DNA from: Clostridia bacterium
GTDB lineage: Bacteria > Bacillota > Clostridia > Christensenellales > Aristaeellaceae
Length of the DNA stretch: 64,000 bases
Assembly: GCA_017532155.1 (NCBI GenBank)
Contig: JAFXJP010000048.1
Span: forward strand, 231 to 64,230
Reading direction: 5' to 3'
The notes under the pieces were generated by a model. It saw only the letters and a program-made list of their open reading frames with translations. It made no database searches and was not told the DNA's origin. Made by a program: the position numbers and the translations under genes. This document shows, piece by piece, positions 1 to 64,000 of this stretch (position 1 is the first letter of the stretch; the number at the start of each line of letters is the position of its first letter).

Positions 1-11
1 GATGAGGTGTA

Positions 12-322
12 GCACGCCACAGCGTGCGTTACCTTCGTCGCGCCTCCGCAGAGGCGCTTCTCCCGCTCGTTTCGCTTAAGCGAAACGGCGGTTCCCCGAG
101 GGCGGAATCACACAGCAATGCGGCAGGCCGATCACGCAACGCGTGATCGTGCCCGTGAAACGGGCAAGAAAAAAGGCGGAAGTTCGAGGGGCGAATTTAT
201 TCGCACATTCGAATCTTCTGCCTTTTTTCGATAAGCCTGCCGCAGCTTTTACGGCGACCCAAAGACTGGTTTTCGGGTGGGTTTTAGGGAGGGGCTTTTG
301 CCTTCAAAAGCCGCCTCCCTAA
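12..322. other. Non-coding block of at least seven consecutive, sequence-unrelated stem-loops
   Basis: Inverted repeats read directly at 12-27, 40-57, 68-87, 129-149 and 151-165. 169-228 is compound, with a 14-bp outer stem flanked by A6/T6. 284-322 has a 17-bp stem with one bulge. No RBS-preceded ORF. Confidence 0.6.
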
Positions 323-332
323 CGTTCTCTCG

Positions 333-1019
333 TTACTGTCTGAACTGCTGTCTTCTCTTCCAGTGATAATATTCCCGCTTGCACAGATCAATCAAATCCT
401 GCCCGAAGAACAGCGCCACGTTGATCAGCGAAGCGATGGCAGCGCAGCGGCCGACCACGCCGCCCCACAGGATTGCGGTAAGGAAGTACACGCCGTCGAT
501 AAGCGCCAGCCACTTGGCCTTGACGGGCACGATGTAGAACATGAGGAACTGCGTATCGGGATACAGCGCTGCAAAAGCGAAGAAGAGCGAGAAGTAGAGG
601 TAAGAATTAGTCCAAATGGCGTAGCCTGTGATGAAGTAGGCAATGAACGCGCCCAGGATATTGGCCAGTGCGCCGATCACATAGTAAATAAAGAAGCGGC
701 GAACGCCCCAGCGGTTTTCCAGCGCTGTGCCAATCGCGTAGTAAAAGTACACGCTGATGAGCGCCCACAGCGTGCCCGAGCCGCTGGGCGGCACGATCAG
801 CCAGGTGACCAGGCGCCAGATTTCTCCGCGCAGCACTTTGCCGACGTTCAGCGTCATGTAGCTGATGACGCTGATAGGACGCAGGGAATAGGCGCTGGAC
901 ATGGCAGCAAACAGATCCAGCAGGAAAACGCCCGCCATGGCGAAAACAATATAACGCATGAACGGGGGAATATTGTAGCGGTACAGCTTGCGTTCGAGAC
1001 GATTCAAAAGATTGCGCAT
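333..1019 (-). CDS. Rhomboid-family-like polytopic membrane protein; catalytic GxSG/His motifs not recognisable by eye
   Basis: Trimmed from ORF 333..1184 to the ATG at 1019, which is preceded by GGAGGC. Multi-TM sequence with an EIWRLVTW (WR-type) motif typical of the rhomboid fold. Confidence 0.6.
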   Translation of the reverse strand: MRNLLNRLERKLYRYNIPPFMRYIVFAMAGVFLLDLFAAMSSAYSLRPISVISYMTLNVGKVLRGEIWRLVTWLIVPPSGSGTLWALISVYFYYAIGTALENRWGVRRFFIYYVIGALANILGAFIAYFITGYAIWTNSYLYFSLFFAFAALYPDTQFLMFYIVPVKAKWLALIDGVYFLTAILWGGVVGRCAAIASLINVALFFGQDLIDLCKREYYHWKRRQQFRQ

Positions 1020-1069
1020 GTTTGCCTCCGGTAGTTTGGTACATGTAGTATACGCAGGCAGAAGTGAAT

Positions 1070-1666
1070 TCAATAGCGGATTATGCCTTCGCTGCCGCAA
1101 TCCAGACAGGGGAGAAGGCCTGTACCGTCGCAAAGACTGCAGGGCTTGGTATAAAATGTTTTGTTCAGCCCAGTGCCATGGCATAAGGTGCAGGTAACGG
1201 TGCCTTGCTGTTGGCAGGCTTTACAGGGAATGAAACGATCCAGCTTGATAATTTCTTCTCTGAAAAGGATGGTCAGGGCAATTGTTCCGTCGGTTTCGTT
1301 TTGCTGGAGCGTAATATCCATATAAACCTGCTTTTCACTGGAAGCACCGAGCTTATTCTCAACGTGCAGTAGTTGAAGGAAGTCCGGTTCGACGGATACT
1401 GTCTGAATAAAAGGAATATCTTCCAAGGTAAGGAGATACTCTTCCAACAGCTTCAGGCTATCGGCGTCCAGTGTATAACTGAAGAGCGGGCAGCCGCTTT
1501 CGTCTATTGAAAAGTCTCTCAGAGGAAAAGGGGATTCATCTGTAGATTGTCCTAAATGCGGAAATTCCTCAGGCCAAAACAGAAATGCATAATCCGGTAT
1601 CTCAGCTTCGGCAAGGCAAAGAGGCATTAGTACTGCACAAATAAATAAGCAAAGTGCTTTTTTCAT
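1070..1666 (-). CDS. Secreted or lipid-anchored protein with a C-terminal DnaJ-type cysteine-rich zinc-finger module
   Basis: Trimmed from ORF 1070..1849 to the ATG at 1666, with a GGGAGCG RBS. Signal peptide MKKALCLFICAVLMPLCLAEA. The C-terminus has CKACQQQG, CTLCHGTG, CSLCDGTG and CLDCGSEG. Confidence 0.7.
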   Translation of the reverse strand: MKKALCLFICAVLMPLCLAEAEIPDYAFLFWPEEFPHLGQSTDESPFPLRDFSIDESGCPLFSYTLDADSLKLLEEYLLTLEDIPFIQTVSVEPDFLQLLHVENKLGASSEKQVYMDITLQQNETDGTIALTILFREEIIKLDRFIPCKACQQQGTVTCTLCHGTGLNKTFYTKPCSLCDGTGLLPCLDCGSEGIIRY

Positions 1667-1745
1667 AGAGACGCTCCCTTCTTTGAAGATAATAATACCA
1701 TAATATGCCCTTAAAATCAACGTGAGGTAAAGCCGTGAGATTTTC

Positions 1746-1773
1746 TTGACGAAACGCCAAAACATGGTATAAT
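1746..1773 (+). promoter_or_regulatory. Sigma-A type promoter for glyQS
   Basis: TTGACG at 1746-1751, a 16-nt spacer, then TGgTATAAT (extended -10) with the hexamer at 1768-1773. The leader to the ATG at 1809 is only about 35 nt. Confidence 0.6.
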
Positions 1774-1808
1774 AACATGGTATGCAAACATGAGAGGAGT
1801 GCGCTTCT

Positions 1809-3185
1809 ATGTCGAATCTGACGATGGACAAGCTCGTAGCGCTGTGCAAATCGCGCGGCTTTATTTATCCTGGCTCCGAAATTTACGGAGGCCTGGCCAA
1901 CACCTGGGACTTTGGTCCGCTGGGCGTTGAATTCAAGAATAACATCAAAAAAGCCTGGTGGCAGAAGTTCGTCCAGGAAAGCAAGTACAATGTGGGCCTT
2001 GACGCCGGCATCCTGATGAACCGCGAAGTATGGGTTGCTTCCGGTCACGTGGGCGGCTTCAATGACCCGCTGATGGATTGCAAGGCCTGCAAGGCCCGCT
2101 TCCGTGCTGATAAGCTGATCGAGGACTTCACCCACGGCGAAGAAACCGGCGACGGCTGGAAGAATGAAGAGCTGGAAGCTTACATCGCCGAGCACGACAT
2201 CAAGTGCCCCGTGTGCGGCCGCAAGGATTTCACCGGCATTCGTCAGTTTAACCTGATGTTCAAGACCCACCTGGGCGTGAACGAAGCCTCTGCCAGCGAA
2301 GTGCTGCTGCGCCCCGAAACTGCGCAGGGTATCTTTGTCAACTTCCAGAATGTCATGCGCGCCAGCCGCAAGAAGATTCCTGCCGGTATCGCGCAGATTG
2401 GTAAGTCCTTCCGTAACGAAATCACGCCCGGCAACTTCATTTTCCGCGTGCTTGAGTTCGAACAGATGGAGCTGGAATTCTTCTGCAAGCCCGGCACCGA
2501 CCTGGAGTGGTTCGAATACTGGCGCTCCTTCTGCCGCGACTGGCTGCTCTCCCTTGGCATCAAGGAAGAAAGCCTGCGCCTGCGCGATCATGAGCCCGAA
2601 AAGCTGGCCTTCTATTCCAAAGCCACGACGGACTTTGAATATCTCTTCCCCTTCGGCTGGGGCGAACTGTGGGGCATCGCGGACCGTACCGATTACGACC
2701 TGACCCAGCATGCCAAGCACTCCGGCAAGAATATGGAATACCTGGATCCCACCACGGGCGAAAAGTATGTGCCTTACTGCATCGAGCCCTCCGTGGGCGT
2801 GGAGCGCTGCGTGCTGGCCTTCCTGTGCAATGCTTATGAAGAGCAGCAGCTGGAGAATGACACCCGCGTGGTGCTGCATCTGCATCCTGCCCTGGCGCCC
2901 TATAAGGCGGCCGTTCTGCCTCTGCAGAAGAATAAGCTGGGCGGCCTGGCCAGCGAAATTCACGAGAAGCTCGCCAAGTACTTCCCCGTGGATTACGACG
3001 AGACCGGCTCCATCGGCAAGCGCTATCGCCGTCAGGATGAGATCGGTACGCCCTTCTGCATTTGCGTGGACTTCGAGACCGAAGAAACCGGCACCGTCAC
3101 CGTGCGTGACCGCGACACGATGGAACAGGAGCGCGTGAAGATCGAGGATCTGAAGAACTACATCGAAGAGAGAATGCGCTTCTAA
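1809..3185 (+). CDS. glyQS: Glycine--tRNA ligase, homodimeric GlyQS type
   Basis: N-terminus [46 protein letters not shown] matches the alpha2-type GlyRS of Firmicutes. 458 aa. Confidence 0.95.
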
Positions 3186-3198
3186 TTGAAAAATACAT

Positions 3199-3227
3199 AG
3201 CGGGGCCGGATATGGCCCCGCTTTTTG
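3199..3227 (+). terminator. Rho-independent terminator after glyQS
   Basis: Stem AGCGGGGCC / GGCCCCGCT, 6-nt loop, then TTTTT. Confidence 0.85.
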
Positions 3228-3247
3228 TGAAAAAATGGAGGAAGAAT

Positions 3248-4240
3248 ATGGATAAGGCAATTCTGAAGCAGTGCTTCCATAACATGCTTTTTGTCGAGGA
3301 GCAGGAATGGGGCCTGGTGCCCTTCCGCTATACCAAGAAACAGTGCGCGTTTTATGATACCATCACCTACGGCATCATCATGGGTGATAAGGCGCGCATG
3401 AGCGCAGGCATTACGCTGGAGTTTGATACCGACGCGGACGAAATGACGCTTGTGTGGCAGATTGCCGGCGGCTATCCTGCCAATACCAAGGATCGCGGCA
3501 GCAGCCTGGACGTGTTTGTGGACGGCACGCTGCGCCATCAGAAAATGATTACCTGCGAATGGCACGAAGAGCAGCGCGATACCTTCGTGCTTCCCAAGGG
3601 CCAAAAGCGCGTGAAGGTCATGCTGCCCCACACCTATATTTTCGGTCTCAAGGATATTATCCTTACGGACGGCGCCACCCTTACGCCCGTTCCGCAGCGC
3701 GAAAAGAAAATCCTCATGATGGGCGACAGCATCACCCAGGGTATCGGCGCGCAGTTTGCCTGCACGGGCTATGCCATGCAGACGGGCCTGGGCCTTGACT
3801 GCGAGTGCGTCAACCAGAGCATTGCCGCCGTGCGCTTTGAGAGCGAGGGCTTGGATAACGACGGCTTCACGCCCGATCTGATCACCGTGGCGCTGGGCAC
3901 CAATGACTGGTCCGGCTGGAAGGATCGCGCGGAATATGACGAGCGTGCAGGCCGCTTCATGGCGCGCATGAACGAACTGTATCCCGGCGTGCCGGTCTAT
4001 TTCCTTTCGCCTGTCAAGCGCTGCCGCGGCGAGGCGGACCGCGAGGAAATGTACGCGGAAGCCGAGCTGAAGGACGTGCTCGCCCGCCTGTGCGCGCCCT
4101 ATCCGCAGATGCAGGTAGTGGACGGCTGGAAGCTGATGCCGCACACAAACGCCTTCTTCTCCGACGGCCTGCATCCCAATGATCTGGGCATGACGGTGTA
4201 TGCGCACAGCGTGATCGATATCATCAAGGAAAAACTGTAA
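3248..4240 (+). CDS. SGNH/GDSL-family hydrolase
   Basis: Start moved to the ATG at 3248, after a GGAGGA RBS and outside the upstream terminator. Blocks MMGDSITQG, GTNDW and DGLHPN. Confidence 0.85.
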   Translation: MDKAILKQCFHNMLFVEEQEWGLVPFRYTKKQCAFYDTITYGIIMGDKARMSAGITLEFDTDADEMTLVWQIAGGYPANTKDRGSSLDVFVDGTLRHQKMITCEWHEEQRDTFVLPKGQKRVKVMLPHTYIFGLKDIILTDGATLTPVPQREKKILMMGDSITQGIGAQFACTGYAMQTGLGLDCECVNQSIAAVRFESEGLDNDGFTPDLITVALGTNDWSGWKDRAEYDERAGRFMARMNELYPGVPVYFLSPVKRCRGEADREEMYAEAELKDVLARLCAPYPQMQVVDGWKLMPHTNAFFSDGLHPNDLGMTVYAHSVIDIIKEKL

Positions 4241-4242
4241 AA

Positions 4243-4722
4243 ATGACAAAAACCTATCATGTCAGAAGGTTTCAGCCAAGTGACGCAGACGAAGTGTCCG
4301 CGCTGATCATCAAAACACTCAGAATAACCAACAGCAAGGATTATTCCGCAGAATACATCGAGAACGATGTGAAGCAGTTTAGCCCGGAAGGCGTTATCAA
4401 ACGCGCCGGTTGGACGCATTTCTACGTCGTCTGCGATGGCGATATCATTGTTGGCTGCGGTGCAATTGGGCCGTACTGGGACAAGGAAGACGAAAGCAGC
4501 CTGTTTAATATCTTTGTGCTGCCTGAGTATCAGGGCAAGGGTATCGGCCGCAAGATCATTGAAACGCTGGAAAGCGATGCATACTTTTTGCGGGCCAGGC
4601 GCATTGAAATCCCGGCCTCCATTACCGCCTGTGCGTTTTACAGAAAAATGGGCTATACGTACAAAGACGGCGTTGATGTTCCCGACGAAGAACAGCTATT
4701 CCGTTTAGAGAAATTCAGGTAA
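4243..4722 (+). CDS. GNAT-family N-acetyltransferase
   Basis: Motif A: VLPEYQGKGIGRKIIETL. 159 aa. Confidence 0.85.
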   Translation: MTKTYHVRRFQPSDADEVSALIIKTLRITNSKDYSAEYIENDVKQFSPEGVIKRAGWTHFYVVCDGDIIVGCGAIGPYWDKEDESSLFNIFVLPEYQGKGIGRKIIETLESDAYFLRARRIEIPASITACAFYRKMGYTYKDGVDVPDEEQLFRLEKFR

Positions 4723-4727
4723 ATGAA

Positions 4728-4758
4728 AAAAGCCAAGCTGCAAAAACAGCTTGGCTTT
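4728..4758. terminator. Bidirectional terminator between convergent genes
   Basis: Stem AAAGCCAAGCTG / CAGCTTGGCTTT with A/T runs on both sides. Confidence 0.8.
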
Positions 4759-4772
4759 ATCGTTTTTATGGC

Positions 4773-6068
4773 TTATTTCTTGTAGATTTCCTCGATCACG
4801 CGGCCGTCGGTGTCGAGCATTTCAAGGCCGAGGGCGCGGGCGATGGTGGGCGCTTCGTCCACCAGACGGGCATTTTCGATGACAACGCCTTCTTCGATAT
4901 CCGGGCCGAAGGCGAAGAACGTGGGCTGCACGCCCTTGGCGGGGTGATGGCCGTGGGTGGCGCGGCCGGTCTTATAGTCGGTAGTGTCGTAGGAACGGAC
5001 AAGGGGACGGCGCCATTCATTATTGAAGGTGGTGTAGCCATCGGTTTCCAGCACGAAGCTGAAATCGCCCGCCAGATGCTCTTCTTCCTTGGCTTCCTTG
5101 GCGGTGTACACGCGGGAGATGCCGTATACGCCCTCGTCGCAGAGCTTCTGGAGGAAGGCGTGCAGCTCTTCCTTGGTCTTTTCGTCGCTGGGATCGGTCA
5201 GGTACACGTGCGCGGACAGCGCGGCGGACTTGACAAAGGCCTTCATGGAGACGATATCACCGTTTTCATCGGTGGTGATAAAGCCGTTTTCCGCCAGCAG
5301 CGCGTTGATCGCCATTACGCGCACGATGTTCATCTGGCCGTGGTCGGAGATGATGAAGAAATCGGTGTCATCGAGAATGCCAGCGTCCTCGCAGGCGTTG
5401 ACAATCTGGCCGAACCACACGTCAATTTCATGCAGAGAGTGCGTGACGGCATCGGAAAATACGCCGGAGGAATGACGCGCGGCGTCGATATTGGCGGGGT
5501 GGATCATCAAAAGATTGGGCTTATAGCGGCGGATCATATCAGCCGCGCACTGGGTGACGAAAATATCGCAGTAGGGATGCTTGCGGTGGCGCTGCACGGA
5601 AAGATTGGGCTTGATGATGTGTTCAATCACATCCTCGCTGGAGCCCGTATTGCGGAAGCATTCTTCGGTGGTTTCTTCGGGGGTCTGGGGCCAGTACTCG
5701 TTCATCAGATAATCGATGGACGGGTCGTTGCCGGTGACGGGCCAGAAAACAGCCGCCGTGGTAAGGCCGGCTTCATGTGCATAGTCAAAAATGGTCTTGG
5801 CCTTGACGCTCTCGCGGAAATGCACCCATTTGCTCTTCACTTCGCCGAGGATGGCCTGCTCGTTGTTGGTGATGCCGTGACGATCGGGATACACGCCCGT
5901 CATCATGGTGGTGTGGCAGGGGTAGGTGATGGAAGGATAGATGGAGCGCACCTTGTTGATGCGGGCGCAGCGATTCCAGACCTTTTTAAAATTAGGCAGA
6001 TTCTTGATGGTTTCGGTATCTTCAAAGACCATCGCATCCTGAGAAATAACGATGACGTGCTTGCTCAT
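4773..6068 (-). CDS. Alkaline-phosphatase superfamily enzyme (nucleotide pyrophosphatase/phosphodiesterase-like)
   Basis: SITYPCHTTMMTGVYPDRHGI (Thr nucleophile region) and IISDHGQ. No signal peptide. Confidence 0.8.
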   Translation of the reverse strand: MSKHVIVISQDAMVFEDTETIKNLPNFKKVWNRCARINKVRSIYPSITYPCHTTMMTGVYPDRHGITNNEQAILGEVKSKWVHFRESVKAKTIFDYAHEAGLTTAAVFWPVTGNDPSIDYLMNEYWPQTPEETTEECFRNTGSSEDVIEHIIKPNLSVQRHRKHPYCDIFVTQCAADMIRRYKPNLLMIHPANIDAARHSSGVFSDAVTHSLHEIDVWFGQIVNACEDAGILDDTDFFIISDHGQMNIVRVMAINALLAENGFITTDENGDIVSMKAFVKSAALSAHVYLTDPSDEKTKEELHAFLQKLCDEGVYGISRVYTAKEAKEEEHLAGDFSFVLETDGYTTFNNEWRRPLVRSYDTTDYKTGRATHGHHPAKGVQPTFFAFGPDIEEGVVIENARLVDEAPTIARALGLEMLDTDGRVIEEIYKK

Positions 6069-6151
6069 GGTGATTTTCCTTTCAAAATGTAAATTTTTGA
6101 AATAACAGTAAAACCAAGGATATTATCGCACGATTGCAGGCAGATTGCAAC

Positions 6152-6188
6152 AAAAAAACGGATGAGAGAAAAATTTCTTCTCATCCGT
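6152..6188 (-). terminator. Rho-independent terminator after the CotH/LTD gene
   Basis: Stem ACGGATGAGA / TCTCATCCGT, followed on the minus strand by T7. Confidence 0.85.
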
Positions 6189-6195
6189 TTGGGTT

Positions 6196-8199
6196 TTACT
6201 GGGGCGCGGTTTTGCCGTTGTAGATTTCAAGGAGCTCAAGCACTTCGCCAAAGTACATTTCCTTATCGGTCTTATTGACCTTAAGGCTGGTGCAGATGTA
6301 GTTAATCACTTTCTTGGGACGGATGCGCGCATAGTACATGGAGGCGTTGACGTTGGTTTCCCAGTCCTTGAGGTTGATGTGATTGTATTTTTTGCAGTGG
6401 CGGGGGAGAATCTCTGCCAAGGCATCGTGCCATTTTTCGTAGATGGGCTTTACATCCTTGTGGTAGAGGAAGTTGCTTTCGATGATCTCCGCCACGCGGC
6501 GCAGGAACATATCCTTATACTCCGGCACCTGCAAAAGCGCGGTGAGCGCCCAGTGCGGGAATTTGGTGGAGCTGGCTGTTTTGCTGCTGCGAAGGAAGGT
6601 GCTGACAGGCGCTTCTTTGTCGTTCATGCAGCCGGCTTCCACATCGTGGAGCATGAATGTCCATTTTCCGCCGGGGAAGCGGTAATAGCGCACGTTGCCT
6701 GAATCGTAATTGCCGATGATGGAGGAGAAAATCACGTAATTGAACATGCTGTCCACATCCAGGCGATCGAGCACATACTGCAGATTCTCCGGATCATTGA
6801 GATCGTTTTTCTTGCAGAAATCCATCAGGGCAACCCAATCTTCATTGCTGCCACGGATGACGCTGGTTTCGGTTGTACCGACGCCCTCGATGATATCGCA
6901 GCCGGCGATGACGTCCTTGTCTGTGATGCCTTCCCACTGGGCGAGGGAGTCCTTATTGGATTTTTCGCGCAGATTGTAGTGGCCGTAGTATTCGCCGTTG
7001 ATGTAGACGACAATGGGCTTGCCGGCCTGGTAATAAAGGCCCAGACCATCGCTGACCTCCATCAGCACCGCATCGCGCAGACGGCAGGATTTATAGTCGG
7101 AGTTGGTCATGCGCAGCTGCAGGGCAGAGTAGCTTTCGTATTCGCGGTTATCAAAGAAGGCGAAATCAAAGGTATCATTGCCCAGCGCCGAGCGCGCATA
7201 AATGGAGAAGGACTTTTGCCTGAGATTGCGTGAGGAATGGCCGGCGATGCGGCCCGTGCACATCTGCGCCAGCTGACGGGCGCCGTCCTTATCGAAATAC
7301 TCGATCTGGAAAATGTACTCCCAGTTCTTGTTATAGTTGGCGGTGTTGCCCGAGCCCTTGACCATCATGCCGGATTTATTGCTGAACAAAAGCGCATCAT
7401 CCGTATAGAAGGAAACGACCTCGCAGGGGGACTCGTCCTTGATAAAGAAGGTGCTGCCCGCCGTGGTGGAGCCAAGCAGATCCTCTGCAAAGCCGCGGGC
7501 GCGGATGACGGTGGTTTTGCTCACTTCAATCGGCTCGGTGTAGAGCTTGGATTCGCGGCTGGGGGTGTTGCAATCGGTGGTGTAGCGGATCTCCACGCCT
7601 TCGGGCGCGGTGATGGTGACCAGGATCGTGTCGTCATAAAAGCCGGCGGCTGTTTCAATCACGGGCTCTTCGGCGCGCGCGTCGTAGCCGGTTTTATCAT
7701 TCTTTTTGCCGGGGGTGGAAGTTTCAAGGAAGTGATACGCGCCATCCTCTGCAAGACCATAGGAAACATTGCCAAACTGCGGACCAAACTGGAGGGAAAC
7801 CGTTTCGCCGTCCGGGCTGGTCAGATACAATTCGTCGCCGTCAGCAGAGAGCTTGAAGGAGGCATAGAGCGTATTTTTCTTAGGATCTTCGACGGTATCG
7901 CCTGCGCAATAGACGATCAGATAGCCGTTCTTTGCGATCTTGGCGGTATCCGGGAAGGGCCATTTTTGCAGCTGGTAGGGATCGTTGCTGAGATGCCAGC
8001 CCTTGAGAGAAATCTGCTTGTCGGTGGGATTGTGGATTTCTACCCAGTCGTAGCTCTGGCCGTCGGTAAAGACGGCGTTGGAGGCAACCAGCTCATTGAT
8101 CACCAGTGCGTTTTCTGCCTGCGCGCAGGATAAAGACAGCAGGCAAAGAACGGCACAGAGTAGTATTTGCAAAAGCCTCTTTTGTTTCAAGGCGTACAC
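6196..8199 (-). CDS. Secreted CotH-family kinase-like protein with an N-terminal lamin-tail (LTD) domain
   Basis: Signal peptide ending in CAQA. LTD signature LVINELVASN...YDWVEIHNPTD...LKGWHLSND. CotH core GHSSRNLRQKSFSIY...YINGEYYGHYNLREK. A TTG at 8190 with GAGG 8 nt upstream is an alternative start. Confidence 0.85.
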   Translation of the reverse strand: MYALKQKRLLQILLCAVLCLLSLSCAQAENALVINELVASNAVFTDGQSYDWVEIHNPTDKQISLKGWHLSNDPYQLQKWPFPDTAKIAKNGYLIVYCAGDTVEDPKKNTLYASFKLSADGDELYLTSPDGETVSLQFGPQFGNVSYGLAEDGAYHFLETSTPGKKNDKTGYDARAEEPVIETAAGFYDDTILVTITAPEGVEIRYTTDCNTPSRESKLYTEPIEVSKTTVIRARGFAEDLLGSTTAGSTFFIKDESPCEVVSFYTDDALLFSNKSGMMVKGSGNTANYNKNWEYIFQIEYFDKDGARQLAQMCTGRIAGHSSRNLRQKSFSIYARSALGNDTFDFAFFDNREYESYSALQLRMTNSDYKSCRLRDAVLMEVSDGLGLYYQAGKPIVVYINGEYYGHYNLREKSNKDSLAQWEGITDKDVIAGCDIIEGVGTTETSVIRGSNEDWVALMDFCKKNDLNDPENLQYVLDRLDVDSMFNYVIFSSIIGNYDSGNVRYYRFPGGKWTFMLHDVEAGCMNDKEAPVSTFLRSSKTASSTKFPHWALTALLQVPEYKDMFLRRVAEIIESNFLYHKDVKPIYEKWHDALAEILPRHCKKYNHINLKDWETNVNASMYYARIRPKKVINYICTSLKVNKTDKEMYFGEVLELLEIYNGKTAPQ

Positions 8200-8228
8200 C
8201 TCATTTCTGATGGAGAAGGATTGCTTTC

Positions 8229-8256
8229 ATTATAACATGTGCAAAGAGATTGTCAA
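8229..8256 (-). promoter_or_regulatory. Near-consensus promoter for the CotH/LTD gene
   Basis: On the minus strand: TTGACA (8256-8251), a 16-nt spacer, then TGtTATAAT with the hexamer at 8234-8229. Confidence 0.6.
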
Positions 8257-8283
8257 CGAAAGTGGGAAAGGTGTTACAATTTG

Positions 8284-10209
8284 TTAACCGCCCAGCTGTG
8301 CTTCAAGCTTTTCCCATTCTTCGTATTGCTGATCGATCTTTTCCTGCAGGAGGGCTTTTTGCTCTTCCAGCTCATTGAGCTTGACATAATCGCTGGCAAA
8401 TTCCTCCGCCTGCGCTTCCAGATCGGCATACTGCTGCTCGAGCTTTTGGATTTCGCGCTCCAAAGCATTCATACGGCGTTCCAGCTTGGCGTCGCGCTTA
8501 CCGGGACGCTCCTGCGCTTTTTGCGCTTTCTGCGCCTTTTCGGCTTCACGCTCGGCTGCGCGCTTCTGCGCGTTTGCAGCAGCTTCAGCCTCCATCTCAC
8601 GTTCACGGATAAAGCGGTATTTTTCGTATCCGCAGTCAAAATCGCGCAATACGCCGTCATTCAGCTCCCAGATGCGGCTGGCAAAGCGATTGACGAAATA
8701 GCGGTCATGGGAGACGATCAGCAGCGTGCCCTCGAATTGCTCCACCGCCGATTCGATCCATTCGCGGGAATCAAGATCCAGATGGTTGGTCGGTTCGTCC
8801 AATATCAGCATATTGACGGCGCTGTTCATCAGCATGCACAGTTTCAGCCTGGCGCGCTCGCCGCCCGAGAGCTGGGATACGCGCTTAAACTGATCCTCGC
8901 CGCGGAAGCGATATGCGCCCAGGCGGTTGCGCGCGGCTTGCGGCTCCAGGCCGAGATCATACAAAAGCGTATCGTAGAGCGTGCGTTCAGGATGCGCAAA
9001 CTCGATCTGCTGAGGCAGATAGGCTGCGCGCACCGAGGGGCCAAACTGCACGATACCGTCGTCTGTGGGAATTTCGCCCAGGATGGCCTTGAGCAGGGTG
9101 GTTTTGCCCGTACCGTTGCTGCCCACCAGCGCTACGCGCTCGCCGCCGCCGCGGATGGTCATCGTTACGTCGTGGAAGAGCGTGCGCTCGCCAAAGGATT
9201 TTTTGACGTTTTTCAGCCGCAGCGCGTAATCGGCGCGGAAGGGGACGGTGGAGAAGCCCATGTCCATGCGCTCCTCGCGGGTAGGCTTTTCGGTCTTTTG
9301 CAGCCATTCGATGCGGCGGCGGATGGAAATGACGCGCTTGTAGGTTTTATCCATGCCGCTGTAGGCCCAGGCGCTGAGCTGATCGGCCGCCTTTTCCAGC
9401 TGGGCGATCTTGGCCTGTTCCTTTTCATACTGCTTCATCTGCAGCTTGTAGCGCGCTTCCTTTTCGGTGACGTAGAAAGAATAATTGCCGTTATAGAATT
9501 CAACCGTGCCGTGATCAAGCTCAATAATGCGCGTGACGGTGCGGTCAAGGAAATAGCGGTCATGCGATACGGTAAGCACGGTGCCCTTGTAATGGGCGAT
9601 ATAATCTTCCAGCCACTCGATGGACTGCATATCCAGGTGGTTGGTCGGCTCGTCCAGCAGCAGGATATCCGTTTCGCGCAGGATCATCACCGCCAGGCGG
9701 ATGCGTGTCTGCTCGCCGCCGGAGAGGGATGAGAAGGGCTGGGTGCGCATGGCATGGGGGATATGCAGGCCGTTGGCGACCTTGCCCAGGCGCATTTCGC
9801 AGTCGTAGCCGCCCATCATTTCAAACTGGGTGCGCAATTGGTCATAGCGGCGCAGCATGGAATCAGAATGCTCGCCCTGATCCATGCGCTGCTGGATTTC
9901 TTCAATTTCGGCGCTCACGCGCTGAATATCGGCAAAGGCCATGCGCAGTACATCTTCCACCAGGGCATTTTCGGGCACTTCGGCCAGCTGGGAAATGTAG
10001 CCGATGCGGCGGCCCTGGGGGATGATCACAGAGCCCTTATCGGCGGTCAGCTCGCCCGTCATAATGCGCAGCAGCGTGGTTTTTCCTGCACCATTGCCGC
10101 CAAGCAGGCCCACGCGCTCGCCTGCGTCTACCTGAAAGGAGACGTCGTCGAGAATAACGCGGTCCTGCTCAAAGGATTTTTCAATTCCGGATACGGTGAT
10201 CTCGGCCAT
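8284..10209 (-). CDS. ABC-F family ATPase (two ABC domains, C-terminal coiled coil)
   Basis: Walker A GGNGAGKTT and GSNGTGKTT. Signatures LSGGEQ and LSGGER. No TM segments. Very short leader, so no attenuator. Confidence 0.9.
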   Translation of the reverse strand: MAEITVSGIEKSFEQDRVILDDVSFQVDAGERVGLLGGNGAGKTTLLRIMTGELTADKGSVIIPQGRRIGYISQLAEVPENALVEDVLRMAFADIQRVSAEIEEIQQRMDQGEHSDSMLRRYDQLRTQFEMMGGYDCEMRLGKVANGLHIPHAMRTQPFSSLSGGEQTRIRLAVMILRETDILLLDEPTNHLDMQSIEWLEDYIAHYKGTVLTVSHDRYFLDRTVTRIIELDHGTVEFYNGNYSFYVTEKEARYKLQMKQYEKEQAKIAQLEKAADQLSAWAYSGMDKTYKRVISIRRRIEWLQKTEKPTREERMDMGFSTVPFRADYALRLKNVKKSFGERTLFHDVTMTIRGGGERVALVGSNGTGKTTLLKAILGEIPTDDGIVQFGPSVRAAYLPQQIEFAHPERTLYDTLLYDLGLEPQAARNRLGAYRFRGEDQFKRVSQLSGGERARLKLCMLMNSAVNMLILDEPTNHLDLDSREWIESAVEQFEGTLLIVSHDRYFVNRFASRIWELNDGVLRDFDCGYEKYRFIREREMEAEAAANAQKRAAEREAEKAQKAQKAQERPGKRDAKLERRMNALEREIQKLEQQYADLEAQAEEFASDYVKLNELEEQKALLQEKIDQQYEEWEKLEAQLGG

Positions 10210-10315
10210 AAAGTCCTCGCTTGTAAAGGTATAATCAATCTATTATACCACGGCTTTGCGCTTGTAGCAAATGCTGCAGCGTGATATAATAAAGAAAAAT
10301 GCCGGGAGGAAGCAC

Positions 10316-10690
10316 ATGACGCTGGAAGAATTTCATCTGGCGCTGGAGGAAATAGCAGAGAATCTGCCGCCAAGGCTATTTGAACATTTGAACGGCGGCG
10401 TGAATATCCGCGAGGAAGCGCTGCTTTCGCCCGACAGCGTGCCCGAGGAGCCGCGCTATATCTTAGGACAATATCATCATTACCGGGTGCTGGGCAGGTG
10501 GATTGACCTGTATTACGGCTCGTTTGTCAGATCGTTCAAGGACGCTGATGAAAAGGCATGGAAAGCGCAGATTGACCGGGTGCTCCGGCATGAACTGAGG
10601 CATCACATAGAGGATCAGGCCGGCGAAACGGCGCTGGCAGAGGAAGATAAAAAGGAAACGCGCGCGTATATCATGCGCCATCAAAAATAA
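10316..10690 (+). CDS. Zincin-like metallopeptidase-fold small protein
   Basis: Start at the ATG at 10316 after a GGGAGGA RBS. HELRHH motif. Confidence 0.6.
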   Translation: MTLEEFHLALEEIAENLPPRLFEHLNGGVNIREEALLSPDSVPEEPRYILGQYHHYRVLGRWIDLYYGSFVRSFKDADEKAWKAQIDRVLRHELRHHIEDQAGETALAEEDKKETRAYIMRHQK

Positions 10691-10703
10691 AGGAGAGAGT
10701 GCA

Positions 10704-11510
10704 ATGAAGCTGTTTATTTCTGCCGATATTGAGGGAACTACGGGCATTGCTCACTGGAACGAAACGGAAAAGAATCATCCGGACTGGAAGTATTTTGCCG
10801 ATCAGATGACCCGCGAGGTAGCTGCGGCCTGCGAGGGCGCCATGGCGGCGGGCTGCGAGGACATTTTGATCAAGGATGCGCACGACTCTGCGCGCAATTT
10901 GAATCCCCGCGCGCTGCCCGAGTGCGCCAGGCTTCTGCGCGGCTGGACGGGTGCACCGGCTTCCATGATGGCCGGCCTTGACGAAAGCTTTGACGGCGTG
11001 GTGTTCACCGGCTATCATTCGGCTGCCAGCTGGAATACCAATCCTTTGTCGCATACCATGAATACGGGGAACTGCTTTGTAACCATCAACGGCGAAAAGG
11101 CGTCGGAACTGATGATCAATGCCCTGACGGCTGCATACTACGGCGTGCCGGTTTTGTGCGTGACGGGCGACAAGGGGCTGTGCGACTATATGAAAAAGGT
11201 CAATCCCAATGTGGAGACTGTGCCTGTCAACGAGGGCTGGGGCAATGGCGTGATTTCCATTCATCCCGATCTTGCCATCCGCCGCATCCGGGAGGCAGTG
11301 CAGCGTGCGGTGGAAAACGCCGATAAAGACAAGTGCATGTTCCCGCTGCCTGAGCATTTTGTGGTGGAAATCTGCTATAAGCTGCACCAGCGTGCGCATT
11401 CCTGCTCGTATTATCCGGGCGTCACGCAGATTGATGAGCGCACTGTGCGCTTTGAGTGCGATGATTATATGGACGTGCTCAAGTACTTTAAGTTCATTCT
11501 CAGTGAGTAA
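10704..11510 (+). CDS. M55 family D-aminopeptidase (DppA-like)
   Basis: The N-terminus MKLFISADIEGTTGI is characteristic of the family. 268 aa. Confidence 0.8.
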   Translation: MKLFISADIEGTTGIAHWNETEKNHPDWKYFADQMTREVAAACEGAMAAGCEDILIKDAHDSARNLNPRALPECARLLRGWTGAPASMMAGLDESFDGVVFTGYHSAASWNTNPLSHTMNTGNCFVTINGEKASELMINALTAAYYGVPVLCVTGDKGLCDYMKKVNPNVETVPVNEGWGNGVISIHPDLAIRRIREAVQRAVENADKDKCMFPLPEHFVVEICYKLHQRAHSCSYYPGVTQIDERTVRFECDDYMDVLKYFKFILSE

Positions 11511-11513
11511 TTT

Positions 11514-11972
11514 ATGACAGAATATATCAAGTATTTGCGCTCTTTTATAGGGCATCGGCCGGTATTGCAGGTTGGCGCGAGCGTGATTGTGGAAGACCGC
11601 GACGGACGTATTTTGCTGCAAAAGCGCCGCGATAACCACTGCTGGGGCTATCACGGCGGATCGGTGGAGCTGGATGAATGCGTGGAGGATGCGGCAGCGC
11701 GCGAATTGTACGAAGAAACGGGCCTGATTGCAGATGACTTGCAGCTGTGGCGCGTATTCTCCGGGCCGGATACGCATTATGTGTATCCCAACGGCGACGA
11801 AGTGAGCAATGTTGATCTGGTGTTCATCTGCCGGAAATATCACGGGCAAATCCGTCAGCAGGAAAGCGAAGTGGAGGAGCTGAAATTCTTTGCGCTGGAT
11901 GAAATGCCGGAGAATATTTCGCCGCCCATCGCAAAGGCGCTGCGGGAATACGTAAAAATGAGAAAAGCATAA
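11514..11972 (+). CDS. NUDIX hydrolase
   Basis: Nudix box GGSVELDECVEDAAARELYEETGL. Confidence 0.9.
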   Translation: MTEYIKYLRSFIGHRPVLQVGASVIVEDRDGRILLQKRRDNHCWGYHGGSVELDECVEDAAARELYEETGLIADDLQLWRVFSGPDTHYVYPNGDEVSNVDLVFICRKYHGQIRQQESEVEELKFFALDEMPENISPPIAKALREYVKMRKA

Positions 11973-11976
11973 TAAC

Positions 11977-12008
11977 AAACGCAGCCTGTTTATTTTCAGG
12001 CTGCGTTT
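11977..12008. terminator. Bidirectional terminator
   Basis: Stem AAACGCAGCCTG / CAGGCTGCGTTT between convergent genes. Confidence 0.8.
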
Positions 12009-12018
12009 GCTTTGCAGA

Positions 12019-12225
12019 TTATTCGCGGGCCATTTCTCTTTCTCGGAAGAGAAGCGAAATGCACCACAGGCCTGCCGCGCCAACCAGGGTGTAAATGATG
12101 CGGCTGAGCATGGCGGTCTGTCCACCGAAGACAGCGGCAACCAGATCGAAGCTGAAAATGCCAACCAGACCCCAGTTGACCGCGCCGATGATGACCAGCA
12201 GCAATGCGATTTTATCCATGATCAT
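12019..12225 (-). CDS. DUF378-type small membrane protein
   Basis: IALLLVIIGAVNWGLVGIFSFDLVAAVFG is the typical DUF378 signature. 68 aa. Confidence 0.75.
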   Translation of the reverse strand: MIMDKIALLLVIIGAVNWGLVGIFSFDLVAAVFGGQTAMLSRIIYTLVGAAGLWCISLLFREREMARE

Positions 12226-12284
12226 AAAAACACCTCCCTGTTTACAAACCGTATTATGGCAGGGAGGCGCAGGTTATATACGCT

Positions 12285-13484
12285 TTATTTCAGGCTGCGG
12301 ACAAAATCACCGATGCGCTGCACTGCGCAGGTCAGATCCTGTTCGCTGGCAGCGTAGCTGAGCCGCACAAAGCCGTCGGCGCCAAAGGCGGTTCCTGGTA
12401 CGACGGCGACGTGCTGCTTTTGCAATAGCAGCTGGGCAAAACACAGATCATCGCAGATGACCTCCTGATCCATGCCTTTGCCGAGGAACGGACGGATATC
12501 CAGCAGCAGATAGAATGCACCCTGCGGGATGACGCCGGGGTGAAGATCTGCTTCCTTTAGCAAGTGCAGCAGAAGCTTGCGGCGGCGGGCGAAGGTATCG
12601 CGCATTTCCTGCACGCAGCTTTGCGAGGCGGTCAGAGCTTCCAGCGCGGCATACTGCGCAATGGTATTGATGCTGCCGCTCGTATGGCTTTGCAGCGCGG
12701 TCATGGCGGCAATGACGGATTGCGGTCCGGCGGCGTAGCCCACCCGCCAGCCGGTCATGGCATAGGCTTTGCTAAGGCCCGACAGGACGATTGTGCGTTC
12801 GAAGGCATCCTGCGAAACGGCGGCGGGCGACAGGTGGCTGGCGCCGCCAAAGACCAGATCCTCGTAGATTTCATCGCTGATGACGAAAAGATGATGCGTT
12901 TGCGCCAGGGACATCACGGCCTTCACCAGCGAGGGCGGCCACACGGCGCCGGAGGGATTGGCGGGCGTATTGAGAATCAACGCTTTGGTGCGCGGCGTGA
13001 CGGCGGCGGCCAGCTGATCGATCGCAGGCAGAAAACCGCTGTCAGCAGTGGCTGAAACGGGAACGGGGACGCCGCCGGCGATGCGGATCATTTCGGGATA
13101 GCTCACCCAGCAGGGGAGCGGCAGCAGCACTTCGTCGCCGGGGTTGATCAGCGCCTGCAACGCTTCAAAAAGCACCTGCTTAACGCCTGCGCCAACGAGG
13201 ATTTCCTGAGGGGAATAGTGCAGATTTTTCTGCTTTTTGATGTGCTTGCTGATAGCCTGGCGCAAGGGCAAGATGCCGCTTACGGAGGTATAGCGCGTGC
13301 AGCCGTTTTCCATGGCCTGGACAGCGGCACGACGGATGTGCGGCGGCGTATCAAAATCCGGCTCGCCGGCCCCCAGCGAAATGACGGGAACGCCTTGGGC
13401 ACGCAAATCGGCAACGGATGCGTTGATTTGAAGCGTCAGGGAAGATGAAAGGCCCTTGACTGTATTGGATAAAGCAACGGACAT
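12285..13484 (-). CDS. Class I/II pyridoxal-phosphate aminotransferase (aspartate aminotransferase-like)
   Basis: Start at the ATG at 13484 after a GAAAGGAGCG RBS. PLP-lysine motif LSKAYAMTGWRVGY. Confidence 0.9.
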   Translation of the reverse strand: MSVALSNTVKGLSSSLTLQINASVADLRAQGVPVISLGAGEPDFDTPPHIRRAAVQAMENGCTRYTSVSGILPLRQAISKHIKKQKNLHYSPQEILVGAGVKQVLFEALQALINPGDEVLLPLPCWVSYPEMIRIAGGVPVPVSATADSGFLPAIDQLAAAVTPRTKALILNTPANPSGAVWPPSLVKAVMSLAQTHHLFVISDEIYEDLVFGGASHLSPAAVSQDAFERTIVLSGLSKAYAMTGWRVGYAAGPQSVIAAMTALQSHTSGSINTIAQYAALEALTASQSCVQEMRDTFARRRKLLLHLLKEADLHPGVIPQGAFYLLLDIRPFLGKGMDQEVICDDLCFAQLLLQKQHVAVVPGTAFGADGFVRLSYAASEQDLTCAVQRIGDFVRSLK

Positions 13485-13587
13485 AAAAAGCGCTCCTTTC
13501 GAAAACGCAGGAAAGATGATGCCTGGATGCATTCTATCCTATGCTTTGCAGAAAGGAGCGGTGATATTTGCAGGAATGCAAATGGAA

Positions 13588-14895
13588 TTATCTGTTTTTG
13601 ATCTGGCGGCGAATATCATCCACCAGCGATGCGAAGGCTTCGGCGGAACGGATGTCCTCAGCTACCTTATCGCAGCCGTGCAGTACGGTGGTGTGATCGC
13701 GGCCGCCCATGGCCTCGCCGATGCGGGACATGCTGGAATCTGTCAATTCGCGGCACAGGAACATGGCCACCTGGCGGGGCGTGGCGATTTCACGCGTGCG
13801 GCGCGGGCCCTTGAGATCGTCAACCGTCACATTATAGTAGGTGGCAACCACGCGCATGACGTCATCGCAGGTGAGATTGCGGGGCTCGTGCTTGGCAAAG
13901 ACTTCGCGCAGCGCTTCCTCAGCCAGGGCGCAGTCGATGGGACGGCCGGTGAGGGAGGAATAGGCGCTCAGGCGCGTGAGGCTGCCTTCCAGCTCGCGGA
14001 TGTTGCTTTCCACATGCTCGGCAATCAGAGAGAGCACGTCGTCGCCGCAGTTGAGCATTTCGATCTGCGCGCGCTTGCGCAGGATGGCGATGCGGGTTTC
14101 AAGGTCGGGACGCTGGATGTCGGCGATCAGGCCCCATTCAAAACGGGAGCGCAGCCTCTCTTCCAGCCGGGCAATCTCGCGCGGCGGACGGTCGGAGGAA
14201 ATGATGATCTGCTTGCCGGCGGTATGCAGCGCATTGAAGGTGTGGAAAAATTCTTCCTGCGTGCTGGTGGTGCCGGCGATGAACTGAATATCGTCGATGA
14301 GCAGCACGTCGGTGGAGCGGTATTTATCGCGGAAAGCGGCGTTCTGGCCTGTCTGGATGGCGGAGATCAATTCGATCATGAACGTTTCGCTGGTCACATA
14401 AGTGACGCGCGCATCGGGCTTTTCGCCGATGATATAGTGACCAATGGCGTGCATCAGATGCGTTTTGCCAAGGCCCACGCCGCCGTAGATGAACAGCGGG
14501 TTGTAGGCGTCGGCCGGCGCTTCGGCAACGGCCAGGCACGCGGCGTGCGCAAAGCGGTTACTCTTGCCGACCACGAAGGAATCAAAGGTATACTTGGGGT
14601 TGAGGAAGGAGGCGACGGGCTTTTTGGCATGCTGGCCGGCCTGATAATCCTCCGCTTCCTTGGGGGAGAGGATTTTGACCTGCAGCGGGCGGGAGGCCGC
14701 TTCGCTCAGCGCGTTGGCGATCAGAATGGAATAGCGCGGCACCACAAACTGATGGTAAAAGTCCGTTACGGCCTTTACCATAAAGGTGTCGCCGTCAAGC
14801 GCCATCGGCTTTAAGGCGGAAGAAATCCAGGTATTATAGTTGACCTCGCTCAGCTCGCTGCGGAGCAGCGCGCAGGCGTTATCCCAAAGCTGCAT
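13588..14895 (-). CDS. dnaA: Chromosomal replication initiator DnaA
   Basis: Walker A GGVGLGKTHLMHAIG, then LLIDDIQF, and the C-terminal DNA-binding signature IATPRQVAMFLCRELT...GGRDHTTVLH. The start is ambiguous: ATG at 14895, or GTG at 14904, which sits 9 nt from GGAGG. Confidence 0.93.
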   Translation of the reverse strand: MQLWDNACALLRSELSEVNYNTWISSALKPMALDGDTFMVKAVTDFYHQFVVPRYSILIANALSEAASRPLQVKILSPKEAEDYQAGQHAKKPVASFLNPKYTFDSFVVGKSNRFAHAACLAVAEAPADAYNPLFIYGGVGLGKTHLMHAIGHYIIGEKPDARVTYVTSETFMIELISAIQTGQNAAFRDKYRSTDVLLIDDIQFIAGTTSTQEEFFHTFNALHTAGKQIIISSDRPPREIARLEERLRSRFEWGLIADIQRPDLETRIAILRKRAQIEMLNCGDDVLSLIAEHVESNIRELEGSLTRLSAYSSLTGRPIDCALAEEALREVFAKHEPRNLTCDDVMRVVATYYNVTVDDLKGPRRTREIATPRQVAMFLCRELTDSSMSRIGEAMGGRDHTTVLHGCDKVAEDIRSAEAFASLVDDIRRQIKNR

Positions 14896-14904
14896 GCTAT
14901 CCAC

Positions 14905-15351
14905 GGAAAAATGCCTCCATTGTACATCGAAATGTATAAAACATAGCGTTTCATACGCTGAAAAGAGCGAAAAAAACAAGCCCACAGGCGGTTGCTTATG
15001 GGCAAGAGAGGCGACGACTTTTGTATCGTAACGCGCTTGCCTGTTCTTTTTGCCCTCTTATCATAGCAGATTCGGTGGATAATTGCAAGAGTTATCCACA
15101 ATTGCCGTATGCGCATGCCATAAAATGCGATTTTTTGTGCTGTATCAATAGATTGTGTCCGGAGGATGAAGCCGACACAAGAAGCATGCTGAGGATGATT
15201 GCAATGTGTATAAATATGCAAAATGTGTGAATATGTTATCTGCGGGAAAATATAAAAATTTTTGCCGCCTTCAATACGGCGTGATTGGTGGACAAAAAGG
15301 GCTTCCTGTGGTATTCTATTATGAGGCTATGCAAAGGAGGCAAAGAGTGTC
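14905..15351. other. Candidate oriC (DnaA-box cluster plus AT-rich tract) upstream of dnaA
   Basis: Perfect TTATCCACA at 15092-15100. TTATCCACC (reverse) at 15074-15082. One-mismatch box TGTGTATAA at 15205-15213. Two-mismatch box at 15287-15295. AT tract AAAATATAAAAATTTTT at 15247-15263. Confidence 0.6.
15074..15100. promoter_or_regulatory. Converging pair of DnaA boxes
   Basis: GGTGGATAA followed 9 bp later by TTATCCACA. Confidence 0.7.
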
Positions 15352-15849
15352 ATGATCCAGGTGGAGCACGTTCAGCGGCTGCTGCGTCCATGGCTGGGAC
15401 AGGCGCTGCTTGACTGCACAAATCTGTGCGAGGATGCGGCGCTGATGCTGGATGAATTTGACGTGATGCACGGCGATTATGGCGCGCTTTCCGATGCGCT
15501 CAAGCGGCTGATTTTCAGAACCGTGCATGCGATTACGCGCGGGGAAATGACGGTATTCAGGGATAAGGGCGCGCGGGCGAGAATCCGCATGGAGGACTTT
15601 GACATCATGGCCGATTCGCTGCTGTACCTGGTGTTCAGGACGCTGGTGCATTCGGCGTGGAACTGCTCGCGCCTGCGTGAATTTGCCCTGAGTCACGACA
15701 GTCTGTCTGCCATCCGGGCGCTATATGTGGATTTTGAGGAGTTTCAGACGGCGGAGGAAAAGGCGCTGCTGGCCTACACGGCGCGCACATGCCACCCGGC
15801 TTTTCGCTACCGCGCGTGGCTGAAAGACGACGAGGAGACCTTGCAATAA
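15352..15849 (+). CDS. Hypothetical protein (no recognisable motif) between oriC and parA
   Basis: AAAGGAGG lies upstream of the ATG. GC-rich third codon positions resemble the neighbours. 165 aa. Confidence 0.55.
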   Translation: MIQVEHVQRLLRPWLGQALLDCTNLCEDAALMLDEFDVMHGDYGALSDALKRLIFRTVHAITRGEMTVFRDKGARARIRMEDFDIMADSLLYLVFRTLVHSAWNCSRLREFALSHDSLSAIRALYVDFEEFQTAEEKALLAYTARTCHPAFRYRAWLKDDEETLQ

Positions 15850-15891
15850 TGCTTTGCGGTGCTGCCGCATAGATATAAAGAGGATACGACA

Positions 15892-16668
15892 GTGGGAAAG
15901 ATCATTGCGATAACCAATCAGAAGGGCGGCGTGGGCAAGACGACCACGGCGGTTAATCTGTGTGCATGTCTGGCCGAACAGGGCAAAAAGACGCTGCTGA
16001 TTGATGCGGATCCGCAGGGGAATGCCTCCAGCGGCTCGGGTGCGCAGGCGGGAAAGGATACGCTGTATGAGGTGCTGCTGGGCATCGCTACGGCGGAAAA
16101 GTGCATTGTAAAAACGGATACGCCCGGCATGAGCGTGCTGCCCAGCGATATTCGTCTGGCGGCGGCCGAGGTGGAAATGGTATCGCTCGAGCGCCGTGAA
16201 TACCGCATGCGCGCAGCGCTCAAGGCTGTGAGCGAGCAGTATGATTATCTGATCATTGATTGCCCGCCTTCGCTGGGCTTGCTCACTGTCAATGCGCTGA
16301 CGGCGGCAAACAGCGTGCTGATTCCCATTCAGTGCGAGTATTACGCGCTGGAGGGCGTGCGCAGCCTGATGGATACGGTAGCGCGCGTCAAGCGCGGCCT
16401 TAATCCCGGGCTTGCAGTGGAAGGCGTGCTGCTGACGATGCTCGACGGCCGCACCAACCTTGGCCTGCAGGTGGTTGCGCAGGTTAAAAAGCATTTTAAG
16501 GGGCAGGTGTTTGCTACCACCGTGCCGCGCAATGTGCGTCTGGGCGAGGCGCCCAGCCATGCGCTGCCCATTCACCGCTATGATCCGCGCTCCACGGGTG
16601 CGGAGGCTTACCGTTCGCTGGCGAAGGAAGTGCTGCGCCGCAACGGCGACAAAGGCATTCTGAAATAA
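15892..16668 (+). CDS. parA: ParA/Soj chromosome-partitioning ATPase
   Basis: GTG at 15892, 7 nt after AAGAGGA. Deviant Walker A NQKGGVGKTTT. Confidence 0.9.
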   Translation: MGKIIAITNQKGGVGKTTTAVNLCACLAEQGKKTLLIDADPQGNASSGSGAQAGKDTLYEVLLGIATAEKCIVKTDTPGMSVLPSDIRLAAAEVEMVSLERREYRMRAALKAVSEQYDYLIIDCPPSLGLLTVNALTAANSVLIPIQCEYYALEGVRSLMDTVARVKRGLNPGLAVEGVLLTMLDGRTNLGLQVVAQVKKHFKGQVFATTVPRNVRLGEAPSHALPIHRYDPRSTGAEAYRSLAKEVLRRNGDKGILK

Positions 16669-16682
16669 AGGAGAGATGCTTG

Positions 16683-17528
16683 ATGGCAGTCAAAAAGGGT
16701 CTGGGCCGCGGACTGGATATACTGCTTCCTGAAATGGAGGAGGCGCCCAAGAGCACAATGGAAATTGCGCTGGGCGATATTGATCCCAATCCCGATCAGC
16801 CGCGCCGCGAATTTGACAAAGAGGCGCTGCAGCAGCTGGCCGACAGCATTGCGCAGTCGGGTGTATTGCAGCCGCTGCTGGTGGTGAAGGAAGGCATGCG
16901 CTACCGCATTGTGGCGGGCGAACGCCGTTATCGCGCTGCGCGCATGGCGGGGCTGCATACCGTGCCGTGCCTGGTCAAGGACATGAACGATCAGGAGATC
17001 ATGGAGGCTGCGCTGATTGAAAATCTGCAGCGCGAGGATCTCAATCCCATCGAAGAAGCGGCGGGCATCCGTGCGCTGATGGATAAGTGCGGCTATACGC
17101 AGGAGATGGCGGCCAAGCGCGTGGGGCGTTCGCGTCCGGCGGTGGCCAACATCCTGCGCCTGCTCAATCTTCCTGCCAAGGTGCAAAAGCTGGTGAAGGA
17201 CGGCAAGCTTTCCGCAGGTCATGCGCGTGTGCTGGCCGGCATGGACAATAAAGAAGCGCAGCTCGAGCTGGCGGAGCTTACCGTTAAGAAGGAATTGAGC
17301 GTGCGCGAGCTTGAAAAGCTGGCGGCGGATTGGGGCAAGGAAGCGCCTGTTGCTGTGAAGCCGCCGCTTCCGCTGGAGCTGGAGGATATGCGCGAGAGAC
17401 TGCAGAATGCGCTGGGCGTGCGTACGATGCTGCGCGGCAGCATGAAAAAGGGCAAGGTCATTTTGCAGTATAACTCCACAGAAGAATTGGAAGCGATCTA
17501 TGCTGCGATGGAGCGGCTGGAGAAATAA
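16683..17528 (+). CDS. parB: ParB/Spo0J partition protein
   Basis: GLGRGLD, IENLQREDLNPIEEA and the HTH region. ATG at 16683 after AAGGAGAG. Confidence 0.9.
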   Translation: MAVKKGLGRGLDILLPEMEEAPKSTMEIALGDIDPNPDQPRREFDKEALQQLADSIAQSGVLQPLLVVKEGMRYRIVAGERRYRAARMAGLHTVPCLVKDMNDQEIMEAALIENLQREDLNPIEEAAGIRALMDKCGYTQEMAAKRVGRSRPAVANILRLLNLPAKVQKLVKDGKLSAGHARVLAGMDNKEAQLELAELTVKKELSVRELEKLAADWGKEAPVAVKPPLPLELEDMRERLQNALGVRTMLRGSMKKGKVILQYNSTEELEAIYAAMERLEK

Positions 17529-17537
17529 GGAGAAATT

Positions 17538-18362
17538 ATGCTGATTGAACTGCTTAAAACGCTGCTGATTGGCATTGTGCAGGGCATTACTGAGTGGCTG
17601 CCGGTGTCGTCTACGGGCCATATGATATTGCTGGATGAGCTGATAAAGCTGAATGTGAGCGACGCCTTTATGGAGCTGTTCCGCGTGGTGATTCAGCTGG
17701 GCTCCATCTTGGCAGTGCTGGTGCTGTACTTCCATAAGCTCAATCCCTTTGCGCCCTCCAAAACGCAGATAGAGAAAAAAGACACCTGGACGCTGTGGTT
17801 CAAGGTGGTTGTGGCGGTCATCCCTTCGGCGGTAATTGGCCTGCTGCTGGACGACTGGTTCGACGCGCATTTCTATAATTACATCACCGTTGCCATCACC
17901 CTGGTGGCGTACGGCGTGATCTTTTTGTTCCTGGATCGGCTGGGCAGCCAGAAGAAACTGGTGGAAAGAACGCAGGATATTTCCTGGCGCACTGCCTTCC
18001 TGGTGGGCTGCTTCCAGGTGCTTAGCATCATTCCCGGTACCTCCCGCAGTGGCAGCACCATCATTGGCGCGCTGCTGATGGGTTTGTCCAGACCGGTTGC
18101 AGCGGAGTTTTCGTTCTTTATGGCCATTCCCACGATGCTGGGCGCCAGCGGTCTGAAAGCGGTGAAATTCCTGCTGGACGGCGCGGCGATGACGGGCGCG
18201 GAGGGCGTGATCCTGCTTTTTGGCTGCGCGGTGGCGTTTATTGTATCGCTGCTTTCCATCCGCGCGCTGATGAACTATGTGCGCAATCACTCCTTCAAGG
18301 CTTTCGGCGTATATCGCATTGTGCTGGGTGTGATTGTGCTGATGTGGTATCTGCTGCATTAA
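17538..18362 (+). CDS. uppP: Undecaprenyl-diphosphate phosphatase
   Basis: GITEWLPVSSTGH and PGTSRSGSTI motifs. Polytopic. Confidence 0.9.
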   Translation: MLIELLKTLLIGIVQGITEWLPVSSTGHMILLDELIKLNVSDAFMELFRVVIQLGSILAVLVLYFHKLNPFAPSKTQIEKKDTWTLWFKVVVAVIPSAVIGLLLDDWFDAHFYNYITVAITLVAYGVIFLFLDRLGSQKKLVERTQDISWRTAFLVGCFQVLSIIPGTSRSGSTIIGALLMGLSRPVAAEFSFFMAIPTMLGASGLKAVKFLLDGAAMTGAEGVILLFGCAVAFIVSLLSIRALMNYVRNHSFKAFGVYRIVLGVIVLMWYLLH

Positions 18363-18372
18363 TTGATTTCTC

Positions 18373-18398
18373 AGCCGTCCGCAAGGGCGGCTTTTTTC
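18373..18398 (+). terminator. Rho-independent terminator after uppP
   Basis: Stem AGCCGTCC / GGGCGGCT with a GCAA loop, then T6. Confidence 0.8.
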
Positions 18399-18409
18399 TG
18401 TGAGGAAAC

Positions 18410-19261
18410 ATGAAAACAGGACTTGTACTCGAGGGCGGCGCGCTGCGGGGTCTGTTTACGGCGGGCGTGCTGGACGTGATGATGGAGCAAAATCTGACGG
18501 TGGACGCCATTGTCGGCGTATCTGCCGGCGCGGTGTTTGGCTGCAATTTTAAATCACGGCAGATTGGACGAACCATCCGTTATAACAAAAAATACTGCCG
18601 CGACTGGCGCTACGGGTCTTTTCGCTCGCTTTTGCTGACGGGCGATTACTACGGCGCAGATTTTTGCTATCGCCGCATTCCGGAGGAATTGGATCCATTT
18701 GACGTGCAGACCTATCAGCAAAACGGCATGACATTTGATGTGGTTTGTACGGATGTTGAAACGGGCGAGGCGGTTTATCACCGCTGTGAAACAAGCATGG
18801 ATGAGGATCTGAAATGGATGCGCGCGTCGGCATCTATGCCGCTGGTGTCGCGCCCAGTGCAAATAGACGGCAAAAAATACCTGGACGGCGGCATTGCCGA
18901 TTCCATCCCGCTGCACTATATGGAAAAGCTGGGCTGCCCGCACAGCATTGTGATTCTTACTCAGCCGCAGGGATTTGTGAAAGAGCCCAATCGGCTGCTG
19001 CCGGTGATGCGGCTGCTGTTGAAAAAGTACCCTGCTTTGCTGCGTGCGCTGGAACACAGGCATGAAGGATATAATGCCATCACGAAGGAGATTGCAGAAA
19101 AGGAAGCGCGCGGGGAGATTCTGGTGATCCGGCCGGAAAGCGCGCTGAACATCGGCGCGGCCTCGCATGATCCCAGGGAGATGGAGCGGGTGTACCAGCT
19201 GGGCCGCAGAATGGGCGAAAAGAAACTCTCGGAGATTCAGCGCTTTATTGCAAATACATGA
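18410..19261 (+). CDS. Patatin-like phospholipase
   Basis: GGALRG oxyanion motif and the GVSAGA nucleophile elbow. Confidence 0.85.
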   Translation: MKTGLVLEGGALRGLFTAGVLDVMMEQNLTVDAIVGVSAGAVFGCNFKSRQIGRTIRYNKKYCRDWRYGSFRSLLLTGDYYGADFCYRRIPEELDPFDVQTYQQNGMTFDVVCTDVETGEAVYHRCETSMDEDLKWMRASASMPLVSRPVQIDGKKYLDGGIADSIPLHYMEKLGCPHSIVILTQPQGFVKEPNRLLPVMRLLLKKYPALLRALEHRHEGYNAITKEIAEKEARGEILVIRPESALNIGAASHDPREMERVYQLGRRMGEKKLSEIQRFIANT

Positions 19262-19265
19262 AGAA

Positions 19266-19547
19266 AAGAGGATGCCTGGAGGCATCCTCCTCGGTTGGCA
19301 AAAAATCATATCTGACTCAGCGGGATGCAATGAAGGGCGGCCAGCCCTTCATTTTTAATCCGCAGCGGCGGCGTGTACGCCGCGAGGAGCAGTTGAAATA
19401 CTGCTTCCGATATCATTTTCCGGCCGTGAGGCGTAGCCTCACAGGAAAATGATGCTCCGTATGAAAGTCTGCTTTAGCTGACTTTCATGCGCATTGTGTC
19501 GAAAATATTTTTTCGACACAATGAAGAGGATGCCTGGAGGCATCCTC
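19266..19547. repeat. Hairpin-dense 258-bp block bounded by a perfect 24-bp direct repeat
   Basis: AAGAGGATGCCTGGAGGCATCCTC occurs at 19266-19289 and 19524-19547, and each copy is itself a 9-bp-stem hairpin. At least six further unrelated stem-loops lie between them. Confidence 0.75.
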
Positions 19548-19633
19548 TTTTGGCTTGATTCTTTTTGCTTGATTTATTGTTGAGGAAAGGATGGCATGAT
19601 GATGGGGCATACTCAGCAAGGGAGGAAAATGCT

Positions 19634-20851
19634 ATGATCGATTATTTGATGGAAGCGAAAGCGCTTTATGAACATATGCTGCGGCATCGCCGCTATCTGC
19701 ACAGCCATGCCGAAACAGGATTTGATTTGAACGATACCTGCGCGTATGTCAAAAAAGCGCTGCGCGAAATGGGGCTTGCACCAAAGGATTGCGGGCGCAG
19801 CGGGATTGTGTGCACAATTGGTTTTGGAGATACTTGCTTTTTGCTGCGTGCGGACATGGATGCGCTGCCGATTCAGGAGGAAGCCGGACAGGCGTTTGAT
19901 TGTCAAAACGGCTGCATGCACGCCTGCGGTCACGATCTGCATACGGCTATGCTGCTGGGCGCGGCGGAGCTGCTGAAAAAGCACGAGAAAGAGCTGCAAG
20001 GCTGCGTAAAACTCATGTTTCAGCCGGCAGAGGAAACACTGCGCGGGGCGGAGGACATGATCCGCAACGGCGTGCTGGAGAATCCGCGTCCTGTGGGCGG
20101 CATGATGCTGCATGTGATGACGGGCGTGCCGATCAAGACCGGTACGGTGATCATATCAGCGCCCGGCGTGAGCGCGCCGGAGGCGAGTATGTTTGAATTG
20201 CTTGTGCGGGGGCGCGGCGGACACGGCGCATCGCCGGAGGAAACGGTGGATCCCATTCATGCGGCGGCGCACATTTTGCTGGCGCTGCAGAGCATCAAGG
20301 CGCGGGAATTGCCTTCGCAGAGCGGCGCTATGCTGACAATTGGCGCAGTGCAGGGCGGGGAGGCGCCCAATGTGATTGCCAATCAGGTGCTGATGCGCGG
20401 CAGCCTGCGTGCATACAGCGCAGAGGAATGCGATAAGCTGCGGCGGCGCACGGAGGAGATTGCCCGCATGACGGCGCAGACCTTTGGCGCGACGGCGGAG
20501 TTTCATGTGACCAGCGGTACGCCGACGCTGATAAATGACAGACAGATGGTGGAATCTGCCCGGAAGACGCTGCCCGGGGTACTGGGCGCGCAGCACGTGC
20601 TGGAGGCCGAAATAATGGGTGCTTCGCGGTCGTCGGGATCTGAGGATTTTGCCTGCGTGAGCCATGAAATCCCTTCCGTGATGCTGGCGCTGGCAGCAGG
20701 ACGGACAGAGGATGGATACACGCACGGGCTGCATCACCCGCATACGCGCTTTGATGAGGCGGCGATGCCTTACGGCGCAGCTGCGCTGGCAGGTATGGCG
20801 ATGCATTTTCTTGCTGCCCATGAAGGGGCGGAATTTGACACGAAAGCGTGA
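19634..20851 (+). CDS. M20-family amidohydrolase (N-acyl-amino-acid amidohydrolase-like)
   Basis: ATG at 19634 after GGGAGGA. Motifs MHACGHDLH and FQPAEE. Confidence 0.85.
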   Translation: MIDYLMEAKALYEHMLRHRRYLHSHAETGFDLNDTCAYVKKALREMGLAPKDCGRSGIVCTIGFGDTCFLLRADMDALPIQEEAGQAFDCQNGCMHACGHDLHTAMLLGAAELLKKHEKELQGCVKLMFQPAEETLRGAEDMIRNGVLENPRPVGGMMLHVMTGVPIKTGTVIISAPGVSAPEASMFELLVRGRGGHGASPEETVDPIHAAAHILLALQSIKARELPSQSGAMLTIGAVQGGEAPNVIANQVLMRGSLRAYSAEECDKLRRRTEEIARMTAQTFGATAEFHVTSGTPTLINDRQMVESARKTLPGVLGAQHVLEAEIMGASRSSGSEDFACVSHEIPSVMLALAAGRTEDGYTHGLHHPHTRFDEAAMPYGAAALAGMAMHFLAAHEGAEFDTKA

Positions 20852-20897
20852 AAATATTATACTGATAGGGGAAATAAATAAGTTGGAATGAGGAGCT

Positions 20898-21386
20898 ATG
20901 CTAAACGGTAAAAAGCTGAGAATTGCCCGGTATATACTGTGGACGCTGCTGCTGGCCATGCTGGTAATTATCTTTTTGTTTTCGGCGCAAAAGGGCGAGG
21001 ACTCCGGCGAAACCTCTGGATACATTGCGCAGATGGTGCTGCGCATCATCAGGCCAGACTATACGTTTTTGCCGGAAGAAACGCAGCAGGCGCTGCTGGA
21101 GCGGACGGATTGGATTGTACGCAAGGGCGCGCATTTTTCGGAATATGCTGTGCTTGCATTCATTCTGTATTTCTTGCTGCGTACGTATCCGCTGAAAATA
21201 TATGCGGCGTGGGCCTGGCTGGGCGCGACGGGCTATGCGGTGACGGATGAAGTGCATCAGCTGTTTGTGGGCGAGCGCGCGGGCAGCATGAAGGATGTGC
21301 TGCTTGACAGCTGCGGTGCGGCGGCCGGCGTTGCGCTGGCATATTTGCTGGCAAAGTGGAAACTGAAAAAAGGGAAGAAAGTTTAA
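20898..21386 (+). CDS. VanZ-family membrane protein
   Basis: Four TM segments and the DEVHQLFVGERAGSMKDVLLD motif. Confidence 0.75.
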   Translation: MLNGKKLRIARYILWTLLLAMLVIIFLFSAQKGEDSGETSGYIAQMVLRIIRPDYTFLPEETQQALLERTDWIVRKGAHFSEYAVLAFILYFLLRTYPLKIYAAWAWLGATGYAVTDEVHQLFVGERAGSMKDVLLDSCGAAAGVALAYLLAKWKLKKGKKV

Positions 21387-21448
21387 ATTCAGTTCTTTTT
21401 TGCATGGTATCATGAACTTGCAATCAATACCAAGGAGGCGTGCTTCAT

Positions 21449-22126
21449 TTGGAGAAAAACGAATGGAAAAGACAGCGGATGGAAGCCTTTATCAACCAGA
21501 AATCCGCTGAAGAAATCAAAGAGATGATCGACGCCATGCGCGCGATGATGAGCTATTATCGCTGCGCCATGCTGGAGATAGAAACAAAGTTCAAGGTGCT
21601 CAACGAGCAGTTTTCCCTGCAGCATGAGCGCAATCCTATTGAAAGCATCAAGTGCCGCGAGAAGTCAATAGAGTCCATTCAGGAAAAGCTTTCGCGAAAG
21701 GGGCTGCCTCTGACAATGGAGGCCATTGAAAGCAACCTGAACGACGTGGCGGGCGTCAGGGTGATCTGCAGCTTTGTGGATGATATTTATATGCTGGCGG
21801 ATTGTCTTTTGCAGCAGGATGACGTCAGGCTGATTGAGCGCAAGGACTATATCAAAAATCCCAAGCCCAACGGCTACCGCAGCCTGCATCTGATTGTGGA
21901 GGTGCCCGTCTTTTTGCAAAATGAAAAAAAGATGGTGCGCGCCGAAGTGCAATTGCGCACCATTGCGATGGAATTGTGGGCCAATCTTGAGCATCGGCTG
22001 CGCTATAAAAAGGAACTGAGCGAGGATGTGCTCAAAAGAACGGCGCTGGAGCTGGCAGAATGCGCCATGATTACCTATACGCTGGATGAAAAGATGCAGC
22101 GCGTCAGAGACATTATTGAAAAATAA
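21449..22126 (+). CDS. Small alarmone synthetase (RelA/SpoT-domain GTP pyrophosphokinase, RelQ/RelP-like)
   Basis: GVRVICSF, NGYRSLHLIV and EVQLRTIAM. The start is uncertain: TTG at 21449 is 10 nt after AAGGAGG, and ATG at 21479 is the alternative. Confidence 0.8.
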   Translation: MEKNEWKRQRMEAFINQKSAEEIKEMIDAMRAMMSYYRCAMLEIETKFKVLNEQFSLQHERNPIESIKCREKSIESIQEKLSRKGLPLTMEAIESNLNDVAGVRVICSFVDDIYMLADCLLQQDDVRLIERKDYIKNPKPNGYRSLHLIVEVPVFLQNEKKMVRAEVQLRTIAMELWANLEHRLRYKKELSEDVLKRTALELAECAMITYTLDEKMQRVRDIIEK

Positions 22127-22147
22127 TCGCGAAAGACGGAGAGGAAT

Positions 22148-23263
22148 ATGAAGCCTGAAACAAAAAAACTGGTTCGGATCGGCCTGATGATTGTCGGCGT
22201 ATGGCTGGTGATAAATTATTGGAACGGCTGCGTAAAGCTGCTGCTGAGCATTCTGGGCGCGGCGCTCCCGCTGCTGCTGGGCTGCGTGATTGCCTATATT
22301 GTCAATATCGTGATGAGCGGCTATGAGCGCATCATTTTTCCCAAAAGCAAAAACAAAACCTGGAAGAAGGCGCGGCGGCCGGTGTGCATGCTGCTGGCCT
22401 TTGGCAGCGTGGCGGTGGGATTGTATCTGATCATCAGCATTACGCTGCCGGAGCTGGCCAATTGCGTGGGCCTGCTGCTTGAAAAGCTGCCGCCGGCGAT
22501 CGAAAAGCTGTGGGTATTTATGGAGGATAAGCTGAATCTTTCCGAGACCTTCCCGGAACTGACGCAGCGGTTCGAAAATCTGGATCTGCGCAGCGCCCTC
22601 AATGAAGTATGGGGCGTGGTGAGCAAGGGCGTGGGCAGCGCGGTGGATGTGGTGGTCACGGCAGCTACCTCGCTGGTGTCGGGCGTGGTTACGCTGTTCC
22701 TCAGCCTGGTGTTCAGCATTTATCTGCTGGGCGGCAAGGAAAAGCTGCTCAGCCAGTTTCAGCGGCTGCTCAATGCCTATGTAAAGCCCAAGCATGCTGC
22801 GCGCGTGCGCTATGTGCTGTCCACCATGAACCGCTCGTTCCATAAATACATTGTCGGCCAGTGCACTGAGGCGCTGATCCTGGGCAGTTTGTGCATGGCG
22901 GGTATGCTGATTCTGCGCCTGCCCTATGCGCCGATGATCGGCGCGCTGGTGGGCGTAACGGCGCTGATTCCCGTAGCGGGCGCGTATATTGGCGCGGGCT
23001 TTGGCGCGTTCATGATCTTTACCGTATCGCCCGTCAAGGCGCTGGTATTCTTGATTTATCTGGTGATCCTCCAGCAGGTGGAGGGAAATCTGATTTTCCC
23101 GCGCGTGGTGGGTTCGTCGCTGGGGCTGCCCGGCATGTGGGTGCTGGCGTCGGTAACGGTGTTCGGCGGCTTGTTTGGCATTCCGGGCATGATCATCGGC
23201 GTGCCGCTGACGGCGACCGTTTATGCGCTGGTGAAAGAGAATGTGCTGAAAAAGGAACAGTAA
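22148..23263 (+). CDS. AI-2E family transporter (PerM-like permease)
   Basis: Polytopic, with a C-terminal QQVEGNLIFPRVVG motif. Confidence 0.8.
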   Translation: MKPETKKLVRIGLMIVGVWLVINYWNGCVKLLLSILGAALPLLLGCVIAYIVNIVMSGYERIIFPKSKNKTWKKARRPVCMLLAFGSVAVGLYLIISITLPELANCVGLLLEKLPPAIEKLWVFMEDKLNLSETFPELTQRFENLDLRSALNEVWGVVSKGVGSAVDVVVTAATSLVSGVVTLFLSLVFSIYLLGGKEKLLSQFQRLLNAYVKPKHAARVRYVLSTMNRSFHKYIVGQCTEALILGSLCMAGMLILRLPYAPMIGALVGVTALIPVAGAYIGAGFGAFMIFTVSPVKALVFLIYLVILQQVEGNLIFPRVVGSSLGLPGMWVLASVTVFGGLFGIPGMIIGVPLTATVYALVKENVLKKEQ

Positions 23264-23265
23264 TG

Positions 23266-23295
23266 AAAAGAGCGTGTCGTACGACACGCTCTTTT
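23266..23295. terminator. Bidirectional terminator
   Basis: Stem AAAAGAGCGTGTC / GACACGCTCTTTT. It abuts the stop codon (23298-23300) of the minus-strand methyltransferase gene. Confidence 0.8.
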
Positions 23296-23297
23296 TT

Positions 23298-24092
23298 TTA
23301 TGCTTTCTTTTTGAGAATCCAGACATAGTTTCCGCTGTCTTCAGTGCTTTTGTGGTAATCTCCGTAGATGTTCAGCACTTCAAAGCCGCACAGCTCGATG
23401 AGATAAAGCAATTCCTGTTTGTAGGTCTGGCGCATTTTCAGCGGACGGATGCGCTCGGTAATTTTCTGCCCGGCTGCGTCCAAGGTTTCAAATTTCCAGT
23501 TGCCGTACATGATCTGTGTTTTAGGATCGTAGGAAATGGCATTATATATCTTTTCGCGCAGACCGTCGGCATTTGTGTATTCCAGCCGGTAGGTATAGTC
23601 TTCCGGGCTTGTTTTCATTTGCTCGGCCTGAAAAGGAGGATAAGGCGCAAAGGTGTTGAGCGTGAGGATGCCGTCATTTGTCAGGTGCCTGCGTATGTTC
23701 ATTAGCGCTTTGCGCTGGTCTTCCGGTGTGAGCAGATGCATAAAGCCGCTGCGGGCGATGATGGCCAGCGAGTATTTTTTATCAATCGAAAAGTCCGTCA
23801 TGTTGCCGGGGAAAATGTGCAGCGCGAGGCCTTGCTGCGCGGCCTTTTCCTGCGCGACGCGGCACATGGCTTCGGAAAGGTCCGTGCCGTCAATGGGTAT
23901 GCCAGCCTGTGCGATGTGCAGCAGCACAGCGCCTGTTCCGCAGGCGATGTCGATTACGCCACCGCTGCCGTATTCGCGGGCCAGATCAAGATAAAAATCC
24001 TGAAAGCCTTCGTAGTTGTCGTGGTCGCGGTACATGACATCCAGGTACAGGTCGTAGTTTTCCGCAACGTCTTTAAAATCGTGTAAATCCAT
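23298..24092 (-). CDS. Class I SAM-dependent methyltransferase
   Basis: ATG at 24092 after AAGGAGC. Motif I VIDIACGTG. Confidence 0.85.
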   Translation of the reverse strand: MDLHDFKDVAENYDLYLDVMYRDHDNYEGFQDFYLDLAREYGSGGVIDIACGTGAVLLHIAQAGIPIDGTDLSEAMCRVAQEKAAQQGLALHIFPGNMTDFSIDKKYSLAIIARSGFMHLLTPEDQRKALMNIRRHLTNDGILTLNTFAPYPPFQAEQMKTSPEDYTYRLEYTNADGLREKIYNAISYDPKTQIMYGNWKFETLDAAGQKITERIRPLKMRQTYKQELLYLIELCGFEVLNIYGDYHKSTEDSGNYVWILKKKA

Positions 24093-24105
24093 TGTAAGCT
24101 CCTTG

Positions 24106-25077
24106 TTAATGCACAAACAGCGGCAGATAGAGAACCACTGCGCCGAAGATCATGATGATCACCGCGCTGATGCGGGACATCATCAGGCCGGCATCGGAGA
24201 GCTCGGGCTCGTAGCGGTACTGCCAGCGCGAGCCGAAGAAAGCCATTTCTTCCGGCCACAGCAGCTGCGCAACGCCCAGGAAATAAATAAGCGACAGGAA
24301 GAAGACAACCGCTTCGCCGCGCGACTCTACACGCTCCTTGAGGGCGGCGTTGATCATCAGCCAGCAGGTGTTCTGGCGGTTTACGCGGTCCTCGCTGTAC
24401 GCATAGGGGAAAGATCGAAGCAGTTTGTCGTTGATCAGCATTTCGCCCTTTTCGTTGACATACAGCGTGCCGCCGCTGTTAAACTGCGTTTGATCCAGTA
24501 CCGTGCCGTTTTCAAGCGTTATGATGGTAGGCGGCGTGCCGAACTGCGTGCCGTCGTTCCGGGTTTCGTAGCCGTAAAAATACTCGCCCGCTTCCGTTTT
24601 GTAGTTTACCCATTCGCCGATGACTTTTTTGCCGGTTTCGCCATCGTAGATGGGCTGGGTTTCAATTACATAAGGTGCAAACCTGAGAGGCGTTTTGTCA
24701 AGATCGTCAATGACGATCAGGCTGGCGCCGTCGGTAAAAGGAAAATAATCGCCGCCGACAGATACGCCGCCCCACGAATTGCCCGAAAGGATGAGGGTAA
24801 AGCCGTCGTTAAAGGCGATGTGATACGTGCCTTCCTCGGGCTGCGTCAGCTCTGCGCTGCAGGCATAGCCGTCGACAAGCAGATCAAATTGATAAACTCC
24901 CTCCGTTTCAGTGTAGCTGAAGCGGTTGTTTTTGTTGGCGATAAAGGTGTTTTCGTCTGTCAGACGATAGAATTGATCATTCCAGTCAATGCCCTTTTGT
25001 GTGTGCAGCGGGATGGCCAGCAAAACCAGGATTATGTAGATGGCTACAAGCAAAAGTCCCTTGCGTTTGTTGGTCAT
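24106..25077 (-). CDS. Membrane protein of unknown function (N-terminal TM, extracytoplasmic domain, C-terminal TM pair)
   Basis: AAGGAGGGAGA RBS. Lies 13 nt upstream of the methyltransferase gene on the same strand. Confidence 0.7.
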   Translation of the reverse strand: MTNKRKGLLLVAIYIILVLLAIPLHTQKGIDWNDQFYRLTDENTFIANKNNRFSYTETEGVYQFDLLVDGYACSAELTQPEEGTYHIAFNDGFTLILSGNSWGGVSVGGDYFPFTDGASLIVIDDLDKTPLRFAPYVIETQPIYDGETGKKVIGEWVNYKTEAGEYFYGYETRNDGTQFGTPPTIITLENGTVLDQTQFNSGGTLYVNEKGEMLINDKLLRSFPYAYSEDRVNRQNTCWLMINAALKERVESRGEAVVFFLSLIYFLGVAQLLWPEEMAFFGSRWQYRYEPELSDAGLMMSRISAVIIMIFGAVVLYLPLFVH

Positions 25078-25225
25078 AAGTCTCCCTCCTTTTCTGAAAA
25101 CATTATAGCATAATTAGCTGCGGGCGCAAGTGATTTGGTTTCAATTGTCGTATTGAGCGTCTGAATTGACAAATGCATAAAGAGCGGGGATTGGGGCAAT
25201 CCTGCCTAGAAAAAGGAGGATGAAC

Positions 25226-25981
25226 ATGCTCGGATGGTTGAATGTGATCGCCTTTGCAGGCACGGTGGCGGTCAATGCTCTGGCTAACGTGCTGCCCATT
25301 GCAGGGGTGAAGACGGAGGATATATCGCAAAAGTATCAGCATTTGTTTTCGCCGGCGGATTACGCCTTTGCAATCTGGGGTGTGATTTATGCGCTGCTGG
25401 CGGGGTTTGTGTGGTATCAGGCGATGAAAAAGCACCAGGGAATTGCCCAAAGATGCGGGCCGTGGTTTATTGTCAATTGCATTGCCAATGCGCTGTGGAT
25501 GATTCTGTGGCATTATGAATGGCTGGGATTGTCCGTTGCGTGCATGGCGGTGATTGTGCTTTCGCTGGTGATGCTCAATATCCGTCTGGAGAAAGTGAAA
25601 AACACCTGGCAGGAGAAAATATTTATTCAGGGGGGCTTGGGATTGTATCTGGGCTGGGTATGCGTGGCGATGGCGGCCAATGCGGCGTCATTTCTGGTGC
25701 AGACGGGCTTTTCAGGCTTTGGCATTACGCCGGAAATATGGACAATTGCTGTGGCGGTCATGCTGTCGCTGCTGAGCGCGGCGGTGCTGGACAGATTTGA
25801 AAATCCTTTCTTTGGCGCAGCGGTGCTTTGGGGCCTGGCGGGCGTGATGGCGCAGCATCTGATCGGCTATCATATGCGCTATGGCTGGGCGCTGGCTGCC
25901 TGCGCTCTGGCGATGATCATATTGCTGATAAAGATGTGGCAGCTGTTTGGCGCAGGAAAAATGGCGCATGTGCAGGAATGA
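25226..25981 (+). CDS. TspO/MBR-related tryptophan-rich membrane protein (tentative)
   Basis: The second ATG at 25226 is 6 nt after AAGGAGG. Motif FSPADYAFAIWGVIYALL. Polytopic. Confidence 0.55.
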   Translation: MLGWLNVIAFAGTVAVNALANVLPIAGVKTEDISQKYQHLFSPADYAFAIWGVIYALLAGFVWYQAMKKHQGIAQRCGPWFIVNCIANALWMILWHYEWLGLSVACMAVIVLSLVMLNIRLEKVKNTWQEKIFIQGGLGLYLGWVCVAMAANAASFLVQTGFSGFGITPEIWTIAVAVMLSLLSAAVLDRFENPFFGAAVLWGLAGVMAQHLIGYHMRYGWALAACALAMIILLIKMWQLFGAGKMAHVQE

Positions 25982-26024
25982 TTGGCAGGCAGTGCGCACA
26001 TAATACGCCTGAAGGAGTGATGAA

Positions 26025-27293
26025 ATGAATCCGTTTTTGATGAAACCACAAAAGCATGAAAAGGAACTGCTGTTGCTGGAGTGGCGCAAGCTTTGGCCCA
26101 AGCCGTATGACAAGCGCACGGTGGATCCCTATACCCGCACGCGCGTGATCCTGATGAATGGCACGGAGTTTGAAAATGTATGGTTTACGCATCAGTTTAA
26201 CCGTCAGACGGACAATAATGAACTCAGGCGTCAGCTGGCGCTGCTTCGCCGCAGCGAGCAACAGCAGCAGAAGCTGATTTCGCATCTGAAGCCGCCGGAG
26301 GAAACGCTGCTTGAGCATACCATCGGTTATGAGCAGCTGGCGGTGGATCTGACGGCGCATCTGGCCAAGCGCGTTTGTGATCAGGGGCTTAAAAATGCGC
26401 TGGATTTTGCGCTGCTGGAGGACTTTGACCATCTGTACCGCTATGCCGATCTGCTGGACATGGAATGCGGCGTGAAGGCAGAGCAGCTGGTAGGCCATTA
26501 TACCGAAATCATGCCTGGCCGGCCGACGATTGCGCATCATCGCCATCCCTTTGACAGCGTGCGCTTTGCGATGGAAAAGCCCTGCCCGCCGGTGTTTGAT
26601 GTGCTGGCAGCCAATATCATCACGGCGGCAGAACAGCAGACCATGAATTATTATATGAATGTATCGGCAGCCTATCCTGATGCGCGCGGCAAAAAGCTGT
26701 ATCAGGAAATCGGCATGGTGGAGGAGCAGCACGTCACGCATTACGGCAGCCTGCTGGATCCGCATATGACGTGGCTGGAAAATCTTTTGTGGCATCAGTA
26801 TGCAGAGTGTTATCTGTACTACAGCTGTCATGCGCTGGAGACGGATGCAGGCATCCGCGAGGTGTGGGGCTTTATGCTGGAGCAGGAGATTGCGCATCTG
26901 CACATGGTATGCGATATGCTCAAAAAGTACGAGGGCAAGGAATGGCAGCAGGTGATTTCCGAGGGCGAATTTCCTGCGCCCCTGCGTCTGGAAAGCAATA
27001 TTCCCTATATTCGCGGCGTATTGCAAAATACAGTGGAAAACACCGCCTGCCGCGAAAACTATGTGCCGGTTTGCACGCTGCCGGAAAACGCGGATTTCTT
27101 TATCTATCAGAACATCGTCAACCGTAATACGGAAGATGTGCTGAGCCACCGCGTGATTGAGGAGTATATTGCCAGGAACGGCAAGGATTACCGCTATGAG
27201 ATTGCGGAGAATCCCATTCCGGCGCTGCGCGACAGGAAAAATGACAATACTACGGTCAGCCGCACCTATCAGTGTGAAATGGTGCACAACTAA
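26025..27293 (+). CDS. Ferritin-like (putative di-iron carboxylate) protein of unknown function
   Basis: Spaced E/H motifs: LEDFDH, AAEQQT, VEEQHVTH and LEQEIAHLH. 422 aa with no signal peptide. Confidence 0.55.
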   Translation: MNPFLMKPQKHEKELLLLEWRKLWPKPYDKRTVDPYTRTRVILMNGTEFENVWFTHQFNRQTDNNELRRQLALLRRSEQQQQKLISHLKPPEETLLEHTIGYEQLAVDLTAHLAKRVCDQGLKNALDFALLEDFDHLYRYADLLDMECGVKAEQLVGHYTEIMPGRPTIAHHRHPFDSVRFAMEKPCPPVFDVLAANIITAAEQQTMNYYMNVSAAYPDARGKKLYQEIGMVEEQHVTHYGSLLDPHMTWLENLLWHQYAECYLYYSCHALETDAGIREVWGFMLEQEIAHLHMVCDMLKKYEGKEWQQVISEGEFPAPLRLESNIPYIRGVLQNTVENTACRENYVPVCTLPENADFFIYQNIVNRNTEDVLSHRVIEEYIARNGKDYRYEIAENPIPALRDRKNDNTTVSRTYQCEMVHN

Positions 27294-27390
27294 AAAGAAA
27301 AACGCATCCGAAAGGGTGCGTTTTTCTTGCATCATGCGGCACGTGGCAGTATAATAGATTTACAATTTATAGCAAAAGAAGGTGCTTTTT

Positions 27391-28536
27391 ATGCAGTATA
27401 AGCCGCTTGGAAATACGGGCATTCTTGTCAGCGAAATTGGCCTTGGCTGCGAGGGCTTCAATAACAAAGACGAAAAGGAAACGCAGGAGCTGTTTGATTA
27501 TGCCATTTCGCAGGGTGTGAACTGCATGGATCTGTACAGCCCCAAGCCTGATTTGCACCGGCGCATTGCCAGGGCGCTCAAGGGCCGCAGGGATAAATTT
27601 GTCCTGCAAGCGCATCTGTGCACGCTGTGGGACGGCGATCAGTACAAGGCCACGCGCAATCTGCAGGAAGTAAAGGATAACTTTGCCCTGATGCTGAAAA
27701 ATCTGGAGACGGATTATGTGGACGTGGGCATGATCCATTATGTGGATTCGCTGGAGCTGTGGCAGAAAATCCGCGATGAGGGCATCCTCGATTATGCAAA
27801 GGAACAGAAGGCGGCGGGGCATATCCGGCACATTGGCCTGAGCAGTCATAATCCCATTGTGGCGCTGGAGGCAATCAGGGAGGAAGCTGTGGAAGTGCTG
27901 ATGTTCTCTGTCAATCCCTGCTATGACTTGCTGCCCGGCGATGAGGACTGCGAAACGCTGTGGGCAGATGAAAGCTATGAAAAGCAGCTGCTCAACCTCG
28001 ACCCCAAACGCGAGGAATTGTATGAAACCTGCCAGCGGCTGGGCGTTGGCATCACGGTGATGAAGGCCTTTGGCGGCGGCGATCTGCTGACAGATAATTC
28101 TCCGGCCGGAAAGGCGCTCACGGTCAGCCAGTGCATCCATTATGCGCTGACGCGCCCGGCAGTCAGCACGGTGCTTTCGGGCGTGCACAGCATGGAGCAG
28201 CTCAAGGCTTCGCTGGCATATGAGACGGCTACGGAAGCCGAAAAGGATTATGCGCAGGTATTTGCCACCTTCCCCAGGATCAGCTGGGAGGGGCATTGTA
28301 TGTACTGCGGCCATTGCGCGCCGTGCGTGAAGGGGATATCGGTAGCGGATGTGACCAAATTTTTGAGCCTGTGCCGGGCGCAGGGCGAGGTGCCGGAGAC
28401 TGTGCGCGAGCATTACGCGGCGCTCAGGGCGCATGCGGGCGATTGCATCGGCTGCGGCGCATGCGAAAAGCGCTGCCCCTTCCATGTGCAGATCATTGAG
28501 AATATGCGCGCGGCAAAAGAAACCTTTGGCTATTGA
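27391..28536 (+). CDS. Aldo/keto reductase fused to a C-terminal 4Fe-4S cluster-binding module
   Basis: MQYKPLGNTGILVSEIGLGC is a typical AKR N-terminus. C-terminal CMYCGHCAPC and CIGCGACEKRCP. Confidence 0.85.
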   Translation: MQYKPLGNTGILVSEIGLGCEGFNNKDEKETQELFDYAISQGVNCMDLYSPKPDLHRRIARALKGRRDKFVLQAHLCTLWDGDQYKATRNLQEVKDNFALMLKNLETDYVDVGMIHYVDSLELWQKIRDEGILDYAKEQKAAGHIRHIGLSSHNPIVALEAIREEAVEVLMFSVNPCYDLLPGDEDCETLWADESYEKQLLNLDPKREELYETCQRLGVGITVMKAFGGGDLLTDNSPAGKALTVSQCIHYALTRPAVSTVLSGVHSMEQLKASLAYETATEAEKDYAQVFATFPRISWEGHCMYCGHCAPCVKGISVADVTKFLSLCRAQGEVPETVREHYAALRAHAGDCIGCGACEKRCPFHVQIIENMRAAKETFGY

Positions 28537-28537
28537 T

Positions 28538-28573
28538 AAAAAAACAGAGCAGATAAAGCTGCTCTGTTTTTTT
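28538..28573. terminator. Bidirectional terminator
   Basis: A7-CAGAGCAG / CTGCTCTG-T7. Confidence 0.85.
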
Positions 28574-28811
28574 ATGCGTTTGTTTTTTGAATCAGGCGCC
28601 GCACCCATAAACGAATGAGGAAAAAGACGCCGGCGATCAACAGGGTAAGCAGTCCATTGACATAAATGGCTGTGTACCATGGCGCAGAATGGAGGGCATA
28701 CAGCAGCGGGCGCGCATGATAATCGATGCACAGATACAGGCTGTGGCCGACATAGGCGCCAAGGAAGGCAAAAATGACGGCGGATAAAAGATGCTGGATT
28801 CTGCAGAGCAT
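28572..28811 (-). CDS. Small two-TM membrane protein; last gene of the CotH/two-component operon
   Basis: GGAGG lies 6 nt upstream of the ATG at 28811. 79 aa. Confidence 0.6.
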   Translation of the reverse strand: MLCRIQHLLSAVIFAFLGAYVGHSLYLCIDYHARPLLYALHSAPWYTAIYVNGLLTLLIAGVFFLIRLWVRRLIQKTNA

Positions 28812-28822
28812 AGCGTACCTCC

Positions 28823-29380
28823 TTACGGGATGCTTTGCCAGTCTGGCGCGAGCATCAGATAACGGACAAAATCAAAAGGCAGGGCGGCGGTATCGGCAAT
28901 CAGCTGAATGCTTTCATCCGTAAGGATTTTGCGGATGGACGCAATCTGTGCCGGGCCGTCCGTTTCGCTTTGCGGGTCAAGGAACAATAGCAGCACCTTG
29001 CGGGCGTCGGCGACAGAGCTGTCCAGCACGGGAGAGGAAAGAATATCCGCCCGCAGACAGTTGCCCAGCGCAATGTAATACAGATGCTTGGCTGTATCAT
29101 ATTCTACGCCGAACTCGGCACAAAAGTGCTCAAAATCGCTCTCCTGGGCAGCGCACAGCAGCGGAAGCACGGCGGAGAGTACGCGCAGATTGAGCGCGTC
29201 GTCCAGATCGGGCGTGCTGAAGTGGCCATAAAAGATCATTTGCAGCAATTGACAGCCCAGACGATTTTCTTTACAAACGGTGGATGCGGAAGGATCATCC
29301 GGCCAGTAGGGGGATTGCGCGCAGGCGGCGGCAGAAAAAAGCAGCAGCGCGCAGATCAGACATAGTATTTTTTTAAGCAT
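28823..29380 (-). CDS. Secreted or lipoprotein of unknown function, paralogous to the N-terminal domain of the 33048..33911 product
   Basis: Signal peptide MLKKILCLICALLLFSAAACA. An ungapped 78-residue stretch shares about 25 identities with the TPD-repeat protein (LRA.I, LFL, IR, LP..FV, DW). Confidence 0.75.
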   Translation of the reverse strand: MLKKILCLICALLLFSAAACAQSPYWPDDPSASTVCKENRLGCQLLQMIFYGHFSTPDLDDALNLRVLSAVLPLLCAAQESDFEHFCAEFGVEYDTAKHLYYIALGNCLRADILSSPVLDSSVADARKVLLLFLDPQSETDGPAQIASIRKILTDESIQLIADTAALPFDFVRYLMLAPDWQSIP

Positions 29381-30738
29381 TAGGCATCCTCCTTCGGTTG
29401 GGATGGGAAATGCAGGATAAAGCGGGTACCACAGCCTTCTTCGCTTTGCACGTCGATGGAAGCCTCATAGCGCGTGCACAGCGCCTTGACGATGGAAAGG
29501 CCAAGTCCTGTGCCGCCCTGTCCCATGCCGCGGCTTTCATCCACGCGGTAGAACTGTTCAAACAGATGCGGCAGATGCTTTGCGGCAATGCCGATGCCGT
29601 TATCCTCGACGACCAGGGTGTTTTCTGTCAGGGAAAGCTGAACAAAGCCGTTCTCGCGACCGTATTTGATGGCGTTGCTCATCAGATTGTACAGAATTTC
29701 CCACAGATCTTTTTCTGCGGCGAAAAGCTGCATATCGCCCTGAATGCGCAGCTCGATATGCTTTTGCGCAGCCTGTGGCTGCAGGGCGCTGATGATTTCT
29801 TCTGCAAGGAGGCGAACCTGGACGAGCTCTTTTTCAGAGGCGTTGTCTGATTCAGCGTGGCTGAGATGCAGGATATCCTCAATCACCTGCAGCATGCGCT
29901 GACACTCATTGCGGATGGCGGAAAGGCACAGCGCTGTTTCCTCGGGAGAATCGGCCATGCCTTCGTCCAGCATTTCAGCAAAGCCCATGATGGAGGTGAG
30001 CGGACTGCGCAGCTCATGCGAGGCATGGGCGACGAAATTGCGGCGCATATTGAGCGTGCGGTTGACTTCGTCCAGATCATTGTGCAGCCGGGCTGCGAGA
30101 TAAGCGATATGATCCAGCGCGGGCTTGAACTCGGGGAAGCGCGCGGAGATTTGCTGCTCGTTGCCTTCCAGCAGGCTGCGCACGTCATCCATCTGGTGTA
30201 CGAGGGTGAGGGCGAATTTTTTTAGCTGACGGCGCTGCAGGAAATACAAAATGAAGAACAGCGCGGACAGACCAAGCGCGTAGAGAAGCAGCAAATGGAT
30301 GATCTCATATAGCGGATAGGCCAGACGCAGGATCAGATTGGGGGACAAGCGTGTAGCTACATACATCGTCAGGGAAGTTTTTGTATCCGAAATGTGCAGA
30401 CTTTCGCCTGTGCCGCTTGACAGCACCTGCTGCACCTCCGGCCTGTTGGCATGGTTTTCAAGCTGCAGGGTGGAAAACTCGCTGTCTGCCAGCACAAGGC
30501 CGTGATCCATCAGAATGGTGACGCGCAGCGGCGGAGAAAGGGAAGCGATTTCTTCTGCCAGCGATTGCAGCGTATCGTTGGAATCAAATATCCATTCCTT
30601 GGCGGCATGCGACATGATATGCAGATTATGGCGTGTATCGCTCACGCGCATACCAACCATCAGTGAAATGACAAGCGACGCCATCAGCATGGTGATGAGA
30701 ACGCCCAGCCAGTAGATGCGGTGCAGCTTTTTTTTCAT
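29380..30738 (-). CDS. Sensor histidine kinase (PhoR-like; two TM segments flanking an extracytoplasmic domain)
   Basis: H-box HASHELRSPLTSI, N-box NLMSNAIKYG and G-box GTGLGLSIV. Confidence 0.9.
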   Translation of the reverse strand: MKKKLHRIYWLGVLITMLMASLVISLMVGMRVSDTRHNLHIMSHAAKEWIFDSNDTLQSLAEEIASLSPPLRVTILMDHGLVLADSEFSTLQLENHANRPEVQQVLSSGTGESLHISDTKTSLTMYVATRLSPNLILRLAYPLYEIIHLLLLYALGLSALFFILYFLQRRQLKKFALTLVHQMDDVRSLLEGNEQQISARFPEFKPALDHIAYLAARLHNDLDEVNRTLNMRRNFVAHASHELRSPLTSIMGFAEMLDEGMADSPEETALCLSAIRNECQRMLQVIEDILHLSHAESDNASEKELVQVRLLAEEIISALQPQAAQKHIELRIQGDMQLFAAEKDLWEILYNLMSNAIKYGRENGFVQLSLTENTLVVEDNGIGIAAKHLPHLFEQFYRVDESRGMGQGGTGLGLSIVKALCTRYEASIDVQSEEGCGTRFILHFPSQPKEDA

Positions 30739-31426
30739 GTGTTTTCACCTGCGATCAGGCGATAGCCCGTGCCGCGCACGGTCTGTATAAAGCGGGGAGA
30801 GGCAGCGTCATCGCCGATTTTGATGCGCAGTGTTTTGATATGCGAATCTACCGTGCGGGAGGGGTCGTCATCGCCCGGATAGCCCCATACATGATGCAAA
30901 AGCTGCCCGCGCGTGACGGTAACGCCAGGGCTGCGCGCGAGGAAGCACAGCATGTCAAATTCTTTTTGCGTCAAATCAATACGCGTGCCGGCCACGTAGG
31001 TTTCGCGGCTGTCGGGCAGCAGCGTCAGATCTCCCACGATAATTTTTCGGCTTCAGTTGGCATGCGGCGCAGCGCGGTGCGGATGCGCGCCTGCAATTCA
31101 CGCACGCTGAAGGGCTTGGTGATATAATCCTCGGCGCCCAGATCAAGCCCATGCACCTTGTCGTGTTCGGCCGCACGGGCGGAGAGGATGATAACAGGAA
31201 TTTGCTGCGTGCTTTTCCGGTCTTTCCATTCGCGCAGCACTTCAAAGCCATTTTTGGCGCGCAGCATCAGATCCAGCAGCATCAGATCGGGCGTGCTCTT
31301 ACGCAGTTCTTTTTCCATTTCGACAGCATCGAGCATATGAAACGCTGTATGTCCGTCCTTTTCGACAGCCATTTTGATCAGCAGTGCAATTTGCGGGTCA
31401 TCTTCCACAATCCAGATGTTGGCCAT
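30735..31426 (-). pseudogene. OmpR/PhoB-family response regulator split by a 1-nt frameshift
   Basis: The receiver domain (31025..31426) and the winged-helix domain (30735..31037) are in different frames. Adding one A to the A5 run (T5 at 31043-31047 on the plus strand) gives the continuous sequence ...PTEAEKIIVGDLTLLPDSRE... Confidence 0.8.
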
Positions 31427-31429
31427 GCT

Positions 31430-32983
31430 TTATTGCTCCTTTGTAACAAGAGAGTTGCACCATGCGTCCATATGCCGCAGCGCATGGGAAAAATAGGTAA
31501 GGATTTCTTCATAGGTGAGGGTATTGCCTTCGCCGCGGCCGCATTCCGGCCAGCGCACATGATCGCGGGCACGGGCGGCATAAATCGTCTGATCCAGCGA
31601 CTGTGCAAGCGAAGAGAGATTAGCGTATGAAAGGGCGCTTTCCCGGAGCGTTTGCCAGCGCTGCGCAATGGCTTGCAAAACATGCGGCTGGCCTTTCTGC
31701 ACCAGTATTTCAAAATATGCGTCCATGACGGTTCCGCCTACATAGTACTCAGTATAATTATATTCTGCAAGCTCTTTTTGATAAACGTCGCCAAGCGTAT
31801 AGTTTAAGTCCCAGGGAAGCTTATACAAAAGCGTTTGCCCGGGCAGAGAGACCGCATTCAGAAACTGATTTTTGAAATGGCTGTCGTGCGCTTGCGTAAA
31901 GGCGACAAACAAGCCGTAATCGATGGCGTTATTCAGGCTGACAGAGATGCTTGCATCCAGCGTTTCATCTGACAGCGCAGCCATATAGGCAGCGGCAGGA
32001 CGATAAAGGAGCGCGGTATCGCCGCGGAAGTCATCTCCGTTTTCTACTTCAAAAGCCATGCAGGCAGTACGATCCGGACAGGAAAGAAGCTCCTCTACAG
32101 TGGGACGCTGATTGGTGCGCACTTTATAGAGAACGTCGGTTTTTTTGCTGCCGTTCACCTGCTTGATATCCACACGCTCCTGCAGACCGTACAGCCCATG
32201 ATAGGCGCCGTTGAAAAAGACCTCAACATAACGGATACGCGAGCTTTGTGCATGGACGCCGCTGCTGTTCATCATATCCCACAGCAGATAGGCCAGCGGC
32301 TCGCGCAGCTTGGAGGCGTCGGTGTACATGGGATTGAGAATCCAGTCATCGTCTGTTCTCAGCCCTGCCAGGGAAACATGGCGATTGTCGCCAAAGCCGT
32401 CGACAAATTGCAGCCGGTAGCTTTGCTTGGGGTAAATCTTGCTGGTGTTGCCGCGCAGATTGATTTCGGCTGACAGCTTTTGCGCGCTCAGGCTGCCAGG
32501 CTGCGCTTCGTAATACAATACGGTGCAGTCTTCATCTTCTTCTCCGGGCAGTGCTTTGTCAGCTGTTGTGATGGAAAGGATGGGCAGCGCGCTGAATAAA
32601 AGCGTGGCGGAATCGGTCTGCTCACCATTGGTACCATAGAGGGTATAACCGCGCGAGCGGGCAAGCGCTTCCGCTTTATCACAGTGGGCGTCAGGGAGCA
32701 GATAATAGGAATAGCCTGCTTTGCGCACGAGGGTGAGCGAGCCGTCAAACGTGCTGCTTTGGGCGCTCTGGCTGATAAAATAGGTATCGGAGGCAGCGTC
32801 ATAGGGAAGCGGAAGCCCGTCAAGCAGCAGCTCTACCGTGCCGGTTGGCGCGGGGAGGCGACGGGCCTCTTCCTGCGTGATGACGGGAAGATCATTCAGC
32901 CCGCCAATCATGGGCAAAGAATCCGCAGATGCTGTGCCATGAAACAGCAGGCAAAACAGCAGGGTGAAAAATACAGCTTTCAT
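31430..32983 (-). CDS. Secreted CotH-family kinase-like protein
   Basis: Signal peptide MKAVFFTLLFCLLFHGTASA. CotH core NLRGNTSKIYPKQSYRLQF...WILNPMYTDASKLREPLAY...FFNGAYHGLYGLQERVD. Confidence 0.85.
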   Translation of the reverse strand: MKAVFFTLLFCLLFHGTASADSLPMIGGLNDLPVITQEEARRLPAPTGTVELLLDGLPLPYDAASDTYFISQSAQSSTFDGSLTLVRKAGYSYYLLPDAHCDKAEALARSRGYTLYGTNGEQTDSATLLFSALPILSITTADKALPGEEDEDCTVLYYEAQPGSLSAQKLSAEINLRGNTSKIYPKQSYRLQFVDGFGDNRHVSLAGLRTDDDWILNPMYTDASKLREPLAYLLWDMMNSSGVHAQSSRIRYVEVFFNGAYHGLYGLQERVDIKQVNGSKKTDVLYKVRTNQRPTVEELLSCPDRTACMAFEVENGDDFRGDTALLYRPAAAYMAALSDETLDASISVSLNNAIDYGLFVAFTQAHDSHFKNQFLNAVSLPGQTLLYKLPWDLNYTLGDVYQKELAEYNYTEYYVGGTVMDAYFEILVQKGQPHVLQAIAQRWQTLRESALSYANLSSLAQSLDQTIYAARARDHVRWPECGRGEGNTLTYEEILTYFSHALRHMDAWCNSLVTKEQ

Positions 32984-33008
32984 GCAGCCTCCGATGATAG
33001 GAAAATAT

Positions 33009-33030
33009 GCCGCGGGATATACCCCGCGGC
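33009..33030 (-). terminator. Intra-operon hairpin (possible partial terminator or attenuator) between the TPD-repeat gene and CotH
   Basis: Stem GCCGCGGG / CCCGCGGC (8 bp), followed on the minus strand by ATATTTT. Confidence 0.45.
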
Positions 33031-33047
33031 AGGAGAAGAAAGGAAGA

Positions 33048-33275
33048 TCAGGTGTTGTCGGGGGTGTTCACGTCGGGAGTATTATCGGGGGTGTTATCAG
33101 GAGTGTTCACGTCGGGGGTGTTGTCAGGCGTTTTCGCATCAGGCGTGTTGTCGGGCGTATTCGTATAGGAAACATTGGGCTTGGCGGTGGGGGTGACTAC
33201 GGAAGTGTAATCCGGCGTATTGTCAGGCGTGTTGTCCTTCGTCAGGTCGGGGGTGTTATCAGGGGTATCACCGTA
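33048..33275 (-). repeat. Coding tandem repeat (12 TPD units, mostly NTPD/NTPDV)
   Basis: Read from the translation ...DTPDNTPDLTKDNTPDNTPDY...NTPDNTPDAKTPDNTPDVNTPDNTPDNTPDVNTPDNT. Confidence 0.85.
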
Positions 33276-33911
33276 GCTCCACGCATAGTTGGCTTCGGCC
33301 GCCCAGGCGTCGTCGTTCAGATAATCGGTGTCATCCCAGTCGTCATCCATGATCATGAACTCTACAAAGGAGAGGGGCAGATCGTAATTGGAGGCGATGG
33401 TTTGCGCATGTTCCTTGGTCATGCTGGCGCGAATGGCATCGCGGGCAATGTCGGAGGTGTTCTGGCCATCGTTGTACAGGAAAAGAGAGAGGATCAGCTG
33501 AAGGTCGCGGTACTGAGCTTCCGAGGCGGGATTGACCATGATCTCGGCGCGCAGGACATTGGCCAGAGACTGGAAGTAAGTGTTGCGAACCTTTTCGACA
33601 GGCACATTGTTTTCGCCGGCATACAGGGCGATGTCAACGCTGGTGACGTCAGAGAGGCCCTTGAGAGCGGGCGCCAGATCGGCGGCAACCTGCTGGTCGG
33701 TGATGGGCTTTACATACATGCCGGCCATTGCTTCGGTGAGGTATTCGGCGCTGGTTTTGTTATCCACATAAGCGGTGTCGGACGGGGTGAGGGATTGATT
33801 GGTCAGCTTGTTGAAGGCGTCCAGCGCGCTGCTGGCGTTTGTTTTGTCGGCCAAGGCCATGCTGGTCAGCGCAAGGGTGAGGATGAGGGTGAAGATCAAA
33901 AACTTTTTCAT
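33048..33911 (-). CDS. Secreted protein with a C-terminal acidic TPD(N) tandem-repeat tail
   Basis: Trimmed from ORF 33048..34184 to the ATG at 33911 after GGAGCC. Signal peptide MKKFLIFTLILTLALTSMALA. The last ~73 residues contain 12 TPD units. Confidence 0.8.
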   Translation of the reverse strand: MKKFLIFTLILTLALTSMALADKTNASSALDAFNKLTNQSLTPSDTAYVDNKTSAEYLTEAMAGMYVKPITDQQVAADLAPALKGLSDVTSVDIALYAGENNVPVEKVRNTYFQSLANVLRAEIMVNPASEAQYRDLQLILSLFLYNDGQNTSDIARDAIRASMTKEHAQTIASNYDLPLSFVEFMIMDDDWDDTDYLNDDAWAAEANYAWSYGDTPDNTPDLTKDNTPDNTPDYTSVVTPTAKPNVSYTNTPDNTPDAKTPDNTPDVNTPDNTPDNTPDVNTPDNT

Positions 33912-34100
33912 GTAGGGCTCCTTCTCCCGCTGATGCGGGTTGTTCTCTTTTACGGTTTGGATTATAGCGGATTGCCATTTGGATGGGAATGGTTTTTGAG
34001 GAAATCTCACACAGATTTCACATTGGAATTTTCTGTATAGTATATACCCGCTGACAGAAGGATGAAACGGAACTTTTTCTTTCAGTTGGAAAGAAATGAA

Positions 34101-34129
34101 TTGCGTATCGATATGGAAGGTGTTATAAT
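34101..34129 (+). promoter_or_regulatory. Candidate promoter of the ABC exporter pair
   Basis: TTGCGT, a 17-nt spacer, then TGtTATAAT with the hexamer at 34124-34129. Confidence 0.5.
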
Positions 34130-34170
34130 ATGTACTTGTACGATTTTTGATACGAAAGGAAGATGCGGCC

Positions 34171-35952
34171 TTGATATTCGGCAAGTATATTAACGGGTAT
34201 TATAAGAAATATGCCCTCCGTCTTTTGATCGGCTTGCTGGCGCTGGGGATGGTGGACTATCTGCAGCTGGTGATTCCCAACCTTTACCAGATGGTCATCA
34301 ACGGCGTGAATGCCGGCGAGGTGGTCAAGAACGGCCAGGTATATGCATTTGATATGGATTTCCTGCTGGATCATATCTGCATGCCAATGGTGGGCATCAT
34401 CATTGCGATGGTTTTTGGACGCTTTTTGTGGCGCGTGTGCATTTTCGGCGCCGGCATCAATATGGAAAGCGACATGCGCAACAGCATGTTTGACCATTGC
34501 AAGGATCTGTCGCATCAGTATTATCAGGTGAACAAGGTAGGCAACATGATGAGCCTGTTCACCAATGACCTGGAGACGGTGCAGGAGTGCTTCGCACATG
34601 GCTTCCTGATGTTTTTTGACGCGCTGTTCCTGGGCCTTTTGTCTGTTGTAAAGATGTTCAGGATGGATCCGCTGCTGTGCGGTCTTTCGCTGATCCCCAT
34701 GGCGTTTTTGCTGGCGGCGGCGACGATCATCGGCCGCTACATGATGAAAAAGTGGGATATCCGCCAGGCGGCGTTTTCGAAATTGTCTGACTTTTCGCAG
34801 GAGAGCTTTTCCGGCATTGCGGTGATCAAGGCCTTTGTCAAAGAGGGCAAGGAGCTGATGGCCTTTCGGAAACTGAGCCAGGAAAATGAAAAGGCGAACG
34901 TGGATTACACGCGCTCGGCCGTCATGCTGCGCATTGTGGTAACGCTGTTTGTGGAGTCGGTCATCTGCGTAATTCTCGGCTACGGCGGCTATCTGGTGCA
35001 TAAAGGCACTTTCAACGCCGGTCAGCTGATGGAATTTATCGGCTACTTCAATGCCGTTGTCTGGCCCATCATGGCAGTGTCTGAGCTGATTGATATGTCC
35101 TCCCGCGGCAAGGCGTCGCTGGTGCGTATCGGCGAACTGATGGATGCCAAGCAGGATGTGCGCGACGATGAAGATGTAAAGCCGCTTGAAAATGTGCGCG
35201 GCGATATTTCCTTCCGCAATCTGTCTTTCTGCTATCCGGACGGCGAGTTTGACGCGCTGCATGATATCACCTTTGATATCAAGGCGGGCGAAAATATTGG
35301 TCTTGTGGGCAAGACGGGCTCGGGCAAGACGACGCTGGTGGATCTGATCCTGCGCACGTACAATGTGCCTGACGGTACGGTGTTCATCGATGGATACGAT
35401 GTGAACGATGTGCCCATCCACGATGTGCGCGCAGCCTGCGCCTATGTGCCGCAGGATAACTTCCTCTTCAGCGATACCATTGCCAGCAATATCGCCTTTG
35501 GCGTGGATGCGTACGACAGCGACGATATTGAAGAGGCGGCTGATCTGGCGGACGTGGACAGCAATATCCGCGAATTTGCCGACGGCTATCAGACCTTCAT
35601 GGGCGAGAGAGGCGTGACGGTATCCGGCGGCCAGAAGCAGCGCATTTCGATTGCCCGCGCGCTGATGAAGGATGCGCCCATCCTGATTCTGGATGACTCG
35701 GTATCCGCCGTTGATACCAAGACGGAAAAGCGCATCCTTGAAAATCTGCGCAAGACGCGTCAGGGACGCACGACCATTCTGATTGCGCACCGCATTTCCA
35801 CCATCGAAAAGATGGACAAGATCCTCTTTATTGATGACGGTCGTCTGGTGGCGATGGGCCCGCATGACGAGCTATATGCCAATTGCGAGGATTACCGCAA
35901 GATGGTCGATCTGCAAAAGCTGGAGGAAGAGGGGGTAGAGCACAATGCGTAA
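34171..35952 (+). CDS. ABC exporter half-transporter (TMD-NBD fusion), subunit 1
   Basis: Walker A GKTGSGKTT, signature VSGGQKQR, Walker B ILILDD. The start is uncertain: TTG at 34171 is 8 nt after GAAAGGAAG, and the ORF opens at 34147. Confidence 0.88.
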   Translation: MIFGKYINGYYKKYALRLLIGLLALGMVDYLQLVIPNLYQMVINGVNAGEVVKNGQVYAFDMDFLLDHICMPMVGIIIAMVFGRFLWRVCIFGAGINMESDMRNSMFDHCKDLSHQYYQVNKVGNMMSLFTNDLETVQECFAHGFLMFFDALFLGLLSVVKMFRMDPLLCGLSLIPMAFLLAAATIIGRYMMKKWDIRQAAFSKLSDFSQESFSGIAVIKAFVKEGKELMAFRKLSQENEKANVDYTRSAVMLRIVVTLFVESVICVILGYGGYLVHKGTFNAGQLMEFIGYFNAVVWPIMAVSELIDMSSRGKASLVRIGELMDAKQDVRDDEDVKPLENVRGDISFRNLSFCYPDGEFDALHDITFDIKAGENIGLVGKTGSGKTTLVDLILRTYNVPDGTVFIDGYDVNDVPIHDVRAACAYVPQDNFLFSDTIASNIAFGVDAYDSDDIEEAADLADVDSNIREFADGYQTFMGERGVTVSGGQKQRISIARALMKDAPILILDDSVSAVDTKTEKRILENLRKTRQGRTTILIAHRISTIEKMDKILFIDDGRLVAMGPHDELYANCEDYRKMVDLQKLEEEGVEHNA

Positions 35953-37831
35953 TTACCTGCCTGTCCTCATCGTCGGCGCCATCATCGGTACCTTCGCTAC
36001 AATTTTCTTCCTTGCGTATCTGAAGATCCGCAAGCAGAAGGAAGCCATCGGCTTTGACCGCAATATGTCGGATGGCGAGATTATCCGCCGTCTGGCTGCC
36101 TACGTGAAGCCCTACTGGAAGAATTTCCTGGTTGTGCTTTGCATTATGCTCCTGTCGATTTCCTATGATCTGCTCTCGCCCATGATCGTGGGCCGCATTG
36201 AGGAAATGATCAAGGGCGACTTTGAAATGAGCGCGCTGCTGCGCGGCGTAATGGTATATGCCGGCGTGCTGCTCATCTCGGTGACGGGCACCTATTTCCA
36301 GTCCATCATCCTGCAAAAGACGGGCCAGAAGATATTGTCCACCGTGCGTCAGGATGTGTTCAATCACATTGAAAGCCTTTCTCATGAGCAGCTGAACCAG
36401 ATTCCTGTGGGCAAGCTGGTAACCCGCGTGACCAATGACACCAACGCGCTGTCGATGACCTTTACAAACGTTCTGGTGCAGATGGTCAAGAATGCCTTTG
36501 TCATTGCGGGCGTGCTGGTGGCGATGCTGCTGCTCAATTACCAGCTGACGCTGATGGTGCTCTGCTTTGTGCCCTTCGTTGTGCTGTTCACCTTCATCTT
36601 CCGCAAGTTTGCGCGCAAGGTGTACCGCCGCGTGAAGGACTGCACCACGGATATCAATACCTATCTTTCCGAAAACCTGTCCGGCATCAAAATCACGCAG
36701 GTGTTCAACCGCGAAGAGCGCAAGATGCAGGAATTTAAGGAAAAGAGCGATGCGCTCAAGCGCGCCAAGAAGAACCAGACGTTTGTGTTCGGTATCTTCC
36801 GCCCGATGATTTACATGCTCAATATTTCCTCGGTTATGTGCCTGCTGTACCTGGGCGGCAAGGGATATATTGAGAATACCACCTTCATGGGACAGGCGCT
36901 CACCAGCGGTACGCTGGTATCCTTCTACATGTACATTTCGCGCTTCTACAATCCGATCCAGACGCTGGCTGAGCAGTTTAACGCCTTGCAGGCGGCCTTT
37001 GCTTCGGCGGAGAAGATCTTCTCTATCCTTGATATGAAGCCCGTTGTGGTGGATGAAGAAGACGCTGTTGAACTGGATGAGATCAAGGGCGAAATCGAAT
37101 TCAAGGACGTATGGTTTGCTTACAAGGAAGGCGAATGGGTGCTCAAGGGCGTTTCCTTCCATGTGGAGCCCAGGCAGACGGTCGCTTTTGTGGGATCGAC
37201 GGGCTCTGGTAAATCCACCATTCTGTCGCTGATTTGCCGCAACTACGATATTCAGAAGGGCCAGATCCTCATCGACGGCATAGACATCAAAAAGATCAAG
37301 ATTTCCTCTCTGCGCCGTCACTTTGGTCAGATGCTGCAGGATGTGTTCCTCTTCTCGGGTACGATCCGCTCCAATATCGTGCTGTCTGAGGACAAATGGA
37401 CGGATGAAGAAATCCAGGCTGCATGTCATTATGTAAACGCTGATTCCTTCATTAACCGTCTGGAAGACGGCCTGGATGAAGTGGTGCGTGAGCGCGGAAA
37501 CAATTTCTCCGCCGGCCAGCGCCAGCTTTTGTCCTTTGCCCGTACAATCATCCACAAGCCTTCGGTGATGATTCTGGATGAGGCGACGGCCAACATCGAT
37601 ACCGAAACCGAACTGCTGATTCAGGATTCTCTTGAAAAGATGAAGAACATCGGCACGATGCTGATTGTGGCGCACCGTCTGTCGACGATCCAGCATGCGG
37701 ACAATATCATTCTTTTGTCGCAGGGCAAGATCATCGAGCAGGGAACGCATCAGGAATTGCTGCACCTCAAGGGACGGTATCATCAGCTGTACACGCTGCA
37801 GTTCCACAAAGAACAGCTGCGCGTAAAATAA
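35945..37831 (+). CDS. ABC exporter half-transporter (TMD-NBD fusion), subunit 2
   Basis: Walker A GSTGSGKST, signature FSAGQRQL, Walker B MILDEA. An 8-nt overlap with subunit 1 suggests a heterodimer. Confidence 0.9.
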   Translation: MRNYLPVLIVGAIIGTFATIFFLAYLKIRKQKEAIGFDRNMSDGEIIRRLAAYVKPYWKNFLVVLCIMLLSISYDLLSPMIVGRIEEMIKGDFEMSALLRGVMVYAGVLLISVTGTYFQSIILQKTGQKILSTVRQDVFNHIESLSHEQLNQIPVGKLVTRVTNDTNALSMTFTNVLVQMVKNAFVIAGVLVAMLLLNYQLTLMVLCFVPFVVLFTFIFRKFARKVYRRVKDCTTDINTYLSENLSGIKITQVFNREERKMQEFKEKSDALKRAKKNQTFVFGIFRPMIYMLNISSVMCLLYLGGKGYIENTTFMGQALTSGTLVSFYMYISRFYNPIQTLAEQFNALQAAFASAEKIFSILDMKPVVVDEEDAVELDEIKGEIEFKDVWFAYKEGEWVLKGVSFHVEPRQTVAFVGSTGSGKSTILSLICRNYDIQKGQILIDGIDIKKIKISSLRRHFGQMLQDVFLFSGTIRSNIVLSEDKWTDEEIQAACHYVNADSFINRLEDGLDEVVRERGNNFSAGQRQLLSFARTIIHKPSVMILDEATANIDTETELLIQDSLEKMKNIGTMLIVAHRLSTIQHADNIILLSQGKIIEQGTHQELLHLKGRYHQLYTLQFHKEQLRVK

Positions 37832-37841
37832 GTCAAAATAG

Positions 37842-37871
37842 CCGGAGCGGTATAACGCCGCTTCGGTTTTT
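37842..37871 (+). terminator. Rho-independent terminator after the ABC exporter pair
   Basis: Stem CCGGAGCGG / CCGCTTCGG (one G-U pair), then T5. Confidence 0.75.
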
Positions 37872-37873
37872 CG

Positions 37874-37902
37874 TTGACAGAAAATAGGAAAAAGGCTATA
37901 AT
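37874..37902 (+). promoter_or_regulatory. Consensus sigma-A promoter of galK-galT
   Basis: TTGACA at 37874-37879, a 17-nt spacer, TATAAT at 37897-37902. Confidence 0.7.
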
Positions 37903-37956
37903 AAACATAATTATGTACGTTCAGTGCAACATGGCATTGCACGGAGAGGGGAAAAT

Positions 37957-39135
37957 ATGTACGAACATATGAAAGCGCAATTTCATACGGTTTTTCATAA
38001 AGAGGCGGAGTATGTATACTCGGCGCCGGGCCGCAGCGAACTGAGCGGCAATCATACCGACCATCAGCACGGCTGCGTGCTGGCGGCGGCCATCAATCTG
38101 GAAGCCATCGCTTGCGTAGCGCGCAATGACGAAAATACCATCCGCATCCAGTCCAAGGGCTATCCGATGTGCACGGTGGATCTGAGTGATCTTTCTGTGC
38201 ATGAGGAAGAAAAGAACACCACCATGGCGCTGATTCGCGGCGTGGCGGCGCGTATGAAGGAACTGGGCTGCGATGTGCAGGGCTTTGACGCGTATGTGGA
38301 ATCCACCGTGCTGCCCGGCAGCGGTCTGAGCTCTTCTGCTGCCTTTGAAGTGCTGGTCGGTACGATTATCAACGGCGTGTTCTTTGATAACAAGTGCACG
38401 GCGGTGGAAATTGCCCAGATCAGCCAGTATGCCGAAAATGTGTACTTTGGCAAGCCCTGCGGCCTGATGGATCAGATGGCGTGCTCTGTGGGCAATATCA
38501 TCAGCATTGACTTTGCCGATACTGCAAACCCTGTGATTGAGCGGATCGACTTTGATTTCCCCAAGGCGGGCTATGCGCTGTGCATCATCGATTCCGGCGC
38601 GGATCATGCCGACCTGACGGATGAATATGCCGATATCACCAAGGAACTTAAGGCTGTGTGCGCTGTGTTTGGCAAGAATTATCTGCGCGAAGTGGATGAG
38701 GATGAATTCTACGACAGGATTCCCGAAGTGCGCGCGGCGGCGGGCGATCGCGGCGTGATGCGTGCGATGCACATTTTTGACGAGAACAAGCGCGTCAAAA
38801 AGCAGGTGGAAGCGCTGAAAAACGACGATTTTGACACCTTCCTGCAGTATGTGATTCTGTCCGGTCAGTCTTCGTGGATGTATCTGCAAAATGTCATTCC
38901 CACCGGCGCCAAGGGCCATCAGGAAGTGGCGCTGGCGCTGGGCGTAACCAGAAAGCTGCTGGCAGGTCAGGGCGCTTATCGCGTACATGGCGGCGGCTTT
39001 GCCGGTACCATTCAGGCCTTTGTGCCCCTGGCCATGCTGGATGATTTCAAGGCGGGCATCGAAAAGGTGCTGGGCGAGGGCAGCTGCCATGTTCTGTCTA
39101 TCCGCGCTGAGGGCGGCGTAAAGCTGGAGGGCTGA
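37957..39135 (+). CDS. galK: Galactokinase
   Basis: ATG at 37957 after GGAGAGGGG. GalK signature GRSELSGNHTDHQHG. GHMP motif PGSGLSSSAA. Confidence 0.93.
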   Translation: MYEHMKAQFHTVFHKEAEYVYSAPGRSELSGNHTDHQHGCVLAAAINLEAIACVARNDENTIRIQSKGYPMCTVDLSDLSVHEEEKNTTMALIRGVAARMKELGCDVQGFDAYVESTVLPGSGLSSSAAFEVLVGTIINGVFFDNKCTAVEIAQISQYAENVYFGKPCGLMDQMACSVGNIISIDFADTANPVIERIDFDFPKAGYALCIIDSGADHADLTDEYADITKELKAVCAVFGKNYLREVDEDEFYDRIPEVRAAAGDRGVMRAMHIFDENKRVKKQVEALKNDDFDTFLQYVILSGQSSWMYLQNVIPTGAKGHQEVALALGVTRKLLAGQGAYRVHGGGFAGTIQAFVPLAMLDDFKAGIEKVLGEGSCHVLSIRAEGGVKLEG

Positions 39136-39136
39136 A

Positions 39137-40627
39137 ATGATTGACAATTATATTCTCGCGCTGGTTGACTATGCCGTTAAATGCGGCCTGATTGAAAAAG
39201 AAGATACACATTACGCCGTTAACTGCATTCTGGAAGTGATGCAGCTGGATGGGGTGCAGGAGGGCGCTGTTGCGGCGGATTGCACGCTGGCTGAGGTACT
39301 GGAGTATCTGACGGACGATGCGGTTGCCCGCGGCGTATGCGATGACAACGGTACGGCCAGAGAGCTGTTTGACACCCGTCTTATGGGCGTGCTCACGCCT
39401 TTCCCGCATGAGGTGCGCAAGCATTTCAAAGCGCTGTATGCGGAAAAGCCCGAAAAGGCGACGGACTGGTTTTACAAGTTCAGCCAGGATACCAACTACA
39501 TTCGTCGCGACCGCATCGTGAGGGACAAAAAGTGGAAGTATGCCTGTGAATACGGCGAACTGGACATCACCATCAATCTGTCCAAGCCGGAGAAGGATCC
39601 CCGCGCCATTGCTGCGGCCAAGCTGGCGCCGCAGTCGGGCTATCCCAAGTGCCTGCTGTGCATTGAAAATGAAGGGTATGCCGGGCGCATGAATCATCCT
39701 GCGCGGCAGAATCACCGCATTATTCCCATGCACATGGGCGGGTGCGATTTCTTCATGCAGTATTCTCCCTATGTGTATTACAACGAGCATTGCATTGTGT
39801 TCAACGCCGAGCATACGGCGATGAAGATTGACCGCGCGGTATTTGGAAAGCTGCTGGATTTTGTGGAGATTTTCCCGCATTACATGCTGGGCTCCAATGC
39901 TGATTTGCCCATCGTGGGCGGCTCTATTCTCAGCCATGATCATTACCAGGGCGGCCGCTATACCTTTGCGATGGAGACGGCGCCGATTGAGAAGGAAATT
40001 GCCTTCAAGGGCTTTGAGGATGTAAAGGCCGGTATCGTCAAGTGGCCCATGTCCGTGATCCGCCTGAATGGCAGAGACAAGGCGCGTCTGGTGGATCTGG
40101 CAGACAAAATCCTGGCCTGCTGGCGCGGATATACCGATGAAGATGCGTTTGTCTATGCGTACACGGAGGATATGCCGCACAACACCATCACGCCCATTGC
40201 GCGCATGAAGGACGGCACTTTTGAACTGGACCTGGTGCTGCGCAACAATATCACCACCGATGAGCATCCTCTGGGCGTGTACCATCCGCATGAAAAGCTG
40301 CATCACATCAAAAAAGAGAACATCGGCCTGATTGAAGTGATGGGTCTGGCGGTGCTGCCAGCGCGTCTGGATAAAGAATTGCAGCTGCTGGAGGAAGCCA
40401 TCCTCAGCGGCGCCGATCTGTATGCGGATGAGACGCTCAGCAAGCATGCGCCTTGGGCGGAAGAACTGAAAAAGGAGTACGCCTTCACCGCCGAAAACAC
40501 CATGGACATTCTCAAAAAGGAAGTGGGCAAGGTGTTTATGCAGGTGCTGTGCGACGCTGGCGTGTATAAACGCACGGAAGCGGGCCAGAATGCCTTCCTG
40601 CGCTTTGTAGAGGCTGTGAACAAATAA
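39137..40627 (+). CDS. galT: UDP-glucose--hexose-1-phosphate uridylyltransferase (long, type 2 GalT)
   Basis: About 496 aa, the Firmicute-type length. Starts 1 nt after the galK stop. Motif SHDHYQGG. Confidence 0.88.
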   Translation: MIDNYILALVDYAVKCGLIEKEDTHYAVNCILEVMQLDGVQEGAVAADCTLAEVLEYLTDDAVARGVCDDNGTARELFDTRLMGVLTPFPHEVRKHFKALYAEKPEKATDWFYKFSQDTNYIRRDRIVRDKKWKYACEYGELDITINLSKPEKDPRAIAAAKLAPQSGYPKCLLCIENEGYAGRMNHPARQNHRIIPMHMGGCDFFMQYSPYVYYNEHCIVFNAEHTAMKIDRAVFGKLLDFVEIFPHYMLGSNADLPIVGGSILSHDHYQGGRYTFAMETAPIEKEIAFKGFEDVKAGIVKWPMSVIRLNGRDKARLVDLADKILACWRGYTDEDAFVYAYTEDMPHNTITPIARMKDGTFELDLVLRNNITTDEHPLGVYHPHEKLHHIKKENIGLIEVMGLAVLPARLDKELQLLEEAILSGADLYADETLSKHAPWAEELKKEYAFTAENTMDILKKEVGKVFMQVLCDAGVYKRTEAGQNAFLRFVEAVNK

Positions 40628-40642
40628 ATCCATATCCAATCA

Positions 40643-40667
40643 AAAAGACCGCCACAGGCGGTCTTTT
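40643..40667. terminator. Bidirectional terminator
   Basis: Stem AAAAGACCGCC / GGCGGTCTTTT between convergent galT and trkH. Confidence 0.85.
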
Positions 40668-40674
40668 GCTTTGT

Positions 40675-42150
40675 TTAGAAGGTATGCGTTTTTTGCTTGG
40701 GCGCTCTGGTCCATATGCCCGGCGCAAACAAGAGCAGGATGGGGAAAATCTCCAGGCGGCCTGCCAGCATATTAAAGGACAGCAGCAGCTTGCTGAACAC
40801 GGAAAAACTGCCGTAGTTGGCTGCCGGACCAACGACATTGAAGCCCGGGCCGATGTTATTGAGACAGGCCAGCATGGCGGAGACGGAGGTTTCAAACGTG
40901 AAGCCTTCCAGCGAGAGCAGCAGCACCGTGCTAAGCGCAATCATGCAGTATACGCCAAAGTAGGCATACAGTGTGCGGATGGTGCTGTCGGGCACAGCCT
41001 TGCCATCCATTTTGACGGGACGAATCATGTTGGGATGCAGCAGACGCTGTGTTTCTACGCGCAGGCTCTTGAAGAGCATCAGGATGCGCGAGCATTTGAC
41101 GCCGCCGCCGGTAGAGCCGGCACAGGCGCCGATGACCATCAGCGTCATCAAAAGCACATGGCACAGCTGCGGCCAGATTTCGTAGTCAAGTGTGCAATAG
41201 CCTGTGGTTGTCATGATGGATGCTACCTGGAAAGCGGCATGACGCACAGAATCGCTGACATTGCCATTGAGCGAAGGCAGGACGCACAACGTAATGATGA
41301 TGACGGATACCAGAATGACGCTCAGATAGAAACGCAGTTCTTCATCGCGCCACACGCGGCCGAAGGAGCGCAAAAGAATCAGATAATAGAGGCTGAAATT
41401 GACGCCAAAGAGGATCATGAAGACCGTGATCACCCATTGCAGATAGGGGCTGTAGGACATGATGCTGTCGTTTTTGACAGCAAAGCCGCCCGTGCCTGCG
41501 GTGCCGAAAGACAGCGTGACGGCATCAAAGATGGGCATGCCGCCCAGCAGCAGGAGGATGATTTCCAATACCGTCATGCCGGTATAGATCAGATAGAGGA
41601 TACGTGCGGTCTGCATGGTGCGCGGCACCAGCTTGCTTACCTGCGGGCCGGGAGATTCGGCGCGCATGATGAACATGGAGTCGCCCTTGCCGCCGGCATA
41701 GGTAGAGACTGCCAGCAGGAAAACCAGCACGCCCATGCCGCCGACCCAGTGGGTGAAGGAACGCCAGTACAGAATGCTGTAGGGCAGGGATTCTACCTCG
41801 CTGAGGATGCTGGCGCCGGTTGTAGTAAAGCCGGAGATGGTTTCAAACAGGCAATCGACATAGCTTTTGATGCTGCCCGACAGATAAAAGGGCAGCGCGC
41901 CTACTGCAGAGAGGACGATCCACACCAGCGCGGTGATGACAAAGCCTTCGCGCGCATAGAAGGTGGTTTTTTGCGGCTTGAAGATATTGGTGGCAAGGCT
42001 GATAAACAGCATGAGCAGAATGGTTACAGCAAAGGCCAGCACGGCGGCATTTTCATGGCAGCACATGGCGATGACCAGCGCCGGCAGCATCAGCAGGGCC
42101 ACAATGCGCAGTGTGATGGAAAGCATGCGCACGATCATTCGGTAATTCAT
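40675..42150 (-). CDS. trkH: TrkH-family potassium uptake membrane subunit
   Basis: Polytopic, 491 aa, with repeated TTTG/GTGG selectivity-filter-like motifs. Immediately downstream of trkA. Confidence 0.88.
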   Translation of the reverse strand: MNYRMIVRMLSITLRIVALLMLPALVIAMCCHENAAVLAFAVTILLMLFISLATNIFKPQKTTFYAREGFVITALVWIVLSAVGALPFYLSGSIKSYVDCLFETISGFTTTGASILSEVESLPYSILYWRSFTHWVGGMGVLVFLLAVSTYAGGKGDSMFIMRAESPGPQVSKLVPRTMQTARILYLIYTGMTVLEIILLLLGGMPIFDAVTLSFGTAGTGGFAVKNDSIMSYSPYLQWVITVFMILFGVNFSLYYLILLRSFGRVWRDEELRFYLSVILVSVIIITLCVLPSLNGNVSDSVRHAAFQVASIMTTTGYCTLDYEIWPQLCHVLLMTLMVIGACAGSTGGGVKCSRILMLFKSLRVETQRLLHPNMIRPVKMDGKAVPDSTIRTLYAYFGVYCMIALSTVLLLSLEGFTFETSVSAMLACLNNIGPGFNVVGPAANYGSFSVFSKLLLSFNMLAGRLEIFPILLLFAPGIWTRAPKQKTHTF

Positions 42151-42161
42151 ACAGCCTCCCT

Positions 42162-43538
42162 TTAATCCTGCGGCTGAATGTCAAAGATGTCGTTCAGATC
42201 GCTGAGCTTACGGTCCGAGCGCGTAACGATTACAACGCTGTCGCCTTCCTGGAAGTGGTCATCGCCGCGCGGGATGATAACCTGACCGCGGCGGCTGATG
42301 GCGGCAACCAGAATGCCTTTGCTGACGGGAACGTCAATCAGCGGCATATCCAGATACTGCGTATCCTTGTTGACGCGGAATTCCAGCGCCTCTACCTCGC
42401 CGCCTACCATGCGGTGCAGGGCGACCATGCTGCTTTCGTCCTTGCGGTTTTCCATCGAGCGGACATAGCGCAGAATATCGCTGGATACCTGGATGCGCGG
42501 GCTGATAATGCTTTCGTTATTGGAATCGCGCATGAAATCCTCGTAATCCAGACGGTTGACCTTGGTGATGACCTTGGGCACGCCCAGATGGCTGCCGTAC
42601 ATGGAGATGACCAGGTTCTGTTCGTCGATATTGGTGAGGGTTATCAGTGCGCCGACTGTCTCCAGTCCTTCGTTAAGCAGCGTCTGGAAGGAGGTGCCGT
42701 CGGCATGGGTGATGATGGCGTCGGGCAGCATATCGCCCAGCTGCATGCATTTGTCGTAGTCTTTTTCGATGATTTTCACCTGCATGCCGGCGTCGCACAG
42801 CATCTTGCCAAGATGCACGGCGATGCGGCTGCCGCCTACCAGCATGACAGAGCGGATGCGGGCCTTTTCAAGCTCCAGCACCTTGATCAGTGTAACCAGA
42901 TCGCTGGCGGGGGCGGTGACGTGCATGATATCGCCGCCTTTGAGCACAAAGCTGCCGTCGGGGATAATGACCTCGCCCTCGCGTTCTACCGCGCAGATCA
43001 GCACGCGGATCTTGAGTGCTTTATACAATTGCGGCAGCGGCATGCCGTCCAGCTTGCTGCCCTCGTGCACGGGAATGGCGACGATCTGCGCGCGGCCCTT
43101 GGCAAAGGTTTCGCGCTTGGTGAAGGAGGGAAATTTAAGCAGGCCGAAAATTTCGCGTGCGGCAATTTTTTCGGGGTTGACGCTCATGCTCAGTCCCAGC
43201 TCATCGCGCAGCAGATACTGCGCTTCAAGATATTCGCTGCTGCGCACGCGGGCAATGGTATGCTTGCAGCCGAGCTTTCGGCCCACCATACAGCACAAAA
43301 GGTTGGTTTCATCCGCCGAGGTGACGGCGATAAGCAGATCGGCTGAGGGTACGCCGGCCTCGCGCTGGAGCGATGCGCTGGCGCCGTTGCCTTCCATGAC
43401 CATGACGTCCAGATGATCTGCCGCCTGGCTGAGCGCGCCGCGGTGGCTGTCGATGACCGTCAGGTCATGACCTTCCTGGCTGAGCGCCTGCGTCAGGGTA
43501 AAGCCAACTTTACCGTCGCCGATAATGACAATTTTCAT
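42162..43538 (-). CDS. trkA: TrkA potassium-uptake NAD-binding subunit (tandem RCK domains)
   Basis: Trimmed from ORF 42162..43742 to the ATG at 43538 after AAAGGAGAG. MKIVIIGDGKVG and a second Rossmann motif VMLVGGSRIAV. Confidence 0.9.
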   Translation of the reverse strand: MKIVIIGDGKVGFTLTQALSQEGHDLTVIDSHRGALSQAADHLDVMVMEGNGASASLQREAGVPSADLLIAVTSADETNLLCCMVGRKLGCKHTIARVRSSEYLEAQYLLRDELGLSMSVNPEKIAAREIFGLLKFPSFTKRETFAKGRAQIVAIPVHEGSKLDGMPLPQLYKALKIRVLICAVEREGEVIIPDGSFVLKGGDIMHVTAPASDLVTLIKVLELEKARIRSVMLVGGSRIAVHLGKMLCDAGMQVKIIEKDYDKCMQLGDMLPDAIITHADGTSFQTLLNEGLETVGALITLTNIDEQNLVISMYGSHLGVPKVITKVNRLDYEDFMRDSNNESIISPRIQVSSDILRYVRSMENRKDESSMVALHRMVGGEVEALEFRVNKDTQYLDMPLIDVPVSKGILVAAISRRGQVIIPRGDDHFQEGDSVVIVTRSDRKLSDLNDIFDIQPQD

Positions 43539-43635
43539 AATTTCTCTCCTTTGGTGAAGAAAAAATAGACAATATATCATAGCACTTTTCGTATAAAAAT
43601 GCAACAAAGGAAGCGGTGGTTGTGAATTGCGGCAA

Positions 43636-43666
43636 GAAAAGACGCCCTCTTTTGACGAGAGGACGT
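43636..43666 (-). terminator. Rho-independent terminator after the cvpA-like gene
   Basis: On the minus strand: stem ACGTCCTCT / AGAGGGCGT (one G-U pair), followed by CTTTTCTT. Confidence 0.65.
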
Positions 43667-43671
43667 GAATT

Positions 43672-44376
43672 TTAGCTGCCGGTGACAACGCGAATGAAAA
43701 ATCCGCTGCTGGAGAATACCGTGGCCAGCGTGCTTTGGTCAAACAGCGTCTTGACCAGATTGACAGGAATGATGGTCAGTACGATAGGGAAAAGCAGCGA
43801 CAGCACATAGAGGATCAGCATGCCGCGAAGCAGTCCGAATACGCCGCCGACCAGCCCGTCAAAGTGCTTGAGCACGGGGAAACGGAACACATGATTGATC
43901 AGCGTGATGGCAAAGTGCAGCGCGATGGCGCACAGCGCGTAGGTGCCTGCAAAGCACACAGCCTTAAGCGATACGGCGACGATGGTGTAGGCAACGTAAT
44001 CATTGACCGTAACAAGGCCGGAGGAAGCAAACACGCACTGGGACATGTTGCTCTCCAGGATGCCCAGAATGCTTTGCGGCAGCGTCAGACTGTTGATAAC
44101 GGCCTGCAGGGCGGATTGACTGATGCCCTGCACAGCGGTGGTAGCCAGCGTATAGTCGCCCACCAGCGCGTTTGCGTCGGTATAGGTGGAGAGCAGCTCC
44201 ATCACGCCCCGGTTGGCGCCCAGCCAGGCGGCAATGTGCGGAGCGATCAGAAAGGTCAGCGGAAAGGCAACCAGGCTGGCAGCGAGCCCCCAGAGGGAGG
44301 CGACAGAGCCGCGGTACATGCCAAAGAGAATGCTGGAAAAAAGCAGCAGAAGAAGCACGATATCGATGATATTCAT
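43672..44376 (-). CDS. CvpA-family membrane protein
   Basis: MNIIDIVLLLLLFSSILFGMYRGSV is a typical CvpA N-terminus. Four or more TM segments. Confidence 0.75.
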   Translation of the reverse strand: MNIIDIVLLLLLFSSILFGMYRGSVASLWGLAASLVAFPLTFLIAPHIAAWLGANRGVMELLSTYTDANALVGDYTLATTAVQGISQSALQAVINSLTLPQSILGILESNMSQCVFASSGLVTVNDYVAYTIVAVSLKAVCFAGTYALCAIALHFAITLINHVFRFPVLKHFDGLVGGVFGLLRGMLILYVLSLLFPIVLTIIPVNLVKTLFDQSTLATVFSSSGFFIRVVTGS

Positions 44377-44386
44377 GGAAAATACC

Positions 44387-45493
44387 TTAGGGGATGGTCA
44401 CAGCCCATACTTCCGAGCCGCAGGCGAGCAGCGCCGTGCCATCGCTGGTCATGCCAAGATAGCCGGTGACGGCATTATCTACCGGCAGGCGCAGCGCGGT
44501 GAAACGCTGGGCGTTCATATCGGCGCGATAAAGGCTGTCGGAGGAGAAGGCGTACAGCTTCTTATTGCGGATGCCTGCGCCAACGCAGGTATCGGGCAGG
44601 GAGTAGCGGGTGTCGGTGCTGCCGTGCAGAAGCCTCAATTCGGTGATGGCGCCGGCCTGGTCTGTCTGCAGCACGGTAGCAAACAGAAGATAAGGATAGC
44701 CGTTGGTGGTCACATGATCAATCAGCTCCCAGCCGTAAACCAGCACGGTATCCTGCGCGCTTTGCGTGCCGCGGAAGTCGTAAAGTCGCAGCTGGCGGGT
44801 GTTGATCACATTGAGCTTGTCGCCCGAATAAACGACCGAATAGGTGATGGGCTCGCCCAGAGATACGGCGGCAATATCCATTTTGCCCACCTGATAGGTG
44901 TTGAGCGTGGTTTCGGGCACGGCGCCGTATACGTCCAGCGCCGTCGTCCACAAGTATTCGCCGTTGCCAAAGAAGCCGCAGTCGAGGATGAGCAGCTGGC
45001 TGTAGGTGCTCTGCCAGTCGTCCACATGCGCGCCCTGCAGATCCTTGACGGTCAATACGGTATTCATACCCTCGCCCGATACGATGGCGACGTATTTTTC
45101 GCCGGCTCTGGCGAACTGGATACGGTCTGTCATGCGATCGTTATAGGTAGAACGGCCGTTGCGGTCCAGCAGCTGCACCTGATCGTTCACCCACACCACC
45201 ACATGGCGGGGGCCGGCGTGGAAGGATGCGCCCTCGCCGACGGAGACGCTCCACAGCTCGTTTCCGGCGGTGGAGAGGCAAAAGAGCGTCTGATTGTCAT
45301 AATAGAGGATGCGGTCGCCAAAGACGGTTACATCCTGGCTGACGACGCAGCGCAGCTTTTTGCCTGTCATGTTGCCAGAACCGCCCGTCAGCAGGCCCAG
45401 AATATAGGCGATGAGCACAATCAGGACAACGACGGCGGCCAGCAGGGCCACGCGCTTCCATTTGATCGGCTTGTGGTTCATATCATAATTCAT
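44387..45493 (-). CDS. Membrane-anchored protein of unknown function (single N-terminal TM, beta-rich ectodomain)
   Basis: GGGAGG RBS. TM segment VALLAAVVVLIVLIAYILGLL. No catalytic motif recognised. Confidence 0.7.
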   Translation of the reverse strand: MNYDMNHKPIKWKRVALLAAVVVLIVLIAYILGLLTGGSGNMTGKKLRCVVSQDVTVFGDRILYYDNQTLFCLSTAGNELWSVSVGEGASFHAGPRHVVVWVNDQVQLLDRNGRSTYNDRMTDRIQFARAGEKYVAIVSGEGMNTVLTVKDLQGAHVDDWQSTYSQLLILDCGFFGNGEYLWTTALDVYGAVPETTLNTYQVGKMDIAAVSLGEPITYSVVYSGDKLNVINTRQLRLYDFRGTQSAQDTVLVYGWELIDHVTTNGYPYLLFATVLQTDQAGAITELRLLHGSTDTRYSLPDTCVGAGIRNKKLYAFSSDSLYRADMNAQRFTALRLPVDNAVTGYLGMTSDGTALLACGSEVWAVTIP

Positions 45494-45562
45494 GTGTACC
45501 TCCCGTGTACACGCTCATTATACGCTTTTGTGTGCAGCCTTGCAAGGGCTGCATTTTGGCAG

Positions 45563-48500
45563 TTACATGCCGTCAAAGAGGCTGAGCAGATCTTCATCAG
45601 ACAGTTTGGTGGGCATCGATTCTCCGGGGGTGATGAGCGCGTCAAAGAGCTTGCGCTTACTCTTGCTCATGTTGGAAACCTGTTCCTCGATGGAATCGTG
45701 CATCAGCAGGCGGATAACCTCGACCTCCTTGGTCTGGCCGATGCGGTGCGCACGGTCAACGGCCTGCTCCTCGGCGGCAGGATTCCACCAGGGATCGTAA
45801 TGCACGACCATATCGGCGCCGGTGAGATTGAGGCCTGTGCCGCCTGCCTTGAGGGACAAGAGAAATACATGGCCCTTGCCGGCGTTAAAGTCGGCGCACA
45901 TTTTCACGCGTTCGTCCGCCGGGGTATCGCCGTCCAGATACAGGCACTGGATGCCTTCCTGGATCAGGCGCGTTTCGATGAGCTTGAGCATGCGGGTAAA
46001 CTGCGAGAATACCAGTGCGCGGCGGCCGGCCTGGATGGCGGGCAGCAACACGTCCACCAGCATTTCTAGCTTGCCGGAGGCGCCGGCGTAATCGGGCAGG
46101 CAAAGGACGGGATGGCAGCAGATCTGCCGCAGTTCCGTGATGGCGGAGAGTACCTCCGCGCGGCCCTTGGCCATGCCGCGGGTGGTGAGAATCTGCTTGA
46201 CGTACTCGCGGCGGCGCAGAAGACCGGCCTGGTATACCTTGCGCTGCTCGGGCGACATTTCGGCCATCATGGTGACTTCCAGCTTGTCGGGCAGCTCGGT
46301 CAGCACGTCCTTTTTGAGACGGCGCATCAGGAAGGGGCGGATGCGGCGCATCAGCTCTTCGCTGTTTTCGCCCTCGCCGTAGCGGCGCATGAAGGCGCCG
46401 GCGCGCGGCAGATAGCCGGGCAGAATGAAATCAAAGATGCTCCACAATTCGCCGGCGTGGTTTTCCATGGGCGTGCCGGTAAGGGCAATGCGCGTATCGG
46501 CAGTCAGCAGCTTTACGGCATGCGCGCCGACGCTGGAGGCGTTTTTAATATGCTGCGCTTCGTCCAGAATGGCAAAGCGGAAGGGGATATCGCTGAGTAA
46601 CTGCGCGTCGCGGCGGATGAGCGGATAGCTGGTGACCAAAACATCCGGCGCCTCCGGCCCGGTAAGCAGTTTAATCTGTTCGGCGCGGGAGGCCTGCGAG
46701 CCGGAGAGGAGCATGACGTCCAGATCAGGCGCAAAGCGCTTGAGCTCGCTCAGCCAGTTGTAGGTCAGAGAGGTGGGCGCGACGATGACGGAAGGCTTTT
46801 TTTCTGCCTCCGTGCGCACATAATACAGGACGGCGGCGATGGTCTGGATGGTTTTGCCAAGGCCCATGTCGTCGGCCAGGATGCCGCCCATGTGCAGCGA
46901 ATGTAGCGCGCACAGCCACTGGAAACCTCTTTCCTGATAAGGACGCAGGCAATCGATGGGCGATATGGCCTCGGGAACGCTGAGATTGGCAGCGCGCGCG
47001 GCTTCCTCATCCAGTTCGACCGGCAGATCGTTGCTGCGGATGAGCGCATCCATATAGGCGGCGCGGTACATGCCCAGATCCCGGGTGTCGGTAAATTCTG
47101 TCGCTTCGCAGACAGCCTCGGCCAGCGGCTGCCAGGCGTCGGTATCTTCCAGCGTAATGAAAGAGCCGTCCTTGAAGCGGAAGTAGCTGGCGCGGTCGCG
47201 CAGCGCACGCATGAGCGGCAGCAGCTCTTCCACTTCAGCATCGCCGTCGAGCATTTCCAGCTGCAGCTGGCCGCTGGCGGCGCGCAGCGCGCCCGAAAGC
47301 GAGGCTCTGCGCGGCGTGAGCTTGCGGAAATCGTTGCTGAAGAACACCTCGGCGTACTGCAAAAGCTTGCTGGCGCCTTCGGTGACAAAATCGTACACAT
47401 CATCCGTGCCGGTCAGATAGACGCGGCCGCTGGATACGCGGAAGCCTGCACCGGCAAGCAGCTCGGTGATTTCCTGCTCGCGCTGCGCGTCGCGCAAAAG
47501 CAGGGGCGACATCGTTTCGTCCGGCGGCGCGAAGGGATCAATTACATGCTCGCCGTAGATAAATTCTGTACGGGCGACAACATCCTGCCCCGCTCGGTCC
47601 AGATAGACCTTGGCACGGAAGGGGTAGCGCACCAATTGGCTTTCAAGCTCGGGGGAATAGCGCATTTCACCTACGCGTGAGAGCCACAGCGTCATTTCGC
47701 TCATGACCTTTTGCGTCTGCTCGGGCTCAAAGATAAATGCGGCGCTGCCGCTTGTGGCTTCTGCGGCGCAGATACGCGTGACCGAACGCTGTGTGCGCGA
47801 TACGGAGAAGACCTTGTCATCTACCAGCGCATAGGCACAATCCTCCGTCAATGGACGGATTTTGCCTTCAAAGGTGGCTGTAACGCACAGCCTGTGCTGG
47901 CCCGTGGCAGGGCGGCCGCGATCGCTGAGGGTGAAAACAAGCGGCAGCGGCTCGGAAAGCATGCCGGTCTGCACAATGGGCGCTTCCATGCTTTCGGTCT
48001 GCAGGCGGTATTTCATGCGGGAAAGAATATCCCACACGCGCTGGGCAGAGGGGGCGGACAGGGGCATCAGACGCGCATCCTGCACGCCGATGGCGACCTT
48101 GGCGGCGGACAGCGTGGCGCAGTGGATGCGCAGCACGTCAATCAGTTCTCTTACGGGCTCGGTAAAGCGCATCCAGGAAGGGAAAAAGGTAAAGCCCTTA
48201 CCAAAGTCGAGCGGCTCGCCTTGATCGATGCATTCAATAAATTCGGGGATGGAGCGGATTACATAAAGCCTGTCCTGGCCGATGCGAAGCCCAATGCGCA
48301 TATTGGTGCCGCTCATGCGGATTTCGGGCTCCAGCTTGATGATGGTGCTTTCGGGCAGCGCGCCTTCCATGGCGTCAAGCAGGGAGCCTGAACGGCGGCG
48401 GGCGCGCATTTCATTGAGCGCGCGCATGGCGCCCGAGGCGCTGGCTTCCATCAGCGCGGCGACCATATGGCGGCAAAGGGGAGAGCGATCGCACACGCAT

Positions 48501-48670
48501 TCTACATGGCCGTCGGCAAAAAGACGCACGGTGGAGTGCGAGGCGGCCACGCTGTAGGTAAGGGCGTCGGCAGAGCGCGTGATCTCGCGCACAGCGCCGC
48601 GGCGATAAAGGCCGCGTCCGGCGTCAAATTCTTCCTCGCCCATCTTTTCTCTGAGTTTAAGCATGTCCAT
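45563..48670 (-). CDS. SNF2-family helicase with an N-terminal SWIM zinc finger
   Basis: SWIM motif CVCDRSPLCRHMVAAL. Helicase motifs ILADDMGLGKT, DEAQHIKN, LKAGGTGLNLTGAD and QAVDRAHRIGQ. Start chosen at the ATG at 48670. Confidence 0.9.
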   Translation of the reverse strand: MDMLKLREKMGEEEFDAGRGLYRRGAVREITRSADALTYSVAASHSTVRLFADGHVECVCDRSPLCRHMVAALMEASASGAMRALNEMRARRRSGSLLDAMEGALPESTIIKLEPEIRMSGTNMRIGLRIGQDRLYVIRSIPEFIECIDQGEPLDFGKGFTFFPSWMRFTEPVRELIDVLRIHCATLSAAKVAIGVQDARLMPLSAPSAQRVWDILSRMKYRLQTESMEAPIVQTGMLSEPLPLVFTLSDRGRPATGQHRLCVTATFEGKIRPLTEDCAYALVDDKVFSVSRTQRSVTRICAAEATSGSAAFIFEPEQTQKVMSEMTLWLSRVGEMRYSPELESQLVRYPFRAKVYLDRAGQDVVARTEFIYGEHVIDPFAPPDETMSPLLLRDAQREQEITELLAGAGFRVSSGRVYLTGTDDVYDFVTEGASKLLQYAEVFFSNDFRKLTPRRASLSGALRAASGQLQLEMLDGDAEVEELLPLMRALRDRASYFRFKDGSFITLEDTDAWQPLAEAVCEATEFTDTRDLGMYRAAYMDALIRSNDLPVELDEEAARAANLSVPEAISPIDCLRPYQERGFQWLCALHSLHMGGILADDMGLGKTIQTIAAVLYYVRTEAEKKPSVIVAPTSLTYNWLSELKRFAPDLDVMLLSGSQASRAEQIKLLTGPEAPDVLVTSYPLIRRDAQLLSDIPFRFAILDEAQHIKNASSVGAHAVKLLTADTRIALTGTPMENHAGELWSIFDFILPGYLPRAGAFMRRYGEGENSEELMRRIRPFLMRRLKKDVLTELPDKLEVTMMAEMSPEQRKVYQAGLLRRREYVKQILTTRGMAKGRAEVLSAITELRQICCHPVLCLPDYAGASGKLEMLVDVLLPAIQAGRRALVFSQFTRMLKLIETRLIQEGIQCLYLDGDTPADERVKMCADFNAGKGHVFLLSLKAGGTGLNLTGADMVVHYDPWWNPAAEEQAVDRAHRIGQTKEVEVIRLLMHDSIEEQVSNMSKSKRKLFDALITPGESMPTKLSDEDLLSLFDGM

Positions 48671-48837
48671 ACGACAATTAAATCCTCCATTAAATGCGAA
48701 AAATTCGCATCTTTCTATCATTCGACGTTTGTTCCTTTTTTCCTGCCGGAGAAAAGGAGCGGCGCAGGAAAAATTTCATTCTTTTTCAATTTGTGGCTAA
48801 AATGAAGGGATTTTATGCATAAATGGATAGAATTTGC

Positions 48838-48866
48838 TTGACGAACAAAGGGAAATTGGGTAAAAT
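48838..48866 (+). promoter_or_regulatory. Candidate promoter of the 667-aa hypothetical gene
   Basis: TTGACG at 48838-48843, a 17-nt spacer, TAAAAT at 48861-48866. Confidence 0.5.
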
Positions 48867-48925
48867 GAATTTACGCGAGAATACCGGAATGAATTGTATA
48901 TCAGGGAGAGGAGCCTGGGCTTTTT

Positions 48926-50929
48926 ATGGATTTTGCAGGTCGTATCGTTTTATCTTTTTTGGAAGAAGACAATATTCAGCGTGCATATTTTCGTATTCGT
49001 CCGCTGCTGATGCAGGAAGGAGCGCTCAAGCAGCAGGATATTGACGCGCTGCCGGATGAAGGTTATTTGCGCATTGTGCCGGATAAGAATGAGCAGCACA
49101 CGTTCAAGGATCGCATGCGCGAGCTGGGGTCGCTGTGCGTACTGGATCTTAAGCATATTCCGCCCGAGGCGGTGAAGATCCGCAGCAATAAGAATTATGC
49201 CCCGCAGCGCGGCGAAAAGAACCAGTTTATTGTGTATTCTGATGCGGTGCAGGCTGTGCCACAGCATATGGTATACGAAGTAATTACCGCCGAAATGGGC
49301 GATAAGGAAAAGCTCAGCCGCGCCGGCACGGCCATGTGCTATGTCAGGTCCGGCGGCAATATTTACGGCCCTGTCAGCCGTGCTACGGGCGTTGCGCAGG
49401 AGGATGCCGCGCAATTGCCGCCCGACAGCCAGGGGATTTATGCCATTACCATGCCCGATGGCGCTGAAAGACTGTTTTATTGGCCGCAGATTGAAGAAAA
49501 GACAAAGCCTGTTGCCCAGAGCGCGCAGGTTGAAGAGAAAAAGCCCGAAGAAAAGGAAGCGCAGCCTGAGGAGCGCAAGCTCAGCGGCGTGCCGCTGTAT
49601 CAGACCGCTGTGCGCCGACAGAATACGCAGCGCGCGCATAACCCGCTGATGGACGTAGTGGATCAGCAGATGCGCGCCGGCCGTATGGAAGCGCCTGGGG
49701 CTGTGCTGGCGGGCGGCGTGGTGCCGCGTCAGGTGGAAAACCCCATGGAGGCGTATAAGCGTTCTCTGAGCGCGCTGTGGCCTGTGCAGGAGATGCAGCG
49801 TCAGGCGGTGGAGCATATGCTCAGCCTGACGGGTGTGCAGCATATTCTCGATCAGCTGCTGGCGGGCCGCGGCACAGATGCTGTAACGCATGCCATGAAC
49901 AGCCAGATTCAGGATCTGGAGGCGGAAAGACTGTCGATCATCATGCAGCTGGAGCGCGGTAAAAAGAATCTGGCTGAGCTGCGCAGCGAAGCGATTGGCA
50001 ATCTGACACATGAGGAACAGGAAAAGCTGGGCCGCATCCGCAGGGATATTGAAGCGGCCCGGGAGGATGTGGAAAGAATCAATGCAGCGCGTGCGCAGCT
50101 GATTGACGAGCGTGACGCGCTGGTGGCTGAAATGAAGGCCTGCCAGGGAGAAAAGCTGCAGCTGACGCCTGTCATTGGCGGCCGTGTGGAATTGAAGGTG
50201 CTGTGCGAGCGGGTTCAGCAGTGCATGCGCCATGCGGGTATTGACTGCGCGTGGGATGATGCGGTGCATCTGCTGACGCTTCTGTGCGTTTGCGGCGATC
50301 AGATGGAAATCAGTGCGCCGACGGCTTCTGACGGGCTGGCGGCAGCCCATGCACTGGCCATTGCGCTGGGCGCAGCCTATGAATATGACGAAGACGGCTT
50401 TGCGCCTGTGTATGTGCATGTCGGCGGCGATGTTTTTGTTCTGCTTTCGACGCATTTTGCCCGTGCCGCCAAGGCGCCGTGCCAGCGCTTGATCGTGCAT
50501 AACGGGCTGGATCAGGAACGCGGACAGGTGTTTGCTGCCGCGCCCTGGCCGGTTGCGAATTTGAAGGTATTGGCGGGCTGGGAGGAGCATGCGCTGCCTG
50601 TTTGCACGCCTGTTGCGGCGGCGGCCTTGCATGAAAGCGTATTCCGTGATAAAATCGATCCGCCCAAGGCTGCGCTGAAGCTGCTGGATGACATGGATCA
50701 GGCGCTGCGTGAAGCCGGGGCGCCCATGGCCTATCAGACCCGCCGCATGCTGCATCGTTATCTTTCTGCTGCTTCTGTGCATATGGAAGGTGGCGCGGCA
50801 ACGGCGATCGATTATGCAGTCAGCGCGTTTGTGCTGCCGCATGCGGCCATGTATCAGGTGCCGCTTGATGTGCTCAAGCCCTTCCTGGGTGGCTTGACGC
50901 ATGCTTCGGCGATGCTTGGCAAGGAATGA
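48926..50929 (+). CDS. Large hypothetical protein (N-terminal globular domain, E/K/Q-rich linker, coiled coil, C-terminal domain)
   Basis: GGGAGAGGAG RBS. 667 aa. No motif I can name. Divergent from the SNF2 gene and 5 nt upstream of the TrmH gene. Confidence 0.75.
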   Translation: MDFAGRIVLSFLEEDNIQRAYFRIRPLLMQEGALKQQDIDALPDEGYLRIVPDKNEQHTFKDRMRELGSLCVLDLKHIPPEAVKIRSNKNYAPQRGEKNQFIVYSDAVQAVPQHMVYEVITAEMGDKEKLSRAGTAMCYVRSGGNIYGPVSRATGVAQEDAAQLPPDSQGIYAITMPDGAERLFYWPQIEEKTKPVAQSAQVEEKKPEEKEAQPEERKLSGVPLYQTAVRRQNTQRAHNPLMDVVDQQMRAGRMEAPGAVLAGGVVPRQVENPMEAYKRSLSALWPVQEMQRQAVEHMLSLTGVQHILDQLLAGRGTDAVTHAMNSQIQDLEAERLSIIMQLERGKKNLAELRSEAIGNLTHEEQEKLGRIRRDIEAAREDVERINAARAQLIDERDALVAEMKACQGEKLQLTPVIGGRVELKVLCERVQQCMRHAGIDCAWDDAVHLLTLLCVCGDQMEISAPTASDGLAAAHALAIALGAAYEYDEDGFAPVYVHVGGDVFVLLSTHFARAAKAPCQRLIVHNGLDQERGQVFAAAPWPVANLKVLAGWEEHALPVCTPVAAAALHESVFRDKIDPPKAALKLLDDMDQALREAGAPMAYQTRRMLHRYLSAASVHMEGGAATAIDYAVSAFVLPHAAMYQVPLDVLKPFLGGLTHASAMLGKE

Positions 50930-50934
50930 AATAA

Positions 50935-51720
50935 ATGAAAGAATTGCATATTACCAGCCTGCAGAATGCGCAGGTGAAGGCATGGCGCGCCCTGAAGGAT
51001 AGCAAGGGGCGCGCCGCCCAACGTCTGTTTCTGGCGGAGGGCGATCATATGGCCGGCGAGGCCCTGAAAGAGAATTTTGTCAAAACGCTCCTGGTGGATG
51101 AATCCGCCACGGAGCGTTATGCCATGCATATCAATACGGCACGGGAAAAGGATGTGGATATTTGCCTTTTGCCCGAGCATGTGCTGTCTTCCGTGTGCGA
51201 TGCACGCACGCCGCAGGGCATTGTGGCAGTTTGCAATCTGCCGGAAATCAAGAAGGGACTGAACGGCACAGAAAGGCTGCTGGCAGCGCTGGACGGCGTA
51301 CAGGATCCCGGCAACGTGGGCACAATCCTGCGCACGCTGGATGCAGCAGGCTTTGACGCGATGCTGATCAATGCCAAAACAGCAGATCCTTATGCCCCCA
51401 AGGCGCTGCGGGCGTCGATGGGCGCGGTGTTCCGCATTCCGGTATACAGCGCTGATTTGCCGGAGGCGCTGACGACGCTGGCGCAGACGCATGATTTGTA
51501 TGCCGGCGCGCTGGACGGCGGGCCGTTCTTCGAAAGGAAGCGCACAAAGCCCGGCGCCTGCGTGATCATTGGTAACGAGGGACAGGGTATATCGCAGCAG
51601 GTGTATGCGGTGCAAGGCATTGAAAAGGTGAAACTGCCCATGGTGGGCGGCGCGGAATCGCTGAATGCATCGGTGGCGGCCGGAATCATGATATATGATA
51701 TTGTCCGGCGCGGAGAATAA
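50935..51720 (+). CDS. TrmH/SpoU-family RNA 2'-O-methyltransferase
   Basis: LDGVQDPGNVGTILRT, IIGNEGQGIS and ESLNASVAAGI. Confidence 0.9.
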   Translation: MKELHITSLQNAQVKAWRALKDSKGRAAQRLFLAEGDHMAGEALKENFVKTLLVDESATERYAMHINTAREKDVDICLLPEHVLSSVCDARTPQGIVAVCNLPEIKKGLNGTERLLAALDGVQDPGNVGTILRTLDAAGFDAMLINAKTADPYAPKALRASMGAVFRIPVYSADLPEALTTLAQTHDLYAGALDGGPFFERKRTKPGACVIIGNEGQGISQQVYAVQGIEKVKLPMVGGAESLNASVAAGIMIYDIVRRGE

Positions 51721-51735
51721 CAGGGAGGAAAATGA

Positions 51736-52653
51736 ATGAGCTTATTGTACTGGATTGAAAGCTGGCGCACGCCCTGGCTGGATGCGTTTTTCAGCGTGAT
51801 TACAGAGCTTGGCGGCGAAGTGTTTTTTATGGCGGTGGCCATCATCTTTTTCTGGTGTTCGGACAAGGGCAAGGGCTATTATGTGCTGACGGTTGGTTTT
51901 GTCGGCACGCTGCTCAATCAGTTTTTGAAGCTGCTCTTCCGCGTGTCGCGTCCGTGGGTGAAGGATCCGAACTTCACGATCGTTGAAAGCGCGCGTGCGG
52001 AGGCAACGGGCTATTCTTTCCCCAGCGGTCATACGCAGAATGCTGCGGCGACGCTGGGATGTACGGCCATGGTGCTGCGCAAAAAGGCGCTCAAGATTCT
52101 CTTCTGGGTGCTGTATGCGCTGGTAGCCTTCTCGCGCATGTATCTGGGCGTGCATACGCCCATGGATGTGGGCGTATCGCTGGTGCTGGGATTGGCGATG
52201 ACGATCGGGCTGTATCCGCTTTTCCGCGATGCGGAGAATAATCCCCGGCGTATTTATGCGCTGCTGGGCGGTATGGTGGGTCTGGGCGTACTTTTTATTC
52301 TGTTTGTGGAAATGTACCGCTTCCCGGCGGACGTGGATGCGGACAATCTGCTGCACGGCGTGGAAAATGCCTACAAGCTGACAGGTGCGGTGACAGGCAT
52401 GCTGCTGGCCTACTGGCTGGATCAGCGCTATATTCATTTTGATGTGAAAGCGCCGGTGCTGGTGCAGGTGATCAAGTGCGCGCTGGGATTGGCGCTGGTG
52501 ATGGGCGTGCGCGTGGTGCTTAAGGCGCCGCTGAATGCGCTGATACCTTATACGCCGGTGGCGGGCGGCCTGCGCTATATGCTGATGGTGCTGTTTGCGG
52601 CGGCAGTGTGGCCGTTGACATTCCCCTGGTGGAAAAAGATTTGCAAGTGCTGA
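51736..52653 (+). CDS. PAP2-family phosphatase (membrane)
   Basis: KxxxxxxRP-type FRVSRPW, then SFPSGHT and SRMYLGVHTPMDV. Confidence 0.88.
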   Translation: MSLLYWIESWRTPWLDAFFSVITELGGEVFFMAVAIIFFWCSDKGKGYYVLTVGFVGTLLNQFLKLLFRVSRPWVKDPNFTIVESARAEATGYSFPSGHTQNAAATLGCTAMVLRKKALKILFWVLYALVAFSRMYLGVHTPMDVGVSLVLGLAMTIGLYPLFRDAENNPRRIYALLGGMVGLGVLFILFVEMYRFPADVDADNLLHGVENAYKLTGAVTGMLLAYWLDQRYIHFDVKAPVLVQVIKCALGLALVMGVRVVLKAPLNALIPYTPVAGGLRYMLMVLFAAAVWPLTFPWWKKICKC

Positions 52654-52664
52654 AGATGCTTTTG

Positions 52665-52694
52665 AAAAGGCGTGCCGGATGGTACGCCTTTTTT
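52665..52694 (+). terminator. Rho-independent terminator after the PAP2 gene
   Basis: Stem AAAAGGCGT / ACGCCTTTT, then a T run. Confidence 0.75.
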
Positions 52695-52751
52695 ATGTGC
52701 CGCATAGGATGAGATGGGCATCAGCCTAAATGATTATGATTGGGTGATTCT

Positions 52752-53504
52752 ATGGCGAATTGTTTGAATACAACGCCGCTGTATGCGGGCTGCACTTCGG
52801 TCTTTGGTTGCTCTGGAAACAGCTACGGCTGCAATAATACGCGCGTTTGCTATGGCCCGACCGGCCCGATGGGGCCTGCCGGCCCTCAGGGTGAAACGGG
52901 CCCTCAGGGCGAAATGGGTCCCCAGGGCCCTGCCGGCCCCCAGGGAGCTGCCGGTCCTCGGGGCGAAATGGGTCCGCAGGGGCCTGCCGGCCCCCAGGGC
53001 GAAATGGGTCCGCAGGGGCCTGCCGGCCCGCGGGGCGCTGTTGGCCCTCAGGGGCCTATGGGTCCGCAGGGTGCTGTTGGCCCGCAGGGACCTGCTGGCC
53101 CTCGCGGAGAGAGTCAGGTGCAGGCCAGCGCTCAGTTTTCTACAGTCAGAGCACAGCTGGTAGATGGCGGCTGCTATCCTGTGGATACGGATATCGCAGA
53201 TGCTACGGGGCATATCGTGTCGGTCGAAAATGCGATTTCTCTGTCTTCCGGCAGATATTATGTGTCGTATCTGATTAACAATAGCAACGGCACAGCGGGC
53301 ACGTTTGCCATCACGCCGGTAGTGAACGGCGTAGCGCAGCGGACGTATCGCGCGGCAGAGTCGGTTGTGGCGGGCGAGGTGCTTACGCTTGCAGGCAGTT
53401 TCCTGATGGAAGCGGCTGCAAACACGCTGCTGAGCTTTATGGTGGAAGCGGCGCCTGGCACGGTCACGTCTGATGTGCTGTTTACCGTGATTCAGGTGCA
53501 ATAA
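52752..53504 (+). CDS. Collagen-like triple-helix repeat protein (BclA-like architecture)
   Basis: Cys-rich N-terminus (5 Cys in 34 aa), 28-29 uninterrupted G-X-Y triplets, and a C-terminal globular domain of about 130 aa. The RBS is weak and the start (ATG at 52752) is uncertain. Confidence 0.8.
52854..53114 (+). repeat. G-X-Y collagen triplet tract (coding)
   Basis: [21 protein letters not shown]...[12 protein letters not shown], read from the translation. Confidence 0.9.
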
Positions 53505-53510
53505 GAAACA

Positions 53511-53539
53511 CCCTCCCTGTCCGCGACGGACGGGGAGGG
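53511..53539. terminator. Bidirectional terminator
   Basis: 13-bp stem CCCTCCCTGTCCG / CGGACGGGGAGGG (one G-U pair) with a 3-nt loop, between convergent genes. Confidence 0.75.
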
Positions 53540-53545
53540 CATTTG

Positions 53546-54418
53546 TTATTCATCAAGCTTGGCGGAAGCATCCAGGCTGCGGCTGGGGTGAAACTGGGAG
53601 GGAGGCATGCCGTATTGCTGCGTGAAGGCATGACAGAAGGCAGAGTGATCGGTATAGCCGCAGAGCTTGCCTGCCTGCACAGCGCCAACGCCTTCGGTTA
53701 GCAATTCGGCAGCATGCAGCAAACGCTTGAGGCGGATGTATGCATGCGGGGGATAACCGGTGGCGGCGCGGAAGCGATGCTGGAAGGAAGAACGGCTCAT
53801 GAACAAATGAGCGGCGAGCGTGTCACAGGAAAGATTTTCGCTCAGATGGGTCTGAATGTAGGCAATGGCTTGTGTAACCTTGTCGTCGCCGTACGTTTCG
53901 TGCCTCTCAGACGCGTTTTTTTCGGCGGAGAGGCATAAAAGTACCATGAGCTCGGTTAAAATCGCTTCTGAGAGCGTGCTCTGATAAGGCGAGGGCTGCG
54001 TGAGGGCTTTTTCGAGCTTTTGCAGCAGATGGGAAACGGCGGCGCGATCAGGTTCATGAAGGCGCAGCAGGCTGACGCCTTTTTCTCTTGCGTGGCGGAA
54101 ACAGGCGCCCAGCCCGCCCGCTTCGCTGGCGATGGAGGAAAGATAGGCGTGATCCAGATAGAGAATGATGCGCTCGTAAGCGGCGCCGTCATAGGCATGC
54201 ATGCGGTGCAGCTGTCCCTGCGCGATGGTCAGCAAATCACCCGGCCGCAGCGGGTAGGTTTCGCTTTCCACGGTGTAATCCACATGACCTGTGATAAAAA
54301 AGACGATTTTATCAAAGGTGTGGTAATGCCAGTCCACCTTAAGCTCTTTCTGATCACGACTATGGAAAAGCCGGAATTTTTCGTGCAGGTAACCGCGCTC
54401 ATCGCCGGTAATATGCAT
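53546..54418 (-). CDS. AraC-family transcriptional regulator (cupin plus HTH)
   Basis: N-terminal cupin (WHYHTFDKIVFF) and a C-terminal AraC HTH (SRSSFQHRFRAATGYPPHAYIRLKRL). Confidence 0.88.
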   Translation of the reverse strand: MHITGDERGYLHEKFRLFHSRDQKELKVDWHYHTFDKIVFFITGHVDYTVESETYPLRPGDLLTIAQGQLHRMHAYDGAAYERIILYLDHAYLSSIASEAGGLGACFRHAREKGVSLLRLHEPDRAAVSHLLQKLEKALTQPSPYQSTLSEAILTELMVLLCLSAEKNASERHETYGDDKVTQAIAYIQTHLSENLSCDTLAAHLFMSRSSFQHRFRAATGYPPHAYIRLKRLLHAAELLTEGVGAVQAGKLCGYTDHSAFCHAFTQQYGMPPSQFHPSRSLDASAKLDE

Positions 54419-54464
54419 ACGTCACCTCTGCAAAAAATAACATATTTTTATCTATTATATCAGC

Positions 54465-55313
54465 TTATGTGGGAATATGTCCAGAAAATTGTGCGGCAGA
54501 TGCATTTCCTTTGCGGTATTGTCCGGGCGTGATGCCGTACATCTGACGAAATGCCACGCCGAATTGTGCGCCGGTCTGCAGGCCGATCAGGCGGGAGATT
54601 TCTTCCAGAGAGTGGCTGGTTTCCCTTAGCAGACGGCGAGCATGCCGCATACGAATATGTAAAAGCGCTTCCTTGGGCGTGCGGCCGCATTCGGCGACCA
54701 TCAGCCGATACAGGTGAGAGCGGCTCAGACCGACAAAATCGGCCGTTTCCTGGATGGATACGGCGCGCTCATAGTTGCCTTCCAGATACCAAAGCGCCTT
54801 ATCACAATAGCTTTTTGCGGGGGAAACGGCGCTTTCCGGGTCCGTTTGCGGGGCAATTTGTGCGATGAAACGCATCAGTCCGCCGGCGGCAGCCAGCTGA
54901 TTGAGGCGCAATGCCCGCGCATCGCTACGCATGTCCTGCAGGATTTGCCAGATAAGCAGGGGATCGGGCACGGTGAAGACGCGGTGCGTTGCATCAAGGC
55001 CTGTGGCGCTTGTGAGATATTCGGCCAGCTTGCCGCGATAACCGACCCAGGCATAGTGCCAGGGCGTGTCGCTGTCTGCCTGATAGCAGGTGATTTCCTC
55101 CGGCAGAATGAGAAAGCCCTGGCCGGGGCCAACGTCAAATTCACCCTCTGCGCATTGCAGCTTGCCGCAGCCGGAGAGAACGAAATGAATCAGAAAATGA
55201 GCGCGCTTTGCCGGGCCGTAGGCATGATCGGGCAAACATTTTTCTTCTCCCAAATTGACGATGAAAAGATTGTCCTCAAACGCTCCGGATGTTGAATTGA
55301 GTGATGGCGGCAT
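54465..55313 (-). CDS. AraC-family transcriptional regulator, divergent from the GH4 glycosidase gene
   Basis: Trimmed from ORF 54465..55499 to the ATG at 55313, 7 nt after AGGAGG. C-terminal HTH LSRSHLYRLM...YGITPGQYR. Confidence 0.88.
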   Translation of the reverse strand: MPPSLNSTSGAFEDNLFIVNLGEEKCLPDHAYGPAKRAHFLIHFVLSGCGKLQCAEGEFDVGPGQGFLILPEEITCYQADSDTPWHYAWVGYRGKLAEYLTSATGLDATHRVFTVPDPLLIWQILQDMRSDARALRLNQLAAAGGLMRFIAQIAPQTDPESAVSPAKSYCDKALWYLEGNYERAVSIQETADFVGLSRSHLYRLMVAECGRTPKEALLHIRMRHARRLLRETSHSLEEISRLIGLQTGAQFGVAFRQMYGITPGQYRKGNASAAQFSGHIPT

Positions 55314-55431
55314 AGGATCGCCTCCTGAAACATGCAACATTTTGAATGTATCATACAACAAAGAAAGTCTTTCGTCAACAGGCACTTTTGTGTATAATAA
55401 AGATACCCAATTGAGGAAGGGAGAATTTGTT

Positions 55432-56742
55432 ATGCCAAAGATTACTTTTATGGGCGCCGGTTCCTCGGTGTTTGCCAAGAATGTGCTGGGCGACAGCATG
55501 ATGACGCCTTCTCTTCAGGACAGTGTGATTGCCCTGTATGATATTGATCCGGTGCGTCTGGATGACAGCTACCGGATGCTCATGGCTATCAAGAAGAACG
55601 TGGGCAGCGATGCGAAGATCGAAAAATACTGCGGCGTGGAAAATCGCAAGGATGCTCTGCGCGGCGCAAACTATGTGGTGGACGCCATTCAGGTGGGCCT
55701 GTATGAGCCCTGCACGGTGACGGACTTTGAAGTGCCCAAGAAATACGGCCTGCGCCAGACGATTGCCGATACGCTCGGCATTGGCGGTATTTTCCGCGCG
55801 CTGCGCACAATCCCGGTGCTGGATGATTTTGCCCGCGATATGCAGGAAGTTTGTCCCGATGCCTGGTTCCTCAATTATACCAATCCCATGGCGATGCTGG
55901 CGGGCTATATGCAGCGCTATACCGATGTAAAGACGGTTGGCCTTTGCCACAGCGTGCAGGTGTGCGTGCCCAAGCTCCTGGAAGGCCTGGGAATGGAATA
56001 TGACGATACCATTCAGTGGAAGATTGCCGGTATCAACCACCAGGCCTGGCTGCTGGAAGTGAAGGATAAGGACGGCAATGATCTGTATCCTGAGATCAAG
56101 CGCCGCGCGCTGAACCGCACCGAAAAGCATAACGACATGGTGCGTTATGAGATCATGAAGCGCTTTGGCTATTATGTGACGGAATCCAGCGAGCACAACG
56201 CCGAGTACATGCCTTACTTCATTAAGGATAAGTATCCCGAGCTGATTGAGCGCTTCAATATTCCGCTGGATGAATATCCCCGCCGCTGTATCAAGCACAT
56301 TGAAAAATGGGCTCAGCAGCGCGAGGAGCTGACGCTCAATCCCACGCTGACGCATGTGCGTTCCAAGGAATACGCCAGCCGTATTATGGATGCAATGGAG
56401 ACCAATATTCCTTATAAAATCGGCGGAAATGTGCTCAATACCGGCCTGATTACCAACCTGCCCCGCAATTGCTGCGTTGAAGTTCCCTGCATTGTGGATA
56501 AGAGCGGCGTAACGCCTACTTACGTTGGCGATCTGCCTGAGCAGTGCGCGGCCATGAACCGCACCAACATCAACGTGCAGCTGCTCACCATTGAAGCTGC
56601 GAAGACCCTGAAGAAGGATTATATCTATCAGGCTGCGCTGATGGATCCGCATCTGCAGAGCGAATTGTCGATTGACGACATCGTTGCGCTGTGCGATGAT
56701 CTGATTGCGGCGCATGACGGCTGGCTGCCGAAATATCGCTGA
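55432..56742 (+). CDS. Glycoside hydrolase family 4 (alpha-galactosidase/alpha-glucosidase, NAD- and Mn-dependent)
   Basis: Trimmed from ORF 55255..56742 to the ATG at 55432 after GAGGAAGGGAG. MPKITFMGAGSSVF (NAD fold) and the GLCHSV motif. Confidence 0.88.
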   Translation: MPKITFMGAGSSVFAKNVLGDSMMTPSLQDSVIALYDIDPVRLDDSYRMLMAIKKNVGSDAKIEKYCGVENRKDALRGANYVVDAIQVGLYEPCTVTDFEVPKKYGLRQTIADTLGIGGIFRALRTIPVLDDFARDMQEVCPDAWFLNYTNPMAMLAGYMQRYTDVKTVGLCHSVQVCVPKLLEGLGMEYDDTIQWKIAGINHQAWLLEVKDKDGNDLYPEIKRRALNRTEKHNDMVRYEIMKRFGYYVTESSEHNAEYMPYFIKDKYPELIERFNIPLDEYPRRCIKHIEKWAQQREELTLNPTLTHVRSKEYASRIMDAMETNIPYKIGGNVLNTGLITNLPRNCCVEVPCIVDKSGVTPTYVGDLPEQCAAMNRTNINVQLLTIEAAKTLKKDYIYQAALMDPHLQSELSIDDIVALCDDLIAAHDGWLPKYR

Positions 56743-56748
56743 TAAAAC

Positions 56749-56780
56749 AAAACCGGACTGATTTTTCAGTCCGGTTTTTT
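56749..56780. terminator. Bidirectional terminator overlapping the 3' end of the minus-strand DUF218 gene
   Basis: Stem AAAACCGGACTG / CAGTCCGGTTTT, then T6. Confidence 0.8.
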
Positions 56781-57323
56781 ATTGGGATCAGGAATGCCAA
56801 GGCCGTACATGATTTTGAGATACCACTTCGGCCGCTTTTTGTCAGAATCCTGAAAGCCTAAAAGATAGTCGATCAGCCGCAGCGGCTCCAGACGAATGGA
56901 AGCCGGGGCGAGCTTATAGGGAATGTGCGCGCTGCGGGTGCTGGCTTTCATATGGGCAGATCGGCGGCAGATGATGCGCGCGCGCAGGGCGTGATAATGG
57001 CTGGTGACGATCAACACGTGCGGATTGTCCCTGCACAGCACCTGCTTTGCGCGCAGCATATTTTCTACGGTGATCTGCGATGTATCCTCTTTGATGATTG
57101 CTTCCTGCGGAATGCCTGCCTGCAGAAGATGCTGCTCCATGACGGCGGCTTCAGTGATGGGCGTGCCGGGCGTTTGCCCTCCGCAGGGGATGATCAGAGG
57201 GGACAAGCCTTTGTGATAACACTGCACAGCCTTGCGGATGCGCAGCAGCAGTTCTTCCCTGGGAGAACCATCTGCGTTGAGCTTGAGGCCAAGCAGCAAT
57301 ATGGCGTCGTAGCTTCTTTTCAT
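56766..57323 (-). CDS. YdcF/DUF218-family protein
   Basis: ATG at 57323 after GAGGTG. Motifs DAILLLGLKLNADGSP and IIPCGGQT. Confidence 0.75.
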   Translation of the reverse strand: MKRSYDAILLLGLKLNADGSPREELLLRIRKAVQCYHKGLSPLIIPCGGQTPGTPITEAAVMEQHLLQAGIPQEAIIKEDTSQITVENMLRAKQVLCRDNPHVLIVTSHYHALRARIICRRSAHMKASTRSAHIPYKLAPASIRLEPLRLIDYLLGFQDSDKKRPKWYLKIMYGLGIPDPNKKPD

Positions 57324-57487
57324 GCGTAACACCTCAGCGCTATTATAGTTTGGAAAAGGGAAAAGCGCAAGCGCAATAATGCGGTATTTAGTCTTTTCAT
57401 TGCAGAAAAACTGTGTTATACTGTAATGGATTTGGAAAACATCTGTACTATGTCTGAATATATGATAATCAGGAGGTACGCAACAAA

Positions 57488-58861
57488 ATGAATAAGCAAA
57501 CCCGTAAGTACGATGTGTGTGTGATCGGCGCCGGCCCGGGCGGTATTTCGGCTGCGCTGGCGGCTGCGCGCAATGGCGCCAAGGTGCTTCTGGTGGAACA
57601 GAACGGTTATGTGGGCGGCAACCTTGTGATTGGTTTGCCCTTGCTGGGTTATCTGGATAAGGACGGCAACACCGTGACTGCCGGCATCGCGCAGGAGCTG
57701 GTGGATGCGCTGGCTGAGCGCAACGCGACCTTTGGCCATCGCTGGTGCCCGATGCACAACTCCGTAACGCTCTATGATCATGAGCAGCTTAAGATCATTC
57801 TGTTTGAAAAGCTGCTGGAAGCCAACGTTGAAATGCTGCTGCATGCGAATGTCGGCGATGTAAACGTCGAGTGCGGCAAGATCAAGGATATTACCGTGTG
57901 CGGCAAGGGCTGGCAGATTGATGTGGAAGCGAAAATCTACATTGATGGCACGGGCGACGGCGATGTGGCCTATCTGGCCGGCTGCCGCTATGAAAAGGGC
58001 CCGGATAACAGCGGCAAACTGCAGCCGCCCACGCTGATGTGCACGGTAGCGGACGTAGATGTAAGCAAACTGCATGATTTCATCGAAAAAGATCCCGAGC
58101 AGATGGTGCTTTCTGAGACGACGGAAGTCTATCCCGGCTACGACGCCGATTATTTCCGTGCTTCTCCCAATCATGTGCTGGTGGGTATGCGCAAAATGTT
58201 CACCGAATTGCGTGAAAAGGGCGAATTGCCCGTCGCACGCGATACTTTGATCTATATTAACAGCGTGGTTGACGGCGAAGTGCATCTCAACTGCACGCGT
58301 CATGCTGGCATTGACGGCAGCGATGTGTTTGATCTGACCCGTGCGGAGATCGAAGCGCATCTGCAGATTCCCAAACTTGTAGAATGCCTGCGTAAACATA
58401 TGCCGGGCTTCGAAAATGCTCGTTTGACGCAGATTTATCCCTTCCTGGGCGTGCGCGAGACGCGTCGCTTTGCCGGTATCAAGACGCTGTGCGAAAAGGA
58501 TATCCTGGAAGGCACGCTGCATGAGGATTCCATTGGTCTGGGCTCTTACATCATCGATATTCACGATGGCGCGGGACTCAGCACGATCGTCAAGAAGATT
58601 CCGCCCTATGGCATTCCCTATGGCGTGACTGTCAGCAGAGATGTGGACAACCTGATGTTTGCCGGTCGTTGTGCGTCGCTTGACAGCGTGGTGATGAGCT
58701 CTGCGCGCGTCATGCCCACGATGATGGTGATCGGCCAGGCTGCCGGCGTTGGCGCTGCGATGGCAGTGAAGAACGATATTCTTCCTGCGGATGTGGATGT
58801 GCCTGCGCTGCGTGAAAATTTGATCCAGGCCGGCGTTTTGATGGAAGCGATCAAAAAATAA
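57488..58861 (+). CDS. FAD-dependent oxidoreductase
   Basis: Dinucleotide fold YDVCVIGAGPGGISAALAAARNGAKVLLVEQ. Confidence 0.85.
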   Translation: MNKQTRKYDVCVIGAGPGGISAALAAARNGAKVLLVEQNGYVGGNLVIGLPLLGYLDKDGNTVTAGIAQELVDALAERNATFGHRWCPMHNSVTLYDHEQLKIILFEKLLEANVEMLLHANVGDVNVECGKIKDITVCGKGWQIDVEAKIYIDGTGDGDVAYLAGCRYEKGPDNSGKLQPPTLMCTVADVDVSKLHDFIEKDPEQMVLSETTEVYPGYDADYFRASPNHVLVGMRKMFTELREKGELPVARDTLIYINSVVDGEVHLNCTRHAGIDGSDVFDLTRAEIEAHLQIPKLVECLRKHMPGFENARLTQIYPFLGVRETRRFAGIKTLCEKDILEGTLHEDSIGLGSYIIDIHDGAGLSTIVKKIPPYGIPYGVTVSRDVDNLMFAGRCASLDSVVMSSARVMPTMMVIGQAAGVGAAMAVKNDILPADVDVPALRENLIQAGVLMEAIKK

Positions 58862-58929
58862 TTTTTGACAAATAAAAAATACTGAAGTTTAAAGAAAACA
58901 GAATGCTCATAAACTGAAGTACAAATATT

Positions 58930-58959
58930 AAAGACAGCCTTTCGGGGCTGTCTTTTTTT
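58930..58959 (+). terminator. Rho-independent terminator marking the compositional boundary
   Basis: Stem GACAGCC / GGCTGTC, then T7. Confidence 0.8.
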
Positions 58960-59000
58960 GTTACATCGCAATTCTTTCTATATATAAATACAAAGTTTCT

Positions 59001-59260
59001 ATGTAACCGAAGAAATCTGAAATCACATAATTTGGCAACTCGAAAACGCGAGCAATAAAAATACATGTAACCGATTATGTAACCAAATGACTTGTTTATT
59101 ACGAAAAAATTACAGGGCGAGTTTTGGAAATATTGATATGAAACTGTTATAAAGATGTATAAAGTGGTATATATTTAAACAAATTTGGAATATTACTAAT
59201 GACGACGTAATTTTTCAAGTTTTTTTGTAATTCGGTGAATATGTAACCGCTCATGTAATC
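59001..59260 (+). promoter_or_regulatory. Repeated ATGTAAC(C) motif, a candidate transcription-factor binding site
   Basis: ATGTAACC at 59001, 59065, 59077 and 59241. ATGTAATC at 59253. A reverse ATGTAAC at 58960-58966. Two pairs have exactly 12-bp spacing. Confidence 0.5.
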
Positions 59261-59266
59261 CTGAAT

Positions 59267-59275
59267 TGGTATAAT
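59267..59275 (+). promoter_or_regulatory. Extended -10 element of the surface-protein operon promoter
   Basis: TGgTATAAT. The proximal ATGTAAC pair occupies the -35 region. Confidence 0.55.
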
Positions 59276-59352
59276 GCTAGCGTAAACTAGTAAAGTGGGT
59301 GTATAAAATACGCCTGATTGCCAAAAATGGTTTTTATAAGGAGGCAAAAACG

Positions 59353-60639
59353 ATGGAAAAGAAAATGCTGAAAAGGAGCCTGGCAGTATGGATGGTTTTG
59401 GTCCTGCTGTTCATTTCTGTTGCTCCTGTCGCCATGATGGAAGGCGAAGAAGCATCTACCCCTGAGGCTCAGGAAACTGTCAGCGTCGATAATAATATTA
59501 ATGAAGAAGCTGATGAGTTACTTGACGAAAACGCAGAAATGTTGGATAATGTAACCAGCGCGCCTGCGACTGTTGAGGAACCTGCTGCTGAGGAAGCCCC
59601 TGTTGCGGAAGAACCCGCTGTCGAGGAACCCGCTGTGGAAGAGCCCGCTGTGGAAGAGCCCGCTGCTGAGGAAGCCCCCGCTGTCGAGGAGCCTGCTGTG
59701 GAAGAACCCGCTGCCGAGGAACCCGCTGCTGAGGAAGCTCCCGTTGCGGAAGAGCCCGCTGTCGAGGAACCCGCTGTGGAAGAGCCCGCTGCTGAGGAAC
59801 CCGCTGCTGAGGAAGCTCCCGTTGCGGAAGAGCCCGCTGCCGAGGAAGCCCCTGTTGCGGAAGAACCCGCCGTCGAGGAGCCCGCTGTCGAGGAACCTGC
59901 TGTTGAGGAACCCGCTGTGGAAGAACCCGTAGCTGAGGAACCCTCCGCTGCCGAGGAGCCCGCTGCTGAGGAAACTCCCGTAGTGGAAGAGCCCGTAGCT
60001 GAGGAACCCTCCGCTGCCGAGGAGCCCGCTGCTGAGGAAACTCCCGTAGTGGAAGAGCCCGTAGCTGAGGAACCCTCTGCCGAGGAGCCCGCTGTCGAGG
60101 AACCTGCTACCGAAGAGCCTGTGGTGGAAGAAGTTGACCATGTCTACTTTGACTATGCTGCCATTCTGTATAGCGAGCCCAGCGTTAATAGCGATTGGCT
60201 CATCACCATTCCTGGTCCTTCTGAGCATGTCGTGCTCGATTATCCCGCGGACAATTGGGCTCAGATCGAGTACTACGATGCCGAAACCGAAACGCTGCTC
60301 AATGGTTATGTTTATTGCCTGGAGGAGGCGCCTGTGATCCCCGACGATGCCGAGCACATCGCTACCCTCGAGGATGCTCTCGCTCCCGACTGCTCCATTG
60401 ATATTTATGTTTCCTGGGGCGATCAGGAAGCGGCCATCGGCAATACTGCCACCCTTTATGCCTCCCTTAATGGTTATGATAATGTTATCTATTATATCCA
60501 GTGGCAGACCAGCAAGGATGGCTCTAACTGGGCCGATATCGATGGCGCCATGGGCTACACTCTGCCGGTGACCGTCACCATGGACAATTACATGGATTAC
60601 TGGCGCGTTGTCGTTACTGTAACTGCTGTTAAGGAGTAA
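59353..60639 (+). CDS. Secreted protein with a long acidic (E-E-P-A-V)n repeat stalk and a C-terminal globular region
   Basis: ATG at 59353 after AAGGAGGC. Signal peptide [23 protein letters not shown]. About 185 residues of [15 protein letters not shown] units. Confidence 0.85.
59572..60132 (+). repeat. Coding tandem repeat (15-nt basic period with higher-order units)
   Basis: Two perfect 66-nt copies at 59929-59994 and 59995-60060, plus a diverged third copy starting at 60061. Confidence 0.9.
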
Positions 60640-60681
60640 TTTCTTCTTATTATATATCACAACGTAGTTTAGGAGGAAGCA

Positions 60682-63600
60682 ATGATGAATAACAACATCA
60701 TGCGTAGAACAGTGGCATGGATCCTGACGCTCGTCATGTTCATGTCCTGCGTTCCCACTGGCGTACTGGCGGATATTATTCACGTCAGTAACGCTGTGCA
60801 GCCCTTCTCGCTGTTACCGGTGGATGAAACGCCCTACATCACTTACACGTTTACGGGTGATGGCGTAGATCCCGTTACTCAGATAGTGGGTAATGGGGAA
60901 GAGTTGTATGCGCCTAAGTCTCCCGAAAAGGAAGGCTATCAGTTCCTGGGCTGGTATACCGATGCTAATGTCAAGTTTGACAGTTTTGGTATCCAGAGTG
61001 TTACTGAGAGCGATGAAATTACTCTGACGGCGAAGTTCCAGAAGATTTACTATGTCTTCTTCCTGGATACTACCGGCCGCGTCATTAAAACTAAGAATAC
61101 AGTTGATCACGTTGAAAACGGTGCTATCAGCTGCAATGATGTCATCTTTGATGTTGGTGCCGAAGAGTCCATCGTTGGTTGGTATACCGATTCCGGCCTT
61201 ACTAATAAGGTCGATACTGTTATGCCTACCGATAGCAATATCACCCTGTATCCTAAGATTGGTACCGGTAACTGGATTACCTACGATGCGCAGGGCTATA
61301 TCGTTAATGATGCTGGTACGATCATTAACAAGGAAGGTGTAAACGTAAAGCCTGCTGCTACTTATGTTGTGCCTGCCTTTGTTGCGGCTAATGGCGCATC
61401 TAAGGAGCCTGATGAGCCTACGCGTGTTGGCTATACGTTTAAGGGCTGGGTGACGGAGAGCGGCGCTGCCTTTACATTTGGCGAGGCGCTTACTGCTCCT
61501 GTTACGCTGTATGCTACTTGGCTGGGCGCCAAGACGCAGTATACCGTTGTGCATTGGCAGGAAAATGCCAACTGGAAAAACCCCTATTTGGCTGCCGAGC
61601 TGCGTGATGCTACGCAGTGGGGTCTTGCTGATACAGAGACGATCGAAGATGTTTATGCGGGTTCAGAGACTGATGCAGAAGCAAACTCCTATACTGGCTT
61701 TGATGCGCAGCCTATTGAGCAAACTACTGTCAATGGTGATGGTTCTACCATTGTAAACGTTTATTATACGCGTAAAGAATACAGTGTTAAATTCTATAGT
61801 CGTTATGGTGTTACGCTTTATGCATGTGGTAAGCAAGAACATGAGCACGACTATGATTATCGTAGATGGAATAATAACCGATATAATTATTATGGTGGAT
61901 GTTATTCGGATACTGTTGCTAATCAAATAGTTTGCACAATTGAGGAGCACAATCATTCGTCCTCTTGCGGAACAATTGCAACCGCTTCTGATCTCGAAAT
62001 TACCAGTTTCCGTATTACTGCAAAATATGGTGCTACAATTACAAGTGCTTGGCCCAAAACTAGTGCTCAAGGCTCTAACTGGTCAACGAATTCAAGTGGT
62101 GATTCTCCCTGGCAGGCTAACATTGCAGTAATGCCGCTTAATGGTGATGAATTCTGGGTTCCTGATATTAGTGGTAGTAATAAGTATAGTGCTACTTATT
62201 ATGTGGAAGTCCTTCCTGGAGAGACGGGTACTACAACGGTTGACAATATAAAGTACAAAGTGCATCATATTGATGAAATAAAAGGTAACGGATTTACCGT
62301 TTCTGCTGAAGATCAATATGATATTGATGGTTTTACTTTTAATTCTGCCCCCAGTACTGATATTGGTGAATCATATAGTAATTCAGAATTTTATTACAAG
62401 CGTGATACATATTATATTAATTTCTTCAATAATGGTACTCAAGTACACACGGTTCCTAAGCTCTTCGAAGAGAGCATTGCGGATGTAAGCTATACGCCTG
62501 ATCGTCCTGCCAGTATTCCGAAAGAGTATACCTTCCAGGGCTGGTATCAGGCTGAAAATGGCGCCGGTGATAAGTTTGTATTCACCGGAACGATGCCTTC
62601 GCATAACATCACGTTGCATGCTTACTGGGCGCCTCCGACCTTTAAAGGTACCATCCATATCACCATGGCGGGTACGGGCGGTACGGAAACGGTTGACATT
62701 GCATATGGTAGCATGCTGACAGAAGACGATCTAAGCGATATTAAAGATAAGGTCGAGATCCCTGATGGCTACGAGTGGGCTGGCTGGTGCATCAAGAATG
62801 AAAAGGGCGAACTGGTTCCCTTTAACCATAATCAGCAGCTGTATGACAATGTTACGCTGTATCCCAAATACGTTTCTACTTCTTCCTTCACTGTCACCTA
62901 TAAATTGGGTGAGGGAAGCGGCACTGCGCCTGTTGACAGCAAGAATTACGCCCAGGACGCCTATGCTGACGTCATGGCTGCCACCGGCGTGACTGCGCCC
63001 ACGGGTAAGGTGTTCCTTTACTGGGTTTCTTCTGTGGATGGTAAGACCTACTATCCGCAGGATAAGCTGCAGATGCCTGACAAGAACGTCACCCTGACGG
63101 CTGTGTACGGCCCTGTGGCTGCTACTACGCAGGTAACCTACAACGATAACTTCAGCGGTAAGATCTATACGCCTAAGCAGCTGCTGAACAACGAGAAGAT
63201 CACTGTTCTCAGCTACGACGCAACCGGTCTGCCTGTGCGCAGTGGTTACAAGTTCATTGGCTGGTCCACGAAGAGCGGCGATAATAATACTGTTGATTTC
63301 GCGGCTGGTACTGAAGCGCGCGTTAATACCCAAAATGCGGAAAATAACGTGCTGTATGCTGTATGGCAGGAAGATACTTTTGATGTGACGGTTCGCTATT
63401 ATTGGGTGGGCACGACTACGAAGATGGACGAGAAGGCCCTTGGTAAGATCCAGTATGGCACTGAAGTGAATAGCAACGAGCATGTAAAGAGTATCGATGG
63501 TTATACTTTTGCTTATGCAGACCCTGTTACGCTGACAGTAACGAATGATGCGTCTAAGAATATCATCAATATCTACTATTATAAGAACGTGACGGTGACC

Positions 63601-64000
63601 GCGAATGACGTCAATGTTCCTTATGATGGAGAAAAGCACGGCGTTAATGATACGCCGGGTGCGGTGCTCTCTGGTCAGGCGGACGGCCATAAGCTTGGTG
63701 ATTATAAACTGAGCGGAGAGGCTGGCCCTGATGCAGGCACATATCCCAAAGTAATCGTGGTTTCTGACGCCAAGATTGTTGACGCGGGTAATAACGATGT
63801 TACGAATGGCTATAAGATTAGTTATGTTCCTGGCGATGTAACAATCACGCCTGTTGATAAGGTTACGGTTACCATCACCGAGAACTCTGGCAGTGAGAAG
63901 TACGATGGCACCGAAAAGACCATCACTGGTTATACTGTGTCTATCGACAACGAGCTGTACACTGAAGCCGACTTCACCTTCAGCGGCAACGCTACCGTAA
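60682..64000 (+). CDS. Giant cell-surface adhesin-like protein, 3'-truncated by the window end (more than 1106 codons)
   Basis: Not in the supplied ORF track because no stop lies inside the window. I translated it by hand from the ATG at 60682 (AGGAGGA RBS) and found no stop through 63999. It has a signal peptide and at least 7 Listeria-Bacteroides (InlB B-repeat) type units (GYQFLGWYTD, IVGWYTD, GYTFKGWVTE, YTFQGWYQ, GYEWAGWC, GYKFIGWST). YDG-type repeat units start near 63590. Confidence 0.85.
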   Translation, partial: MMNNNIMRRTVAWILTLVMFMSCVPTGVLADIIHVSNAVQPFSLLPVDETPYITYTFTGDGVDPVTQIVGNGEELYAPKSPEKEGYQFLGWYTDANVKFDSFGIQSVTESDEITLTAKFQKIYYVFFLDTTGRVIKTKNTVDHVENGAISCNDVIFDVGAEESIVGWYTDSGLTNKVDTVMPTDSNITLYPKIGTGNWITYDAQGYIVNDAGTIINKEGVNVKPAATYVVPAFVAANGASKEPDEPTRVGYTFKGWVTESGAAFTFGEALTAPVTLYATWLGAKTQYTVVHWQENANWKNPYLAAELRDATQWGLADTETIEDVYAGSETDAEANSYTGFDAQPIEQTTVNGDGSTIVNVYYTRKEYSVKFYSRYGVTLYACGKQEHEHDYDYRRWNNNRYNYYGGCYSDTVANQIVCTIEEHNHSSSCGTIATASDLEITSFRITAKYGATITSAWPKTSAQGSNWSTNSSGDSPWQANIAVMPLNGDEFWVPDISGSNKYSATYYVEVLPGETGTTTVDNIKYKVHHIDEIKGNGFTVSAEDQYDIDGFTFNSAPSTDIGESYSNSEFYYKRDTYYINFFNNGTQVHTVPKLFEESIADVSYTPDRPASIPKEYTFQGWYQAENGAGDKFVFTGTMPSHNITLHAYWAPPTFKGTIHITMAGTGGTETVDIAYGSMLTEDDLSDIKDKVEIPDGYEWAGWCIKNEKGELVPFNHNQQLYDNVTLYPKYVSTSSFTVTYKLGEGSGTAPVDSKNYAQDAYADVMAATGVTAPTGKVFLYWVSSVDGKTYYPQDKLQMPDKNVTLTAVYGPVAATTQVTYNDNFSGKIYTPKQLLNNEKITVLSYDATGLPVRSGYKFIGWSTKSGDNNTVDFAAGTEARVNTQNAENNVLYAVWQEDTFDVTVRYYWVGTTTKMDEKALGKIQYGTEVNSNEHVKSIDGYTFAYADPVTLTVTNDASKNIINIYYYKNVTVTANDVNVPYDGEKHGVNDTPGAVLSGQADGHKLGDYKLSGEAGPDAGTYPKVIVVSDAKIVDAGNNDVTNGYKISYVPGDVTITPVDKVTVTITENSGSEKYDGTEKTITGYTVSIDNELYTEADFTFSGNATV

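What the first reader, a model, noticed from the sequence alone, without database searches (positions are those of the whole stretch)
28572..33911. Six-gene operon joins a secreted CotH kinase to a two-component system, bracketed by paralogous secreted proteins
All six genes are on the minus strand with minimal spacing.
- The TPD-repeat secreted protein (33911-33048) is followed by a 64-nt gap containing a hairpin.
- CotH (32983-31430) follows, then a 3-nt gap.
- The OmpR-type response regulator (31426-30735) overlaps the next gene by 4 nt (ATGA).
- The histidine kinase (30738-29380) overlaps the next gene by 1 nt (TAATG).
- A secreted 185-aa protein (29380-28823) is followed by an 11-nt gap.
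- The last gene is a 79-aa two-TM protein (28811-28572).

The first and fifth products are paralogs. The stretch SLANVLRAEIMVNPASEAQYRDLQLILSLFLYNDGQ...LPLSFVEFMIMDDDW aligns without gaps to ALGNCLRADILSSPVLDSSVADARKVLLLFLDPQSE...LPFDFVRYLMLAPDW, with about 25 identities over 78 positions by hand count.

CotH is known as an atypical protein kinase of the Bacillus spore coat. I know of no described module in which a signal-peptide-bearing CotH is translationally packed with a sensor kinase and regulator and with a dedicated family of secreted proteins. The layout suggests a self-contained extracytoplasmic phosphorylation and signalling cassette.
Basis: partly seen in the sequence, partly recalled or inferred. 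Interest (0 to 1): 0.7.

Follow-up and report, generated by a model that had tools for sequence, protein, structure and literature searches.

The report
Secreted CotH kinase cassette with sensor
Uncultured gut Clostridia carry a conserved gene cassette that packs a secreted CotH-type protein kinase with a two-component sensor and a previously undescribed family of secreted proteins, giving a testable candidate substrate and regulator for an extracellular bacterial kinase, although in this particular sequence the regulator gene is broken by a one-base deletion.

Summary
The gene cluster is real and the coordinates are right, with one error. The response regulator (31426-30735) is 692 nt long and is split by a one-base deletion in an A-run; five conspecific contigs carry it intact.

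The 517-aa protein is a genuine CotH kinase by Pfam match, by predicted fold (closest to PDB 5JD9) and by its catalytic Asp/Asn/Asp residues. It carries a signal peptide. The first and fifth products are true paralogs. They share an all-helical domain with no Pfam or PDB match, found in only 145 clusters among 1.84 billion representatives.

The order g1-CotH-RR-HK(-g5) recurs in 22 of 27 related loci from gut and rumen Clostridia. It is absent from 55 more distant CotH loci, 17 of which carry VTC+DUF4956 instead.

I found a conserved promoter upstream of g1: GTGAR-N6-GTGAR, then 39-40 nt, then TATAAT. This looks like the regulator's binding site. A conserved hairpin follows g1. The tails of g1 homologs are acidic [S/T]-P-D or Asp-rich repeats, often preceded by a peptidoglycan-binding domain.

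My best reading is that the sensor system controls a secreted kinase plus a wall-associated repeat protein, which is its likely substrate. The 79-aa gene is lineage-specific. This is a new variant of a known kind, of moderate interest.

The parts
34006..34021 (-). Direct repeat GTGAA-N6-GTGAG with 11-bp periodicity. Full form is TGTGAAA-TCTG-TGTGAGA at 34005-34022. Candidate binding site of the cassette's OmpR/PhoB-type response regulator.
   Evidence: It is the only match in the 64-kb window. The same motif lies upstream of g1 on the same strand in 15 other cassette loci. Only 22 sites occur in 1.36 Mb of fetched loci, and about 19 of them are upstream of g1. It is absent in TCS-less L001 and L004.
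33961..33989 (-). Sigma-70-type promoter of g1: TTCCCA (33984-33989), 17-nt spacer, TATAAT (33961-33966).
   Evidence: The scan matched 10 of 12 positions. The -10 hexamer lies a fixed 39-40 nt downstream of the second half-site in the window and in most of the 15 other loci; L003 (36 nt) and L017 (49 nt) are exceptions, and five -10 hexamers carry one or two mismatches.
33048..33911 (-). g1, a 287-aa secreted protein. Signal peptide aa 1-21 (33849-33911). Novel all-helical domain aa ~27-192 (33336-33833). Acidic Trp/Asp linker and TPDN tandem-repeat tail aa 193-287 (33051-33335).
   Evidence: ORF and RBS. No Pfam or NCBIfam match. 37 homologs, several with PG_binding_1. The tail has 12 [ST]P[DE] motifs, 23% D+E and 22% S+T. 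DNA tandem repeats at 33051-33163. Repeat number differs in a 99%-identical strain, 291 aa versus 287 aa.
33008..33031 (-). GC-rich hairpin followed by UAUUUUCC, lying between g1 and CotH. Candidate partial terminator or attenuator.
   Evidence: Terminator scan. dG -23.3 kcal/mol, z -3.4. Comparable GC-rich hairpins directly follow the g1 stop in L001, L004, L006, L008, L010-L013, L015 and L016.
31430..32983 (-). Secreted CotH-family atypical kinase, 517 aa. Signal peptide aa 1-20. Beta-rich N-terminal domain aa ~25-170. CotH domain aa 174-494 (31502-32464). Catalytic Asp367 (31883-31885), Asn372 and metal-binding Asp392 (31808-31810).
   Evidence: Pfam CotH 112.7 bits against a cut-off of 23.8. 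Family profile hits B. cereus CotH 5JD9 at E=2.9e-6. AF2 model pLDDT 91. Foldseek top hits 5jd9/5jda at E~1e-15, TM 0.74. D367 and N372 are invariant and D392 is >=90% conserved in 29 homologs.
30735..31426 (-). OmpR/PhoB-type response regulator gene, frameshifted in this window. Receiver ORF 31025-31426 (133 aa). Winged-helix ORF 30735-31037 (100 aa).
   Evidence: Pfam Response_reg 5e-24 and Trans_reg_C 6e-26 fall on two separate ORFs. Inserting one A restores a 230-aa protein.
31043..31047 (-). A5 homopolymer, the site of the one-base deletion that splits the regulator. Conspecific contigs have A6.
   Evidence: Alignment to L083. It is the only indel in 21.4 kb of 99.91%-identical alignment to L084, and L085, L086 and L087 show the same difference.
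29380..30738 (-). Sensor histidine kinase, 452 aa. Two TM segments (aa 7-33 and 143-168) flank a ~110-aa extracytoplasmic loop of unknown fold. HisKA aa 231-297 and HATPase_c aa 342-447.
   Evidence: Pfam. Hydropathy. Best NCBIfam models are PhoR and PnpS, but below their cut-offs. The sensor loop has no PDB sequence match.
28823..29380 (-). g5, a 185-aa secreted short paralog of g1. It has a signal peptide and the helical domain only, with a conserved Cys36/Cys43 pair and no repeat tail. Its start overlaps the HK stop (TAATG).
   Evidence: BLASTP to g1. 13 homologs. AF2 pLDDT 90 with eight helices. No PDB fold match, best E=2.2. It follows the HK in 14 loci.
28572..28811 (-). g6, a 79-aa two-TM protein. 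A lineage-specific add-on, not part of the conserved cassette.
   Evidence: Homologs occur only in conspecific contigs and in L001 (64% identity) and L004 (38%). No comparable ORF follows g5 in 12 other loci.
28536..28575 (.). Bidirectional intrinsic terminator that closes the cluster and the convergent aldo/keto reductase gene.
   Evidence: Terminator scan: 17-pair stem flanked by A and T runs.

Best explanation
This is a conserved cell-envelope module of uncultured gut and rumen Clostridia, built from two separable parts.

Part 1, the effector pair.
- g1 is a secreted protein with a novel helical domain.
- Most g1 homologs also have a peptidoglycan-binding domain, and all have a disordered acidic tail of [S/T]-P-D or Asp-rich tandem repeats.
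- It is paired with a secreted, catalytically competent CotH-type Ser/Thr kinase.

Part 2, the control pair.
- This is a PhoR/PhoB-like (but not orthologous) sensor kinase and OmpR-type regulator.
- It is usually followed by g5, a tail-less paralog of g1.

Proposed working.
1. The membrane sensor detects an extracytoplasmic cue, possibly with g5 as an accessory.
2. It phosphorylates the regulator.
3. The regulator binds the 11-bp-periodic GTGAR-N6-GTGAR repeat centred near -60 of the g1 promoter.
4. g1 is made in bulk. A hairpin after g1 lets a fraction of transcripts continue into cotH-RR-HK-g5, which gives autoregulation.
5. Outside the cell, CotH phosphorylates the Thr/Ser residues of the g1 repeat tail, producing a polyanionic wall-associated protein.

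Shown here: the anatomy, the fold, the catalytic residues, the paralogy, the synteny, the promoter architecture and the hairpin.

Inferred: regulator-to-promoter binding, read-through of the hairpin, the kinase-substrate relation and the phosphate donor.

In this window the regulator is disrupted by a one-base deletion, so induction would fail if the deletion is real.
For: Kinase.
- Pfam CotH at 3.3e-32.
- Family profile matches 5JD9.
- AF2 model pLDDT 91, with Foldseek top hits 5jd9/5jda at E~1e-15.
- The residues equivalent to B. subtilis D228 and D251, which are required for activity (PMC7821199), are D367 and D392. Both are conserved, as is N372.
- Signal-like N-termini are present on CotH, g1 and g5.

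Functional linkage.
- The order g1-CotH-RR-HK occurs in 22 of 27 related loci, and g5 follows the HK in 14 of them.
- The g1/g5 HMM hits only cassette loci, and none of 55 outgroup CotH loci.
- The family is tiny: 145 clusters among 1.84 billion representatives.

Regulation.
- GTGAR-N6-GTGAR followed at 39-40 nt by TATAAT (two exceptions) is found upstream of g1 in the window and 15 other loci.
- The motif is absent in L001 and L004, which have lost the two-component system.
- Direct repeats one helical turn apart are the standard site type of OmpR/PhoB regulators (established knowledge).

Hairpin: conserved after g1 in at least 10 loci, z = -3.4.

Substrate inference.
- g1 tails in 20 homologs are 21-41% D+E and 12-30% S+T, with up to 29 [ST]P[DE] motifs.
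- PG_binding_1 is present in many homologs.
- There is precedent: B. subtilis cotH sits between cotB and cotG, whose Ser-rich tandem repeats it polyphosphorylates (PMC7821199).
Against: - There is no biochemical or expression evidence of any kind.
- A Sec-exported kinase needs an extracellular phosphate donor, and none is encoded in the cassette.
- Known CotH substrates are basic Ser/Lys/Arg repeats, whereas these tails are acidic Thr-Pro-Asp.
- Three g1 homologs (L006, L008, L011) have Asp-rich tails with no [ST]P[DE] motif at all.
- g5 lacks the tail, so it cannot be the same kind of substrate.
- g1-CotH persists without the sensor system (L001, L002, L004, L010), and RR-HK-g5-like persists without CotH (L089). 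The parts therefore do not depend strictly on each other.
- The T-run after the hairpin is short (UAUUUU), so termination efficiency is unknown.
- The promoter motif could belong to a different regulator.
- The regulator is broken in this window.
Confidence: 0.45

Rival explanations
1. The cassette is a functional unit, but g1 and g5 are not the kinase's substrates. Their shared helical domain binds a ligand, or scaffolds, inhibits or positions CotH. CotH then phosphorylates something else at the cell surface, such as another wall protein, a glycan or a teichoic-acid-like polymer, or it acts mainly as an assembly factor. The acidic tails would serve for cation or wall binding.
For: - g5 has the domain but no tail, yet it is as conserved as g1.
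- The helical domain, not the tail, is the sequence-conserved part.
- Tails vary widely in sequence, and some lack Ser/Thr-Pro-Asp motifs.
- Distant g5-like proteins accompany RR-HK without any CotH, which suggests a sensing or accessory role.
- Some members of the related Fam20 kinase family phosphorylate sugars rather than proteins (my own knowledge, not tested here).
Against: - g1 lies immediately upstream of CotH in every locus where the sequence is available, including loci that have lost the sensor system.
- A repeat-rich, Ser/Thr-rich disordered tail encoded next to a CotH kinase matches the only characterised CotH system.
Confidence: 0.27
2. The module is a sporulation device. Like Bacillus CotH, the kinase patterns an outer spore layer, and g1 and g5 are spore-surface or cortex-associated proteins.
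For: - The only characterised bacterial CotH is a spore-coat kinase.
- In L015 a SpoIIGA-like gene lies directly after g5.
- The peptidoglycan-binding domain could bind cortex.
Against: - All three proteins have Sec-type signal peptides, whereas coat proteins are assembled in the mother-cell cytoplasm.
- The g1 promoter has a vegetative-type TATAAT -10 element plus an activator-type direct repeat, not a sigma-E or sigma-K pattern.
- Control is by a membrane sensor kinase.
- No sporulation gene lies near the cassette in the window or in L001, L003 or L084.
Confidence: 0.08
3. In the strain sequenced here the cassette is regulatorily dead or decaying. The A6-to-A5 deletion is a real mutation that removes the regulator's DNA-binding domain, in line with loss of the whole sensor system in the nearest sister species.
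For: - The deletion is the only indel in 21.4 kb of 99.91%-identical alignment, so the assembly is not generally error-prone at homopolymers.
- The closest relatives L001, L002 and L004 have lost RR-HK-g5 altogether.
- L025 shows a decayed cassette.
Against: - Five of five conspecific contigs have A6 and an intact gene.
- A single homopolymer miscall is a common assembly error.
- All the other genes of the cassette are intact.
Confidence: 0.4

Closest known systems
Bacillus subtilis cotB-cotH-cotG phosphorylation module (PMC7821199)
   Same: A CotH-fold kinase gene is flanked by genes for proteins with disordered, Ser/Thr-containing tandem repeats. In B. subtilis the kinase polyphosphorylates those repeats. 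The catalytic Asp residues are conserved (Bs D228/D251 correspond to D367/D392 here).
   Different: - Here the kinase and its partners carry signal peptides and so are extracytoplasmic rather than in the mother-cell cytoplasm.
- The repeats are acidic Thr-Pro-Asp, not basic Ser-Lys-Arg.
- The partners share a novel helical domain and are paralogs of each other. Neither matched any Pfam or NCBIfam model (they were not compared directly with CotB or CotG).
- Control appears to be by a two-component system, not by sporulation sigma factors.
- CotH identity to the B. cereus structure is only about 15%.
CotH-VTC-DUF4956 neighbourhood of Clostridia (for example C. perfringens NELoc, PMC2879425; Allofournierella massiliensis L074)
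   Same: These are the nearest outgroup CotH proteins (25-33% identity). They come from the same class of bacteria and are also encoded in a compact conserved cluster.
   Different: The partners are a VTC (polyphosphate-polymerase-like) protein and a DUF4956 membrane protein, found in 17 of 55 outgroup loci. Cassette loci have no VTC or DUF4956, and outgroup loci have no g1/g5 gene and no adjacent g1-CotH-RR-HK arrangement.
Extracellular multidomain CotH proteins (cellulosomal dockerin-CotH, LTD-CotH, Zetaproteobacteria Sfz6; PMC12484212, PMC8250860)
   Same: These are CotH domains exported to the cell surface in contexts outside the spore coat, with functions still unknown. The window itself encodes one such protein (LTD-Fn3-CotH, 6196-8199).
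   Different: In those proteins targeting is by domains fused to the kinase. Here the kinase has only a beta-rich N-terminal domain, and its partners are separate genes with a dedicated sensor system.
Fam20C secretory-pathway kinase and its acidic S-x-E phosphoproteins (my own knowledge; the distant CotH-Fam20C relationship is stated in PMC7821199)
   Same: A secreted atypical kinase related in fold to CotH. Its substrates are acidic, disordered and repeat-rich, with Ser followed two residues later by an acidic residue. [S/T]-P-D has the same spacing.
   Different: Fam20C is eukaryotic and works in the Golgi lumen, where ATP is imported. No substrate motif has been determined for this CotH clade. 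The analogy is a lead, not a test.
Two-component operons with extracytoplasmic accessory proteins (WalRK-YycHI, MtrAB-LpqB, CseABC; my own knowledge)
   Same: An OmpR-type regulator and a sensor kinase are followed in the same operon by a secreted or anchored protein that modulates the kinase. g5 is translationally coupled to the HK, and distant g5-like genes also follow RR-HK.
   Different: g5 has no sequence or fold similarity to those accessory proteins, and no interaction has been tested. g5 also survives in L010 without the sensor system.

Membership tests
CotH kinase family (Pfam PF08757) | Sequence match to the family model above the curated threshold | tested here: met
   112.7 bits against a cut-off of 23.8, E=3.3e-32, covering model positions 1-311 of 322.
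CotH kinase family (Pfam PF08757) | Atypical protein-kinase-like fold as in B. cereus CotH (5JD9/5JDA) | tested here: met
   The AF2 model has pLDDT 91.2. Foldseek top hits are 5jd9 and 5jda at E=9e-16, probability 1.00, TM 0.74 on the target. The next hits are PI3-kinase catalytic subunits.
CotH kinase family (Pfam PF08757) | Catalytic Asp and metal-binding Asp (B. subtilis D228 and D251) plus the Asn of the catalytic loop | tested here: met
   The profile alignment to 5JD9 places HDSHFKN and PWDLN on FDGFVHN and PWDYD. D367 and N372 are invariant and D392 is >=90% conserved among 29 homologs. The residues' role is taken from PMC7821199.
CotH kinase family (Pfam PF08757) | Protein kinase activity | not testable with these tools
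   This requires an in vitro assay.
Spore coat protein H in the strict sense (ortholog of B. subtilis CotH) | Cytoplasmic (mother-cell) protein assembled into the coat, with the gene clustered with cotB and cotG | tested here: not met
   - The protein has an N-terminal signal-like hydrophobic segment ending in ASA|D.
- The neighbouring genes match no Pfam or NCBIfam model and were not compared directly with CotB or CotG.
- phmmer against PDB finds nothing without a profile.
OmpR/PhoB-type two-component system | Regulator with receiver and winged-helix domains in one polypeptide | tested here: not met
   In this window the two domains lie on separate ORFs in different frames. The feature is met in conspecific contigs L083, L084, L085 and L087, which encode a 230-aa protein.
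OmpR/PhoB-type two-component system | Sensor kinase with HisKA and HATPase_c domains and membrane anchoring | tested here: met
   HisKA at 5.7e-20 and HATPase_c at 2e-26. Two TM segments.
PhoR/PhoB phosphate regulon system (NCBIfam TIGR02966 / TIGR02154) | Score above the equivalog cut-offs | tested here: not met
   The HK scores 231 bits against a cut-off of 334. The regulator halves score 136 and 60 bits against 296. These are the best-scoring models, but this is a relative and not an ortholog.
CotH-VTC-DUF4956 module | VTC-domain and DUF4956 genes adjacent to cotH | tested here: not met
   tblastn with the L074 VTC and DUF4956 proteins finds them in 17 outgroup loci, but in no cassette locus and not in the window.
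g1/g5 helical-domain family (undescribed) | Signal peptide followed by a ~165-aa all-helical domain with the conserved LLLFL...IR...LP..F core | tested here: met
   Both window proteins align across the domain. The AF2 model has pLDDT 90. There is no Pfam, NCBIfam or PDB relative.

The most novel reading that the evidence does not exclude
Gut Clostridia may possess a bacterial counterpart of the animal secretory phosphoprotein system. In this reading:
- A Sec-exported CotH kinase polyphosphorylates the acidic [S/T]-P-D repeat tail of a peptidoglycan-bound protein outside the cell.
- The result is a casein- or phosphophoryn-like polyanionic surface layer.
- A dedicated two-component system reads the state of that layer through g5, a tail-less paralog of the substrate, and feeds back on the substrate's promoter.
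Probability: 0.22. Interest if true: 0.8.

Novelty: new variant of a known kind. Interest (0 to 1): 0.55.

Why it matters
CotH-family kinases are widespread in bacteria and fungi, and many are exported. Substrates and a physiological role are known only for the Bacillus spore coat.

This cassette offers three defined, testable things for an extracellular CotH:
- a candidate substrate encoded next door (g1, with Thr/Ser-Pro-Asp repeats);
- a candidate regulator with a candidate operator (GTGAR-N6-GTGAR);
- a compact conserved unit that could be moved into a tractable host.

It also defines a new secreted protein family with a confidently predicted helical fold that has no Pfam or PDB relative. 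If extracellular protein phosphorylation were shown, the question of the phosphate donor outside a Gram-positive cell would become directly addressable. The outgroup's linkage to VTC (polyphosphate) genes hints at one answer.

If the kinase-substrate link fails, what remains is an ordinary conserved envelope-stress-type operon of uncultured bacteria.

Tried and rejected
Searches that found nothing.
- Pfam and NCBIfam gave no match for g1, g5 or g6.
- phmmer of CotH against PDB found nothing. A family profile was needed.
- Foldseek of the g5 model against PDB gave no match (best E=2.2, TM<0.31). No AlphaFold DB library was available, so 'novel fold' holds only relative to PDB.
- The HK sensor loop gave only chance hits against PDB.
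- Rfam and tRNA scans of the window were empty, so no riboswitch or known leader lies in the cassette.
- The Nguyen et al. 2016 PNAS paper on CotH is not held. Residue roles were taken from PMC7821199.

Ideas considered and rejected.
- g6 as part of the conserved core: no comparable ORF follows g5 in 12 other loci.
- g5 as a lipoprotein: the Cys near the cleavage site is not conserved among homologs, and several have AxA sites without Cys.
- General homopolymer sequencing error: the regulator indel is the only one in 21.4 kb.
- Chance clustering: ruled out by the synteny.

Other negatives and untested points.
- The regulator-box motif was sought in the distant RR-HK-g5-like loci L089-L093 and none was found. 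Their DNA-binding domains are only 46% identical.
- Additional boxes were sought in the window with up to 2 mismatches and none was found.
- Short contigs of distant family members (L090-L093) gave little context.
- A mobile-element, phage or defence origin was not tested. GC content is unremarkable, and the flanks are syntenic housekeeping genes.

Full report
**1. What is in the sequence**

On the minus strand between 33911 and 28572 there are six closely spaced reading frames, each with a good ribosome-binding site.
- Pfam assigns CotH to the 517-aa product (E=3.3e-32). It assigns HisKA plus HATPase_c to the 452-aa product.
- The products called g1 here (287 aa), g5 (185 aa) and g6 (79 aa) match no Pfam or NCBIfam model.
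- g1, CotH and g5 begin with a basic residue, a hydrophobic stretch and an AxA-type site, as in Sec signal peptides. The kinase sensor has two membrane segments around a ~110-aa outside loop, and g6 has two membrane segments.

**2. The error in the observation**

The response regulator is not one gene in this window.
- The span 31426-30735 is 692 nt long.
- The receiver domain ORF ends at a TGA at 31025-31027. The winged-helix domain is in another frame at 30735-31037.
- Alignment to a 98%-identical strain shows an A5 run at 31043-31047 where the other strain has A6. Adding one A restores a normal 230-aa OmpR-type protein.
- All five conspecific contigs that cover the site carry A6; four of them have a complete, intact regulator gene and the fifth (L086) holds only its 3' part.
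- Against the best of them the window is 99.91% identical over 21.4 kb, and this is the only indel. The assembly is therefore not generally error-prone.
- Without reads I cannot tell a single miscall from a real null allele.

**3. The kinase**

- A profile of 29 homologs matches B. cereus CotH (5JD9) at E=2.9e-6. It aligns RGNTS..K.SY, HDSHFKN and PWDLN with the corresponding motifs of that structure.
- An AlphaFold2 model (pLDDT 91) finds 5jd9 and 5jda as its top structural matches (E~1e-15, TM 0.74). PI3-kinase catalytic domains come next.
- The residues equivalent to B. subtilis D228 and D251, whose mutation inactivates CotH (PMC7821199), are D367 and D392. D367 and N372 are invariant, and D392 is nearly so.
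- An extra beta-rich domain of about 145 residues precedes the kinase domain.

**4. The paralogs**

- g1 and g5 align at E=9e-15.
- The shared region is predicted with high confidence (pLDDT 90) as a bundle of eight helices. It has no structural relative in the PDB (best E=2.2).
- An exhaustive HMM search of 1.84 billion representative proteins finds only 145 family members, in two length classes of about 175-205 aa and about 270-470 aa.
- The long class (g1 type) continues after the domain with three elements:
  - a Trp/Asp-rich stretch (DDDWDDDDW.NDDDW);
  - in most homologs a PG_binding_1 domain (PF01471);
  - always an acidic low-complexity tail of tandem repeats such as NTPD, DTPDTPD, SPDYNSPATPDYN or YDDTDDDD.
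- In the window the tail has 12 [ST]P[DE] motifs in 99 residues. A 99%-identical strain differs by one four-residue repeat.
- The short class (g5 type) has a conserved Cys pair and no tail.

**5. Conservation of the layout**

The CotH protein has about 100 close relatives. I examined 27 related loci: 24 from one genome per species, plus three fetched by exact protein.
- Every locus with upstream sequence has a g1-type gene just before cotH.
- 22 loci have the regulator and sensor immediately after cotH.
- 14 of those have g5 after the sensor. Two (L003, L016) do not, and six contigs end too early to tell.
- The carriers are uncultured gut and rumen Clostridia, including Candidatus Pullichristensenella and Candidatus Limiplasma.
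- CotH identity in these loci goes down to 39%.
- None of the 55 loci with more distant CotH proteins (25-33% identity) has a g1/g5 gene or the adjacent g1-CotH-RR-HK arrangement. Instead, 17 of them have VTC and DUF4956 genes next to cotH. That arrangement is also listed for C. perfringens (PMC2879425).
- The second refutation test ('gene order not conserved in any related genome') is therefore also failed.

The parts are separable.
- The nearest sister species (67-70% CotH identity; L001, L002, L004) keep g1-cotH-g6 but have lost RR-HK-g5.
- L010 has g1-cotH-g5 without the sensor system.
- L025 is decayed.
- A distant g5-like gene follows a related RR-HK pair with no CotH in L089. The same appears true in L090.
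- g6 is found only in this species and in L001 and L004, and nothing like it follows g5 elsewhere.

**6. New regulatory evidence**

- Upstream of g1 the window has TGTGAAA-TCTG-TGTGAGA (34005-34022). These are two half-sites 11 bp apart, and it is the only such site in 64 kb.
- The pattern GTGAR-N6-GTGAR occurs 22 times in 1.36 Mb of fetched loci. About 19 of these are on the coding strand upstream of g1 in cassette loci.
- In the window and in most of the 15 other loci, a -10 hexamer, an exact TATAAT in ten of the sixteen sites, lies 39-40 nt after the second half-site, in otherwise unalignable DNA; L003 (36 nt) and L017 (49 nt) are exceptions.
- L001 and L004, which lost the sensor system, lack the site. 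L002 and L010, which also lack an adjacent sensor system, keep it.
- Direct repeats one helical turn apart are the usual operator of OmpR/PhoB regulators (established knowledge). I therefore infer that the cassette's regulator activates the g1 promoter from about -67 to -52.

After g1 there is a 10-bp GC-rich hairpin followed by UAUUUUCC.
- Similar hairpins follow g1 in at least ten other loci.
- This fits high expression of g1 with partial read-through into cotH-RR-HK-g5, that is, autoregulation. It also means that 'one six-gene operon' is not established.
- A strong bidirectional terminator closes the cluster at 28536-28575.

**7. How it most likely works**

- Shown: a secreted, catalytically equipped CotH kinase; a dedicated family of secreted partners; a sensor system; a conserved promoter with an operator-like repeat; and an attenuator-like hairpin.
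- Inferred: the sensor (perhaps with g5) responds to an envelope cue, and the regulator switches on g1 and, by read-through, the rest of the cluster.
- Also inferred: CotH phosphorylates Thr/Ser in the acidic repeat tail of wall-bound g1.
- The inference rests on the B. subtilis precedent, where cotH lies between cotB and cotG and polyphosphorylates their Ser-rich repeats.
- It also rests on the [S/T]-x-acidic spacing, which recalls substrates of Fam20C. The distant CotH-Fam20C relationship is stated in PMC7821199. The S-x-E substrate motif is my own knowledge.
- Weak points:
  - there is no extracellular phosphate donor in the cassette;
  - the tails are acidic rather than basic;
  - three homologs have no [ST]P[DE] motif;
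  - the roles of g5 and of the helical domain are unknown.
- Rivals are listed separately.
  - CotH may act on another target, with g1/g5 serving as binding or regulatory proteins.
  - The module may have a spore-surface role. That is disfavoured by the signal peptides and the vegetative-type promoter.
  - The cassette may be regulatorily dead in this strain.

**8. Comparison with what is known, and verdict**

- The kinase is a member of the CotH family by sequence, fold and catalytic residues. It is not an ortholog of the spore-coat protein.
- The sensor system is PhoR/PhoB-like but scores below the equivalog cut-offs.
- Exported CotH domains are known in cellulosomes and other surface proteins, with functions still unknown.
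- I found no paper describing a CotH kinase packed with a two-component system and this protein family.
- I rate it a new variant of a known kind: a real, conserved and undescribed arrangement with a new protein family, with its mechanism so far resting on gene context only.
- Interest is 0.55.

Noticed in passing
window 6196-8199 (-): A second, very divergent CotH gene of 667 aa: signal peptide, lamin-tail domain (LTD), CHB_HEX_C_1/Fn3_assoc and CotH (E=4e-33). It matches the cassette CotH only at E=0.002. The genome therefore has at least two exported CotH kinases within 25 kb.
   Followed up: partly
window 4773-6068 (-): Directly downstream of the second CotH lies a type I phosphodiesterase / nucleotide pyrophosphatase (PF01663, E=6e-45). 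It has no evident signal peptide, since the domain starts at residue 5. A possible link to nucleotide supply for the kinase was not examined.
   Followed up: no
window 13588-14985 (-): This is dnaA (Bac_DnaA, DnaA_N and Bac_DnaA_C domains), so the window lies close to the chromosomal replication origin. Cumulative GC skew rises monotonically across the window with no switch.
   Followed up: no
window 26025-27293 (+) and 25220-25981 (+): Two conserved genes of 422 aa and 253 aa have no Pfam match. Together with an aldo/keto reductase and a DUF6199 protein they stay next to the cassette in L001 and in the conspecific contigs L084-L086. The 253-aa product looks like a multi-pass membrane protein.
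   Followed up: no
window 27367-28731 (-), 32964-34040 (+), 34123-35865 (-), 35828-37942 (-) and others: Long ORFs of 350-700 aa run antisense to real genes throughout the window, a side effect of the ~55% GC composition. They would mislead any length-based gene call.
   Followed up: partly
window 32984-33047 (-): In the minimum-energy fold of the g1-cotH spacer, the UCUCC just 5' of the hairpin pairs with the GGAG(G) Shine-Dalgarno of cotH. Read-through transcripts might therefore also be translationally damped.
   Followed up: no
window 31971-31982 versus L085: One conspecific contig (L085) has an in-frame 12-nt deletion inside cotH, giving 513 aa instead of 517 aa. This shows strain-level length variation in the kinase.
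   Followed up: no
L006 and L007; L005 and L009: Two separate contigs of the same MAG each carry a full copy of the cassette with near-identical proteins. This means either a duplicated cassette or two strains binned together.
   Followed up: no
L015 14074-14862: A SpoIIGA-like membrane protease gene (N-terminus ...FLINFWMDFLSLLLTA...) lies directly after g5, so at least this carrier is probably a spore-former. The identification is by eye only.
   Followed up: no
L018 about 7600-8050: Four or more tandem copies of a ~60-nt unit (…AAAATCGAGAA.TTCAAAAAACGCATGACATTCC..CAGA.AAAGTCATGCG…) sit between the candidate regulator box (7553) and the g1 start.
   Followed up: no
L025 8777-12131: This cassette is decayed. 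g1 is frameshifted, the CotH match stops at about residue 372, and a fragment of the sensor kinase is fused in one ORF with a g5-like sequence that carries an acidic tail.
   Followed up: partly
L089 253-5531: A distant g5-like protein (256 aa) follows an RR-HK pair (HK 37% identical) with no CotH. It is flanked by a 175-aa membrane-anchored protein and by two secreted proteins with Gln/Asn/Gly-rich tails that look ferritin-like or DUF2202-like by eye. This may be an older or alternative form of the module.
   Followed up: partly
L074 9908-13002 and 16 other outgroup loci: In the outgroup, cotH is followed by VTC-domain and DUF4956 genes. A polyphosphate-polymerase-like partner next to an exported kinase might bear on the phosphate-donor problem.
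   Followed up: partly
window 59299-60639 (+): A 446-aa ORF has an extensin-like, Pro-rich low-complexity match (54 bits, below the Pfam cut-off of 105). It is possibly another repeat-rich surface protein.
   Followed up: no
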